Part shown: positions 1-64,000 of the stretch, in pieces
How positions within the stretch are numbered: position 1 is the stretch's first letter
How the letters are laid out: each line of letters opens with the position of its first letter
Assembly: GCA_001244265.2 (NCBI GenBank)
Contig: CDLV01000004.1
Span: forward strand, 2,046,001 to 2,110,000
Source of the DNA: Microbotryum violaceum
Lineage: Eukaryota
Length of the DNA stretch: 64,000 nt
Direction of reading: 5' to 3'
Made by a program: the position numbers and the translations under genes
Notes under the pieces: model-generated
What the model was told of the DNA's origin: nothing
The model's input: the letters and a program-made list of their open reading frames with translations, nothing else
The model's database searches: none

Positions 1-801
1 GAGTCTCGTCGGCCTGCGTCGAGTGGTCGCCGAGGTCACGAAAGGTCGACCAGAGCTGGTCTTTGGGCTCGTAGTCGAGGTTTGCGTTCGGGGAGTTGCT
101 ACAGGACGAACCGCTATGATCACATTCCATTGGGATCTTGCCAATCGCTCGAACACCTCGTAAGATAATGTCTTGAGCTTGGGGAGCGCCGCCTTTGAAG
201 CCGCCACGTAGTCTAAATCATCTTGGTGTAGGCCAGTACCCAACAGAAGGTCGTTCTGTCGTAGAACAACGCTCAATTGAGGGTCCATGTTGAACAGTAG
301 GATCTTGATGAACTCGATGTCGCTGAGGGCGGTCTGGCCGAGCTGCAGCTGTGAGGCCCGAAGTCCCGAAGCCCACGTCGCGTAGTCGTGGTTGCCTTGG
401 TGGCTGTGGCCAATACGCTGCTCTGTCGTGAAGGCGAAATCCAAGGGTAGTGCCTTGCGGATGAAGGCGACCTTAAGCTCGTCCCATGTGCATTCCTCCG
501 TCACCGTCACCAGCCAATCCTTGAGCGCCTCGTGTTCAATGTGGTTGGCGATGAACATTATCTTTAGTCGCATGTTCTTCACTTGGTACTGGAAGAACAT
601 GTTGTCCATGTCGTTGAGGAATGCGCAGATCGAGGAGAGAGTGAGTTTCGTGCCGTTCGCAAGCTTGGGCGCGCTGAGCTTCATGCCCCTTGGCATCGTT
701 GCAACCTCCTGTTCATCGTCCGAGCTGTCCTCCCTTTCCTCTGGTGCCGATGGTGGCGCTGGTTGGGCGGTGGAGTTCTTGGAGTTCTTGCCACGCGCCA
801 T
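1..801 (-). CDS. Gag-like protein (partial, open to window edge)
   Basis: [10 protein letters not shown]...[17 protein letters not shown] is similar to the zinc-knuckle Gag at 22755..23892 (DYQVFERIGREEWSVI). It is not in the ORF track because no stop lies in the window. Confidence 0.65.
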
Positions 802-897
802 GTTCGTCTGTTACCGTTCGTTGTCATTTGTTCGTTCCGTGGGTGTGTCGCTGGCGCACGTGGCAGTGTGCGTCTTTGACCGGTGTGAAAAAAAAAG

Positions 898-1120
898 TGT
901 AATACACCCCGTTGGAGTGTACACCTGAGCGACGACGACAAGGATCACAGGACCAAAGTATGTAGAATTGACACTGGACACTCGTATCAGTCGCTGGTAT
1001 GACAATGCCTTCTGATCCACCTTGTGCTCACCTGGACACTCGTATCAGTCGCTGGAGAGAGACTAAGAGTGCCCAGGCGCGCGTCCCCTCTTCCTAAGGC
1101 CCAGGCGCACGGGCCTTACA
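898..1120 (-). repeat. LTR (223 bp), family A
   Basis: TGTAA...TTACA termini and an internal 22-bp direct repeat (ctggacactcgtatcagtcgct x2). A diverged copy lies at 22495..22718. Confidence 0.8.
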
Positions 1121-1132
1121 CTCAAATGGTTC

Positions 1133-1759
1133 TTGGCATTCCGCAACCTCCCTGAGACCACCAAGACATCAGACCAGTATGACTTCCTTTGCAATTGGTC
1201 CAAGATCCAAGAAAAGATCAAAGAGGTCTACGGGGACGCCAACAAAAAGGAACATGCTCATCAACAACTCCACATGATGCGTCAACAAAACTCGGTCACC
1301 AACTACTCCTCCAAATTCCAACGTCTGGCAACCATTGCCGAGGTCTCCAATGACCGCTCGCTTTTCTGGCTCTATCGCCGAGGACTCAACGCCAGGATCC
1401 GCGCCGTCATCATAGTACTACGGCCTCAACCCAAAAACCTCGATGAATTAATCAAGAAGGCGAATCGAATCGATTTGGACCTTCAAAACAAAGCCATCAA
1501 TACCGGTGCCTATCTACCTCACTGCATGGCAAGTGGGTATTCACCCAATGATTTTGCCACCTCACAATTGGCTGTTCCACTGGACGGTGGAGGACCGCGA
1601 CCCATGGATCTTGACGCCAACCGTCGCCGAATCCAAGTCAACAATACCAACGTTCGTCGAGGACCCCTGTCTGAGAACGAGAAAGAACGCCGCTGTGCAA
1701 ACAATCTCTGCCTCTACTGCGGCCGCGCCGGACATCTCTTCGCAAACTGCCGTGCTTGA
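1133..1759 (+). CDS. gag: Retrotransposon Gag (5'-truncated) with CCHC zinc knuckle
   Basis: Major-homology-like MRQQNSVTNYSSKF, PMDLD, CX2CX4HX4C. Confidence 0.85.
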   Translation: MAFRNLPETTKTSDQYDFLCNWSKIQEKIKEVYGDANKKEHAHQQLHMMRQQNSVTNYSSKFQRLATIAEVSNDRSLFWLYRRGLNARIRAVIIVLRPQPKNLDELIKKANRIDLDLQNKAINTGAYLPHCMASGYSPNDFATSQLAVPLDGGGPRPMDLDANRRRIQVNNTNVRRGPLSENEKERRCANNLCLYCGRAGHLFANCRA

Positions 1760-2277
1760 CCCCAGCAGTCAGCCACACCTTCACGCAACTCCTACCCCCG
1801 GTCGACCAACGAACGTTATAACAACGCTGGACAATACAGGTCCAACAACTACGACCACAAGAGGAGTGCTGCGGTGTCTTTCCGCCTCACTGGCCCCAGT
1901 GCCTCCGTGCTTGGCAGCCATCAACCAAAAAACTCCCGAGCCCAGAATGCTTAGTAGGTGCTTTCCAGGGCGACTCCTCCGACCTTCTCTCGACTTCCAA
2001 CTGTACAACACCGGACTCAGCACTTTCGCACGACATACACACCTCCAAAGAAACAAAAACAACTATCAGCAGCCTCCTTGAGAATATTCAAGACTCAACA
2101 TAAACATCCCAAAATCACCCTCAAGAAACAATTACAACACCCTTACCTCCTATCGTTTTAGAAACTCAACACACAAAAACACCACAAATCCTCCAGACGA
2201 CACGAAAAACAACACAAAACAACCTCCAAAAATCCATAATTTTTTCGCCAGTCCAAGGATTCCCAGTACCAAAACAC

Positions 2278-3162
2278 GTGTGCACAAACTCCATTGTCTC
2301 CCCAGAATTTGACTCCACGGAACACCTCATTGTACAAGCACAACTTTCGACTACCCTTGTGGACAAACTCACCTACGCCATGATCGACTCGGGCTCTCAA
2401 CTCAACCTTATCTCGCGCGACTATGTCAATTCACTGCGCATCCCTCAAGTCACTATCCCGGATGGGCACATTTTCAAAGCTTTTGACGGACACCTTGCCC
2501 GCCCCATTGCACACCAAACAGCCCTCATTGACCTCAACATTGGCGATCACCACAAAGAGATTCAATTCAACATCTCAACTATCGCGTATTACCCAATCAT
2601 CCTGGGCATCCCGTGGCTCAAACTTCAGGACCCCTCAATTTCATGGTCCAAACACATTGTACGCTTTGACTCTGATCACTGCTCAAAATCTTGTCTCGCA
2701 GTCACGCCAATGGTGCACACATTGCCGCGACATCCAATCTATGGCGACTTTTCAACAACACCAAGTACACCCCTCGATGTTTCCGGCATCCAGCACCCCG
2801 AGCAATTGGACGATGCAATCAAAGTTTTGGCCACAACCGAATTTGCAAACCTCTTGCAGACCGACGATCTGATCTCCGTCGGATACATCACGCCGATGAC
2901 CTCTGCACCTATCATGTGCGCCATGACTAAATTTCCACACGTACAGAGCTCCGACGCCACTCCCGACGCCACCACCAAAGATCCTCGGGCCCTTGTGCCA
3001 CCTCAATACCGCGATTAACTTGACGTCTTCGACAAAAAGGAGGCAGACAAGCTGCCGCCACGTCGTCCGTATGATCACTCCATTCCGCTGGACCCTTCCA
3101 TCAAAATCCCTGCAGGTCATCTATATCCTTTGAACGAATCAGAACTCAAAACCCTTGCCGAT
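2278..3162 (+). pseudogene. pol: Gypsy pol fragment (protease and RT N-terminus), in-frame TAA at 3016-3018, cut by Copia LTR
   Basis: DSG protease motif and ILGIPWL; the frame continues past the stop into RT-start motifs. Confidence 0.85.
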
Positions 3163-3332
3163 TTTTAGGAACCTGAGGCCCGAGGCACGATGTACGTAAG
3201 CACAAGAGCCGAAGAAGATAGTAAAGATAGTTGGAGAAGAGAGAGAAGCGCTAAGGGCGCGCGCGCGGCTAATATCAACAACTAGATACTAAACTATTCT
3301 AAGTGGGATGAAACAGTAATACCCTTTTGACA
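3163..3332 (-). repeat. Copia 1 3' LTR (170 bp)
   Basis: Direct repeat of 7793..7986, lacking a 24-bp segment between GCGCGC runs. Confidence 0.92.
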
Positions 3333-3345
3333 CCCCCCCGTGCTG

Positions 3346-6300
3346 TCATACCACTGCAACCCGCAAACCCAAGTTTTCCTGATGGAAGAGGAACGGTTTG
3401 GGACCCAAGGCCTTGGTGAAGATGTTGGCAAACATGTCCGCGGTGGCAATATAAACGACGTTGATCTCCTTCTCGGCTACGCATTCGCGGATGTAATGCT
3501 CGGAGATGCGCACGTGACGAGACCCTTGGTGGTTGGTTGGGTGTCGAGCGAGGGCGAGAGATCCTTGGTTGTCGCCGTAGATGACAACAGGGCCCGGGAC
3601 GGGATGACCAAGTTTGGCCAGAAGCTCGCTGAGGTGGATGGCGTCACCACTGGTATACGATAGGGAGAGGTACTCGGCATCGGTGGTAGACTTGGCGACT
3701 CTGTGCTCGCGCTTCGAGCACCAAGCGATGGCACCTCCTGAGTAGATGAACGCGTAACCCATGGTCGAACGCGAGGTGGTCAAACAGGCGCCCCAATTTG
3801 CGTCCGAGTAGCCATGGAGTGGTTGGCTGGTCTTGCGATAGGTGAGACCCAAGCCCAGCGTGCCTTTGATGTAACGGAGGACCTGCTTGATGGCTGTCCA
3901 ATGCTCCGGGCCAGGCTGCTGGGAGAAGCGAGCGAGGTAGCTGACCATGAAGGCGAGGTCCGGACGAGTTCCTACTGCTGCGTACATCAACAAACCGATG
4001 GCCTGCAAGTAGCGCGTACGATCCTGAGGAGTGGCCGCCAAATCCTCAAAGTCAAGGACAACAACTGGCTGCATTGGGATACTTGCCGGCTTGGCATTGG
4101 TGAATTGGAACCTGGCAAGGATGTCCCGAAGGTAGCGCTCTTGTGAGAGTGTGATAGAACCATCTTGTCCGCGTTTGACTTGGATGCCTAGAATATATTT
4201 GGCAGGTCCGAGGCATTTGATGCCGTATGCGAGTTCCAGCGCATCAAGCACCCGGTCAATTTCGGCGGTTGAGGGACCAACCAAAAGCAGGTCGTTGACG
4301 TACAAGGCAATATAGTGTAAGTGCCCGTTGTGTTTGCGGCAGTAGATACAGATGTCCGACCTGGTGGGGATGTATCCGAGGGACCGCAGAGTAGAGTTGA
4401 TCTTGGTGTTCCAGATGGTGCCGGCCTGGCAAAGGCCGTAGATGGCTTTGGACAGCTTGAGGATCTTGCCGGGCAGGTTGATGCCCTGAGGGATGCGCAT
4501 GTAGAGAGGCTTGTCAAGTTTGCCATGTAAGTACGCCTTATTGACGTCGGCCTGATGGACGTGATAGCCGTTGGCCGCGGCGAGTGCGATGAGGGCTCAA
4601 ATGGACGTGAATTTGACGACAGGGGCGTAGGTCTTCTCGAAGTCAAGGCCAGGGCGTTGGGCACATCTGTGAGCGACAAGTCGGGCCTTGTGATTGGTGA
4701 TGTCACCATGCTGGTTGCGTTTAGTCCGGAACACCCAGCCTGACCGCAGGAGGATCTCACCCGCAGGGAGCTCACAGGATTCGACAATTTGGAAGACCCC
4801 TTAATCATTTAGAAGGGAGTTGAGTTCATCCTGTGCTGGAGCGCCCCAAACGTCCTCTTGTCCCGATCGAATGACGTCGCCCCAATTTGCCGGATCGCGA
4901 ACAACCGACAGGTCATGATCCGCGAAGCCGGCTTTGGTTGATGAGAAGGCAAGGAGCAGACTCTTGAAAGAAGCGGAGGGTCCGTTGGGGTCTTCGACCG
5001 TCTGTTCCCGCGTGATCATGGTGGGAACAGGTTGGCGGCGAGTCCAGGGGCCATCAATGATGTTTTGAGCATCAATTTCACCGTACTTCCCTGGATCAGG
5101 ACCAACCTTGGCAACGTCGCCGTACTCCCAACCCGGCTTGACTTTGGCGAGTGGAGCTGGATCTGGGGGTGGTTGTGGCAGGTTCACGGCTGACTCCATT
5201 GTTGCGCTTGTGGTCGATGAGGCGTCGTTGTTGACGGCAGAGCTGGTCAATGCGGGCGACGCGGGTGCCTTGACAGGCGTTGGGGCCGGTGGCTGTGGGG
5301 GAGGCTCGACAGGCGTTGGAGCTTGGACAGGTGGAAGCAGGGGGCTGTAACCCGGGATGGACGGCTGCGTCGCTCGGGCAGGCGCGATCGCGAAGGGGAA
5401 CTCGGTTTCTACAAACGTCACATTGCGGCCCAGTCTCACACGCATTGAGGAAGGGTCAAGAAGACGGTAGGCTTTCGCGTGTCAATCGTACCCGACGAAG
5501 ACCAGAGGAATCCCTTTTGGATCGAGCTTGTCCCGTCTATGAGCCGGCACGGTGGTCCAAGCGCAACAACCAAATGCCCGAAGACCCCTAATGCCTGGTG
5601 TGTGGCCCGACCATCGACGGTCTGGGACGTCTCCACCAAGAGCCGCGTGGGGCGATAGGTTTTTAACGTGGATGTAACACATAGCCGCCTCATCCCAGCA
5701 CGATCGTGGGAGTCCCGAGTGGGACAGGAGAGAAAGGGTGCCCTCGACAATCGACCGGTTGGCTCGCTCAGCCCATCCGTTTTGCTCAGGCGTGTACGGT
5801 ATGGTCAATTCGCGACAAATTCCGCGTGCCACACAATAGCCGTTGAAAGCAGTAGAGACATACTCGCCACCGTTGTCCGAGCAAAGTGTTTTGACCCTGC
5901 GACCCGTGGCGTTTTCGATCTCCAAGAGCCAATCCTTGAATGTCTGAAAGACCTCGCTCTTGTGCCCGATGGGGTAAACCCAAGTCTTCCTCAAGAAGTC
6001 GTCAATGAATGCGACAAGGTATCGCTTATGGCTTAAGGATTCCTCGGGGAAAGATAAGACGTCCGAGTGCACCAACGCAAGTGGTTCAGCTGCATGCAAC
6101 GACGAAGAGGGGAAAGGCAAACGATAGGCCTTGGAGGCAAGGCAGGCATTGCAAGAGAAGTCTACACTCTCGAAGTCACTATAGGGCCAATCCAAACCCT
6201 CCACCTGGCCGGAGGCCGCCAGTTTTTTGAGTGTCTGGACAGAGGTGTGGCCGTAGCGGCAGTGAAGGGTAAGTAAAGGTAGCCTAGTGGACTTGGTGGA

Positions 6301-7788
6301 GACGAGCAAGGGTAGCGCACCTTTGCTGCCAGCGCGGACTGAAGTGTTGAGTTTGTAAACGCGGGACGCGATGGCTGATGCTGTAGCGAAGCGACCTTGC
6401 GGCGTGCGGAGCTTGACGTGTCCGCATTTGAAGGTGATGCAAACGCCTTTGCGGTCGAAGGCCCGGACCGAGATGAGGTTAGCCGGGCTTTTGGGAGCGT
6501 AGATCACGTTGTTGAGGGTGAACGTGGTACCCATATCGGAGACAAGCTTGATCGAGCCGATTCCCGAGGCCCTCAACGTTCCCCCCAGACCCTGCAGGAC
6601 TTGCTGGGTAGGTGAAAGGGGACCGTCAAAGAAGGACGCATTGTTGACGACGTGGCACGCCGACGCCGAGTCCAGCAGAAGGATGTCAGGTTGTCCGATG
6701 TTGACAAACATGGCAGAAGAAAAGAAGGACATGTCTTGATCCTTGGACGCTTCCGCGGCGGCCACGAGAGTGGTCGTAGTCGATGATGACGCGCCTTGGA
6801 GTGCCTTCATGGCGTTCCTAAGCTCGACGTATTTAGCTCGCTTGCGCGAGTCCGGACACTTGTCGAGCCAGTGTTTGCCTTGACCGCAAGCCGGGCAGTT
6901 GCTCGGGGCAGGACCAGACCGATCCCATTTCCCCTTTTTGCCAGGAGCAGCGCTTGTGGTGGGCGCGACCGCCTTTGCTACGAGGGCCGGGTTCGACTCG
7001 TTGCGCAAAGTCCGAGCGACAGTCTCCATTGATGCGAAGATTTGTTCAACGCGCGGCAGCCTGTTGTCACAAATGTTCATCGCGTAGAACGTTGTGCGCC
7101 ATCCATCGAAAATGTGCGGCAAGTCGTCAAGGGCCCGGGCCGCGATGGCCTGTTCAAGGTCTAGCTGGGCCATTCGAAGGTGGTTGACGAGAACCATGGC
7201 TCGATTTGTCCATGTGTTGAAACCAGCCCAAGTGGGCGGGCATGGTGGCATGCTGAAATAGTCCTTGATAAGTGCCGAGTACGCTTGGGCATCGCTGGGA
7301 GCATAGCGTGCGGCGAGGGCGAGCCAGCATTGGTGCGCCGAGCCGCCCGTCTGAACGATTGGGCCGATGGTGGCCTTCGTGGTGACTGTGAGCAATCCCG
7401 CTAGCGCGCGGGCCGCGTAATCCTCCCAGCGCGAGCGTATGGCGAGAGGCCACGAGGGGTCGCGCGTGCCCTTGCGCAGGTATGCGCAGACTTTGCGGGC
7501 AAAGGTGACCGACATGGTCAGGTCCCAGTCAACGTAGTTGTCCTCCGTGAGTTTCGAGTCGTCGGGGAAGACCGGAGGGTTGGCTGGGGGTAGGAGCTGA
7601 CGCATGGAGAATGCGTCGTCGTCCCGTGCGGGGCGCTGGTTCCTAATCAGCTCGTCGAATTGTTCTTGAGTGAGCGTGACGGAGGTAGTGGGGGCGACGT
7701 CGTTGATTGACGAAGGTGGTGGAGGCATTGTTGCCATGTCACTCTGGACGTCGAGGTCGCCCGCCGCTGATGGGCTAGGTGGGCTCAT
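3346..7788 (-). pseudogene. Copia Gag-Pol polyprotein interrupted by in-frame stops (5482, 4801, 4597)
   Basis: [14 protein letters not shown] knuckle; LLDSASACH protease; HHCC and SDNGGEY/PEQNG.AER integrase; RT YVND (mutated YVDD); RNase H GYSDANWG...AEY...DNQG. Confidence 0.93.
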
Positions 7789-7792
7789 AACC

Positions 7793-7986
7793 TTTTAGGA
7801 ACCTGAGGCCCGAGGCACGATGTACGTAAGCACGAGAGCTGAAGAAGATAGTAAAGATAGTTGGAGAAGAGAGAGAAGCGCTAAGGGCGCGCGCACTTGG
7901 AAGGCTAGAGGCGCGCGCGCGGCTAATATCAACAACTAGATACTAAACTATTCTAAGTGGGATGAAACAGTAATACCCTTTTGACA
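7793..7986 (-). repeat. Copia 1 5' LTR (194 bp)
   Basis: TG...AA termini on the minus strand, directly followed by PBS GGTTATGAGCCC. Confidence 0.92.
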
Positions 7987-9489
7987 ATCGAGAGCGCCAA
8001 AAAAAGTCAACACGATACGGCCAGTCGACGGCTTCTACGCGCACAACGGTGCTCCGAGCCCCGAACCCCGCACGCTGCAACGCTACAAAGTCCAAATCTC
8101 GAAGGCATTCGATCCCAAGCTTGACGCCGAGACGAGAGCCCAGGACCGCACTCGTTTCGGGATCACAGCAATCCCGCTTGCGGCCAGGTCGAGACTCTTC
8201 GACGTTCCCTCCTCGTTCCCCACCGACATCGCCCATCTGTTGGCCACCAACATCCCAACCCTGATGTGGAAGTCGCCAAAAGCTTGGCAGTCCGTACCCA
8301 ACGGGAAAACAATTCTTGCAAAAGTGGGCACTCTGATCGAGGACGCCAAGTGGACGACCCCAAGTGCATTCGGCAGGTATTTTCGCAATCCTCACACCAA
8401 GGCCAACACAAATTACACGATGCACGAATGGATTCAATTTGTATTGAATGTATCCGTCCCCGTCCTCCGCAATGTGGGCACACCGGAACCATACATCGCG
8501 CACTGGGCCGACTTTGTCAGGCTCGTGTTGGATCGGAGCTCCTCCAGCGCCAAGAGGATTGACTTGATTGATCGCCTTGCCAACCGGTTCGTATGCGGAC
8601 AAGAGCGCCTCTTTGTCAAGTACGATTCCGAGAGTATCGAGGCCATGCCTGTTGCTGTCCATCGACTTTGGCATCTTGGAGAATGGCTTCGCATCGTCGG
8701 CAATCTCAGCCTGGTGTGGCAGATGGTACTCGAACGCGTCATAGGCTATGTCAAGAAGCCCCCGATGTCGAACAGCGCCCTGGTCAAGACCTTGGTCAAG
8801 AAGGCGAGTCCCTTCGCGGCGCCTGCTCTGTCCGAGAACGCTCTTGCTGACGGCAACAATCCTCCCTCCTTATCCTGCAGGCGGTTACCAGGCAGCAGAT
8901 GACGTGCTGGGCGATGGCCGATCCGGCGGTGGCAGGGTTGCGGGATGAACTGTTACCAGCGCCATCGCAGCCCAAGACAGGGAACGTTCTGACGGGATTC
9001 TCGCCCGAGAAGACGCGGGCTAGCAAGGACTGGGCAAGCGAGTGTGAAGCATGGCGGAGGTGGGGACAAAACAAAGCGAGTCGCGTGAAGGCCGCAATCG
9101 TCGGCGAGAACGTCGTGCGGTGGGAACATTACGGGCGTGCGGCGATTCCCGGTGGTAAGGGGCAGTACCTCTCGACGACGAGACGCGAGGGCGCGAACCA
9201 CCGAAACCGCAGGCAGGCCTCGCGTTTCTTGACGACCTCGTTCACTTCCTCGGGAACTCGAGCTTCGAAAATGAAGCCGGTCTACACCGTCGGCCGAGCC
9301 ATGGCCATCGTTCGCGTGCCCGACGACGTCGACGTCGGTGAGCTCGGTGAATCGCGCCTCGTCGTCGTCGCCGAGCTGTATCCGCCGGTCCAACGTTTGC
9401 ACAATGCGATGCCGTACGTGCGCATCGAGTCGAATAACCCTGCCGTGCTTCCGTTCGAGGCCGTGGAGAAGCTGCTGGGAGCGTACTAG
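7987..9489 (+). pseudogene. CACTA/EnSpm-like transposase C-terminal fragment
   Basis: ORF 8240..8902 (HEWIQF...VHRLWHLGEWLRIVGNLSLVWQMVLERVIGYVK) resembles the H-x-L-x-H...G-P...W...ER..G motif of fungal Tnp2-type transposases; frameshifted into 8899..9489. Confidence 0.6.
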
Positions 9490-9527
9490 TAGAAGTCAAT
9501 GTGACCGTGCACCAGTCCGCCCGCCAT

Positions 9528-10030
9528 GTTTTTTTTGTTTAACTGGGCTCATAAATTACGATCCTTTGGGTTGGCTAGAATCGCTACAAAAAGAGCTAAA
9601 AGAGGTAATAAAGCAACGACGACAAGCAGCTGGGTGAAATTCAAACCCCTGCGCGCAAAGAGCGCTGCGCAGATCAAAGCCCGCCGAGCACCTAACGCGG
9701 ACTCCAACGGGCGGTGAGTACTGCTTCCGCTTCACGTCCCAAGCGCGGGAGCGAAGATACTCAAAACCAGGCAAGAGCGCCTAGGAAAGAAGGAAGAGAA
9801 TATACAGAAAGTCACAAACGGGAACACCGAGAAAGGAAAATACTAAAACAAGGGGAAAGGAGGGGGAGGAGGGGGGGACACACCCGAGGGACCAAGAAAG
9901 GGGTCGAAGCCAGGGATAGAGGTCCCCAAAGACTAACAGGCCGCAGCCAAGCCCCAGCTACTCGTCACCCCGACAACGCCCGATGGCCCTCCTTGGCTGA
10001 GTCTCGAGTGCTGGCTGTTGAGCCGTCGGA
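9528..10030 (-). mobile_element. Possible 5'-truncated LINE 3' UTR with poly(A) tail
   Basis: Minus-strand pyrimidine-rich tract ending in an A-run at ~9528-9540. Short motifs (CTGG.TTCGA, TTG.TTTATTAC) are shared with the LINE 3' UTR at 21644..22293. Confidence 0.35.
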
Positions 10031-10252
10031 AGTCGGGCAAAAAAAAAACGATCCAATAAAATGAACAAGCCTTCTTCCCGATCCACGCCGTAACGACCAT
10101 TCCATTTGACGAGATCCATCAAGCGGCTTGGAGGGAAAAGGGGAAGGTATCGAAGACTTGAACGTTTGAGTGCGCGCGTCTCTTGCCTTCCCCGCCACGT
10201 TGCGTCGACGTCGTGTAGCGTCTGTACCAAATTGGAAAACAAAAGAAAGGTT

Positions 10253-10324
10253 TGGCTGAACTGAGAATTGAACTCAGGTCCACTCTATTAATCAGAGTTG
10301 CTCTGGCCGCTGAGCTACTCAACC
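10253..10324 (-). tRNA. tRNA-like gene (72 nt) with TTA anticodon and non-canonical anticodon loop; suppressor-like or pseudo-tRNA
   Basis: GGTTGAG TA GCTC AGCGGCCA GAGC A ACTCT GATTAAT AGAGT GGAC CTGAG TTCAATT CTCAG TTCAGCC A. All four stems pair, A and B boxes are present, and T-runs follow downstream. Confidence 0.8.
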
Positions 10325-12488
10325 AGTGGGAATAGATGAATATGACGGTGCACCCGAGTCATACCGGCGGTGGTTCTACCACACAGTCTACAAAAAAAAA
10401 ATAAAAAATGGGACACACCTCTTACTTCACTTCATTTCGAAATCGCCCTACCGCAGTCTTCAATACTCGAGTTAACAAGTGATACACCGACAAGATGTCT
10501 ACAGGAGACCCTGGGTCCCCACCGCCGGCACCGCCGCCACCGGTGTCCGCCACCAGCGTCCAGCCACCCCGCGACCAGATCCCGAAAAGCTCGAAGAAGA
10601 CGCAAGCCACGGGCCCCGCCACCGCCGCACCCAGCTATGCCGCCGCTGCAAATCAGGCGACTCAGTCACCTGAACAACAGCAACAACAAAAACAGCGTGC
10701 CAAGGCTCTGGGCAGCCTCCTACAAGCCATGGGTGCTGTACCCGGAAACCGCATGGATCGTTGGGTCCAGGCCATCTACTTCGCCAAACTCTACCCCGTC
10801 GTCACCGCCACATCGCTGAAATTCTCGGCCTTGAACGCGAACCGGTCTGTCGAGAACATCTTTGATTACGCCCTTGAAGTGACTCTGTCTCACCAGAGCG
10901 CCTCGCAAGCGTCTCATGCCGACAAGACCGATCTCGTGGCCTGCGTCACGAGGCTGTTATCGCCGATCTCTCCTATCTGCTTTGAGCCTGGAGTTCCTCT
11001 GCCGGACCACCTTGCAGCCTATCGACCACAGATCCTAGGCGTACAACATTCATCAATCCTGCGTAATGGGGCGGCTCACCATCGCGTTACGGTTGGGTTC
11101 GTCACCGGCGAGGCACGTGACGCTGCGCTTACGACGCCCCCTGCTCTCACTTGGCGATCGGCGAAGGCCCGCTTCGCGAAATCTCACAGGTTCCACCATA
11201 ACATGGTCGAGCTTCGAATCAACGTCGGTGTTCAAGGAGTGCCTTCCATGGATGCCATCATCAAATCGTTCCAATTACTAGTGCAGGACTTGTCAGGCAA
11301 GGGACATTCGTGCCAACTTGTGCAGGTTCTGCGCATTATCAGCGTGGACAACGCCTCGGCCTTTGCCCACGTTGCCGGAGACTACTCAGCTTTCCTACAC
11401 TTCGATGACGACTCCCTGTTCAAACGCCCTAACACGACCTTGAAAGAGATCCTACCTTCGAGAATCGGCCTTCCCACTCGAGGCATCCCGGTCACCGCCC
11501 TTCGCCATGACTATGAGAAGGAGGCGGCTTGCGGTAGGTGCCACTTCGTTGGTCACGTGGGAACCTGCGGACTGGATCAGGAGAGCAAGCGAAAGGAGGC
11601 TCACAACGGCAACGACAACGGCAACACCAACGCCAACAAGAACACCATCACCAACGACACCAACATTGTGGAGGCCGAGGCCCCCATTCCTGTGCCGGTT
11701 GTTAACAGGATCGCATCACAGAATCGCTTCGCCGGGCTCGAGGTTGAGGAGGGACAGGAGGAAGCGGTAACTGGCCAGAGCGGACAGGGGCCAGAAGAAT
11801 TGGGGGAGGAGGACGCTGGTGATAGGGCGGATGACAAGGACTCGGAGGACTCGGAGATGGAATCAGAGGCGACCGCAAAAACGGAGGTCATCAAACTTAA
11901 GAGCGAGGACGAGTCGGTTTTAGAGGACTGCGGAGGATCCGATGGAGAGGTGATTGATGAGGATGAGGTGATGGCGGATGGAAGGGGCGAAACAGAAGGC
12001 AAGGTGGCGACGGAGATGGAGGAAAGGGAGGTGCCGACGGAGATGGAGGAAGAGGAGGTGCCGACGGAGGTGGACGATGTGGACGAGGCAGGGGGAGCGA
12101 CGAAAGCGGAGAACGCGGAAGCGACGGACTTAGGGGAGACGAACAGGCTGGACAATGACGACGACAGCGACGCAACAGCAACCGCCGCCCCCGCTTCCCG
12201 CGAATCGACACCCCACAAACCAACCCCACCTTTGTCACCCGAAACTCTTGCCAAGTCGCTTCGCGAGGGGGAGGAGTGGGACAGGATCAGAGCTAACTGG
12301 GTTGAGCAGGCACGACTCAAGCGGGACCAAAGCATCGAGAGGAGGCTCGACGCTGAAACCCCTTTGGTGCGTCACAACTTTGCCACGTGGGATGAGGACG
12401 GTGGGATACGTTCCATCAATATCAGGGGGACCGCTTCGAAGTTCAAAAAGCCGGTAATGAAGAGGTCGCAGACTGCGGCGGACCTCAG

Positions 12489-17355
<4,867 letters not shown>

Positions 17356-17642
17356 CTCAGTGACCCGAGTGACGAACCGACCGACGCCAAGCGAGTGATC
17401 ATCAAAGGGAAGAGCCGCGTCGTTGTCAAGGATGGAACAAAGGGGCGGAGGGTGACGAGGTCGATGTCAGCGGCGGCGGCGATGCCGGTTGGCGTGACGA
17501 AAGTGGACCGAGGGAAAGCAAAGGGGGTAGCCGAGGAGAAAAGATGGTCCGACCACGAGCCCGAGGACGATGTCCTGCCCGCCCTCCCCCTCTTTGAGGA
17601 CGTCACCACCGCCAAGAGCGCTTCGACCTCAACTACCCATTA

Positions 17643-20600
17643 ATGATTAAGCACACCATCATTACCTGGAACGTGAGGAGGGGCATGGGGGTCCCGGAGA
17701 AACGACGTGACATTTACAACTACCTATCCCTTTTCAAAGCATCGGCCATTCTCATACAAGAGCACTTCATCAGACCGCACCTCTGGCAACTCATCAAGGA
17801 CGAGTACGAGGGCAAGCTCTTCATCAACCAACATTGTCTGACTCTAATTCCGGCTGACTCCCCCCTGATCGACGCCGAGCTCTTGCGCACCCACTCGGCA
17901 CTCGACGGCCGGCTCCTCGTCACGTCCTTTCGTCTGCGGGGCGACATCAAAATTCTAGAAATCAACAACGTTTACGCGCCCGTTGACCCAAAGCAACGAG
18001 CGAAATTCTTTGACAAACTCTTATTTCACAAAACACAGAAATCCCACCTCCGACTCTTTGGCGGTGATCTCAACGACTGCCCGCGCCCAGAAGTCGATCG
18101 GCGGAACCAAAGTCGGCGCGGCCACCACTGGCCAATCCTGATCGGCAAGCTCGACTCCGCCTACACGGACTGCATCCGCTACAAACACCCCATCACCCCA
18201 TCCTTCACTCGACCTAATACCAATCGCAAGCGACCCAACTCCTTCTCCCGGCTTGACTACTTTCTCCTGCAACGGACACACCAAAAAAGACTCGATCAGG
18301 CCTCGACGATCGACTATCCCAAGGAGCTTTCCGATCACCGACCGGTCTTGATTGTGCTGGCTCTCTCAGGCGATCCTGATGCGACCCTCCCACAGCTCAG
18401 CCTACCTACCACATCAAACCAACTACATCGAATCAACACCACAACCTTTAAGACGGTGGAGTTCCAGCGGATGATGGAAGGATGGTTGGAAGGGGCAAGC
18501 GGGGAGGAACCAGTGGGGAAGCTCGAGGTCATTCTGAAGGCGTGCAGGGATAGCGGTGGGGAGATGGCGAGGAGGTTGCATCGGGAGCGGACGGAACGGA
18601 TGGAGTATTTGGTGGGGAGGGTGCAAGATCTGGAGGCGATACCGGAATGGGGGGAGGCGGAAACGGCAGAATGGACAAGGACGTCCGAGGAACTCAAGCG
18701 GGCGGTCGAGGAGCGCGCGCGCCTACTCCGGATCCGAGCCCACGTCCCGAGATCGCCTCCGAGGAACGACTGTCGCGGCCGGTCCACGCCAAGCTCGCGG
18801 CGCGGAACTCGGACTCAAGATCACAGCACTGCGCTTGAGCAACGGAGAGCTAACGCATGACATTGATGTTGCTCTTGACCACACGCAGGCGCATTTCCAG
18901 CGCCTCTACCACATCGAGCCTCGTGACCCGGACCGCGTCGACCGACTTCAGGACGAATTCCTCGCGCCGATCAGGGCGGCGCGGACTTGCGACGACCCGC
19001 GCTCGGATCCTCTCTTTCTGCGCCGACTCTCGGAATCGCAGATCGACTTACTCCAGCGACCAATCACCGAGGACGAGGTCGTGGCCGCGATCGGGACGAC
19101 GCACCCGGGGCGATCGCCGGGACCGTCGGGCGTGCCCTACAAACTCTACCAGACCGCACCCAAGGCGTGGGCCAAGGTGCTGACCAAGGCCTACAACGCG
19201 ATGATAGAGCGAGGCTCACTCTCTCCCAAGCAGTGCCAAGGACTCGTGCGCCTCATCTTCAAGCGACACAAGAAGAATGCCGATTGCGCCGAACTTTCGT
19301 CGTACCGGCCGATCACCCTGCGCGAGTGCGATTACAAGATCTTTACCAAGGTCTATGTTGCCCGTTTGAACCAGATTCTACCCGATCTCCTCCCGCCGCA
19401 GCAGCACGGATTCGTCAAGGACCGCCGATCGGCTGACGCTGCACTACACCTTCGTCTCCTGATCGAGGAAGTTGGCGCGCGCAGGACCGAGTTCCCCGCG
19501 GCCGCACTCTTATCTCTTGACCAATCGTCCGCCTACGACCTCGTCAAGCATGATTGGATCTTTGCCATCTTTGACACTCTGGGCGCTCCTGCCACCTTTC
19601 TTCGCGTGCTGAAGATGCTCTACTCGGGTGACTCGACCTCGGCCCGCTACATCATCAATGGGTTCTTGACGGCGCCGGTACGACTGACGTGTGGGCTCGG
19701 CCAAGGGGACCCGGCGTCATCGTCGGTCTGGGACATCGTGTTTCAGCCGTTTCTGGATGCTCTACACCGTCGAAACATTGCGCTGAATCTCTCCATACCT
19801 GCACTTCATCCGTACCCACAGAGCCGCGCCATTACATCGCTTGCTTTTGCCGATGACGTTGTCGTCGCCGTCGCGGGCTTGGGGTCACTCAACTTGCTCG
19901 ATGACCTGGCACTCGACTGGAGGCATGCAACGAATGGCCGGCTCAACACGGACAAGACGGTCGTCCTACCGATCGGACGCCGCTGGGACCCGGGGCAACG
20001 CCCGCTCGTCGTCAAGGCCGCAGGCGAGTCGCTCGAGTGGATCGGCCTCACCTTCGACCCGAGCGGCGACACCGAACTCGCCTACGCGAATCTCATCGAA
20101 CGCCTCGAGGCGACGCTGGAAGGGGTTCAGCATCGCTGGCTCACACACCACACCCGTGCCTTTTACGTCAATCGGTACGCCATCCCCAAGATCCTGCACT
20201 TCCTTGCAGCCGACATCCCGCCGCCCGAAGTCGTCAAGAAGCTCGATGACATGCTCGTCGATTTCGTCCGTGGGGGCAAGGGCAGGACCAGCTACGGCAG
20301 AGATATCGTGTTCACAGCCAAGCTAAAGGGGAGACTCGGGGTGATCAGGATGCAGGACGTCGTGGACGCGGTTGCGGCACGGATCTGGGACGTTCTTCTC
20401 GGCGGTTCGGGCGCGATCTGGCAAGGACTTGCGCGCGCGGCACTCCAGCGAGCTCAGTCCGACCTCGACCTGGCCACATCCATCCACTCCCATCCCCAGC
20501 GACCTCCATCCCCGATGGCGAGCAGCATTGGGGGTTCCGAAACAGCAAGACGCGCAGGTCAACCCGAGGACCTTGACCACCGCGAACCTGCTCGCGCTTC

Positions 20601-21643
20601 CCACCTTGCTCGGCAGCCTCCACACCCCCATCAGAGGGAGACAGACCATCGACGCGGTTCATATACCTGACTACCTTCGTCTCCAGGGCTACCCGAAGGT
20701 GGCGGATCTCTACCGGCGCGAGTTGTATGCGGGTGGGGGCTTTCACCTTTGGACGCCGCCTGCGGATGTGCTCGGCGACAACAGCGAGTACGATCGACGC
20801 GGGCTCCCGCAGCGACTGGCACTCGCGGCCTGGTACCGGTTCACTGTCGATCGACACAAGAACACGTCCTTGGCGGTGGCGGTGGCGGCAGGACGGCTCA
20901 ACGTGCCTCCCCGGATTGGCACCAGCGCACCGCTCGAGGCAATTCTCCCCAAGCCCGTGGCCCGCTTCGCAATGGAGCAGCGCCTTCCGGACCCGGTGCT
21001 TCCACAGCAGGCGAGCCAGTACAAGCTGCTGAACATGGCTCGACCGTACACCATCCGTCGCATCCGCCGGGTCCTGAACGCGAAGGCCTTTACCAACACG
21101 CTCGGGCTCAAGGGACCACCGCAGCCAGACGACCTCAGGAGCTTTTGGAAGGCGGTCAACTCGAAGGCACTGACGGCGAGGGAGAGGGAAGTTTGGTTCA
21201 AGCTGATTCTCCGCTTCACCCCGACGCGCAAGCTGCAACACCAACAGAATCACGACACTTCTCCCGCGTGCCTCGTCTGCGAAGCGCCGGTGGACGACAC
21301 CGACCACTACTTTTTTGGCTGCGTTGACTCGCGGAATGTCTGGATCGCGGCAAGGGGCGTGCTCTGCGACGCACTCGGGTGCGACACGATTGAGGACGCC
21401 CAGTACACGACACTGCAACGGCTCTTTGGCCTCCCCAAGCTCAAGGCCAAGCTCAGCGAACAAGAAGGGGCGGGCAGGACGATCGAGATGTTCACGGGGA
21501 TGGTTTTGGAAATGATCAGCAGTGGGAGATGGAGGATGCAGAAGCACGGGACGAGGATGGAAAGCGTGGAGAGGAGGAGAGTGGTACTGGAGGAGAGGAT
21601 GAAGTTGAGGGCGGGAGGAGCAAGGGGCGGGCGAGGGCAGTAG
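17643..21643 (+). CDS. LINE ORF2: AP endonuclease, reverse transcriptase and zinc finger (frameshifts near 18748, 18815, ~20470)
   Basis: ITWNVR, QE, NVYAP, GGDLN, SRLDY, SDH (APE); YRPITL, QHGF, AYD, GLGQGDP, FADD (RT); CLVC...HYFFGC. Confidence 0.93.
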
Positions 21644-22293
21644 AGGCTGGGTTCGATTTCCCCCCACCACACCCCACACACACACACCATCACGCTTCAT
21701 CTTCCAACAAAAAACTGTATACTAAATATCTTGCTTTCATCTTTCATCTATTACAGGTCTGCCTTCGTTGCTCATGGACCGGTTCGCGATTTGAGATTGA
21801 CTCGACGGTGACTCGCGCTCTTTGGCTTCGGGGTTCTGAGTCAAGGGAGGGATCAGCAGACACAGGCAGAAAGTCGGCTTTGAGGGGCCAGGGACTGCTG
21901 AGGTGGAGGTTTTGAGGGGCCTCCACCGCGTCTTGTTGTGACCGAGCATAGACTTAGGACTTCGCGGGTCAGGGTAGTTGCGCAGTCGATCTCCTGTCTT
22001 TGTCTCGACCGAGTTGGGAAGTGACGGCGGGGTGGGCCTCTTGTCGCTTAGTAAATTGTTTTATTACTCCTTTCTCTTTCTCTCTCATTCGTCTCCTGGG
22101 GGGAGCAACCGCTTGGCTGGGGCACTTGAATCCCAAGTATCGGATTGGTGGACACCGGCCCGTTTCTCGCATCTTGCGGGCGGTTTGTGTTATCATCGTC
22201 GACTTCCATCTAGTTCTAGTTTTTCCGTAGGCCAATCAGGGGGAACAGGAATTGGGGGCAATATGATGAACAAGTTCTACAAAAAAAAAAAAA

Positions 22294-22361
22294 CGCCACC
22301 ACCAGACTTAGAGATACTCTAAGCATGATTAGACGAATCTCTAATGGCCCTGGTGGTGGCG
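22294..22361. repeat. Stem-loop (12-bp perfect outer stem plus inner stem) next to the LINE A-run
   Basis: cgccaccaccag...ctggtggtggcg, with inner tagagat/atctcta. Confidence 0.7.
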
Positions 22362-22363
22362 GG

Positions 22364-22718
<355 letters not shown>

Positions 22719-22754
22719 CTAGGGCGGAGGCAAGGAGAGTACCATGAGCGCCGG

Positions 22755-23892
22755 CTAGGGAGACGGGTAAGGGGGAAAGGGATGCGGTGCGTACAAAGGA
22801 TCGTTGTCGTCCTCCGAGTCGCTGCTGAGGCCGGCGAACACGGTTGAATCGCCAGTTTCTTGGAAGGTCCGAATGGCCGCCACCATACGGGGCCCGGGGC
22901 GAGGCGCAGGAGCGGTCAACGTTGGCGTCGACGGAGTGGCGGACGCTCCCATGGGTGACAAGTAGCGGGGGCAGTTGCGCGAGATGTGGTCGGCGTTGAG
23001 AGTGCGGCAGCGATAGCATCCGTGGTTCTGGTCCAGGTACGCGCGCTCGTCGACGGTGAGTCGGGCGGCGGGGCGGGGGCCACCCGTGATCGGGGAATGG
23101 CCGGTAGCAGCTGTCGCAACGTGGGGTGCAGCCGAGGCTGCAGCGGGTCGCGAGTACGTGGGGCGCTGTTGTAGCGCACTGACCTGGGTCGCAATGGCTT
23201 GGCGTCGCTGCGCAATGACGCTCCATTCCTCGCGACCAATCCTCTCAAAGACTTGGTAATCGAACTCGAGAGGTTGGTCCGTGTGTGCGTCACTAAAAAC
23301 CTCAGCGGCCTCCGGACTGGTAGGGACCACCGGAGCGTCGAGGGCAAGCTTCTCGAGCGAGAGGTCCGACCAGCCAGCAGCCAGCCAGCGACGAGACCAT
23401 GTGGGTGCGGAGGATCCGGCAGAGTTCCGGATCGGTGCCCAGGAGAACCAGCTTGGCCACTTCTTGGTCGGAGACGACCTGGAAGCCAATCTCCATTTGC
23501 AGTGAGCGCATCTGATCGGAAAATTCCTGAAAGGCGTCGATGTCGTGGCCGGGGGCTTGGCGTAGACGGTGGAGTTCGGCGAGCTGGGTCCAGACGAAGT
23601 CCGCTGGTACAGCCCGGCGAATCAGTTCCGACTTGAACTGAGCGTATGGCTTTGCAAGGTGCTTGCTCAGGCCCTGGGTGAACCAGGTCTTGAGCGCAAA
23701 GACCTGCAACCCCATACCGGCCCCCTTGATCTTATCGTAGTCGCTCGTGATGGGTGTACGGGCGATGCGACGGTTGTAGAAGTCCAGGCGCATGAAGTAT
23801 TCGCGCAAGGCCTCCATCAAGGTGCTATGGAGTTGGGGAGGGTCATTGGGTTTATACGTGGGGCTGTGGCTGGGGGCGGTGGGCGTGGCCAT
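22755..23892 (-). pseudogene. gag: Gypsy Gag (frameshift near 23390) with zinc knuckle
   Basis: ORFs 23302..23892 and 22755..23489 join; LRQ...F motif, RLT..ERAYL....GCYRCR. Confidence 0.8.
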
Positions 23893-23998
23893 GGTGCGCG
23901 GGACGGTGCGATGTCGGCTGGTGAGGCGTGCGAAGGCGGTGCGTGTGTGGGCGTGCTGGGGTTGCTGGGCGTGCTGGGCAGTGCTGGGCTGGGCTGTG

Positions 23999-24199
23999 TG
24001 AAAGGCACGAGACTGCTCTCGAGCCTCACTGATTCCGAGTCCAAACTGAAAGGATCAAACGGTGTAATTCACAGGCGAAGAAAGACTACTAAAAGGACTA
24101 AGGTCAAGAGACGCGGCGGCGCCGCGCGCGAGGGCAAGCGTGAGGCCGCAGAGGTCGGCTCGAGGTCGTTGTGAGGCGTAAGCGGAGCGGCGCCTTACA
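23999..24199 (-). repeat. Solo LTR family B (201 bp) with perfect TSD CTGTG
   Basis: TG...CA termini; CTGTG at 23994-23998 and 24200-24204; near-identical to 29051..29251. Confidence 0.92.
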
Positions 24200-24606
24200 C
24201 TGTGCTGGGGCTGGGAGTCTGCGTGCTATGGTTGTGGGATCGGCTTGCCTCGACCGATCTGGGCTAGTCGATGGGTTCGATGGTTCGACTACGGCCGGGC
24301 CTGATGAACGTAGGCCGTATCGTCGGGGTACCAATGAACTCGACGTTGTCAAAAAAAAAGTGAAAGGCACGAGATCGCTCTCGAGCCTCACTGGCGACCT
24401 AGCTGACAGGTGCAAGTTATATGGACTGCAACTAGCTTCTGGTGTCAGCCCGATATACGAGTGCTGAGATATGGAGCACCAGTAATGGAGCACCAGTACT
24501 CACCTAGCTTCTGGTGTCAGCCCGATGGGGAGGGAACTGAAGAAGCTAGGTGCGCGCGATCTCTATTTCTAATACCTGTGGCCCGTAGTAAGGCGCGCGC
24601 CTTACA

Positions 24607-25611
24607 GCCGGGTCCCCTTGGCCGAGCCCACACGTCAGTCGCACCGGCGCCATTAGGAACCCATTGATGATGTAGCGGGCCGAGGTCGAGTCACCCGAGT
24701 AGAGCATCCTCAGCACGCGAAGAAAGGTGGCAGGAGCGCCCAGAGCGTTGAAGATGGCAAAGATCCAGTCATGCTCGACGAGGTCGTAGGCGGACGATTG
24801 GTCAAGAGACAAGAGCGCAGCCGCGGGGAACTCGATCCTGCGCGCGCCAACTTCCTCAATCAGGAGACGAAGGTGTAGTGCAGCGTCAGCCGATCGGCGG
24901 TCCTTGACGAATCCGTGCTGCTGCGGCGGGAGGAGATCGGGTAGAATCTGGTTCAAACGGGCAACATAGACCTTGGTAAAGATCTTGTAATCGCACTCGC
25001 GCAGGGTGATCGGCCGGTACGACGAAAGTTCGGCGCAATCGGCATTCTTCTTGTGTCGCTTGAAGATGAGGCGCACGAGTCCTTGGCACTGCTTGGGAGA
25101 GAGTGAGCCTCGCTCTATCATCGCGTTGTAGGCCTTGGTCAGCACCTTGGCCCACGCCTTGGGTGCGGTCTGGTAGAGTTTGTAGGGCACGCCCGACGGT
25201 CCCGGCGATCGCCCCGGGTGCGTCGTCCCGATCGCGGCCACGACCTCGTCCTCGGTGATTGGTCGCTGGAGTAAGTCGATCTGCGATTCCGAGAGTCGGC
25301 GCAGAAAGAGAGGATCCGAGCGCGGGTCGTCGCAAGTCCGCGCCGCCCTGATCGGCGCGAGGAATTCGTCCTGAAGTCGGTCGACGCGGTCCGGGTCACG
25401 AGGCTCGATGTGGTAGAGGCGCTGGAAATGCGCCTGCGTGTGGTCAAGAGCAACATCAATGTCATGCGTTAGCTCTCCGTTGCTCAAGCGCAGTGCTGTG
25501 ATCTTGGAGTCCGAGTTCCGCGCCGCGAGCTTGGTGTGGACCGGCCGCGACAGTCGTTCCTCGGAGGCGATCTCGGGGACGTGGGCTCGGATCCGGAGTA
25601 GGCGTGCGCGC
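24607..25611 (-). mobile_element. Internal fragment of the same LINE family (RT N-terminal half), inverted relative to 18713..19715
   Basis: Near-identical reverse-complement copy; alternative-frame ORF translations are identical. Confidence 0.95.
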
Positions 25612-26832
25612 CTGCGAACACGGCGACGAGATCGTTCAACAGTGAGTGAGTTTGACAGGTCGCCTGACTTCCGGCCGAACTGGAAATCTCTCTGCAGTAA
25701 TGCAAATACTTACTAGCCATTTCCTGCTCTGGACAACAGTATAACCTCTTCAAGATCACCCTAAAAGTGTGGCCACAGCAAAGTTCCAAGAACCCCTCCG
25801 AAGATGGTCAGCGTTGCCAAGTTGTGACGTGCGCCTCAGTCTGCTTCGTGTTCGGTTGACCGCGCATTGGTCCCGCCGGTCGCTGGTGGTGTCTTTGCCG
25901 GCGGCTTGTAACGCTTCAGCCATACCTTTCAATGACTGCCATACAGTCAACTCACTCGGAAATAGCCAGGGGCAGAATGAAAGGTAATGGTGGAGGCAAG
26001 AGGGAACAAGGGATGGGGATCGCGAGCGGTGGCAGTGAGTGGGAGGAAGGAAAAGGAGGCTCGCGACGGCGCGTGGACTTGGTAAACAACACGCGGCCGT
26101 GGCCTAATGCGAGTGACTTGGCCGTGACGGCGCTTGCGCCCACGTCCTGGCGAAGGCCCGATTCGCGCGCCAGTTGAGTCGGCGCGCCGCGCGCGGCGAC
26201 TCGCGCCTTGCTCCCAAAATTTGTCTAAGTCCCACTCTGTCCGTAGGCGCAAGAGGCGCATTTCCTTCTTACGTCGCCGCACAGCGACTACTGCAATCTA
26301 CGACACTCGGTTGAGGATGTTTTACAATCGGATCTTGGGCAGTGCTATTTTGAGAAATGGAGATTGCACGAGCATGGAATATCCAGAATGATGTGGACAT
26401 CTGGAACAACCAGTTGACTGTAACTTGTGATCGCTTTGGGAGGGTATTTAGCATCAAAATTCTACGTGATCCGAGAACGCCTCAGGGTCACGGGAAGGGG
26501 AAAGGGAGGGCGGCGCAAATGGATCTGTCAGAATAGCCCCTGTCATGAGTGCTCAATTGAATCATCAGTATAGCTTCAGTTCTGGTAGGAGAATATTTTG
26601 CAATACTGCAAACATGTGTCGAGAGCAAATCATGTCTTTATGTATCTATTGCAGGTCGAGTACTTGGTATACTGATACCTAGAGTTGGTAATAGGAAGAA
26701 TAGCAACCAAGGTCTTGACATTGTTACACCTCACCACAGCACTCCTCCAAATTTTAAGTGTCAACTTCATCAAGCTTTGCTAAGTTCATCAAAGTTGCTG
26801 ATGTAAGGGTTGAATGTTGAACATTGAATCCT

Positions 26833-29006
26833 CACCGCGGCCGCAAAGGCTGTTTTTACGCTAGCTGTACGGCACGCGTAGGGTCACCGCAAACCGGCGC
26901 CCCTACGGACTTGATAACCCAATATCCATACGGATACTAGAACGACCGCCTAAGGCAGCCGTAAAATAGCTTTGCTCTTACAGGAGCTCTACAAAACCGC
27001 CTTACATAAATTGCAACACCTCCGTAGAGAAGACATACCGCGGGTCCTGCCATAGGAAATCCATAAAGTTCACGCGCGCATGTGTATGCGGCGTAAAGCG
27101 GTCCTCAAGCGACTTTATCCGAACCACAGACCGTGTTTTAAGCGGCTGTTTAGCCAGTCTTATCTTTGCAGCCCCTGATCTGTTGTCATTATAAACCTAT
27201 GTTACACTCATATACTACAGTCAAGTGAAGAGAGACTCTGCAAAGTCGCAAGCCCGTTGGGCTGTGATCCTCATCTCGTCACTGGTTCCCCGCCTAGAAA
27301 CCCCTGGCCCTCGATACTCGCTACTTCCACGCTGTTCTGTACTCGATTGGTGACTCGTACCTGCATAGCTTCTGAGTAAAAAGGACCAGAGCCTTCTCTA
27401 CGACGCCTACGCAGTATGGCCACGACGGGACCCTGATAGTGAGTGGCCGAGAACTCGTGCCAGAGCGCTACGGTTTGCTTCGCCACATTCACATTTCTGC
27501 CAGCGTCGGACGATTTGGGGAGCGATGGGGGCGGCGTAAGGACCTGCATGGCATACCGAACCTGATCCGTCATAGCAAGAATGTAGCGATATGATTGGTA
27601 GTTTAAAATGGACATTGCTGAACAGTTAAGGAACTTACGCGGGCATATGCATGAGTCAAAAGAGCAAATGCAAGCTCGCGATGATCATCGTTGTTCGGGT
27701 CGAGACCTTCCTTTGGCCATTGGAAAGCAGCAGATTTTTTTTTCCTTATGCCGGCGACGATCTGAACAAAGATCTCGTATAGAAGGTTGTTCTGAAAATC
27801 ATCCTCGGCCTCGAAGGAGCAATCGTTCATGTTGACCCCACCCTGAGGGAGAAAGATGTTGTAAGCAGCTTGGTGCCAAAACATACGGCTACAACGCTGA
27901 ATCGCACTCGAAGGAGCTGGTAGCGGGGCTCTGGAAAGGCTTACCGTTCCCGCACCGCAACGTAACTCTTTGCATCTGGCCGCCCATTTCGTAGGTTGGA
28001 GATAGAGTACGGCCTTGGCGGTCGATGCCTCACGTTACCTGTCCGGGTCCAGTTTGTAGGGGACTGGTGCACTCACCTAAAACCTCGAGGCAGTCAGCTG
28101 GCGAAAGCCAAGAGGTTCTAGGCGCGCGCAAGCTATCCAACTAAGCCCCTCCATCACCTTCTTCCGGCTCCCGGGCAAAAGGCCTCGGGCCTTGCACAGG
28201 GTCCCGTCATGGCCATACTGCGTAGGCATCGTAGAGAAGGCTCTGGTCCTTTTTACTCAGAAGCTATGTAGGTACGAGTCACCAATCGAGTACAGAACAG
28301 CGTGGATGTAGCACTCCTCGAGGAGTATCGAGGGCCCGGGGTTTCTAGGCGGGGAACCAGTGACAAGATGAGGATCACAGCCCACCGGGCTTGCGACTTT
28401 GAAGAGTCTCTCTTCACTTGACTGTAGTATATGAGTGTAACATAGGTTTATAATGACAACAGATCAGGGGCTACGAAGATAAGACTGGCTAAACAGCCGC
28501 TTAAAACACGGTCTGTGGTTCGGATAAAGTCGCTTTAGGACCGCTTTACGCCGCATAAGAAGGCTTACGGACCGCTTTGCATATGCAAACAAAGCGCGCC
28601 GTAAGAGTCCCTTATCTAGGGTACACTTAAGCGACACTTAACGCGCGCGCGGCTTAACGAGTGGTTAAGGGCGCTTAAGAGCAGCTCTAGGCCGCTTAAC
28701 GACTGCTTTACGAGGTTTCGCGCGCTTACGCACGTTTGGCCATTTTGCTCTGATGTAGAGCTGCTCTTAAGCGCCCTTAACCACTCGTTAAGCCGCGCGC
28801 GCGTTAAGTGTCGCTTAAGTGTACCCTAGAAAGGGACTCATACGGCGCGCATACGGCGCGCTTTGTTTGCATACGCAAAGCGGTCCGTAAGCCCTCTTAT
28901 GCGCGTATGCATCCTTATGCACATCTTATGCGCCGTTAAGCGTGCGTAATCTCGAGCGAATCCTTAAGCGGGTTCGCGCGCGTGGCCATTTTGCTGATGC
29001 TGATGT
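26833..29006. mobile_element. Fold-back / rearranged DNA-transposon remnant with two inverted-repeat pairs
   Basis: IR 27085..27435 / 28197..28557 (~350 bp) and IR 28552..28689 / 28756..28903; dense CCGTA/TTAAG subterminal-type repeats. Confidence 0.6.
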
Positions 29007-29050
29007 TCCAAGCAAAGGTATGCCAAGTTGTGTAGTGTGGAAGAAAGCGG

Positions 29051-29251
29051 TGAAAGGCACGAGATTGCTCTCGAGCCTCACTGGTTCCGAGTCCAAACTG
29101 AAAGGATCAAACGGTGTAATTCGCAGGCGAAGAAAGACTACTAAAAGGACTAAGGTCAAGAGACGCGGCGGCGCCGCGCGCGAGGGCAAGCGTGAGGCCG
29201 CAGAGGTCGGCTCGAGGTCGTCGTGAGGCGTAAGCGGAGCGGCGCCTTACA
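29051..29251 (-). repeat. Solo LTR family B (201 bp)
   Basis: Copy of 23999..24199; flanks AGCGG/GGCGG (5-bp TSD with one mismatch). Confidence 0.9.
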
Positions 29252-30269
29252 GGCGGCCGCGCGAGTCCGCACGAGTGTCGCGCGTGAGCGCGTGAGCTTG
29301 CGTGTCGCGCATGAACGAGGCTACACGCGCAACCCTCAATCGTGCGGAATTCTCATGTCTACAATCCGTAACGGCGCCATATGGTTGACCATCTTAGAAA
29401 CTCTCCTGGATTCCTTATAGTTTGCAAAACATGACAACATCAATTTGTCAGCAAATGACATGGATGAAACGGTTATACAAGACCTCAGAACATGTATCGG
29501 TTGTCTGTTGTGTTTTCCCATGCACCCGGAATATGGGATTTGGGGAGAAGAGGGTTATAATTCCGGATTTCTTACGGATCCCTAGCCAGCAGATTTCCAC
29601 ATGGGCGGGGACTTTGGCTCTTGTTCTGCCTTCACCGCGACGAGAGTAGTGACGCAACACTGGTGCTCCAATCGAAAATTCTAAATACCAGGAAGGTCAG
29701 TGACAGGGCCAGTCTGTTCAAACGTCCAATCCTATTCTGCCTACTAACCCAACAGCAGAAGCCTGGTCTCAAGGCCAACAGCATGCAGCCCATGAAATAC
29801 GATACCGCAGTGACCTCACCGACTATGGTCGAAAATCTGGCTGCTCGGACCCGGGCGGCTCTTCTCAAGCCACTGCACGGTCTCAATCGTCTCAGGTGGG
29901 CTGCAATCCATGTGTCACCTTCTTGTTTGTTTCTTCTGATCCGATACCCAAGTCTTGTCTACAGGTATTCCACTTCGACCCACGTGCTTGAGGGACCCAC
30001 CGTCGGGGATGCGAACTTCGGCCTGTCAGTGCGTCAGAAAAAAAGGACAGGAAACAGCAATGAGCAGTAGTTTTATAATAGAAGGAGAACTTACATTAAC
30101 CGTTCAAGAAAAAATTATTGACCTTTTTTACGCGCAGCGTGGGCCTTGAAAAGGAGATTGCACCGCCCGTCGCCCCTGTTGCACCCGTCCTCAACCGTCC
30201 AGTGCTGTGCAGTGCCTCACGGGACTTAAATAAGCTCGACGCCCATCCTTTTGGGAATCGCTTGTGAGT

Positions 30270-32830
30270 TATCGGCGCGCCTGGCCCAGTTGCCCATCGA
30301 AATTTTGGCCCTGAAAAGTGCGCCCTTGCTGTAGCATGGCATATATTGGTGCTATCTGAAAACTGGAAGGATACATCTCTACTTCATCATTATTGATGAG
30401 GCTTCACCGAAGCTTGAAGTCTAGAAACGCTTGGTCATCTCGCTACAGCAGCTTGAATCAACTGATTCCGAACGAGACGCAGGTCGGCGCACGGACCAGT
30501 CGTAGCCCGGTCCGCGTCGAAGACTGCATAGATCCAGGTCACTCAAGCCCGGCCGCGCCTCACGCAATCTCTCTCTCCACTCAACATCGCACCTCCCCTC
30601 ATGATGAGCCATGTCGGTACAAACACCCAGGCCGGTTAGGGGACCGCCCCGTCGACGTCCGTCAATTGAGTTCAGGGCGTCTCCTTTGCGATCAGCTTCA
30701 AGGGCCAGTCCTACGACCCCAGCACCGAATCATTCAACCAAACCGACAACCGTTCTCGGTCACTGGAGGCCACGTTTGACTCAGGAGGGCCGACGAGATT
30801 CCAGCGAATTACGCAAGAAGATCAAAGTTATTCTGGGCGAAAGTCTTGACGAGGACTCTACCCCCCGGCCTGTGCTGATCGAAGCCATTGCTGCACTTTT
30901 CGAACTTGATCAATTTGCGAACCGCGATCGATATGACGCTGTGTTCGTCACAGCGTCAACAGGTTCAGGCAAAAGTGTTATTTTCGAAGCAATGTATCTC
31001 ATTTATGGACGCCGGGCCGTCACCATTGTTGTCAGTCCACTGATGCACTGAGCAATCATCAGGTGAGTTTTTCTGCCGACTGGGCTGGCTGGACCGATAT
31101 CCGTGCTGATTTCCGCAGTCACATGCCTCTTTCAGGCTGCCGATCTCAATCGAAAGGGAAAGAAAGCGGTTGTGGTATCTGAGGAGGCCTGGAGAGACGG
31201 CGAGCTGTACAGGCAGTTGGACGACCCCAATCACACGCTCTCCTTCATTCTGATTGTATGTGCCGGTTGACCTCCTGTTTGACATTTGCCCTGGGTCTTG
31301 GGATACATTGGCCTCGTGTTCGGACTGTGACTTAATACGGTCGGACCACTGTTGAGGACAATATTCAGCGCAAGGGTCGAGGAGGGCGTAGTGGGCAGCG
31401 GTGAATTGGGATCACTTTTTTGGAGCCTCGGAAGGACGCACGTAAAAAGGACGCAGCGAGCAATCCGGAGCAAGAAGACACAACTCCAGACGAGATTTCG
31501 ACTTCCGGTATGCATGGCGACCGTCCACGACTCGAGCTACTCACTGAGAACGAACTCTCAATCCGTTTTTTCTACGAGTCGAAGGCGTGCTTGCACGCTC
31601 TGGCCATCGTCCTATACACGTGAGTTGAACCCGTCAGGACGCACGGCCATAGATAATCTAATCCCTCGTACTATTGAAACATGCAGGCAAGGCGAGCTTG
31701 CGGACGATCCTCTCATCGTTGCTGAAATGGAGCGTCAAGGAAACATCACCGGCAGATCTTGCCAGTGTTCTCGATGTGATCCTCAAGGCGCCAAGTACAT
31801 CATCGAACACCTGAGGTACACCACAGAGGAAAGCTACCACGAATTTTCAAGTTACGACGGGGCAACCATCGAAGCAGACAAGATGAGCCAACCCACACAA
31901 AACTCGCAGGTCGAAACTGCCGAGGACGACTTGGAGGACTTTGCCGATGAACGCGCAACGCAGTCAGTCAATCGACAAACGAGAGGGCACAATCCGTGGC
32001 GTATGAAGTCCCAACAACGAGACGAATTTGTCGACAAACTTCTACTCGAGTACAGGCAATATACTCGGGGCCTGAGTTATGGACCGACTGAGAACTGTCT
32101 TCGGCGATTGCATCGAGCCGGGCGTCGATGTAATCGGATGCGAGGACTTCGGGAGCCAAGTCATGGCTAGCGACGAAGGCGCACGTGGTTCGCGTCATCT
32201 TTTTAATGATGATTGAGTCGGCCTGCACGCCAGTAGCTTTATTGGATCCGGAGAATCAATCCGAGAAGTACGAAGTGTTGCCCACCTGCTCGGCGATCCA
32301 GTCATTCGGCTGCTTGACTCTGCGCCATCCTCGCGTGCAAGTCGTAGAATGAGATCACGTGCACACTTGAGGCTGAACCAGTTGCTGTTGAACAGCTTTG
32401 GTTGGTGTGCTTGAACGCCTTCATATCGTGTGGGTGGGCTGATGTGCCACGACAGGTATTGACATAGCGAGAGATCAAGGCTACGAAATTCAGCGAATAG
32501 ATCCGCCTCGCGGCGGTTGTTCTGGCGAGTTGATGAGGCACGGCGTCTGCTTATTCGGGTTATTTTTGGTTTTAGATATTGTCGCGCTTAATGTGGCCGA
32601 CGGATCATCGTGAAAAGAGGAGAACAGCAAAGCGTACGGAAAGGGATCAAGCCGAACGGAGCAGGCTCGCCGATGATGAGAGCGCCAATTACACGATGCG
32701 CTCGGACCATCTGGGGCCCGATCGACCGAAATCGCAGACTTTGAATCGCTGCAGCTCCACCCACAGCTTATGAAAGCTCTCGCCACTTGGGCTATGTCAT
32801 CCCTGAAGCTCGTTAGAGCTGACGGTTTCG
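30270..32830. mobile_element. AcademH-like DNA transposon remnant 1: RecQ-like helicase (+) converging on transposase N-terminus (-), internally deleted
   Basis: TIR-like TATCGGCGCGCCTGG.CCAGTTGCCC is shared with 38546. Helicase motifs TASTGSGKS, VVSPL, GRGGRSG and CQCSRC. Minus-strand 32541..32090 is homologous to 38934..39410. Confidence 0.65.
30611..32090 (+). pseudogene. RecQ-like superfamily 2 helicase, fragmented
   Basis: Walker A TGSGKS, motif Ia VVSPL, motif VI-like GRGGR and a C-terminal Cys cluster; motif II not found. Confidence 0.65.
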
Positions 32831-32991
32831 TTTCGAAAAAGGGGGGGGGGGGGCCCAGCCTCGAAAATGATGCTATTCTGTGATTTTATTGGACGAAATG
32901 GCCGAAATACCCCGCACGCGCGTGGCTGTTGAAGTCCCATAGGAGAGCCCGATTTCAGCGCCCATTGGTGCGAACCACCTGCACAGGGTCT

Positions 32992-33880
32992 ATGAGTCAC
33001 TTGAACGTGGCGATGGCCGTGCTTATAGGGCTAGGTGTGGTCGTATTCGGTTCTTTCCTACTCTGTAGCATCATGTTCGTCACGACTAGGCACCAGTCGG
33101 CGATCGATCGTCGCCTCGTGGCCGTTGAGAACGGTCTGTCCGTCCCTAGCCACTTATCCTCTGTACGTTCCTTGGCGTGTGGGCCTGAGCGTGCTTTACC
33201 TCCCTCTCTGACTCCACCCTTTCCATCATCCACACAATATCGGAATAAACTCTTCATTACACCATCCAACTCAGGACGACCTCTCTGGCCCAACACTGCC
33301 TCACCTGCGACCGCGCGTCGACAACATGGATGCCGCCCCTGAGGTGGACGCCCCATCGTCGACCCCCTATCGGCAAGCCGAGCCCGAACAGCCTTTCCAG
33401 CCTCAACTCCCTTCCGAATACCTCTTCGCCCGTTCCCGACTATACCCATTCCTTTCCTCCTCCCCCTCTGTACTATTTCAAGGCTGCATCCCTATCCCAC
33501 CGAGTTACGACCCGAATAGGAGGCGATTGCCCAGCTACGAAGACGTGATGGGTGCCTCCGCCCCGGCAGAGGTGGTCGTCATCTCGGAGACGGTCGTGAC
33601 GACTCGACGACGATCGGCGGTGATGCTCACGGGGAATCGAGACGAGGTGACGACGACGAGAAGGACGACGATGGTTGAACAAACGGGGGCGGGAGAATCA
33701 GCTCGCACCAGTGGAGAGCTGAGTACGGACGATTATGGGCAGGCGACGGATGATGATGCCGAGTCGGTGAAAAGTGCCGATGCGCCTCCGGGGGTCGACG
33801 ACGAGGACGACGACGACGAGGACCCGATTGGCGAGCTCATCCGCCGAGGGGCTGCGACGGTGATACATCTGGGCTCGTGA
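32992..33880 (+). CDS. Single-pass membrane protein with PY motifs (Rsp5/Nedd4 adaptor-like); intron 33163..33274
   Basis: N-terminal hydrophobic segment; a phase-0 GT..AG intron joins exon 1 in frame to ORF 33326..33880, which contains PPSY and LPSY. Confidence 0.6.
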
Positions 33881-34300
33881 GATTGGGTGAAAAGGAGTCC
33901 ACTTTGTACCTAGTATCACCATTACAAGAGCATACCAATATATGGACCCGTTGTCTATTAAATTTCTTGAGCCCCAGCTTTCGGGGTATGCTACGAGGCA
34001 ATTGCGGTAAAATCTTGCTGCTCACATCATGCCTGACTAGAAGTTGTACCTGCGAGAGACGCTTTTCGCTGATGTAGCTCGGTTTTACCAGTCGAATTTC
34101 GGTGACATGGAAACAAAAATCCGGAACACGAGTCACCCCGAGCAAAAGCTGTGCAGTGAGCGATCGTCGCGAGACTGCTGGGTGGAGCTCCCCTTGCCTT
34201 CTAACCCCATCCTCCCCATCCCGACCACCCCGACTGGACCGCTTTCCAGCGGAGAAAGCTTGCGCCGCTCCTCTCTTCTGCGAACCAAACGCGACAAACG

Positions 34301-35675
34301 ATGCGAGTCGCTCGAACGCTGCTGCAACAGCGACAGCACGGCTCCCCCTTGGCATATGCGACGCAGCTGGTGCGCAAGGCGGACCTCGACTCGCTGTGGT
34401 CGGTGCTCGCGTACCCCCAGAGCGTGCGGCCGGCGTATCTGTGTCTGCGCGCCTTCAACGTCGAGCTTGCGACGATCGACGACCAGGTCTCGAATCCAAT
34501 CGTAGGCAGGATGAGGTATCAGTGGTGGAGGGACACGATCAAGCAGACCTTCGAGGTCAGTTCGACTCGTGATCCGATACGATGCGATGCGATGCGATGC
34601 GTGGATGCTGCGAAGGCGCGATCACGGCGTCAGCGTCAGTAGGGTCGATCACTTATCTGCACCCCTTCACCGATAGCATCGACCACCCAACCATCCCATC
34701 GCCCAGCTATTGCATTCACTGCCCCAGTTCGACCAGCTGTCGGCGTATCACTTGCTACGCATCATCAACGCGCGCGAGCAGCACTTTCTCAACCCCCACT
34801 TCCACTCGCTCCAGGACCTCGCAGAGTACTCGGCCTCGACCCAGTCCTCGTTGCTGTACCTTCTCCTCCAAGCCACGGCCACATCCACAAGCTCAACCCA
34901 TCCCTCTTCACCAGGCGCTTTGTCGACGGGGAAGCGACACGAGAAGCTGTTTGAGCACGTCGGCTATGAACACGACCATGACCACGACCCCACTTCTTCC
35001 TCCGCTCGGACGTCATCCGGCACGAGTACGAAACAGGTCGACGACTTGACCTTGGACCATGCAGCGAGTCACATTGCCGTGACGAACACCATCGCTACTT
35101 TACTCCGGTCGATCCCACACCATGCGCAAAAGAGAATAAATGTCATTCCCACCGAGATTGGTCAGTCGATGAAGAAAGGAGTGCCCACCGTTCGTGACAT
35201 GGACTTCCGCCATTAGTCTGACCGCTCTCATTTCGTGATCCCCTCAGCCTCGAGATACGATGTCAAAGAAGAAGCTCTATTTCGGCAAGGCCCCTCCACA
35301 CCGGGGTTGAAAGAAGCCGTCGCGACCATGGTCGGAATCGCTTATGCCGAGCTGAGGACCGCGAGGAGTTGTTTCAACGACACAACTGGAATACCCAAAA
35401 GGGCCAGACCTGTATTCCTGTCTCTTGTAAGTGCTAACTCGTAGAACGCAACAGATGTATCCCGTGCACCGATGATACGCTGCATCGGCGTGCCCGCGTG
35501 CTGATCTTCTCGCTGTCTTGAAATTTCACACCAGACTCCCGCACGCTCGTGGCTCGATCGACTTGCCAAGGAAGATGGTGACAAAGCCTTTGAGGTCTTC
35601 AATCCTCGCCTCTTGCGCACAGATTGGAAGCTACCTGTCCAAATCTGGCGAGATTCGAGGAGGGCCCTTTTCTGA
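34301..35675 (+). CDS. NDUFAF6: NDUFAF6-like complex I assembly factor (squalene/phytoene synthase fold), multi-exon
   Basis: LRAFNVELA..D.VS....GRMRYQWWRD, HPT, LAEYSASTQSSLLYL, HAASHI...TLLRSIPHH; GT-AG introns. Confidence 0.85.
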
Positions 35676-36051
35676 TCGATTTTCTACACGCGACGTGATG
35701 CCGAAACAGACCTACTAGAGGCGGCGTGATGGTCGTTCGAGTGAGCGAACGTGTAACGATGTTATGTTGTTCCGGTTTCGCATGCATTGCAACAGAGATG
35801 TAATCGAGTATGAAATTCCGCTTGAGGCAGTGAAGACCCACGGAGAGATGGGTGATGAGCAGTGCCTACAGTAGCATTCTAGATATGGAAATAAGACAAC
35901 GGGGGTTCGTGAGTAAGAACGCGATGGTAGCGTTTTAGAAATGGAGATACGACAACGAGGCTCGTGAGTAAGAACGCGACTACAGACTGAATGGATAGCA
36001 CAGCGTGATTGAAGGGAGAAGGGATCGTCCAACAAGTGGAGTCGGGAAGAC

Positions 36052-38221
36052 TCAGTAGCCTGACGAGATTAGACCTGTAATCTCACTCAAGAAGAGAGGC
36101 GAGTAGCGAGTCTGATGCATGAGATCTGTGCCAAACAATAGCGTAGAGAATCAGCTATCGCGTCCACATGTGTCATTTTCCTAACACGAGGGACGAGGTA
36201 CTCACTGCACAATGACCCAACATGGGTCAAGTCTCTATACAGCTTGAGGTGGACTTCGGGCACGCCGACACCTTCGAGCAGAGACCTCAACAATATTGAC
36301 TGGGTATAATGAACCGCGGTGTCCTTGCCTCCCGCGATGATGAGGAATCGAGGTGGTAGACGAGCAGGGTCGACGATTTCCTTCGCGCCGTAGATCAGGT
36401 GAGAGGGACTGTTAGTGCGGGAAAGGGAAGCAGGAGCTTTAGTCAGCGTACCAAGGGTCCGACGTCCGACCCCAAGTGACGTGCTCCACACCTCGACGTA
36501 CCAAGAAAGTAAAGAAGTGCTTGTCGACGGTCCACACACCCTCCTCAACGCCGAGATATCCTCAACACCTTGCTTGGCCTCGAACCTCAATTGCTTGATC
36601 ACGTCAAACACCCCCGCGACGAGGATCATGCCTGCGATGGGAGGCAACCGCGCATGTTCTCCCCAGATAGAACACCTTCGTATCCCGGCTGAAATTTCGA
36701 TCGGGCTCGACCCGTCTGGGGTGGAGAGCTTGCCCAAGGAAGCAGGCGTACGATGGAAGGCGGTGTACTCGTCGCGGGAGCGTACGACGGCGTCTTGCAC
36801 CACGGTGAGCGATGCGAGGTGAGCGCCTGACCCGTAGCCCTTAGAGAGGCAGGATTTGGGTGACGGGTCAGCTCACGCTATAGCAAGGGGGATGTTGCGA
36901 GGGTGGACTGACCAGAATGTACAAGGCATCACCATCCCCGCCAAAGGCCTTGATGAAGTCTCCAACCCATTCCAATGCAAGCCGCAGATCCGTGACCTGT
37001 CAAAAGAAAAGACGTCAATAAGATGCTCTTGACCAGGCTCGGCCTTCAGAGGAAATGCCCCTGAGTGCGGCGTGAACTGACCATCTCGGGTGTTTTGGCT
37101 GGAGACTGCCTCAAGTCAGGAACGACTACGCAGTACCCCAACCGCCTCAGCCTGAGCGCGATCTGAGCCCCGAGAGTCTTGTTCCACAGCGTCCAGTTGG
37201 CGCCGCCGACGAGCACAATGACAGGTGCCTCGACATTGCTGGTGACAGGGTCGTAGCCCTCTGGTCGGTAGATGTCGAGCTTGTTCGCGGTGAACCCCTC
37301 GGCGTAGGGAATGTTCCGCTGGACGTATACACTGCTGTCTTTTCCCGAGAGCACAGTGAAGCGCTTGATCTGGAGGTCGAACCAGAGCGCGATGTAGCCC
37401 GACGCGATCAAGTCCCGCAGGAACTGGAACGAGGCCGATGCGATTTTGAGACACTTGTAGGGCGAGTAGGGGAGGTACGGCAATGGCACCGATGGGGGTG
37501 GGTCATCCTGTGCAAATATGAGATAGAGGATCCAAGGAAGGGCATAGACTATATGTGGTGCAGATTTTCGTCAGCTCGGAACCCGGGTGGGGGGTTTGGT
37601 GACGTGACATGACCGCGCTCGACGACGCAGCCTGGAACTGTCTCGGAGTTGAAACTGACGCGAGAAGACGGCAATCGAGAGCACGGAGGGCAGTGCGATG
37701 AAACAGAGGATGGGGACCTGTAGGTATGGCACCGATCAGATCAATGGGTTCAGTATCACTGCTGGGAGGGTGAGAAGCCAGGCTGGATGGACTCAGGGGC
37801 CGGACTGAGACCGAGCTGAGCGAAGGGGTGACATGGTGACACGTGAAATGGGCGTGCGCCTCACGCCTGTGACGGCTGAACGAGAGCTGCCAGCCTGCGC
37901 ATTGCATAGGTCTCGCGAGTCCAAGCATCTTGAATCGTATGACTCGTCCGTCGACGAGAAACTGCAAGCACTCACGAACGAGAAGACGGCGAGGAATGGC
38001 AGGGCCAAGATGGCGGCGACGAGGGTCGGGATCAGCACCACCAGCAGCGGCGTCGCGAGCCACGATCGAGCGCGTGTGTAAGGCGCTCGGGTGCCGACCG
38101 CAGCAGCAGACGCCATCACACTACCAGCGAAGACGTGACCACGCAAGGCAGTCGTCGCACGATGGCGAGGAGGACGTTTGAGAGAGGCACTGTAGATTGG
38201 TGTCCGGAGCGGACGACGCAT
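36052..38221 (-). CDS. Membrane-anchored alpha/beta hydrolase (ICME/BD-FAE-like), multi-exon
   Basis: N-terminal TM; KLDIYRP, PVIVLVGG, GYCVVVPDLR, LYILGYGSGAHL, GGKDTAV, LTH. Confidence 0.8.
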
Positions 38222-38545
38222 GAGCGTGGATTTCGAGCCTGTGGGCCTTTCGATCTTTTTTTATTTCTAATTTGATAGACTTCATTAACAGCATAATTAT
38301 ATTAATACCTAGGAATCTTCGGAAAAGTCGGAGGGAATGCTGTTACGCACGCTGGCAGGAGCCAGTAGTGTAGGACTCATTGACCCTGAACCAGGATCAA
38401 TCGGGGCCAGTCTCGAGAAAGCCGGGTTAGGTGGTAGCTCAATTGCGCATTAGGCGCAGCTCCGTCGGCGCTCACTTCCAATTAACCCAAGTCTCGACAG
38501 GTCCTAAGCTCAACTAAGCCCTCCCTCTGGGAGGGGCTTAGGACT

Positions 38546-41180
38546 CATCGGCGCGCCTGGGCCAGTTGCCCTCCGAAATTTCAGGGCCATTTTGGGTTGG
38601 TTCTCTGTAGCGTGGCAAGTATTTACGATTATCCAGAACGCAGAAAGGTCATTGATATTCTACTAAAAAAAAGGCCTGTGCCGAACGGCAAGAGGATACC
38701 CCATCTGTAGACGAAGCTATATTGATCTGAAGTGTGTAAATTTGGTCAATTTGGTCCCAAGTGGTCCGAGCGGCAGCACGCTCCTGCAGCCGCGGGCTTG
38801 CGCACTTCGGCGTGTGCGCATCGGTTTCTCTCCCGTCCCATTCCGCATCACTCGTCTTCCCGGTACTATGCTCTTCGCTTGTTCTCGGTGCAACACCGCG
38901 CTTCTCCCAGAATGACGCGGAACCGCAGACGCTATGACTCGACGACTCGCCAGGATCGCCGCCGTCAGGCGGATCTATTCGCTCGGTTTCGGCTTCACAA
39001 GCTCTCGCTATGTCAATACCTCTCGTGGTGTTTCAGCCCATCAACGCAACACGATGGTGCACAATCATAGGCCAAAGCTCTTCAACAGTAATTGGACCCG
39101 GCTCAAGCATGTACTTGATCTCATTATACAACTCCAACTCGCCCGCGAAGATGGCCCAGACGCACGAGGCCGAATCAATAATTGGATCGCCAACCAGGTG
39201 GGTAACACTCCTGCATATCAGATCAGTATACAAGACCGCGGCAGGGCCTCTTGAACACTTGCATCCTACCTGTGCAGTCTGACTCAATCATTGTGAAAGA
39301 GATGAAACGAACCAAATCCGCCTTCGTCTCCAGCCACGACATGGCTCCTGAAGTCTTGGCATCTGATCAGATTGACGCACGCCTCGACGCAATAGTCGAA
39401 AGCAGCTCTTTCATCAGTGGACGCATCCGCAACCTCTTGTCTCACTGCGGAGACCCACCACCAGTCGAAGAATCAAACTGCGACAAACTCAGCTCGGATT
39501 CTACGGACGTTGACATGGAGGACGTTCAAGAGGATAGCTCTGGGTCGGATGCAGAATGGGGGCGTTTCAAGGAGCAACATGTATCATTTGTGCGTAGTTA
39601 TGACCTGAGCTTAGCCCCTTGGTCAAAGTCGAATTAATGATGGCGTTTATTGACTTGCCGCAGTTTTGTCGCTCGATAACGGGTCAGATCGCCTTCGCGT
39701 GGTCAGATCGCCTTCGCGTGTAACCGAAGAAACAATGCTATGCAGCATCGTAACGGTCTCATGGCTCTCGCATGTGGAGCGAACGATCGGTTGAAGACGT
39801 TCCTGTACGACTGTGGCCTCATGAAATCTCGCCGTACAACTCGACGAGCAGCTTTGACCCTGACAATGGCCAATCTGGCGTTGCTGAAGGAGATCGGGTC
39901 AACCCGCTACTTCCATGTCACTCTTGACAACATCGACGCTGCACATCACGTCAATGACGAACAACTTGATCGACGTTCCGAGCTGCTTCATGGGACTTTC
40001 AGATATGCGCACGTTCAGAGTGTAGACGTGGCCAACGCGTACGACCTTCAAGCATACATTGCGCATCAAGCATTGTTACCTCCGGTCGATGTAAACCTTC
40101 TCTTGCCCGCTGAAGCGTCTGAGGAGGCTTTCGCCACAGGGTTTTCCGCCCAGATGTATCGAGCGCTTGCCCGACTGGTTCCTCATCTCGGCCTCACGCT
40201 TCACGATCCTCGGTGCAGACCAGAGCCAATCGAACAACTGGATGTCCGAAAACCCGACATTACTTTGCTTCAGATGATGGACGAATCCGATACGTCCACC
40301 GCAGATGTAGCAAAGTCATTGACCGTCTGCGGATGCAACTCGGACTCTCGGAGAAAGAATACGCGGAATCTCTACGGATACTCGAATGTGATGGCGGGAC
40401 CTCAATGCTTGTCGAGTCACTTCGTAGGAACCGCTTTCCGTTTCGACGACTGTACGATGGACTAGGGACTACAATCACAGTTCCAGACGTGGCTCATTTG
40501 CAGTGGTGCATTGGGGCAGCAATCTACCGACGATACTTTGGGGACCGTTGGAAGGATCGAAATATCGAGGGTCATCACCGCTAATCTACTTGGCCACAAA
40601 GGACTGGACCCCCAAAAAATCAGGGACTACAACCAGATGGAAAGGCTGCTTCGAGACACCGCTCAACTGGAGCTGTTGAGCTGTCTTCTGTGAGTGATAT
40701 GGTCCCAAACTATGCACATAAAGCCAAGGGCAAAATGATGTTATGCGCTGCTAACAGCTCGTTCTGTTATGCATGCAGACAAGAACTTGGCCTCAAATCA
40801 ATTAACGAGCTCAGACAAACCCACCTCACTGGACTCGATGTCGCGATCATGAAGGTCTTCGATCGATACTTGCATTCTGACGCTGTGCAGCAAGCAAAGG
40901 TGAACATGGAAAAGGCTTCCGTGTTCTATGAATCGCTCCTTCGGCTGCGCGACTTGGTCGATTTCGAGGAAGGGTATTACGCCGCTTTGCAAGGAGACAT
41001 TGGTCGACTCATACATCGTTGGGAGCGCATGTCTCCCTTCCTCCAGGCCGCTGAAGGCGTTTCCCACTACCGAACGCATCTGCCACACTTACTTCTTCTC
41101 AAGTCCTCGCCAAATTTGTCGACCAAGAGGAGTCTGAGCTTCTTGCGTAACTCAATCGGGTCAACTCGATCTTCTTGAGT
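38546..41180 (+). mobile_element. AcademH-like DNA transposon remnant 2 (TIR plus DUF6589-like transposase pseudogene), right part lost
   Basis: CATCGGCGCGCCTGGGCCAGTTGCCC terminus; transposase-like motifs TLDNID, CDGGT, PDVAHLQW, GDIGRL...HY; frameshifts and introns. Confidence 0.7.
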
Positions 41181-41289
41181 CAATTGTGATCTCCAGTGAG
41201 CAGCCCGAGAGCGAGGGGTAGGCAGTTCGGGGGTTGTGTTGGTTGATTGTGTTGAATTGCATTCTGCCTATCCTTCGAACACTCCCACT

Positions 41290-41810
41290 CGGACCGCCGT
41301 TTGACGGACTTGCCCGCCTTTCGCCTCGGGCGCCTCTTCCCCTCGGCGCTTTTCTCGCCTCGGGCGCCTTTCGTCCTCGCAGCTAAGCCGCCCCCTTGTC
41401 TTCGCCCAAGCCGCCGCTCAGTCTTTCGCCTCGGCGCCTTCGCCTCCGCGGCCAAGCCGCCCCCCAGTCTTTCGCCTCGGCCTTCGCCTTTGCAGCCAAG
41501 CCGCCCCCTTGTTCGCCGCCCCCGCGCCAGCCTGTACAACTCACGCTCGCGCGCCGCCGCCTCCACATCAGGACTCAGTCGACCCGCCCTCCAGTCTTGC
41601 CAAGCCAATGCCTCCGCCTAGTCACCTCCAACTTGCCGCCGCCGTTCTCGTGTTCCATCGGCCATCCAGAGTATCGCCCATGCACGACGCCCGCCGTTCG
41701 CAACCTGGACTCGTCACTACGGACTCCCTCGCTTACCAACACTCGACATTGTGGATATGTTTCCCTTGTGCCTGTCGTCCAACACGACTCCTCCTAGATG
41801 GTCCGCTTGG
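41290..41810 (+). mobile_element. Probable Helitron 5' fragment
   Basis: Low-complexity AKPPP repeats, then ...SSNTTPPRWSA, resembling the RepHel N-terminal Cys region. Appears to continue at 48566. Confidence 0.4.
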
Positions 41811-41867
41811 AGTTCGGCCTTGAAGCTTCGCGGCAAGCCCGCCCAATTTGCAGTAGATCCTTTGCGC

Positions 41868-44800
41868 AGGACCCCCGAAAGCCCAGCCAGAGGCGCATGC
41901 GAAAAAACGCCCTTTTTTGGCCTTTTTGTCAAAGTTTTTTACCCTATTTTGGCCCCAAAATGTCAAAATTTCGCATGCGCCTCGGAAATATTATCAAAAT
42001 GTGTTCTACATGCTCCAAAAATCGCTCAAAAGTCCTCGAAAACGCGTTCCGAGCGTTTGCGGGCGCGCCGCGGCCTATCGAAAGTGGCTTGCGGGCGCGC
42101 GTCGCTTCGGCTGGTGTTGCGCGTGGCTCCAGGCTTCGAACAAGCCTTCCTTGCTTTGCTGGCTGGCTCGCTGCTTCGTTGTCAGACTTCCTTTTTGCTG
42201 AAGTTGAGCTCCTTGTTTCCGCGGTGGCATTTGTGCGACTTGTAGAGGTTCTGCCGGCGGCATCTCGCAGGCCGGGCACGCTCCGAAGGGCGGCAAACCT
42301 TTGCTCGGCATGTGCGCTCGTGCTGATTAGGCGCTCGTCCGGGTAACATGAGGAAGGTCCGTGGTTGAACGATATGTAGTCGTTGACGGGCCTAATGACT
42401 CGATGACCTGTCGACCATCAATCATGGGGAACGGCATAGTGCCATCAATGAGGTGTGTGGAATAGCATGTTTTCTTGATGAGGCGAAGCTCCTGTACGAC
42501 GACATTTGAGAGCAGAACCAACGAGGCGAGCGTGTCTTGGTTGCAGTGGTTTGTTGTCACTTTGCTGTAGATGTATCGCACTGTAGGACACAAGACTTGT
42601 GTCAAACGAGAACTTCACAGCTCAACTGCCACTCAAAACAATGTACCAATTCCGATAGACAGCGCTTCTTCTCCATAAGCAGTTTGATCGCAGCTGAGTG
42701 AATGCATGCCACGCTTGAGGCCAAAGCAGCAATCTCCAATGGTGTGGCAGCGGTTACAGCTCCGTCAAGCGATCCAAAATGAGGATAGCGTTGTGCTAGC
42801 GCTCCATACTGCTTGTCTCTCTCAGGGAGCTTTTCCTAAAAGTATAGGACCGGCAAAACATTAGATCCAGCTGCCTTCGTTCCTAAATTCAGCAACAACT
42901 CACTTGAATGCGGCCGTCCTCAATATAGGCGCTCTTCTGAATCTCGTTTGTTGTGAGCGCTCGGGCCACCTGACCACCTCCAGTCCAGCGAAAGCTCCTT
43001 GCGGTGCCCGCAATGTCTTCGAAGCGAGATGGTCCCATGGACTGCACCAACCCTTTCAAGACGCGTGAATGTACTGCACTGCGTCCTTGCTCTGTATTGC
43101 TAATCTCTAAGCCTGCCTCTCCGCGACTTGTGTCGCTCAATTCCATTGGCCTCCCTTTGAGTAGAACAACTCTGAGGTGGCTACACTCATGAGCAGCTCG
43201 ATGGGCAATCAAGCTGGCCCAGTTCAGCGAGAAACTGGTATCGCGAGCATCAACAAGAGGCGGAAGTTTCAAGTGTGTAGGCTGTATAGTACCGAAGATG
43301 CATGAGTTCAGATCGAAATTACGCTAGTTAAGCTTGGTAGACGCACGATTGGACGTAATGAGCTGTTTGCCTTCTCAATGGTCTCGAGTACGTAGCGTTC
43401 CTCAGCTTGTCTGTCAGCTTCGTCGTAAGCGATTTGCACGTCGAGTCTGGCCAATGAGAAAGGAGAACCATATGAGGTCCGGATTAAAAGGTAGAAGAAC
43501 GCTTCAGCGCACATGGCACAGTGAAGTGTCCACTCACAAGGCTGCCTCAACGTCAAAGTCCAGAGCTGCAAGCGATCGAATTGCACGGTCGACAGCTTCC
43601 CGCTCGTTTGGGTCCAGTTTCACAACACCTTGGCACGTGCTACGTCGCATGCCATCAAGAGCAGAATCCAGCAATTCGGTGCGGAGCAGACCTTGATCTT
43701 CCTTGGTAGGATGATGGTCTTCAAGATCTACTTCAAGTGGGCATGGTATCCCGTGTCAGATACGCATCACTTGTAGACCAAGTCGTTCGGAACTACCTTG
43801 AACTGTTGTGCCATGGGCGAGTACGTCAATTGACGAGTATGTCAGGTTGCGGACCTTGGTTGCGTCTGTTGGACGCGATGCGTTGCACAGGCTCCCACAT
43901 GTGTAAACCTGAAAGCAGTTCACGCGCAGTATTTGCCGCTGCAAAACTGGTGAGAGAGATGTCGCCATCACTGGGGTACGTTCGCATCGCAACAAGGTCA
44001 AGATCGTCGAGGTCGTTGTAGGTATGATGGTAGCCTTGACGTGATCCCGCCGCCTCGGTCTTAAACTTCCTCACGAGCTCCAAGAGTGCAGTGACTTTGC
44101 CAGTTGCCTGTCGGATTCTAGCCGGGTTAACTACTGTATATATTAGATTGATTTATGAAGAACGCACCTGCAAGGACTCTAGAGCATCGAACTCCTTTAC
44201 AATCTGGCGTATACCCCGAAGAAGTGCTCCACCAATTCTGTGCCATGCCGCCAGGGAATGAACGATTCCTTCGGCCAAAAATCTCGGTAGTTGCGGACGA
44301 GAGCAATCGTTGAGTCAACCATCTTCCTGACCCCATCAAGCGTTTCTTTGGCGAGGAACGAGTGAGAGCTAGATCCGGGGCGACTTCGGACAAAGTCATA
44401 CCACGCCTCGAACGTATATCTGACAACGAGCAACATCCTGATACGTTCAAGGGGCTGAAGCGACCGGTTCTGGATGGCATCGTGTAACTCGCCACATAAG
44501 AAGAGATATATGACCGCATCGGGGTCGAGTTTTTGTCTTCAGCGAGTTCGGTTACGAGTTCGAGCGTCGCCTTGGAGAATGCCCGATGTGTTGCATTGTC
44601 GTCTTGGCGATCACGCCCGACCACATCACGACAAGACAGAGTACGACGCGACTCCAGTCCGCCCAGGATGGTGAGCATATCCTGGTAGGCAATGCATCCG
44701 AGACCACCGAACAGCAATCTTGCTCCAGAGTCGATAGCGTTCCTCAGACATTTGGCCAGGTGTTTTTCGTCCCGACATAAGACTATCGGCGTTCCCGCGA

Positions 44801-47800
44801 CGTTGACGGTCGATATAGTGATCTCAGGAAACACTCCGTCCAGATCTGGGGAGGGGAGGGTGTATGATGACGCGTTCCTTGATCCGGTTTGAGCAACAGC
44901 GCCACCCTGATCGCGCAAAAGGACGGCAACATTACGTTGCAGCACACCCTCGCTTGCCGCACCATCTGCGGAGATGGATACCAGAAGGTGTGCGACGCAA
45001 CGTTTTATTAATTCTTGTATCACTGAATGTAACTGTTCGGTCACGTCCTCCGCGTTCGTAGTTTCGCCGATCACAAAAGCGGCACACACCTGTGCTGGGG
45101 AGCCAACATCGTTCGGTGCTATCATGTAAGCTCGGATCTGAATGAAGAGGCGACACATGTTGAAGCCTCATGGAAATGAAGTACAAACTTAAAAGAATCA
45201 TTGCCACTCACTTTGGTTCCAGCAACCGGGGGTCAGGTCCGCTGAACATATCAGGGAATTCACCCGGAGTTTCGTAGATGCGTGGCGGACCAATTGATCC
45301 GATCAGCTCGTGGCGGAATATGCCCTTTGTACGTAGCTCGCGCTCTAAACTGAGGTCTTCTGAGTAGTATGGAGTGGTTCGCATCCTGGACCGACACTTC
45401 GTGTCGTCTACGTGCAAATTGAACGTTAGGCCGTCTGCTTCGAGTTTCGCGCAGACACGATCCATGTTGGACTTGTCGAGGCCGAGGCGCATCCTGCCTG
45501 ATGTCGCTCGGTCCATTCTGCAAGCACCTCGATCATTCAGTATGAGGTTGAATTGAAGGAACGAAAGAATGACAGTACTCACTGCAGTTTTCGGCTTGTG
45601 GATGCGCCGATTGTAGCCTGCAGCACTCTCAGAGCCATCGGAGACGCCAGCGCCATGGCTTGCTCGAAGTCACGCAGCGCTTCGGACTGCACAAAGCCTC
45701 GCATCGATTTGCCCTCGACCATCCGATCGTGCTTGACCGTAGCCGCTTTCACCAATCCCTCCAAGATGTTCGCTCCGTCAAATTCTCCTGAGGCCACACC
45801 TTGCGCGAATTGTAGATACACGGTCCCTTGACCGTTGTCATCCAGGATCTCTTCTAGTCCATGATGTCGCCGGTAGATGGCCGAGAGAAGTGTATCGCCC
45901 GCGACATATTTCTTGTTGGTGTATTTGCGAGTTGCGCCAGCAGCATATTGACGTCGAAGAGCTGCTCGACAGGATGAATCCTTAGGAAGCCTCGCGCATT
46001 CTTCACACGGTAAGCTTGGTCCGTCCTTGTTGATCGAATCTCGAGCGCTATACTTGCGACAATTCACACTGATGATGCGCGGTGCTCGATGATCGTTGCG
46101 CCACTTCCATTCATTCGCTTCCAATTTGTCCACCTCCTTCCTCTCGAGCTCCGTCATTGGTCGTTTACCAATTTTGGGATAGAGGCGCAAACAAAGCGTC
46201 CGTCGAGGAGGGGCCCCGCCACCCTGCGCTGCAGTTGATGAAAGATAATGCATCGCCGATTCAGACGTAAGGCCGGGGCACGGTCCTAGCGAGGGGCTGG
46301 TAGCAGTTGAGCCAGAGGCGATAGGTCTGAAGAAATTGCTGATGGGTTGGGGTTGACACACTTCTTATTGCCGAGAAGTAATTGAAATCGTGCCTTGTAC
46401 AGCAAGGCCGCCATTGGAACCAAGACATAACAACGTCCACACCGCACGTACTTTGGATTGTTGACGTTGACATTCGATCCCGGGCAAAGATCTTTGACTT
46501 TTTCAGCAAACCTCCTGAAAAGAGGCGGATGGTCGTGAGCCCACGTCGTATGCTCCTCGGGGGTGAGCTCTCGAGCTTTCGTCGGCTTCGATACCTTGGT
46601 GAAGGTCGTTTGAAGTCGAGAAGATGGCGGGTTTTTTGAGGATGATGCGACTCGTTGATTTGTTGGCTTGATTGTCGCTGCCTTGCCGAACTCTGCCGAC
46701 GTGCTCTTGCTGCTCAGTGTTCCGGCAGCGGATCCCCTCCCAGACTTTGCCTTGGATTTTGCGCCCGTGGCAACGATGGATTCGATCTCTTTGGGATCCT
46801 CGACAGCACCAACCAGAGAGGATAAACGACAGAATTGACGGAGCCGTGACATGTGAGCGCGCGCTGCGTTGAATGACCCAATCCCGAGCACCTCCGTCTC
46901 CACTGCATTGATGGTAGCCGGCCCGCACGAGTAGCTGTCTTCCTGTTGTTCCGCCTTAGGAGTATGAGGGAACTCGTTTTTGATGTCCAGCTTCAGAAAT
47001 TTGAATAGCGTAAGGACGGCCGTCCGAGTAGCCGCGGTGATCGGAGTGGCGGAGAGTGAGTTGATCACAGACCATGTCCGCTTGTGCATGTTGATGCGGG
47101 CCAGGACCCAATGGCTGTCGGAGCAGAGGGGTAGAAACCAGATTGACTTTGAAGTCGGCGTGTTGCGCATGCAATCGCCTAGCTCGATGAGATTCCGATA
47201 CTGGTTTGGCGGGCCGAAAAAGCAGGCTTTGAAGACCGAATGAGGATCCGAGTCGGGAGGGCGAGCCATTACCAAGGAGATGACGGTGGAGGGTACAAGT
47301 CCATACGATGTTTCGAAATCGGGATTCTGCACTCGTTCAGCTCGAAGGACGCTTTCAATTGACAAGTTCACCGCGGCTTCACCGAGCCAATCATGACCTG
47401 GGTAGAGACGCGAATAAGCAAGTTGCCTCAGATACGAGATGAATACAAGTGGCCAGCTGAAGGATTGGTGTACTAACTTAAGAATTTCAGGGGATCAACC
47501 AAACTCGTTCCATTTGCAAGAAGAGGCAATGGTAGAAGCCCGTCTTGCTCTTGCCATTGCAATCCGTTCAGTATGCGACGTGCGACAGCGATACGGTTGC
47601 GGTCAATTTCGTTGATAACGATAATTTTGTCCATCCATCGTTGAGCTCGCAGCGCCCAGCTTTGAACGTCTTTTGCTCGGTCGTACTCTGACCATAGCCG
47701 ATCGGCGCCGAGCGGCAAACACGTCGACCCGACGGCCAAAGATCGATATCCTGGCTTGCGTGCATTGATCAGAGCATCGGTAGCGAGAAACGCGTCTCTG

Positions 47801-48422
47801 GTCTGAAGAGTCGGGTAGGGTAAGTTCGAATACTGGGTGGGCTCGTTTTTGGACAACTCGATGTGAAGAGACGCGTCGGCGGGAGCGACATCGAAGGCGA
47901 GGAGCTCGGCAACCGTTATGTTGGTGAGCGGCGATAATCGATCAAAGTCATCGTCGTGCAAATAGTAGTCCTGATCTTCGTCAAGAAACAAGCATGGAAT
48001 CATTTCGTCGTGCTATGCTCCAGTGTCAGAACGAAGTGAAGCGGAACGGAACCTCAGGGGCCCCGTCATTTTTATCTTACTCGATAGGGGAATCTAATCC
48101 CTAATATTCTCTAACAGCCACTGAACTAAAGTGATTAGCGAAAATGGCTAGTGACTTGTTCAAGCGCGAGCATCGCGAAGCGCGTTTCGAAGCGAAGGCA
48201 AACGGGCCCAAAGCGATGCCGTAGGCTGCTCAGGGTAGGCCAAAATTGGGCCGACTCACGGGAAAATGTCAAAATCTGGGCATGCGCCTCGGGGCGAAAC
48301 GTGTGTTTCGTCCCAAAATGTCAATGTTTTGCGATGCGCCTCGACGATTTTCAGGATTTTGGGTCCTCAAAATGTCCAAAAAAAAAAAAAAAAGCGCCTC
48401 CGGCTGGGCTTTCGGGGGTCCT
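41868..48422 (-). mobile_element. TIR DNA transposon (6.55 kb) encoding a Ulp1-like protease and a P-element-like DDE transposase
   Basis: 29-bp TIR AGGACCCCCGAAAGCCCAGCC(A/G)GAGGCGC (28/29 match); CGC on both flanks; one long minus-strand intron-containing gene. Confidence 0.85.
42330..48003 (-). pseudogene. Multi-exon gene: N-terminal domain, Ulp1/C48 peptidase, Cys clusters, P-like transposase and C-terminal domain (some frameshifts)
   Basis: WLGEAAVN, SHW, INSL, QEDSYSCG; LHVDDTK (~45405), SADG (~44965), DEKHLAKCLRN (~44765), ELVEHFFG (~44228). Confidence 0.75.
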
Positions 48423-48425
48423 CGC

Positions 48426-48565
48426 CTATGCTAACTTGCCAATGCTAACTTCCCCCACCTTTCTGCCAACTTCCCCCACGCCTCTGCTAACTTCGCCAGC
48501 TTCATTGCCTAAGCGGGCCTCAAGCGCGCGCGCGCGCCTGAAGTTAGCGAAGTTAGCACTCCCTG
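48426..48565 (-). mobile_element. hAT-like element end (CAGGGAGTGCTAAC terminus) with GCTAACTT repeats
   Basis: The minus strand begins CAGGGAGTGCTAACTTCGCTAACTTC; multiple gctaactt/gccaactt subterminal repeats. Confidence 0.4.
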
Positions 48566-50029
48566 GACATCGCCAGCGCCCCCGACTTTCTATCCGAGAC
48601 CGTCCTGGAATTCCTTCCCGATCTTGGATGGTCCCACATGCTGAACTGTGCGACCCACCTACACAGACGCTAAAGCATTCCGCGAGAATGCCCGGTCTTA
48701 CAACAACGCACTATCCTTTACTTCGCTCGCTGCCCACTGCGACCAAACCCAAGTGGGCACGCTAGGACCCCCCGTGTTTGGTCGCCTCTACCATCGACTC
48801 GGCGCCCTGATCCCTGCCGTGACTAAACGCCCAACCTTTGCTCAAACATGGCTGATCGACCCGGCCGAGGCCACCGACACTCGACTTGGACCCGACGGCG
48901 CAGACAGTCACATGCAACGATCTACTTTGACCAAGCTCGAGTCCATGTTGCGTACCAAGAATCACTTTGTGAGGGAGTTCGCATCGGCCAAAGCTCGCGC
49001 AGGTTGGGATACGACCAAAGAGTGGATCCTGCGCCTCTGCCTCCCGCCAGGCCGGGACCGACGCACCCACAACCCTCCTACGTCGAGCACGGAAATGGCG
49101 ATGCTTATCTGCGGTTCCGACACCAACACCGGAGATCGTGGACCGCAAGACCTTATTCTCCAGGTGCACGGTGATCGATGTCCCGATGGTCGGCCCAAGT
49201 ACCAAACCGTTAGCTCGCTCCATCCGTCTGCGATGCCTCTCCGGTACCCACTACTCTTCCCCGCGGGGGAAGATGGCTTCCACCCCAACATTCCTCTTTG
49301 CGGTTTCAACCAAGCTGGGCCGCCCATCGCCAGAAACCGAGAGCAGATCGACAATGGTGTCCAATTGCGCGAGCTACTTGCCGGCCTTGGTCCAGATGAA
49401 GAAGACGAAGAGGAGGACGAAGACCGCGACGATGAGGATGAAGACGGCGAGGAAGGGGACGAAGAGGATGGTGATGGCGAACGTACGCGTCTTCGGCTCT
49501 TTCTCTGATGTTCCATTCTACCGAAGGCGCAAGCACAGACTGACATTGAACTTTTGAACACCTAGGACGAAGGTCAAGTAAAGGGGTCGAGGTGGCGAGT
49601 CTCGCGTTCACAATTCTTTGCGCACTACTTGCCAAATGCGACGAGCACTTCTCAATCCCGCATTGCACCCAACGTCCCTTCCTGGAGTTCGTGAATTACG
49701 GATATACTCCCAAGTCAAAACCGGTTGACTCAACACATCCGGTTACATCAAGAGAACCTACGCCTCACCACAACCCAAGGCATCAACGGCTTGACCCCGA
49801 ACCAAATCGCGACATCACGCAGCGATACCAGGATGCGATGGCGTACGTTGTCAAACACGGAAAGCCTCCGCTGCTCATCACGATGACGTACGATCCCGAC
49901 TCACCGGAAACCAAGGCTGCACTGGGGCCGTTAAAGCATGCAACCGTCCGGATCTCATTGCACGAGTGTTTGAAGCCAAGTCCGGCAACAAGCGACATGC
50001 AGGCTGTTTCGGCAATGAATGTAAGATGA
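48566..50029 (+). pseudogene. Helitron RepHel fragment
   Basis: FRENARSYNNALSFTSL, GRLYHRLGAL, PLRYPLLFPAGEDGF, YQDAMAYV.KHGKP.LLITMT (Rep motif 1). Confidence 0.88.
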
Positions 50030-50099
50030 ATAGATTTTGTTTCTTTGCTGTATTTCGTATTGTCTTAACCTCTGCGCTGATATCATGTAGACTGTTCGA

Positions 50100-53000
50100 T
50101 TATCCTGCTATTTTTTGGATTTCATCCTCCCGTTGAATTAACGGGTTCCCACTGGTTCAAATAAATAAAAAACAGTTTGACCCGCGCGACACGCCACCGA
50201 CCGCGGTCGTGGCACCCAATCACTGGCAATCTATACTCTACAAAGGTGTCTACAAAGGTGTTCAAAATGCCTGTGATCATTAATATCGAACCGAGCTTTG
50301 CTCCCACCTCCGAGGAATTCGCAATCTTGAGCCCTGTTGCCGACCTACGCCTCGTTGACCAGACTTGACCTACTCGCGTACGACCTACCTGTGCCCGACG
50401 CTTCTCTCCGACTTGCTCTATCGAAAGATGACCCTCGAAATTTTGACGCGCTGCCACGCCCCTCGAAGCAATCTATCGGAAAGTTTTCCGATCAAAGATT
50501 TCTATTCTTGGCTTATCTCGATGGCTATCGATCTATCGCCGTATCGGGGTCGTCAATGCGCCTTCCTCTCGATGCCTCGGCGTTATGGGCCCATCTCGAC
50601 AAGGCCGAAAAAATTCGATATATCATCCACAACATTCAAGAATGGATTCCTCGATCAGCTAACGCCGACGCGATTCGGGAGCGTGAGCTTGCCAGTGTTC
50701 GTCATCACCTCACTCGCATACGTTGGACAGCTGTCGACCGCGTCAATCTTCGAGGTCGATCTACACGCCTCCAAAACTTTCTACAGATCCTCAGTGAGTT
50801 TGCATCCTCTGGGCTCATTCATGAGTCGATCTTGGATACTGATGTGGGTAGAATCTTGCGTGTGTCTGCAGGCTCCGCCTGGTACTCCGAAACACATCCG
50901 AGTCGACCGTTCGCCAAGGTGTCCCTCCGAACGTGAACGAGGCTGGTCTGAACCAAGTCCTCGATCGTGTCCGTCTTGTCGGATCGGAGCCATTACCGTG
51001 TATTATGCGACGCGAGGAATGCAACGCGCTTCTTTCGGTGACTGCGCTTGACATTGACCAGGAAGCTCTGATGTACGTAGCTTGGTGTTTGAGAGCAACA
51101 AACGATCACTAACAACCGTATATTGAACCCTCAGCGAAGCTGTTGATGCTGGCTTCGATCAAGCCGATGCAGAAGAAGAAGATCGAGAGTTTCAAACGAT
51201 CCTGGCCGAAGCATGCCATGAGCATGAGCAATCCGTGAGTGAGCGCAATTATCGGTTGATCGATGCATTTACCGATACAGACCCGTGTTCCCAACCAGTG
51301 GGAAGCGCCCCCGTACCCGCGTGATCTTCTAGAGAAGGGGCCCTCTACTCTGTCCCCACACTCGACTTGGACAGCTTGCTCGCTCGACGACGTGCACACC
51401 AATGCCGACACCTCGAGAAGATCAAGTTTAAAGGTGGTGCACAGAACGTAGCGTCAGATCAACCCTTTGCCCAAAACCGAACCGAGCACCGCGGCAACGT
51501 GCATTCTGCCGCACTTCGACGGATAGTCGAGACAATGGGAATGGACAGGTATCGACAGTCTGTGGGGAACGAGAGGAACCTTCGCTTCAGGGGCAAATAT
51601 CCGGGAGATGACTTTGCACGAGCAAGCGACAACTGCGATCATCACCGAGGGACGATCTCACGTTAGTCGCTGATTCGTGATGTATCATGACGCAAGCTGG
51701 GGCGTGCCTTTTCTTGCGCTCACATTTGACTTCGACACCACAGGACAAAATGAAAGGACGACAAGAGGTCTATGGTCAGATCATGTCGAACGACGTACTC
51801 GTCCGAGCTGTTGATGGTGATGTGTCTGCACTCCGTTCTCTCAAGGTGGACATACTGGTCGTGTATGGAATCCCAGAAGAACCTATGGTTTTGCCTTCCG
51901 GTGAACAATGCGGGGAACGACTGGCAATCGGGATAGGTATGCCAAACTACTACTTGTGTGGGGAAACCTCACATGACTGACTAGCACCGTGACTGCGCAT
52001 TTTACTTGTCACCTTCCCTGCAGTGAGGAACATTTACAAGAAGTCAAGCACAACTTATGAAAGTGTTGAAAGTCTTGACTCTCTTGCTCTTTTCGCAAAT
52101 GCCGTGATACAAGAGCTGCGTGTCATCGCTCCAGGAGTTTACTCCAACCTGTCTCATCAGGGCAACACGCGCATTCGTCAAGTCGATGGGCGCTGTATCA
52201 TAAATTCGCTCAAACCGGACTTGTCAAGCATCAACTACGAGGTCAAGGATTCCACACGATCTAACTGGCGTGATGAAGGGGAAATTCACATCACCGTCAA
52301 TCAAGAAAAACGGTACAGGCTTTTGCAGAACATAAAAGGAATTTGAGCAGCATCCCTTGCTTGTCTTGCACCAGGAGGCCGTTCAGACGAAGACGAAGGG
52401 CGTCAACAATGATGAAGAATGAAGGTCAGCCTGGCTCATGCTCGTATGGCGGTAAGCTTTGTCAGAGCTTGGCCCATCAAGCGCGGCAGTGGATCGCGGC
52501 GGGGCAGGTGTGGAGCAGAGCTACACATCGAACCCCGAAACTTCCGGCCGCCGTAGGGCAATTGTGAGGCGCCCGTGCGGCGCGTGCCCTACCGCATTTG
52601 GACGGCAAATTGGCAGGTAGAGTACGGCTGCCCTGAGGCCCTGCTCTACGGTGGCCGTGGGCACCCGCCCGACGGCTCCCGTACGCGGCTGGCCTTACGG
52701 CCACCGTGAGGCAGCCCTATGGACACCGTACCGAGCCACTACTGGGCGCATACTGTCAGACTGTGCCAGCCATGAGGCCCCAGTTGATTCATGTACAACA
52801 GCACACATTACATAAACCCCACTATACCGATGCACCAAACTATCATCAAGCGTAGACCCTCCTCTTCGCATACACTGCTTCCTGGACGTGAGCACTGCGA
52901 ACCTCCACGGAACTACTCAGGGTCTCTTCGAGCCGAAGTCCCTTCAACTCCCTTCAACCATCCCCCTTTTCCTGCCTCTTGGCCTTCTTGCTCTTCCTTT

Positions 53001-56000
53001 TCGAGCCTTCAGGTTGTAGGGCCTCCTATGTTTCCTCGAAACATCTTATCAGTTCAAAATATGACACGCTTTGTACACAGGGGTGGGTGACTTACTTTGA
53101 TCAGCGAGGTGAAGCTAACCTCGTTGTCTTCGTCGTCAACGACCTCCAAGCAGGACCTTTGAACCACATGCTCTTGACCACTGGGGCGAGAGAGCTTGGT
53201 GACGTCGTGTCGACGCATGGCCTTGGCAAGCTTAGCCGAAATGAAGCTAACGTTCCGAGGCGCGGTGGGGCGTCAGTTCCTCCGATTTGCAAATGGTGGT
53301 GCTTGCTCGATTGCTACTCACGCTTGCTGATCGAAGGACCCGTCGACGACGTACTTGCCCGCCATGGAGGCCACGGCGGCAGCCTCGGCCAAGGCCATTG
53401 TAAAGTCCAAGACCTTCATCGCAAAGCTGTTGGTCGAACTGTCTCTTTCGGCCCCCTTCATGACCTGCCACTGTAGCATTCGTCATACGAACGGGGTGAG
53501 GATTGATCAATAAAGGGTGCGCATTGCTCGAGTACGTACCAAAACGCTCCACCAGCACATGTGATCTGCCGATATGGGCACACCCATAGTTTTGTACCAT
53601 TTCCTAACCGTCGGCCACAGCAAATCGTTGTCCGACACAGCGCGCTTGATCTGGGAGTGCAGCAATCGCACCGACCGCGTGTTACAGGATAATGCAATGT
53701 TCCTATCAGCACAAATCACTGAGAGGGTATACCGAGGCACATGTACCACACTCACGTGACGTTCGAGGTCACTATGCGCCTGGGAGAGGATGCCGGGTAC
53801 CATTGCCGTTACGGCGTTCTTAAAGTCACGATTCTTGTTGTTCTCAAAATTGGTTTTCGAGACGACTTTCCCCTTCAGTAAAGCCTTCTGCGAGCGGTGT
53901 AAACCGTATCAGTCCATGCCCGGGCACGACCGCGATCATCTTTCACCTACCAGGAACACTGCCTTCGTGTTTAGATGGCGGCACAGGAATGGCGTAGCTA
54001 CAAATATTTTGGCCGCCTCTGTGATACCGGACTGATTTCAGTCACGACCACAGTCAGGTCAACAAAGTCTCATGTGCGGCTCTGTCAACGCAGATACATT
54101 TGGACGAACCTTGACGTCTTCCATCGCTGGAAGTGTCACCGCCTCGGCTATTTTCTTGATCTCGAGCGCCATTTTCTTGATATTGAGCGCCATGGCGTTC
54201 AATGTACGCTGTTGCAATGCAAAAAGGTCGTACAGCGAATCGATAGAGCGTCCGGCGGTAGTAGGGGGCTGGGATCGTACATGGGTTCTTAGTCAGTGGA
54301 GTGGCCCGGGCGGACGAGAGAGGGCCTTCGCGGGAACGCACCTCGGCGAATTCGTCGAAGGGCAGTCGACCAGCGCCCGGAGTGCAAGACGACGGGACCT
54401 GGTACAAAGGAGTGGCCGCGGAGGGGACGGGCTTGTCGGTGACCTGTTCGATGGGACGAAATGAATGCAATAGCCATGTGTCAGCTGCGCTAGCTGCTGT
54501 TAGGTTGGCTAGACTGGAATATTAGATCTGCTTGACGGCCTCACGTGAGTTCAACTTCAGTGTCTTTTGACGACGCCAAGCTATGGTAGTCATTGTATTC
54601 TTCGTCGCTGAGCTCGGGGACCACTTTCTGCGAAGCCGCGCCTGGCTCGACGGATGGCGGCACGAGTGGCGTATCGTTGGGCGAAAGAGTGCTGGCGGTC
54701 CGGGTGGTCGCGGTGTATTTGTCTTTCTTGGTCCCGCTTTTCACATTTGTGACATCCTTGAGCGGGTCGCCGGTAGTCCTGCGGGTGCGAGCCCGGGGTC
54801 CCTGAAGTGGCGGGGGGTGGCACGGATGGACTGGTCAGTCTCAGGCACGGGCCGTTTCTGCCTTGACTACTTGAATCGCGGTCGTAATCGGACGGTGAAT
54901 CGGACGATGGGGGCGTGGTGTTGAGGCACGGAGCCAGTCTATGCCTACCATATCTGCGATGGAGGTGACACGAGTATGGACCTGCTGGGCGGAAGGTGGT
55001 CGCACGGAGGCAAGAGGCGCACGCGGGGCAGGTCACCGCGAATGACGTAAATATCGGAAGGGTCGCACCCATCAGTATCGACGTCTGCGCCTGCGCCTCC
55101 GGCTCGTCTTGCCCGTCGTCCGAGACATGTCGAGCAGTCACCTCAGCGTCGTCGTCGAGCATGAACACGTCATTGGGAGGAGGGGGAGAGCCGCCAAACT
55201 CGCGACCGAGGTCATAGTCTTGATCAAGGTCGTGCGGGTCGCAGCGATGTGACGAGGGGCCAGAAGCCAGTGCGGGCTGCGCGGTCGGAGACTGCCTCAG
55301 TTTGAAGTTAGCGACCAGGCGGTAGTGGCGAGGCGAGGCGTCTACTCCGGAGTGCAATGACCTACAATCCCAGTATGAAATTCAGATTCATTGACGTCCG
55401 CCCAGTCCATTTCATCGTCGTTGGGTGCGGGTATGGGGATGGCGAAGGGGGATTGGCAGATGATCCCTTGTGCAGTGGGGGTGGGCTCCCCGGTTCGCAA
55501 CGGCACGTCGGTGAAACGTGGCTTTGGCGTGTCGAACGGCACGACTTCTCGGCAAGCGATATCCACCACATGTTCTACAGACATATCCCACGCGTGAACG
55601 ATGGGATGACGACACGAGGTCGAGCTCTGCGAACAATGAAAACCGTCGCCCGCCCGCCAGGCACGTCAGTGACCGCGCGTTGCGGAATGCACACAAGATG
55701 AAAATCTAAAGTCCAGAAGGGCGTCGGGGAAGAGGGTCCCAGACTCGAACAGTATTCACCATTCTTAAGCAGCTGCTCGTCTTCCTTCATCTGTTGGGTC
55801 ATAGCCGACTCTCGGCAAGCTCGAGAGGAGGAGGCTCCGCATCGACGAGTCGGGGCAACTTGGTGATGAGGCGAAGGCGACTGTGGACTTGTGCGCATGG
55901 CCAGAGTGGAAGCCTGTGCGCCTGTCGCAGTCCTGTCGCAGTCGGAGCGTCTAAACGGGGCGGCCTGAGCGCCTGAGCGCCTGAGCTCAAGTTGATTCGG

Positions 56001-57030
56001 CGCTCTTGGCCAGCCGAGTCGGGCATCCGGCGTACGATTGACTATCAAATATCAACCAGTACGAACGAGGGGATTCTAAACGTCTGATCAAAACATAGCC
56101 TTGCGGTGCCCAGAAAGTGGTGTTGGCATGAGGTGATTTATGGGCTGAATGTCAAGGTAAAAAATTGGCGCCCCAGCCGGACGGCTCATCGACTTTTGCA
56201 ATTGGTCCGACGTCCCAGATTCCCAATAACGGCGAGTCAAGGCTCAACACGGAGTGGAATGAGTCTTCGTCGACATGAATTCGATCTCGAGCTATATGCA
56301 ATACTCTCTGTGCAATGAAATGGCCCGTAAAAGTAACTGCTGTCGACGCGGAATTTCGGCCGCTCCCGTACGGGAAGTCGGGAACAGAACTAATGCTCCG
56401 GTATGGCAAGCGTACTGAGGCCGTATGGATTACGTCCGAACCTCGCAGGCGGGCAGTTAACAGATCCCGTCATCGCCTGCTTTAGTGTCCAAGTAAGATT
56501 GACGCACGGCTACCGTGAGAGTTTCCGCCCCACCGCGGCCGGACGGGCTTCCGGATGTCGTAGGGCAGGCGTCGGGCAGCCGTATTCAGAAGCCCGGATG
56601 GGGCATTACGGCCTGGCCCGTACGGTTGTGAGAGGGGTCCCTTAAGGCAGCAGTGAGGAATCGAGTCGTTATGGCGGCCCTAGGGAAATGCCTTGCCGGA
56701 GCCCCATATATCCCATAGGGAAAACCTAAGGCCGAAATTGCCTTACGGGAGCCGTAAGTTTCGCGCTCGCATGTGTAGCAGAGCGCTGGCGGCGCTCTTG
56801 GTGTGCGCGCGCGCGACCTTTCCGGCCCGCGCGCGGCGGAAACGCAGTCTGCGCGCAGCGCAGAAAAATTTCTGAGCATTGTAGAGCTTGGAGAGTAGTT
56901 TTCAAAAATTATTCAGCACTAGGTGGCCCTCGGACATTTTCAGTCAAAATCTGGAATTTTTTTGGAACATTTTGCCTCGGAAGAAGGCCGTTTTTAGAGG
57001 GCCGCCTATGGCTGGGCTTTCGGGGGTCCT
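50100..57030 (+). mobile_element. Second, internally deleted member of the Ulp1/P-like transposon group; left TIR not found; hosts a nested element
   Basis: 50337..50936 is homologous to 47473..48003; 51880..52346 is homologous to 42327..42700; the right TIR ...GGCTGGGCTTTCGGGGGTCCT ends at 57030. Confidence 0.75.
52522..56777 (-). mobile_element. Nested TIR DNA transposon (TACACAT...ATGTGTA) with 7-bp TSD GCAGAGC and a decayed minus-strand gene (possibly KDZ-like)
   Basis: Imperfect ~42-bp TIR; GCAGAGC at 52515-52521 and 56778-56784; CCGTA/TACGG-rich subtermini; Cys-rich fragments (TCPAC, RCDCC). Confidence 0.75.
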
Positions 57031-57331
57031 GCCTGAGGTGGTCGCCAGTCAACGCCTATCGCCAGTCCACACCAGTGTGTGCTTTGTTCCCTAGTCGCAT
57101 AGGTCTGGAGCTAGTCGCATCCTTTTGTAAACGCCGCTTCACGGTCCTAGCCTCTACATTGTGCGTTTATTCCGCCTCGACCTGCCTCGACTTGTTCGAC
57201 CCAGCTGCCAGTCTTCAAACTCTGGGCGACCTTCCCTCGCCCTACCCCGCCCTCGCCGATTCTCGCGGCCCCAACTATCCGAGCTCGTGCGATCGGGACG
57301 TCGGTGCTCCACGCGTCCTTCGTAGCGGGTT

Positions 57332-60300
57332 ATGGCGATCTTCAGCTCGAGCAAAAAGTCAAAAAAGGACACGCCGAATACGACTGGCACCTCCCAGCCT
57401 CTGAATCAGTCGCAGTCGAGCAACGGTTTCTCGCGCAGCGCATCAGGCTCCCGGGTCGCCAGTGTGGATCGACCGCCAGGCCAGCCGCTGCCGACGTCGC
57501 CGTCGTCGTCGCACTCACAATCACAGGCCACAACCATGGGCCAGCCCTTCCATCCATTTGCGGCGGAGAACGCTCTCACGGCTGCTACGCGCACTTTGGG
57601 CTCTGATGAAGGTGCGAATGAGGCGGCTACAGACATTGCGCCAGTTGGGCCCGAATCGTCACCTGCGCCATCAGTCAACGCAAACGCCCGTGGCGGCGGC
57701 AGCGGTGGCGGCTACGCAGGCAACGGTGCCAGCGGCCTGTCGTTGTCGACATCCAACATCGCACAGGGTACCACGAGTCTGCAGACTCACTCCAACAGCT
57801 TAGTGTCGCAGTCCCAACCGGCGGGTCAGTCGAGCCACACCGTCCTCTATCCGTGGGCTCAGCGTCGACTCGTGTTTGCTCCAACCGCGCTCTTCCTTCC
57901 CCTCGATTTCAACAATCCCACGGCCGCACCTGCGATAGTTGGTCCCGTATCGCCACCTCCCTTTCCGCGCTATGGCCATAGCGTGAACCCTGTGGCGGCG
58001 GTATCAACGGGCGAACTGTACATCTTCGGCGGCCTCGTCCAGAATGCGGTCAAGAATGATTTATATGTCTTGAACTGTGCCGGCGGCATCGTCCACACCA
58101 CTTCGAATCTCCCATCCGGTTTGTCGGCGTCTTCTCCGATTAGCATCGGGCTAGTCGAGACGCGGGGCGAGGTCCCCGGGCCTCGTGTGGGGCACGCAAG
58201 CGTCGGCGTGGGCAACGTTCTGATCGTCTGGGGTGGTGACACCAAGAGCCGGCCCGAGGACTTGCAAGATGACGGGCTATATCTGCTCAACCTAAGTAAG
58301 TCGAGTATGGCGTCGATCGAAGTGCAGATGTTCGCGGTTGACTGACACCGCCTCGATCGATCCAGGCACAAAGGAATGGACTCGGGTGAAGACAATTGGG
58401 CCGGCCCCGGAGGGTCGCTATGGTCACGCCGCCTCCATGGTCGGCAGCAAATTCTACATTTTTGGAGGTCAAAAGGATGACGGGGGTTTTATGAATGATC
58501 TTGTGTGGTTTGATTTGCAGAAGCGTGAGTCCTCGAGGTGCAGGGTGGCGGTTGTGTAGGCGCTGACGACGATTCCATCGCTGGCCCCGGCAGTCAAAGC
58601 GGGTTCGCCCAAATGGACATTCATCGACTATGCTAGTGGCGCAGTCGTTCCGCCGCGGCGAACAGGTCATACCACAGTGACTCACGGCGACTGTATTTAT
58701 GTGTGCGTAGTGTGCATGAACGTCAGTGTTCTCCGACTTGCTCTCGAACTGACTCATGTGGCGAGGCCTCCCAATAATTCGGGAATTTCAGCTTTGGAGG
58801 AACCGACGGACAATACCACTACAACGACACCTGGTGCTTTGATACTAACACAAGTTTCTGGGTCGAGCTCTCGTGTATCGGCTACATTCCGGTTCCGCGC
58901 GAGGGACATGCCGCAACTCTCGTCGACGACGTCATGTACGTCTTCGGAGGCCGCGGCGTCGATGGTAAAGACCTGGAGGATCTGGCCGCTTTCGAGATCA
59001 CAAGTGAGTCGGGCTCGCGTATTCGCCAGGAACCCCACACCTTAAAACTGAGAGCGCGCAATGCCTGAGGTACAGATCAACGATGGTTCATGTTTCAAAA
59101 TATGGGACCCGCTCCCTCCGGTCGCTCTGGACATGCGATGGCTACTTGGCAGAACAAGGTTTTCGTGTTAGGCGGCGAATCCTACACGGCGCAGCGCCAT
59201 GACGATCCGGGTTTCATCCATGTCCTAGACACAAGCAAGATTAAGTATCCATCCGATGCGGCGCGACAGTCTTCAGTCCCACGGAAGATGTCGTCCCCGA
59301 TCATGGGTACACCCTCGTCACCGACTGGAAATATGCCTCGCTCTAACCGGGAGGAGGACCGTCGTGCCGCCTCGCCGAACGGAAGTCAACGCGGAGGGAG
59401 GCTCTCTCCGAACGGGGGACCTTCACACAGTAGCTTTGGGCAGGTCTTTGCACCTCGTCGGACCGGTTCGCCTGCGAGCCCCCCCTCAACTTTGGCCCAC
59501 GGGTCGAAGCGCACATACAGCAGCTCTCCGCCAGCTCGACCTGCACGTCCCGAGACTTTACCCTCGCCCACCATGGGCGCGCTTGAGTCTGCTTCCGAGG
59601 AACGAGCTTCGTCACCGTCAGGCAGTCAGAGACCACGCGGCGCAGCGCCTTCGCCTTTCCCAAGCTCACCGATTCAACCAGGGTCCTCGCCGCAGAGCCT
59701 TTCAGCGTCTGCTGCTTCAGCCAGTCAATTTGGCGACAGAACTGCCAATGGCTCATCCTCCGCCGCCGCTGAACCAACGGCTGTAAAGACACTCACACCC
59801 CTAGCCTCGGCGATCAAAATGAATGGTGTGATGACAAGGGATTCGAATGATGACTCACGTGGGCAGGACGCACATTCGTACTCCGAGCTTTTACTCAAAG
59901 ACGAGGAGATTGCGGTGCTGAAGGCGCGGGAGCTATGGCTTACCGAATCACTGTCGCTGGCCACCCAGAGGGGCTACAAGGTCACAGTTGGGGCACGAGA
60001 AGGGGTGTCAAGTGCAAGTGCTACGCCGAGTGATCCAGCAATATTGGCTATGATCTTGCAAGTCAAGGAGAATCTTGCCGAGACGAAGGTCAGCCACTCA
60101 TCCTGAACTTTTGATGTTGATAACCCTCGCTGATGTGCGATAGTTGATCTCTCGCAGCGCTTCCTTGCCGAAGAAGCTGAAACGGTCGAAGAGCGCGTGC
60201 GCCAAGCGAATGCGGGCCGGATTGTGGCACTGCAAGAGGCCGCGTATTACCGTTCTAAAGCAGCCGCTCTTGAACGCGGGATACCGGCCGATTTTGCGGC

Positions 60301-62599
60301 TGTGGAACGTGAGCGAGCCAGATCATTGGAGGACAAACTCGCCCAAGCCCTGGCTACGCGGTCGGCTCTCGAGCTCCGCGTCACCCAACTCGAGTTGGAT
60401 GTGGATCGGCACGTAGATCTGCGAACCGTTCTTGAAGAGCAACGGGCTATGGCCACCAATCGAGCTGATGCGGCGGAGTCCTCGTACGCGCGGGCGCTCA
60501 GCGACTGCGCTGAGGTGCAACGACGTGCACAAACTCACGAGTCTACTATTCAAGTACATGCGCAAAAAATCGTGACCTTGACCGCCGCCTCTAGCCAGCT
60601 TGAGGCAAAGAACTCGTCCCTAGGACGCGATCTCGAATCAAGCCGAACCGAAGTCGATCAGCATGCTGCTGCAGTTGAGCAGACTCATGCAGCTTTGCTC
60701 GCAGCTTCGAACCGCAACGATGAACTCCATGGGCTTTGGGAGAAGGCGACCGCTGATGCAACAGAACATCGCTCGCGCGGAGCCAAACTCCAAACCGAAC
60801 TCGATGCCCAGCGAGCCGAATTTGCTGCATTGTCGGATCGTGCAACCAATCTCGAGAGGACGTTGACGTCTACTAGAGAAGCGTACTCGAAAGCGCAGAT
60901 CCTCATCACGGATGGTCTCGTTGGGCTGACGGCTTCGCGCCACGAGCAGCAGAACCAGAATGTCGGGTCCGAACGCACAGAGCAAGTCGAACGTGCTCGG
61001 ACGCTGGAACGCGAACGCGACGATCTTCTGCGGCTCCATCAAGAAATGCTAACCAAATACGCTACAAGTACGAGTGAGCTGGACGGGGCCCTTCAACGCG
61101 AAGCTCTGACGCGTTCGCAACTCGCCGAGCTTCAAAATGAGCTAGCTTCCTGTCGCCAGCAGCATGCCCTCGCTGTTGATGAGGCGGCGCGCCATCGATC
61201 CGCGCTGCTTGGAGCCGAAGCCAAACTGAACGCAGCCACGCAGATCAAGGAGGCGGCCGAAATCAAGAGTGTCTTAATGCGTAGCGTGCTCTCGGATCAT
61301 GGACTGTCGCCCGTCGCCGATGCCGATCTGGCTACCCGATTTCCCCCCTTGTCAGGCACAGACTCGCCGGAGCTTCTACAGCGCAGAGCTGAGGACCTAG
61401 AGGCGCGCTTAGAGCAGAGAGCTGGTGCGTATCGGGAGGTGGAAGCTTCGCTTGCCTCGGAGCGAAAGGCGAGTGCTTCCAAGGTAGAAGCGCTCCAACG
61501 CAGCTTGCAGGATCTTCAGTCTCGAAGCCCCGTCGAGTCGTCTGCGGACCGCGGACGGGCGACCAAAGCAGAGTCCGATCTTGCAACACTTCAAGAGCGG
61601 CACCGGCAACTTGAAGGAACGCATTTGAAAGCCGTCAGCTACGTCAAAGTGTGTTCTGCTTTGAGCGAGCGAGATACTTAGGCACTTGTACTGACCCTTG
61701 CGGACTGCTGGCATGCTCAGGGAACGGAGAAAATGCTCAGACGCATGAAGGAGGTGTGTCGTTAGCTATGATGTGGTCAAATCGATGTATTCCATCCGAG
61801 CGGGTGCTTACAGTCAATCTTGCATCACCTTAGGAACTTACTCGGTACAAAGAACGGTGCGAGGAATTCGAAGCAAAGGACAAGGCCCCGCGACCCGAGC
61901 ATGTGGCCGAACTCGAGACGCTGCGGTCTGCCCTCACGCAAGCACAAAACACCTCGGTCGAGCTCGAACGGCAAATCACTTCGTTACGCGAGGAGCATAC
62001 ACGGACACTTCAAACGTCTCACGTGCAATCGGAACAGCAGCTCCACCAAATGACCGGCGAAGTCACGAGGTTAGATAAGGAGCTCCGGAAAGCCCAGAAT
62101 GATCTCGAGGAGACTTTGGCGGTCAATGCGTCCCTGAACAAGTGAGTCAGTAGCAGAAGATGCGGTACCGCCTATAGGCTTGAGTTGGATGTTGACCATG
62201 CTTGATTTCTGCAAAAGAGAGCTCACGTCAGCTCTGAAGAATACTGGCTCGTCGACCCGCGGCTCGCCGGGCGCCGACGAGATGGGCCGCCTCGAAGCCG
62301 AACTGACACAGTGCGTCCTCAAAAATCTTGTGCTCCCGACACTTTCGCACTGATGGCGCTGAGCACGGTTGAGTTCTCAGGGCTCAGAACAAGGCGGAAT
62401 GGCTGAAACGCGAGAACGCTCAACTCGAGACGAGATGTCGAACTGCGTGAGTCTCGCGAGCGGCGGCTGTCTGGCTGTTTTGATGTGAGGCCACCCGGCT
62501 AATGTCCTCGAGTTTTGCAGTGAATCGAAGATCAGCATCTTATTGGACCATCTCGAGGGTACACCGGCCGAAGCATCCGAGGGCGCAGGGTCAAAGTAG
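57332..62599 (+). CDS. Kelch-repeat cell-polarity protein (Kel1/Tea1-like) with C-terminal coiled coil, multi-exon
   Basis: PFPRYGH, YIFGG, PRVGHAS, VWGGD, GRYGHAA, PRRTGH, PREGHAA, GRSGHAM repeats; Ser/Pro linker; long heptad region RIVALQEAAYYR.K; GT-AG introns. Confidence 0.92.
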
Positions 62600-63046
62600 C
62601 GTCCTTTGAATTCTCAGGACGGGATTCCCCAAGGAAGTGACTGCAGCGGAGAGGTGGGCCAAGAGGGATGGAGCTTGTATTGTCACGTCACGTTCACGAC
62701 CCAGAATGATATATTCACGAAGTGGTCACTGTTCATCCACATACTAGCCAGAGGTCTTTAACAATCTGTAGTACCAGCGCGAGATCTGCGATAACACCAT
62801 CGGCGGGACGATGGATAACTCGGCTGAAAGGCGCTTTCGGTCGGACCAGAAGGTGAAGCCGGGCAAGGTGGGCGATGCCGAAGGCGCGGAGAACAGAAGC
62901 CAGCATTATCGGCTGAGGCCCCGAGTGGAACCAAATTCAATAGGCCACCTTGTTCTACTGAATGTACGGCGGGTCGAAGCAGTGTCTGCCTTGTGTGAAG
63001 TCGGTAGCCGCTTGAGGCAGGGTCGGGCGAAACGATTGTCGAAGCC

Positions 63047-63724
63047 TCATAAGCCCCCACCAAGTTTCCCGGAGCTGCTGTTCGTGCCGGCAGATGCTAC
63101 AACGATCCGAGGTCGGACCCCTATGGCTGCGCATACTGCACGGTACTTGACACGTTGGTTGTTCAGCATCGCTGTCGTATCGACCTCAGACGCCTCTACC
63201 GGAGGCGACGAGTTGTTCCGGAACGGGAAGCTCGCCGACAGGAGAAGAATATGTCGGAGGTTGGTTGTTGCGCTGAATGCGAAGTTGAGGAGGAAGCAAT
63301 CCCCGGAGAAAACCTCTCACCACATCTTCAGTTCGCTTTCCTTTCCATTGAGTTGTGTGAACGCAGAGAAGCGTAGAAGGAGCCTAACCCACCGAGTCGG
63401 TCCCTTTTCCTGTGCAGCCAGCAAGTGTGCCCATACGAGAGCGAAGCCATGGTAGTAGCCAACCTCTTCGCCGAGTTGCCACGCGTGGTCTTTGCCGATC
63501 GATCGCCCCTCGAACAAGCCATGCAAACGGCCGTGGACGACGCCGCCTTGAAAGCCATTGTGGAAGAAGGACTGCTCGAGATTGATGATACTTGACCCCA
63601 GATCCGAAACCAGCGCCGCTTCGATCCCGTCAGTAGATGGGGTCGTAGCCTTATGTGGTGGCGGTGGTGGATGTGAAATGACCCGGCGACCTGTAACCGC
63701 TGACGACCGTACGAAGTGACTCAT
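63047..63724 (-). CDS. LTO1: Lto1/ORAOV1-like (Yae1_N, deca-GX3) protein, one intron
   Basis: LEQSFFHNGFQGGVVHGRLHGLFEGRSIG...GEEVGYYHGFA GX3 repeat; second exon FP..N...KYR..C...G. Confidence 0.8.
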
Positions 63725-64000
63725 CGAGGCGCGATGGAGCAGAGATGGCGAGGCCGGTCGTCCAAGTGCCACGTTGGATCGGCCTCTCGCTCGAACTCGC
63801 CAGACGGGGAGCACGACTTCGTTCGTAATCGAGGCCTTCGAGGCGAAAGCACTACGGCAAGGTTACGAGGGTAAGAAGCAGACTGCAATAATCTGCAGTG
63901 GCACGGTCGGCCAGATCGAGGCCAAGCTTGGCCAAGGTCCCCCTTTTTTTTGGGGGGGGGGTATCCTTAAATCCTTTACTACCTCTATGTATAAAAATAA

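What the first reader, a model, noticed from the sequence alone, without database searches (positions are those of the whole stretch)
10253..10324. Complete tRNA cloverleaf with a TTA (ochre-suppressor) anticodon inside a TE nest
All stems pair, A/B boxes and downstream T-runs are intact, and the central loop triplet is TTA (10291-10289), complementary to UAA. Positions 32-33 are G-A instead of the near-invariant Y-U, so decoding may be poor. It may instead be a TE-borne Pol III module, insulator or primer. Intact pairing amid mutated TEs suggests selection or recent mobility.
Basis: partly seen in the sequence, partly recalled or inferred. Interest (0 to 1): 0.7.

Follow-up and report, generated by a model that had tools for sequence, protein, structure and literature searches.

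The report
Multi-copy tRNA-like repeat, not a suppressor
The cloverleaf is real, but it is one copy of a many-copy tRNA-derived repeat tied to transposable elements in an anther-smut fungus (Microbotryum), and its malformed anticodon loop makes a working stop-codon suppressor very unlikely.

Summary
Observation confirmed. A 72-nt cloverleaf lies at 10253-10324 (-). ARAGORN calls it tRNA-Stop(tta). Rfam tRNA scores 47.4 bits, E 4.8e-9, in E-value mode, but gathering mode does not list it. Every stem pairs and the body is canonical. The loop GAUUAAU has G32 and A33 and can close to a 5-nt loop.

The host is a Microbotryum species.

Contigs of four public runs show no sequencing error and no single decayed gene. 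None lists another letter in the loop. The element is covered by 14, 10, 10 and 3 different contigs. Summed depth is roughly 25-30 times single-copy depth. A 4-15x contig carries the loop, the 60-nt upstream leader and 44 further bases. Those bases include the reverse complement of a 22-nt motif that follows a Microbotryum-specific transposon ORF at 9507-9528.

The window's copy is cut 60 nt upstream by a LINE, which itself carries a young Copia. It is not the primer of either Copia.

Best reading: a transposon-associated, tRNA-derived Pol III module that does not decode. It is comparable to SINE heads and Helenus LTRs, but its carrier element is unresolved. Interest is low to moderate.

The parts
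10253..10324 (-). tRNA-like cloverleaf of 72 nt. The body is canonical, with A-box and B-box regions and discriminator A at 10253.
   Evidence: ARAGORN. Rfam RF00005 at 47.4 bits. Fold.
10287..10293 (-). Aberrant anticodon loop GAUUAAU: G32, A33, UUA at 34-36, A37, U38.
   Evidence: Sequence. No alternative letter is listed here in any of the 4 runs laid. The minimum-energy fold closes G32-U38.
10236..10248 (-). T-rich run (TTTCTTTTGTTTT) 4 nt after the discriminator. It is a possible Pol III terminator, and the copies diverge in or just after it.
   Evidence: Sequence. Loose end at 10250 and a 1-nt deletion at 10249 in most contigs.
10325..10385 (-). Upstream 'leader' of about 60 nt, shared with other copies of the family. 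The window departs from the other copies at 10385/10386.
   Evidence: Contigs covering 10266-10385 and 10300-10385 at 4-15 times single-copy depth, with a loose end at 10385 in X1, X2 and X12. Weak similarity of 10332-10360 to 9489-9516 on the same strand; 3 of 500 shuffles score as high.
9507..9528 (+). 22-nt motif GTGCACCAGTCCGCCCGCCATG, 18 nt after the stop codon of a transposon ORF and followed by a T-run. Its reverse complement follows the leader in the other copies of the tRNA-like family.
   Evidence: One exact match in the window, none in 100 shuffles. Loose end at 10385.
7985..9489 (+). Two open frames (7985-8902 and 8851-9489) of a Microbotryum-specific transposon protein, probably tnp2/CACTA-like.
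   Evidence: Only 2 hits, both Microbotryum, at 60% and 54% identity. One of them has a sub-threshold Transposase_21 match, E 0.0041.
10386..12488 (+). 5' part of a LINE that abuts the leader: an A-rich start at 10391-10408 and an ORF1-like frame from 10495.
   Evidence: multi-copy contigs from 10424; junction contig 10299-10492 in X1 and 10331-10465 in X2. That this is a LINE is inferred from the EN/RT frames that follow the Copia insertion.
12489..17355 (-). Copia-type LTR retrotransposon inserted into the LINE. Its LTRs are about 379 nt and near-identical, and the target-site duplication is CTCAG.
17361..21643 (+). Rest of the LINE: endonuclease frame 17643-18860, reverse transcriptase frame 18556-20670, and a further frame to 21643.
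   Evidence: Pfam Exo_endo_phos and RVT_1. Frames.
3163..7986 (-). Second Copia-type element, downstream of the tRNA-like.
   Evidence: LTR pair 3163-3332 / 7793-7986. Pfam RVT_2, rve, Pol_BBD.

Best explanation
The cloverleaf is one copy, truncated on its upstream side, of a dispersed and highly homogeneous tRNA-derived repeat family of Microbotryum. The family keeps a complete tRNA body, including the internal Pol III promoter regions (A and B boxes) and a T-run behind it. Its anticodon loop is malformed (G32, A33, closable to 5 nt), so it does not decode UAA. In other copies, the same 60-nt leader upstream of the tRNA-like runs into a 22-nt motif. In the window, that motif lies just after the stop codon of a Microbotryum-specific transposon ORF. 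The module therefore travels with, or sits at a fixed place beside, that transposon family. In this window the unit was broken 60 nt upstream by a LINE, which was later hit by a Copia element. Shown: the fold, the loop, the many copies, the shared leader, the motif link and the nesting. Inferred: that Pol III transcribes the module, that amplification came through a mobile element, and that the module serves the element (as promoter, 3'-end or chromatin mark) rather than translation.
For: Structure and score. Loop. Multi-copy: position 10306 is covered by 14 (X1), 10 (X2), 10 (X9) and 3 (X12) contigs. Summed word depth over the tRNA part is 13,610-15,836 in X1 against 579 for the unique junction bin, and 2,870-9,624 in X2 against 111-138 for the two unique contigs. 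Same loop in the copies: no alternative letter is listed at 10287-10293 in any of the 4 runs. Within the 72 nt only two variable sites are listed: 10306, where all contigs differ from the window, and 10286, in 2-20% of depth depending on the run, which keeps the 31-39 pair as U-G. A 65-nt contig of X12 covers 10252-10316 with one difference. A 164-nt contig of X2 (depth 1958) covers 10266-10385 plus 44 loose bases. Motif link: the loose end at 10385 (X1, X2, X12) holds the reverse complement of window 9507-9528. Carrier ORF. Runs under three coded organism labels hold the family. Host genus, and hence the standard nuclear code (recalled knowledge): (94% and 85% identity to Microbotryum proteins). 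Precedent: Helenus elements of rust fungi create hundreds of predicted tRNA genes, including all predicted tRNA-Sup-CTA (PMC10886601, passages read).
Against: The copy number rests on summed k-mer depths of short contigs laid at 85% likeness or better. True tRNA genes that share the D or T arm could inflate it; depth is highest over the T arm, at 9,624 in X2. The carrier element and its ends are not defined. The motif link is 22 nt long. Two geometries fit it: the module lies inside the transposon's end region, or a transposon end lies 8 nt beyond the leader. The window's own copy of the motif (9507-9528) is followed by a T-run and no tRNA-like. The published annotation of M. lychnidis-dioicae lists 134 tRNAs and 0 SINE copies (PMC4469406), which sits uneasily with dozens of copies unless they were collapsed or filed under 'Unknown'. 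Kojima reports that the secondary structures of Helenus tRNA-like parts do not support a tRNA function. Here every stem and nearly every tertiary position is intact, which may mean selection for a tRNA-like fold. Only one copy occurs in this TE-rich 64 kb. No transcription data were obtained.
Confidence: 0.7

Rival explanations
1. It is a working ochre-suppressor tRNA, or the tRNA of a UAA reassignment, that inserts an amino acid at UAA.
For: The cloverleaf is complete, with UUA at 34-36 and A37, Pol III box regions and T-runs. The triplet is the same in contigs of four runs.
Against: A33 and G32 replace the near-universal U33 and Y32 (established tRNA knowledge, recalled). G32-U38 can close the loop to 5 nt. 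The host is Microbotryum, which uses the standard code (recalled). Long TE and host frames are open without any recoding: among 28 stop-to-stop frames of 250 aa or more, the stops are 18 TGA, 8 TAG and 2 TAA. Dozens of near-identical copies of an active suppressor would be strongly harmful (inference).
Confidence: 0.03
2. It is a single decayed pseudogene of an ordinary tRNA, mutated in the anticodon loop at this locus.
For: The loop is aberrant. The window's copy carries one private base at 10306. There is only one copy in the window.
Against: Ten or more different contigs per run cover it in three of four runs. All show the same loop, and a contig with loop and leader has 4-15 times single-copy depth. 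All stems are intact.
Confidence: 0.03
3. It is a host Pol III gene family with a non-decoding role (chromatin boundary, integration beacon for retroelements, or source of small RNAs). It was duplicated with its flanks and is not itself part of a mobile element.
For: The tRNA body and box regions are intact and very homogeneous. Retroelements lie on both sides, and the 5' end of a LINE faces the gene 60 nt upstream. That arrangement recalls elements that target tRNA genes (recalled: Dictyostelium TRE5, yeast Ty1/Ty3).
Against: The shared leader continues into a motif found beside a transposon ORF. The one other LINE 5' junction shown (X9, loose end at 10424) has a different upstream sequence, so no LINE targeting is shown. 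The Copia elements sit about 2.2 kb away on either side.
Confidence: 0.12
4. It is the head of a classical tRNA-derived SINE, or a solo LTR of a Helenus-type TRIM.
For: The part is tRNA-derived with box regions. Depth rises towards the 3' end of the tRNA-like in X2, from about 2,100 over the leader to 9,624 over the T arm, as 5'-truncated retrocopies would give. Helenus is known from other Pucciniomycotina.
Against: Copies share 100 nt or more upstream of the tRNA start, which a Pol III retrocopy should lack. The unit ends in a T-run, not a poly(A) or LINE-like tail. No second LTR, PBS or PPT occurs nearby, and no second copy lies in the window. The TG...CA ends tried by eye have no 5-bp duplication. 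Kojima found no Helenus in Microbotryum.
Confidence: 0.1

Closest known systems
Helenus (TRIMp3): non-autonomous LTR retrotransposons with a tRNA-like part in the LTR (Kojima 2024, PMC10886601; passages read)
   Same: Found in Pucciniomycotina fungi. A tRNA-derived part with conserved Pol III box regions is amplified to many copies. tRNA finders call such copies tRNA genes, including suppressor types. Copia elements are nearby.
   Different: No LTR pair, PBS/PPT or 5-bp duplication was found here. The cloverleaf is intact here, whereas Helenus folds are reported as not tRNA-like. The paper reports no Helenus in Microbotryum. The flank links to a DNA-transposon-like ORF, not to a TRIM.
tRNA-derived SINEs (SINE2)
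   Same: A tRNA-related head with A and B box regions, many copies, and no decoding role expected.
   Different: Copies share about 100 nt upstream of the tRNA-like and end at a T-run right after it. No body, tail or target duplications were seen. The M. lychnidis-dioicae annotation lists 0 SINEs.
Natural ochre-suppressor tRNAs (for example yeast SUP alleles) and the UAA-decoding tRNAs of organisms with reassigned stops; recalled, not tested
   Same: UUA at positions 34-36 in a full cloverleaf.
   Different: Those keep U33 and a 7-nt open loop and derive from a recognisable isoacceptor by one base change. This one has G32 and A33, a 4-nt variable loop and many copies.
Retroelements targeted to tRNA genes (Dictyostelium TRE5, yeast Ty1/Ty3); recalled
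   Same: The 5' end of a LINE faces the tRNA-like from 60 nt upstream, and Copia elements are in the neighbourhood.
   Different: One locus only. The other LINE junction seen is not next to this leader. Targeting is not shown.

Membership tests
Functional cytosolic tRNA (suppressor) | Cloverleaf with conserved tertiary nucleotides and a covariance-model score above threshold | tested here: met
   47.4 bits against a gathering score of 29 in E-value mode; ARAGORN. Gathering-mode scans did not list it.
Functional cytosolic tRNA (suppressor) | Seven-nt anticodon loop with pyrimidine 32, U33 and purine 37 | tested here: not met
   G32 and A33; only A37 fits. G32-U38 pairs in the minimum-energy fold.
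Functional cytosolic tRNA (suppressor) | Mature, CCA-tailed, aminoacylated RNA; read-through of UAA | not testable with these tools
   No RNA holder was listed. Contigs cannot show expression.
tRNA-derived SINE | tRNA-related head with A and B box regions | tested here: met
   TAGCTCAGCGG at positions 8-18 and GTTCAATTC at 53-61, read. The consensus boxes are recalled.
tRNA-derived SINE | Unit starts at the Pol III start near the tRNA 5' end; it has a 3' tail and target-site duplications | tested here: not met
   Copies share the 60-nt leader plus 44 further bases upstream. The 3' end is a T-run. No duplications were found.
Helenus / TRIMp3 | tRNA-like part lies inside an LTR, with two LTRs flanking a PBS and PPT, or a solo LTR with TG...CA ends and a 5-bp duplication | tested here: not met
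   No second copy of 9700-10700 in the window. Candidate ends TG at 10385 and CA at 10224-10223 or 10234-10233 have non-matching 5-nt flanks (read). Other copies could not be fetched.
Primer tRNA of the neighbouring LTR elements | PBS next to the 5' LTR is complementary to the tRNA (3' end or anticodon region) | tested here: not met
   Best complementarity is 7 nt (Copia at 12489-17355) and 5 nt (Copia at 3163-7986).
Part of a DNA transposon (tnp2/CACTA-like) of Microbotryum | Fixed position relative to the element's ends in many copies, with terminal inverted repeats and target duplications | tested here: inconclusive
   A 22-nt motif links the leader to the region after the transposon ORF. 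The element's ends are unknown. The Transposase_21 match of the relative is below the cut-off.

The most novel reading that the evidence does not exclude
The tRNA-like is a built-in end module of a Microbotryum-specific DNA transposon family or its short derivatives. It would be a DNA-transposon counterpart of SINE heads and Helenus LTRs, kept as a true tRNA fold because the element uses it. Possible uses are Pol III transcription or TFIIIC binding that shields the element from silencing, or an RNase P/Z cleavage signal that forms the 3' end of the element's transcript.
Probability: 0.2. Interest if true: 0.5.

Novelty: new member of a known kind. Interest (0 to 1): 0.3.

Why it matters
It shows that a 'suppressor tRNA' called by tRNA finders in a fungal repeat region is a repeat-borne tRNA look-alike. 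Such calls should be screened by loop geometry and copy number before anyone claims recoding. If the link to a DNA transposon holds, it would extend small-RNA-gene capture by mobile elements. That capture is known for SINEs, Cassandra and Helenus. The extension would reach a lineage (Microbotryum) where the searched literature reports no SINEs and no Helenus. It would also add tRNA-type Pol III sites to the repeat-rich regions of these genomes.

Tried and rejected
1. Whole genome: none is held for this window, so copies, flanks and duplications could not be collected.

2. Other copies elsewhere: two exact-pattern scans of metagenome contigs gave 0 hits. One pattern was the anticodon arm with the loop left open plus the start of the T arm; the other was the T arm plus the 3' acceptor strand.

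3. Expression: no RNA holder was listed among 24 runs. All four runs laid are contigs, which cannot show expression.

4. The junction bin 10386-10412 has no cover in X9 and X12. No conclusion is drawn from that.

5. The continuation of the family beyond 10385 was sought in the window to see whether the LINE is a simple insertion. A 20-nt piece of the loose end had 0 matches at up to 3 mismatches, and BLAST of 7895-10500 found no second copy. The nest is therefore more rearranged than a single insertion.

6. The primer idea is rejected.

7. The solo-LTR and SINE signatures were not found.

8. Isotype of origin: not resolved, because no reference set of fungal tRNAs was available in the tools, and comparisons from memory are not reported.

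9. Earlier findings of this scan: three look-ups returned nothing.

10. Literature: searches for Microbotryum with SINE/tRNA, tRNA-like, tRNA genes/anticodon, and for 'Sup-TTA' with fungi found no description of this repeat. Supplementary tables of PMC10886601 (Helenus consensus sequences) and of PMC4469406 (TE consensus list) were not seen and might hold a related sequence.

11. The Plastid-ycf2 and cow-rumen-1 matches are far below their thresholds and were dismissed.

Full report
**What is there.** ARAGORN finds exactly one tRNA in the 64-kb window. It lies at 10252-10325 on the minus strand and is called tRNA-Stop with anticodon tta (drawn). Rfam's tRNA model aligns 10324-10253 over its full length at 47.4 bits, E 4.8e-9 for the 601 bases searched, against a gathering score of 29. 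Gathering-mode scans with Rfam's fast filters did not list it, on either the whole window or 8000-12500. I report this as it is; the filters probably dropped it.

Read, the structure is:
- The acceptor stem has 7 of 7 pairs (two are G-U), the D stem 4 of 4, the anticodon stem 5 of 5 and the T stem 5 of 5.
- U8, A14, G18-G19, A21, G53-U54-U55-C56, A58 and C61 are present.
- The variable loop has 4 nt and the discriminator is A.
- T-runs follow at 10248-10236.

The fold energy of the isolated RNA is only modestly better than shuffles (z -2.1). The minimum-energy structure pairs G32 with U38, leaving a 5-nt loop.

**Host.** No genome is held for the window.
- A host Kelch-repeat gene frame at 60197-61681 is 94% identical to a protein of Microbotryum saponariae and 85% identical to one of M. 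intermedium. The next hits, from other Microbotryomycetes, are at 39% or less.
- A transposon frame at 7985-8899 has only two relatives in the protein collection, both from Microbotryum.
- Window GC is 53-60%. The Copia and LINE content matches the published description of M. lychnidis-dioicae: 26.1 Mb, 55.4% GC, Copia-like elements dominant, 134 tRNAs and 0 SINE copies annotated (PMC4469406, passages read).

The window is therefore nuclear DNA of a Microbotryum species, which uses the standard code (recalled knowledge). Long frames in the window are open without any recoding. Among 28 stop-to-stop frames of 250 aa or more, the stops are 18 TGA, 8 TAG and 2 TAA.

**Surroundings.** From left to right the window holds:
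- Gypsy-type gag/protease frames at 1133-3018 (+).
- A Copia element at 3163-7986 (-).
- Two frames of the Microbotryum-specific transposon protein at 7985-9489 (+). One relative has a sub-threshold Transposase_21 match, E 0.0041.
- A 22-nt motif at 9507-9528 followed by a T-run.
- A patchwork of repeats at 9530-10250.
- The tRNA-like at 10253-10324 (-).
- A LINE on the plus strand from about 10386, with an ORF1-like frame from 10495.
- A Copia element at 12489-17355 (-) that splits the LINE. Its LTRs are near-identical (300 nt at 100%; 379 nt aligned) and its target duplication is CTCAG.
- The LINE's endonuclease and reverse-transcriptase frames at 17643-20670, with a further frame to 21643.

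The 'TE nest' is correct, but it contains young elements, not only decayed ones.

**Reads.** One search for public runs gave 24 rows under coded organism labels, and none is on record as RNA. I laid contigs of four runs on 9900-10700: X1 and X2 from organism A, X9 from organism B and X12 from organism C.

1. No alternative letter is listed anywhere in the loop (10287-10293) in any run, so the UUA triplet is not an assembly error.
2. Position 10306 is covered by 14, 10, 10 and 3 different contigs, and all carry A where the window has G. This is a D-loop position, so the window's copy has one private base.
3. The only other variable site listed inside the 72 nt is 10286, in 2-20% of depth depending on the run. 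It keeps the 31-39 pair as U-G.
4. In X2 the two contigs that are unique to this locus (10190-10279 and 10331-10465) have depths 111 and 138, while the bins over the tRNA-like sum to 2,870-9,624. In X1 the unique junction bin has 579 and the tRNA-like bins 8,505-15,836. This suggests roughly 25-30 copies. These are summed k-mer depths of short contigs at 85% likeness or better, and true tRNA genes sharing an arm may add to them, above all over the T arm.
5. A 65-nt contig of X12 covers 10252-10316 with one difference.
6. A 164-nt contig of X2 (depth 1958, about 15 times single copy) covers 10266-10385, which includes the loop and the 60-nt upstream leader, and runs on for 44 bases unlike the window. 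A 121-nt contig of X1 (depth 2486, about 4 times) does the same.
7. Downstream, copies diverge in or just after the T-run: there is a loose end at 10250, and most contigs lack one base at 10249.

**The link to a transposon.** The loose end behind 10385 is the same in X1, X2 and X12. It reads eight bases and then the exact reverse complement of the 22-nt motif that stands at 9507-9528 in the window. That motif has one match in the window and none in 100 shuffles. In the window it begins 18 nt after the stop codon of the transposon frame that ends at 9489.

In the orientation of the tRNA-like, other copies therefore read: motif, 8 nt, 60-nt leader, tRNA-like, T-run. The window's own motif copy is followed directly by a T-run, with no tRNA-like. 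The leader itself shows a weak same-strand resemblance to 9489-9516 (score 30; 3 of 500 shuffles reach it).

Two geometries fit. In one, the tRNA-like module lies within the end region of that transposon family or a derivative of it. In the other, a transposon end lies at a fixed place 68 nt upstream of the tRNA-like within a larger amplified unit. I could not decide between them, because no further copies could be fetched. The window does not hold the continuation, and two metagenome scans gave nothing.

**What it is not.**
- It is not the primer of the two Copia elements. Their PBS regions start GGTTATGAG and match the tRNA-like over at most 7 and 5 nt. That string contains the complement of a CAU anticodon loop. 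Kojima reports that fungal Copia and Helenus elements prime from the anticodon loop of initiator tRNA. I did not test this against an actual initiator tRNA.
- It does not show the marks of a classical SINE, because copies share about 100 nt upstream and end in a T-run.
- It does not show the marks of a Helenus TRIM or solo LTR. There is no LTR pair, PBS or PPT, and the candidate TG...CA ends have no 5-bp duplication.
- It is not a single decayed pseudogene.

**How it most likely works.** The family keeps the parts of a tRNA gene that bind TFIIIC (the A and B box regions, read; the consensus is recalled) and a T-run behind it. Pol III transcription of each copy is therefore plausible but inferred.

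Decoding is very unlikely. U33, which makes the U-turn, is replaced by A. Position 32 is a G that can pair with U38. And many copies of an active UAA suppressor would be harmful in a fungus with the standard code.

The high homogeneity (two variable sites listed in 72 nt) alongside dozens of copies points to recent amplification by a mobile element. Helenus elements of rust fungi give the same picture on a larger scale. They account for nearly all of several over-represented predicted tRNA types and for all predicted tRNA-Sup-CTA (PMC10886601).

Two results count against a purely passive relic. Every stem and nearly every tertiary position is intact, unlike the Helenus tRNA-like parts as Kojima describes them. 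And the published annotation of M. lychnidis-dioicae found 0 SINEs and only 134 tRNAs, so the family must have been collapsed, filed as 'Unknown', or be smaller than my estimate.

**Verdict.** The cloverleaf and its UUA triplet are real. The suppressor reading is not supported. The carrier element and the role of the module remain open.

It is a new member of a known kind: tRNA-derived modules spread by mobile elements and miscalled as suppressor tRNAs. The boldest reading still allowed is a tRNA fold kept as a functional end module of a Microbotryum DNA transposon (probability about 0.2). Interest is 0.3.

Noticed in passing
window 12489-17355 (-): Copia element with near-identical 379-nt LTRs and target duplication CTCAG. 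Its gag-protease-integrase frame (14760-16979) and its reverse-transcriptase frame (12907-14949) overlap by about 190 nt in different frames. This is either a frameshift site or one disabling change in an otherwise young element.
   Followed up: partly
window 22294-22361: A strong 68-nt hairpin with a 12-bp G+C-rich outer stem enclosing further pairing (-38 kcal/mol, z -6.3, 0 of 200 shuffles as good). It starts right after an A13 run at 22281-22293 whose preceding bases (TCTAC) resemble those before the A-run at 10391. It may be a small foldback element or a retroelement 3' end.
   Followed up: partly
window 9927-9980: A short stretch with summed contig depth of 34,000-47,000 in X2, against about 125 for unique sequence, and up to 120,000 in X1. 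This is a very high-copy repeat, with no Rfam family at gathering level.
   Followed up: no
window 7753-7792 and 16938-16977 (-): Both Copia elements carry the same PBS-like start GGTTATGAG(T/C)CCA next to the 5' LTR. It holds the complement of a CAU anticodon loop, which fits priming from the anticodon loop of initiator tRNA as described for fungal Copia and Helenus. It was not tested against a tRNA sequence.
   Followed up: partly
window 10495-12488 (+): The LINE ORF1-like frame (P0001) is rich in acidic low-complexity sequence and has no Pfam match even at E 0.1.
   Followed up: partly
window 18713-19715 and 24607-25611: A second fragment of the same LINE family (98% identical over 1005 nt, opposite strand). 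It lies inside a region flanked by a 202-nt direct repeat pair at 23998-24199 and 29050-29251.
   Followed up: no
window 46286-47371 (-): A frame with a Ulp1-type protease domain (Peptidase_C48, E 6.7e-6), a domain often carried by large DNA transposons (recalled).
   Followed up: no
window 57332-61681 (+): Host Kelch-repeat gene in several frames, hence with introns. It is 94% identical to a 1499-aa Microbotryum saponariae protein, and relatives are named 'negative regulator of mitotic exit'. It marks the edge of the repeat nest.
   Followed up: partly
window 9840-9880: A purine-rich tract of G and A runs sits between the transposon ORF region and the high-copy stretch.
   Followed up: no

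What the first reader, a model, noticed from the sequence alone, without database searches (positions are those of the whole stretch)
41868..48422. Candidate new DNA-transposon lineage: P-element-like transposase fused to a Ulp1-like protease, with AGG termini and a 3-bp TSD
Seen: 29-bp TIRs, CGC on both flanks, and one gene carrying a C48-type peptidase (SHW...INSL...QEDSYSCG) upstream of DDE-type motifs (VDD, SADG, DEKHLAKCLRN, ELVEHFFG). Established: DxxHLxKxxRN and ExFFG..R match the P/THAP9 transposase pattern, but classical P elements have CA termini, 7-8-bp TSDs and a THAP domain. Ulp1 fusions are known from Zisupton/KDZ and some MULEs. Inference: this is a fungal P-related lineage with different end and target chemistry and its own deSUMOylase, which could counter SUMO-dependent silencing or process the polyprotein.
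Basis: partly seen in the sequence, partly recalled or inferred. Interest (0 to 1): 0.85.

Follow-up and report, generated by a model that had tools for sequence, protein, structure and literature searches.

The report
Fungal P-type transposon with protease fusion
This is a copy of a cut-and-paste DNA transposon, widespread in mushroom-forming and smut fungi, whose enzyme folds like the fruit-fly P element transposase but carries a SUMO-protease-like domain at its front; related copies make the usual 8-base target duplication, so it is an unusual branch of a known superfamily, not a new kind of element.

Summary
The element spans 41868-48422 and has 29-nt inverted ends (28/29), CGC on both flanks, and every quoted protein motif on the minus strand.

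The P-like reading is supported. A model of an intact paralogue (P0002, 56% identical) matches Drosophila P transposase at Z 26.4 over 394 residues. The next best match is Tn5 at Z 12.1.

The protease is real. It hits Pfam Peptidase_C48 and has the Ulp1/SENP/NEDP1 fold. It sits in the same reading frame as the transposase in homologues across Basidiomycota.

The "3-bp TSD / new target chemistry" claim is not supported. I read 13 related elements from metagenome contigs that share the 5'-AGGACCCC termini. Seven have perfect 8-bp duplications, as P does, and none has a 3-bp one. The window copy has no 8-bp duplication, and its CGC match is at chance level (1/64).

As assembled, the window copy differs by four frame-breaking single bases in homopolymer runs from contigs of three DNA runs. 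Those runs also hold internally deleted derivatives. An RNA-like run shows four spliced introns.

P elements with 8-bp duplications were already reported in rust fungi in 2011. I call this a new variant of a known kind: a P-superfamily clade with an N-terminal Ulp1-like domain, no THAP domain and AGG termini.

The parts
41868..48422 (-). Whole element (6555 bp), with its gene on the minus strand
   Evidence: It is bounded by the inverted ends. In run X17, 3 contigs match from 41868 inward and carry differing sequence before that position (table 7).
41868..41896 (.). Terminal inverted repeat at the 3' end of the gene. It starts 5'-AGGACCCC.
   Evidence: The same 8-mer forms the termini of related elements in metagenome loci.
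48394..48422 (.). Terminal inverted repeat at the 5' end of the gene
41865..41867 (.). The 8-nt flank CTTTGCGC does not match the right flank.
   Evidence: The chance of a 3-nt match is 1/64.
48423..48425 (.). Right flank CGC. The 8-nt flank is CGCCTATG.
48263..48343 (+). Subterminal repeats (AAAATGTCAAAAT...GCATGCGCCTCG). There are two full units here, a third unit merges with the inverted end, and a related unit lies at 41956-41984. They are candidate transposase-binding sites, by inference only.
   Evidence: family D1, pairs I2 and I12. (5 matches against 0.9 expected).
42557..48003 (-). Approximate coding region of the protease-transposase gene. The start ATG at 48001-48003 is uncertain. 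The stop TGA is at 42557-42559.
   Evidence: ORF chain. Alignment to P0001, P0002 and P0004. Translation of the last exon.
46925..47113 (-). Core of the Ulp1/C48-like protease: His codon at 47111-47113 (SHW), Asn in the Asp position at 47060-47062 (INSL), and Cys codon at 46925-46927 (SYSCG)
   Evidence: Pfam PF02902. The AF2 model of this ORF has pLDDT 72.9. Foldseek matches NEDP1, Ulp1 and SENP5 at E 2.4e-6 to 1e-5.
46350..46351 (-). Frame break 1. Contigs of X1, X14 and X15 carry one extra base here, which joins the protease ORF to the next ORF, as P0001 reads (CVNLQPISNFF).
   Evidence: table 4.
45582..45885 (-). End of the ORF 45579-46364, which aligns to P0002 residues 1-101. This includes the part of the model that superposes on the start of the resolved P transposase chain.
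   Evidence: BLASTP 53% identity over 102 aa, E 4e-32. VIA aligns model residues 41-538 to chain residues 137-565.
45403..45408 (-). First catalytic Asp candidates (HVDDT), on a beta strand of the RNase H fold
   Evidence: Consensus DDTKL in the family alignments. Strand 133-141 in the model.
44964..44966 (-). Second catalytic Asp candidate (SADG)
   Evidence: D261 of P0002 is conserved in 90% or more of rows.
44739..44771 (-). The DEKHLAKCLRN motif
   Evidence: D326 and H329 of P0002 are invariant. K332, R335 and N336 are conserved in 90% or more of rows.
44529..44530 (-). Frame break 3, in an A-run. Intact paralogues read straight through (P0002 EDGKVDADAIVFLF). All contigs of X1, X15 and X17 have one extra base here, and part of X14 does. 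P0001 shares the break.
   Evidence: table 4.
44227..44229 (-). Catalytic Glu candidate (VEHFFG)
   Evidence: Consensus STExCEHxFGxxR. Helix 504-516 lies after the all-helical insertion domain in the model.
44213..44214 (-). Frame break 4, in a run of four G (minus strand). The runs have one extra base, which gives EHFFGGIRQIVKEFD as in P0002.
   Evidence: table 4.
45227..45228 (-). Frame break 2, in a run of five C (minus strand). The runs have one extra base, which gives GPDPPVAGTK as in P0001, P0002 and P0004.
   Evidence: table 4.
47398..47477 (-). Intron 1 (80 nt, GT..AG), inferred
   Evidence: It joins ...PLKFL to SHDWLGEAAV as in P0001. No RNA support.
45518..45582 (-). Intron 2 (65 nt), inferred
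   Evidence: It joins ...SRKLQ to MDRATSG as in P0001.
45138..45211 (-). Intron 3 (74 nt, GTGAGT..CAG), inferred
   Evidence: It joins ...VAGTK to IRAYMIAPN as in P0001.
43447..43537 (-). Intron (91 nt), seen as a spliced joint in run X17
   Evidence: table 5 (ends CT..AC). It fits a candidate.
43282..43346 (-). Intron (65 nt), seen as a spliced joint in run X17
   Evidence: table 5.
42836..42903 (-). Intron (68 nt), seen as a spliced joint in run X17 (the tool places the cut at +1)
   Evidence: table 5.
42581..42646 (-). Intron (66 nt), seen as a spliced joint in run X17
   Evidence: table 5.

Best explanation
The element is one copy of a multi-copy cut-and-paste DNA transposon of the P superfamily, most likely in a Microbotryum (anther-smut) genome. 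It belongs to a clade found across Basidiomycota.

Its single multi-intron gene encodes a protein of about 1,600 residues. The parts, in order, are: a conserved N-terminal region; a Ulp1/SENP-like (clan CE, C48) cysteine protease domain; a Cys/His-rich linker, probably zinc fingers that stand where P has its THAP domain; and a P-type transposase. The transposase has a split RNase H fold with D, D and E, the invariant D..H motif, and a large all-helical insertion domain. A long C-terminal tail follows.

By inference, the transposase binds the 29-nt inverted ends (5'-AGGACCCC...) and the subterminal repeats, excises the element, and inserts it with an 8-bp staggered cut. Related elements show 8-bp target duplications.

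The window copy itself has no 8-bp duplication. As assembled, it also has four single-base frame breaks. It is therefore either a decayed or rearranged copy, or a copy with homopolymer errors from assembly.

The protease is conserved as part of the same protein. Its role is not shown. It could remove SUMO or NEDD8 from host or element proteins, or it could process the protein itself.
For: Fold:
- The AF2 model of the intact paralogue P0002 has pLDDT 76.3 and pTM 0.71.
- Foldseek against the PDB puts 6p5a_A and 6pe2_A (Drosophila P transposase) first at E 4.2e-12. The next hit is ISCth4 at 5.5e-4.
- VIA-align gives 6p5a_A Z 26.4, rmsd 3.2, with 394 of 442 residues aligned (model 41-538, chain 137-565). 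Next come Tn5 at 12.1, Transib at 11.7, ISCth4 at 10.5, RAG1 at 10.4 and Hermes at 10.3.
- ESM Atlas look-alikes carry the Pfam families TNP-like_RNaseH_N, GBD, RNaseH_C, Tnp_P_element and THAP9_C.
- Direct Pfam hits are weak. PF21787 is hit by 6 of 70 members (best E 0.0081) and PF12017 by 2 of 70 (best E 1.1e-4).

Fusion:
- P0001 (94% identical), P0004, P0016 and others have Peptidase_C48 N-terminal to the transposase match.
- The family profile hits Ulp1 (1euv_A) at E 1.1e-12 over profile positions 118-250.
- With the one extra base seen in X1, X14 and X15 at 46350, the protease ORF runs without a stop into the ORF that aligns to the start of P0002.
- The N-terminal ORFs of two TIR-bounded metagenome elements align to the family's N-terminal and protease region (hhalign E 4.6e-36 and 1e-19).

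Ends and target:
- AGGACCCC occurs in 31 of 80 related loci.
- In 14 loci it forms convergent pairs around the transposase match.
- Of the 13 pairs read, 7 have perfect 8-bp duplications: L005, L016, L020, L022, L031, L039 and L055.

Mobility:
- Contigs in four runs join 42814/42817 to 47724-47766, or 43390 to 47821. These are internally deleted derivatives (table 5).
- A cluster at 90% identity holds 9 proteins from three Microbotryum species.
- Four joints with CT..AC ends occur only in the RNA-like run X17 and match frame-preserving introns.
Against: - The window copy has no 8-bp duplication, so the 8-bp rule is shown only in relatives (25-37% identity to P0002 in the best tblastn segment), not in the Microbotryum family itself.
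- 6 of the 13 related elements read also lack any duplication. I attribute this to chimeric assembly or to recombination between copies, without proof.
- No family member reaches a Pfam gathering score for any P or THAP9 model. 0 of 7 full-length homologues have a transposase family at E <= 0.01. The family profile finds no transposase in PDB sequences.
- Superfamilies without a solved structure (Kolobok, KDZ/Zisupton) could not be compared by fold. Zisupton and Dileera also make 8-bp duplications (PMC12730594, passages).
- The structure is that of a paralogue, not of the window's own broken protein.
- X17 is only guessed to be RNA, and its contigs may come from other copies that are 90% or more alike.
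- The protease has Asn where Ulp1 has the catalytic Asp.
Confidence: 0.82

Rival explanations
1. One reading: a new P-related lineage whose transposase makes 3-bp target duplications, that is, a different strand-transfer geometry.
For: CGC lies on both flanks of the only complete copy in the window. No other Microbotryum copy with both flanks could be read, because no genome is held.
Against: A 3-nt match has a 1/64 chance. Of the 13 relatives with the same AGGACCCC ends, 7 have perfect 8-bp duplications (each a 1/65536 chance) and 0 have a 3-bp match. In one search the laid contigs over the left and right flanks differ strongly in summed depth. The tool warns that depth is not copy number, so this is only a hint that the two flanks are not one target site.
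Confidence: 0.04
2. The transposase belongs to another superfamily that merely shares the P-like fold and has no solved structure, such as Kolobok or KDZ (Zisupton, Dileera, Kyakuja). Zisupton is recalled to carry a SUMO-protease domain and makes 8-bp duplications.
For: 8-bp duplications are also reported for Zisupton and Dileera (PMC12730594, passages). No P-family Pfam model is reached at its gathering score. The PDB holds no Kolobok or KDZ transposase to compete with.
Against: No KDZ family appears among the 21 Pfam families hit by any of 70 members at E <= 1. The only recurrent hits are the P-type models PF21787 and PF12017. Atlas neighbours carry P/THAP9 families. Z 26.4 over nearly the whole resolved P chain, insertion domain included, is far above the Z of about 10-12 seen between different superfamilies. 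Kolobok is recalled to duplicate TTAA.
Confidence: 0.08
3. The protease and the transposase are separate genes: a captured host Ulp1 gene or a nested second element, not a fusion.
For: As assembled, the two lie in different frames. No single contig of the RNA-like run bridges them (table 8).
Against: There is one pair of inverted ends and no second pair inside. One extra base, present in three DNA runs, makes the frame continuous. The same order of domains is found in gene models from Microbotryum, Pleurotus, Galerina, Steccherinum and Naganishia, and in TIR-bounded metagenome elements.
Confidence: 0.04
4. A domesticated, immobile host gene derived from a P-like transposase, as THAP9 is in vertebrates.
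For: Spliced transcripts. Conservation across Basidiomycota.
Against: Inverted ends, 8-bp duplications in relatives, many diverged copies, and internally deleted derivatives.
Confidence: 0.02

Closest known systems
Drosophila P element transposase and vertebrate THAP9 / Pdre (P superfamily)
   Same: The fold matches over the whole resolved chain, residues 137-565, including the insertion domain (Z 26.4). The element has short inverted ends. Relatives make 8-bp target duplications, as P and the zebrafish element do (PMC7776569, passages). Internally deleted derivatives exist. The D..H..K..RN and E..F.G..R motifs are present; their status as P signatures is recalled, not taken from a call.
   Different: No THAP domain is detected (0 of 7 homologues). 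An N-terminal Ulp1-like protease and Cys/His-rich segments stand there instead. The termini are AGGACCCC. The protein is about twice as long. Identity to P transposase is only 14-15%, and no Pfam P model is reached at its gathering score. GTP dependence is unknown.
P elements of rust fungi in Repbase (P-1_PSt; P-1_MLP, P-2_MLP, P-N1_MLP, P-N2_MLP)
   Same: They come from the same subphylum (Pucciniomycotina), the same superfamily label and the same 8-bp duplications. Both autonomous and non-autonomous forms are known (PMC3164196, passages). Repbase listed 17 fungal P entries, 'only Pucciniales & Allomyces' (PMC5751038, passages).
   Different: I could not see the Repbase sequences, so I do not know whether they carry the protease or the AGGACCCC ends, or whether they belong to this clade. 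Neither paper mentions a protease in the passages I read. None of the 15 of 20 looked-up homologues that carry an organism name is from a rust.
Ulp1 (C48) domains in other transposons: Ginger1, Mutator-like elements, oomycete Cryptons
   Same: A Ulp1-type protease is encoded by, or fused to, a transposase or recombinase (PMC2836005 and PMC3212892, passages).
   Different: In Ginger1 the domain is C-terminal to an integrase-like transposase. Here it is N-terminal to a P-type transposase. In the searches listed under Tried and rejected I found no paper that pairs Ulp1 with the P superfamily.
KDZ transposons (Zisupton, Dileera, Kyakuja) of Basidiomycota
   Same: They have the same hosts. Zisupton and Dileera make 8-bp duplications, and Kyakuja 7-bp (PMC12730594, passages).
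   Different: No KDZ Pfam family is hit by any of 70 members at E <= 1. No TET/JBP gene lies in the element. Kyakuja has CA..TG ends and no inverted repeats (same paper).

Membership tests
P superfamily (P / THAP9 transposases) | RNase H-like catalytic domain split by a large all-helical insertion domain, as in the solved P transposase | tested here: met
   The model of paralogue P0002 against 6p5a_A gives Z 26.4, rmsd 3.2, and 394 of 442 residues aligned over chain 137-565. The next family scores Z 12.1. Foldseek gives E 4.2e-12 against 5.5e-4 for the next hit. The test used a 56%-identical paralogue, not the window's broken protein.
P superfamily (P / THAP9 transposases) | Three acidic residues (D, D, E) and the D..H motif between the second D and the E | tested here: met
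   Consensus DDTKL. D261 is conserved in 90% or more of rows. D326 and H329 are invariant. Consensus STExCEH. All are present in the window. That these are the catalytic residues follows from their place in the fold, not from a residue-by-residue superposition. That D..H is a P signature is recalled.
P superfamily (P / THAP9 transposases) | 7-8-bp target site duplication | tested here: met
   In relatives, 7 of 13 elements read have perfect 8-bp duplications. The window copy itself has none.
P superfamily (P / THAP9 transposases) | N-terminal THAP zinc-finger DNA-binding domain | tested here: not met
   No THAP hit in 10 window ORF pieces at E <= 0.1, nor in 7 homologues at E <= 0.01. Cys/His-rich segments stand between the protease and the transposase (consensus). 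Their fold was not searched on its own.
P superfamily (P / THAP9 transposases) | Match to Pfam P-type models (PF21787, PF21788, PF21789, PF12017) at their gathering scores | tested here: inconclusive
   0 of 7 homologues at E <= 0.01. At E <= 1, PF21787 is hit by 6 of 70 members (best 0.0081) and PF12017 by 2 of 70 (best 1.1e-4).
P superfamily (P / THAP9 transposases) | GTP as cofactor; 17-nt staggered donor cleavage | not testable with these tools
   These features are described in PMC7776569 (passages). They need biochemistry.
Peptidase C48 (Ulp1/SENP, clan CE) | Pfam PF02902 above its gathering score | tested here: met
   Window ORF 46286-47494: 26.2 bits against 20.7, E 8.4e-6. P0001, P0004 and P0016 are also above the cut-off.
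Peptidase C48 (Ulp1/SENP, clan CE) | Ulp1-type fold | tested here: met
   The model of the window ORF has pLDDT 72.9. Foldseek finds 45 matches at E <= 0.001. The top ones are NEDP1 2bkq_A at 2.4e-6 (TMt 0.63), Ulp1 2hl8 at 3.5e-6 and SENP5 at 4.8e-6.
Peptidase C48 (Ulp1/SENP, clan CE) | Catalytic His-Asp-Cys triad with the oxyanion Gln | tested here: inconclusive
   His (SHW), Gln and Cys (QQEDSYSCG) are present. The Asp position is Asn in the window (INSL) and in P0004 (ANSL), while the family consensus has YGDS.
Peptidase C48 (Ulp1/SENP, clan CE) | Cleaves SUMO rather than NEDD8 or ubiquitin | not testable with these tools
   NEDD8-, SUMO- and ubiquitin-specific relatives score alike.
KDZ (Kyakuja-Dileera-Zisupton) | Match to the KDZ transposase family in Pfam | tested here: inconclusive
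   No KDZ family is among the 21 families hit by any of 70 members at E <= 1. No KDZ structure exists to compare.

The most novel reading that the evidence does not exclude
In this Basidiomycota-wide clade, a P-type transposase has swapped its THAP domain for an active N-terminal Ulp1-like protease plus zinc fingers. The protease would be needed for mobility, for example by removing SUMO or NEDD8 from chromatin or repair factors, or from the transposase itself, at the ends of the element. That would make it a transposon-borne counter to SUMO-dependent silencing.
Probability: 0.3. Interest if true: 0.7.

Novelty: new variant of a known kind. Interest (0 to 1): 0.45.

Why it matters
P-type transposons were thought to be rare in fungi. 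A 2017 survey found 11 copies, 'single occurrences', and Repbase listed only rusts and Allomyces (PMC5751038, passages). Pfam-based pipelines miss this clade, whose members are annotated only as hypothetical or 'ubiquitin-like protease' proteins. Yet phmmer finds 183 cluster representatives, and the named ones come from many orders of Basidiomycota.

Recognising these proteins as P-type transposons has four uses:
- It would correct repeat annotation in Microbotryum and in mushroom genomes.
- It gives a conserved terminal motif (AGGACCCC) and an 8-bp duplication with which to find the elements.
- It adds the P superfamily to the list of transposases that recruited a Ulp1 protease independently.
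- It offers an apparently young family (deletion derivatives, spliced transcripts) in which the role of such proteases could be tested.

Tried and rejected
Tools that were not available:
- No whole genome is held for the window, so I could not tabulate this family's own copies or find empty sites.
- The script machine was lost, so later work used the other tools only.

Protein and fold searches that found nothing useful:
- Pfam on the window's ORF pieces gave no transposase family.
- The family profile against PDB sequences gave only proteases: 30 of 32 rows. The other two rows are weak and unrelated.
- The two word-indexed protein searches returned almost only Microbotryum proteins, with 11 and 10 hits, and no rust protein.
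- Pfam on 10 ORFs of three metagenome elements gave one weak C48 hit (E 0.0024, below the cut-off). hhalign was needed to show the N-terminal region.

Sequencing runs:
- No RNA holder is listed.
- In one search, no joint across the whole element (an empty site) is among the joints shown; 12 further joints and 224 loose ends were not shown.
- No contig of the RNA-like run bridges the protease and the transposase.

The window's flanks and the second element:
- I searched for the missing partner of each 8-nt flank in the window. CTTTGCGC occurs 5 times against 3.06 expected, and CGCCTATG 3 times against 1.26 expected. This is at chance level.
- I tested an inversion between the two elements as the cause of the missing duplication, by comparing flanks by eye. 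They do not match.
- I searched for the second element's left end, allowing up to 3 mismatches in 21 nt and up to 2 in 12 nt. None was found.

Literature:
- One search was badly framed and useless. None of them found such a paper.
- Iyer et al. 2014 (PMC3918813) is not held.
- Repbase and paper supplements could not be seen and may already hold this family.


Full report
**1. What is in the window**

The stretch 41868-48422 is bounded by 29-nt inverted repeats, of which 28 of 29 bases are complementary. The terminal 21-mer occurs three times in the window, against none in 100 shuffles. The third copy, at 57010-57030, ends a second element.

CGC flanks both ends. The eight bases on either side (CTTTGCGC and CGCCTATG) differ. 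A three-base match is a 1-in-64 event.

Only the frame 46286-47494 hits Pfam: Peptidase_C48, E 8.4e-6, above the curated cut-off.

Subterminal repeats of an AAAATGTCAAAAT...GCATGCGCCTCG unit lie inside both ends.

**2. Relatives and the gene**

A phmmer search with the 209-residue piece that holds SADG and DEKHLAKCLRN found 183 cluster representatives at E <= 1e-3.

I looked up 20 of these. The 15 that carry an organism name come from Microbotryum (three species), Pleurotus, Galerina, Steccherinum, Cubamyces, Cylindrobasidium, Panus, Marasmius, Hohenbuehelia, Exidia and Naganishia. All are annotated as hypothetical proteins or as 'ubiquitin-like protease' proteins. The window therefore most likely comes from a Microbotryum genome.

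- P0001 (1517 aa, 94% identical) and P0004 (1173 aa) carry the protease and the transposase region in one protein.
- Of 7 homologues scanned, 5 show Peptidase_C48, 3 of them above the cut-off. None shows a transposase or THAP family.
- The family profile hits yeast Ulp1 in the PDB at E 1.1e-12, and hits no transposase.

Comparison with P0001, P0002 and P0004 shows that the window copy is broken by single bases at four places: 46350, 45227, 44529 and 44213.

**3. Fold of the transposase**

I modelled P0002, an intact Microbotryum paralogue that is 56% identical, with 90 aligned relatives. The model has pLDDT 76.3, and more than 90 over most of residues 40-540.

- Foldseek against the PDB ranks the Drosophila P element transposase strand-transfer complex first at E 4.2e-12. 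That is eight orders of magnitude ahead of ISCth4, RAG1 and Hermes.
- VIA-align gives Z 26.4, rmsd 3.2 Å, with 394 of 442 residues aligned. The alignment spans chain residues 137-565, which is the whole resolved chain including the insertion domain. The next families lie at Z 10-12.
- The ESM Atlas independently lists P/THAP9-type clusters as nearest neighbours, both by features and by structure.
- Among 70 members scanned at E <= 1, the only recurrent Pfam families are the P-type models PF21787 (6 of 70) and PF12017 (2 of 70).
- Window ORF 45579-46364 aligns to P0002 residues 1-101. So the N-terminal part of the P-like region lies in the ORF that abuts the protease ORF.

**4. Fold of the protease**

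I modelled the window's own ORF 46286-47494 with 39 aligned rows. The model has pLDDT 72.9. It matches NEDP1, Ulp1, SENP5 and SENP2 at E about 1e-6 to 1e-5 and TM 0.55-0.68 by target.

His, Gln and Cys are in place. The Asp of the triad is Asn in the Microbotryum proteins but Asp in the family consensus.

A small, well-predicted domain follows at residues 310-380. It holds a C-x2-C...H...C pattern in P0001; the window has Leu at the His position. I did not search this domain on its own.

**5. Sequencing runs**

Twenty runs from eight studies hold the stretch. I laid contigs of three DNA runs and one RNA-like run at 90% likeness.

- (a) At 46350, 45227 and 44213, all covering contigs of X1, X14 and X15 have one more base than the window. 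At 44529, all of X1, X15 and X17 do, and part of X14 does. Each site lies in a homopolymer run. Each extra base restores the frame that P0001, P0002 or P0004 read. P0001 itself shares the break at 44529. So intact copies exist, and the window copy is either decayed or carries homopolymer assembly errors.
- (b) Joints from 42814/42817 to 47724-47766, and from 43390 to 47821, show internally deleted derivatives in all four runs taken together.
- (c) Four joints with CT..AC ends occur only in the RNA-like run: 42581-42646, 42836-42903, 43282-43346 and 43447-43537. They coincide with frame-preserving GT..AG introns that I had listed beforehand. This is evidence for spliced transcripts of this copy or of a copy 90% or more alike. 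The run is only guessed to be RNA.
- (d) Three contigs of that run match from exactly 41868 inward and have differing sequence outside. This confirms the left boundary.

**6. Ends and target duplication in relatives**

A scan of metagenome contigs with the family alignment gave 80 loci.

- The 8-mer AGGACCCC, which starts the window's inverted repeat, occurs in 31 of the 80 loci. In 14 of them it forms a convergent pair 4.7-7.7 kb apart around the transposase match. The repeat finder had already found such inverted ends in L020, L031 and L039.
- I read the flanks of 13 pairs. L017 mirrors L009 and was not read.
- Seven have perfect 8-bp duplications: L005 CATTCCAA, L016 GTGCCCCT, L020 GGCCAATC, L022 CTCGAAGG, L031 GTTCTCCT, L039 CATCGACT and L055 TACAGGAC.
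- Six have none (L002, L009, L048, L052, L064 and L080). None has a 3-bp match.
- The N-terminal ORFs of L005 and L016 align to the family's N-terminal and protease region. L005 shows the HW ... GDS ... QSDSYSCG pattern.

The clade therefore has conserved AGG(ACCCC) termini, the protease fusion and the P-type 8-bp duplication.

**7. Comparison with what is known**

- P transposase has THAP, a leucine zipper, HTH, a split RNase H domain, a GTP-binding insertion domain and a C-terminal domain. P elements have 31-bp inverted repeats and make 8-bp duplications. The zebrafish element has 13-bp repeats, 8-bp duplications and deleted copies (PMC7776569, passages).
- P elements were reported as new to Dikarya in rust fungi in 2011. 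Melampsora elements flanked by 8-bp duplications were deposited in Repbase (PMC3164196, passages).
- A 2017 survey listed fungal P as 'only Pucciniales & Allomyces' in Repbase and found 11 copies (PMC5751038, passages).
- Ulp1 domains are known in Ginger1, Mutator-like elements and oomycete Cryptons (PMC2836005 and PMC3212892, passages).
- Zisupton and Dileera also make 8-bp duplications (PMC12730594, passages), but no KDZ Pfam family is hit here.
- My searches found no paper that pairs Ulp1 with a P-type transposase. I could not see Repbase or paper supplements.

**8. Verdict**

The element is a P-superfamily transposon with a fused Ulp1-like protease and AGG termini. It is not a lineage with new target chemistry.

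It is a new variant of a known kind. It is useful for annotation and as a system in which to ask what transposon-borne Ulp1 proteases do, but it is not a new class of element. The role of the protease is inferred, not shown.

Noticed in passing
window 50331-52229 and 57003-57030: A second, diverged and degenerate member of the same family lies on the plus strand. Its N-terminal ORF 50331-50936 is 32% identical to exon 1 of the main element (E 9e-19). tblastx shows C-terminal fragments at 51358-51435 and 51996-52229. An inverted end with the same 21-mer lies at 57010-57030, with flank GCCTGAGG. No left end was found. About 4.8 kb lies between the last coding fragment and that end, which may be a nested insertion.
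   Followed up: partly
window 48645-50029: A Helitron-like fragment lies directly right of the element. ORF 49550-50029 hits Helitron_like_N at E 9e-6, with 26.4 bits against a cut-off of 28.9. Contigs laid on this flank have far higher summed depth than those on the left flank. The tool warns that depth is not copy number.
   Followed up: partly
window 57326-58345: A plus-strand ORF with Kelch repeats (PF24681, E 1.4e-14), probably an ordinary host gene just beyond the second element.
   Followed up: no
window 46380-46480 (minus strand, ORF 46286-47494, residues about 340-375): A C-x2-C...H...C zinc-finger-like pattern is conserved in the family (consensus). P0001 has ...FELHLGNKKC, whereas the window reads ...FQLLLGNKKC, with Leu at the His position. 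This may be another sign that this copy is decayed.
   Followed up: no
L055 110-140 and 6400-6445: The 8-bp duplication TACAGGAC, together with the bases that follow it, resembles the element's own terminus, so AGGACCCC occurs a third time just outside the element. This may be chance, or insertion next to an end-like sequence.
   Followed up: no
L039 1605-3214: A separate pair of 219-nt inverted repeats (95% complementary) lies 1.2 kb apart, upstream of the P-like element. It may be an unrelated short inverted-repeat element.
   Followed up: no
window 42729, 42805-42856, 43688: Copies in the runs differ from the window by small insertions or replacements: 10 nt behind 42729 in X14 and X15; a 16-nt replacement of 42806-42855 in X1, X14 and X15; and 6 nt behind 43688 in X17. 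These point to several subfamilies.
   Followed up: no
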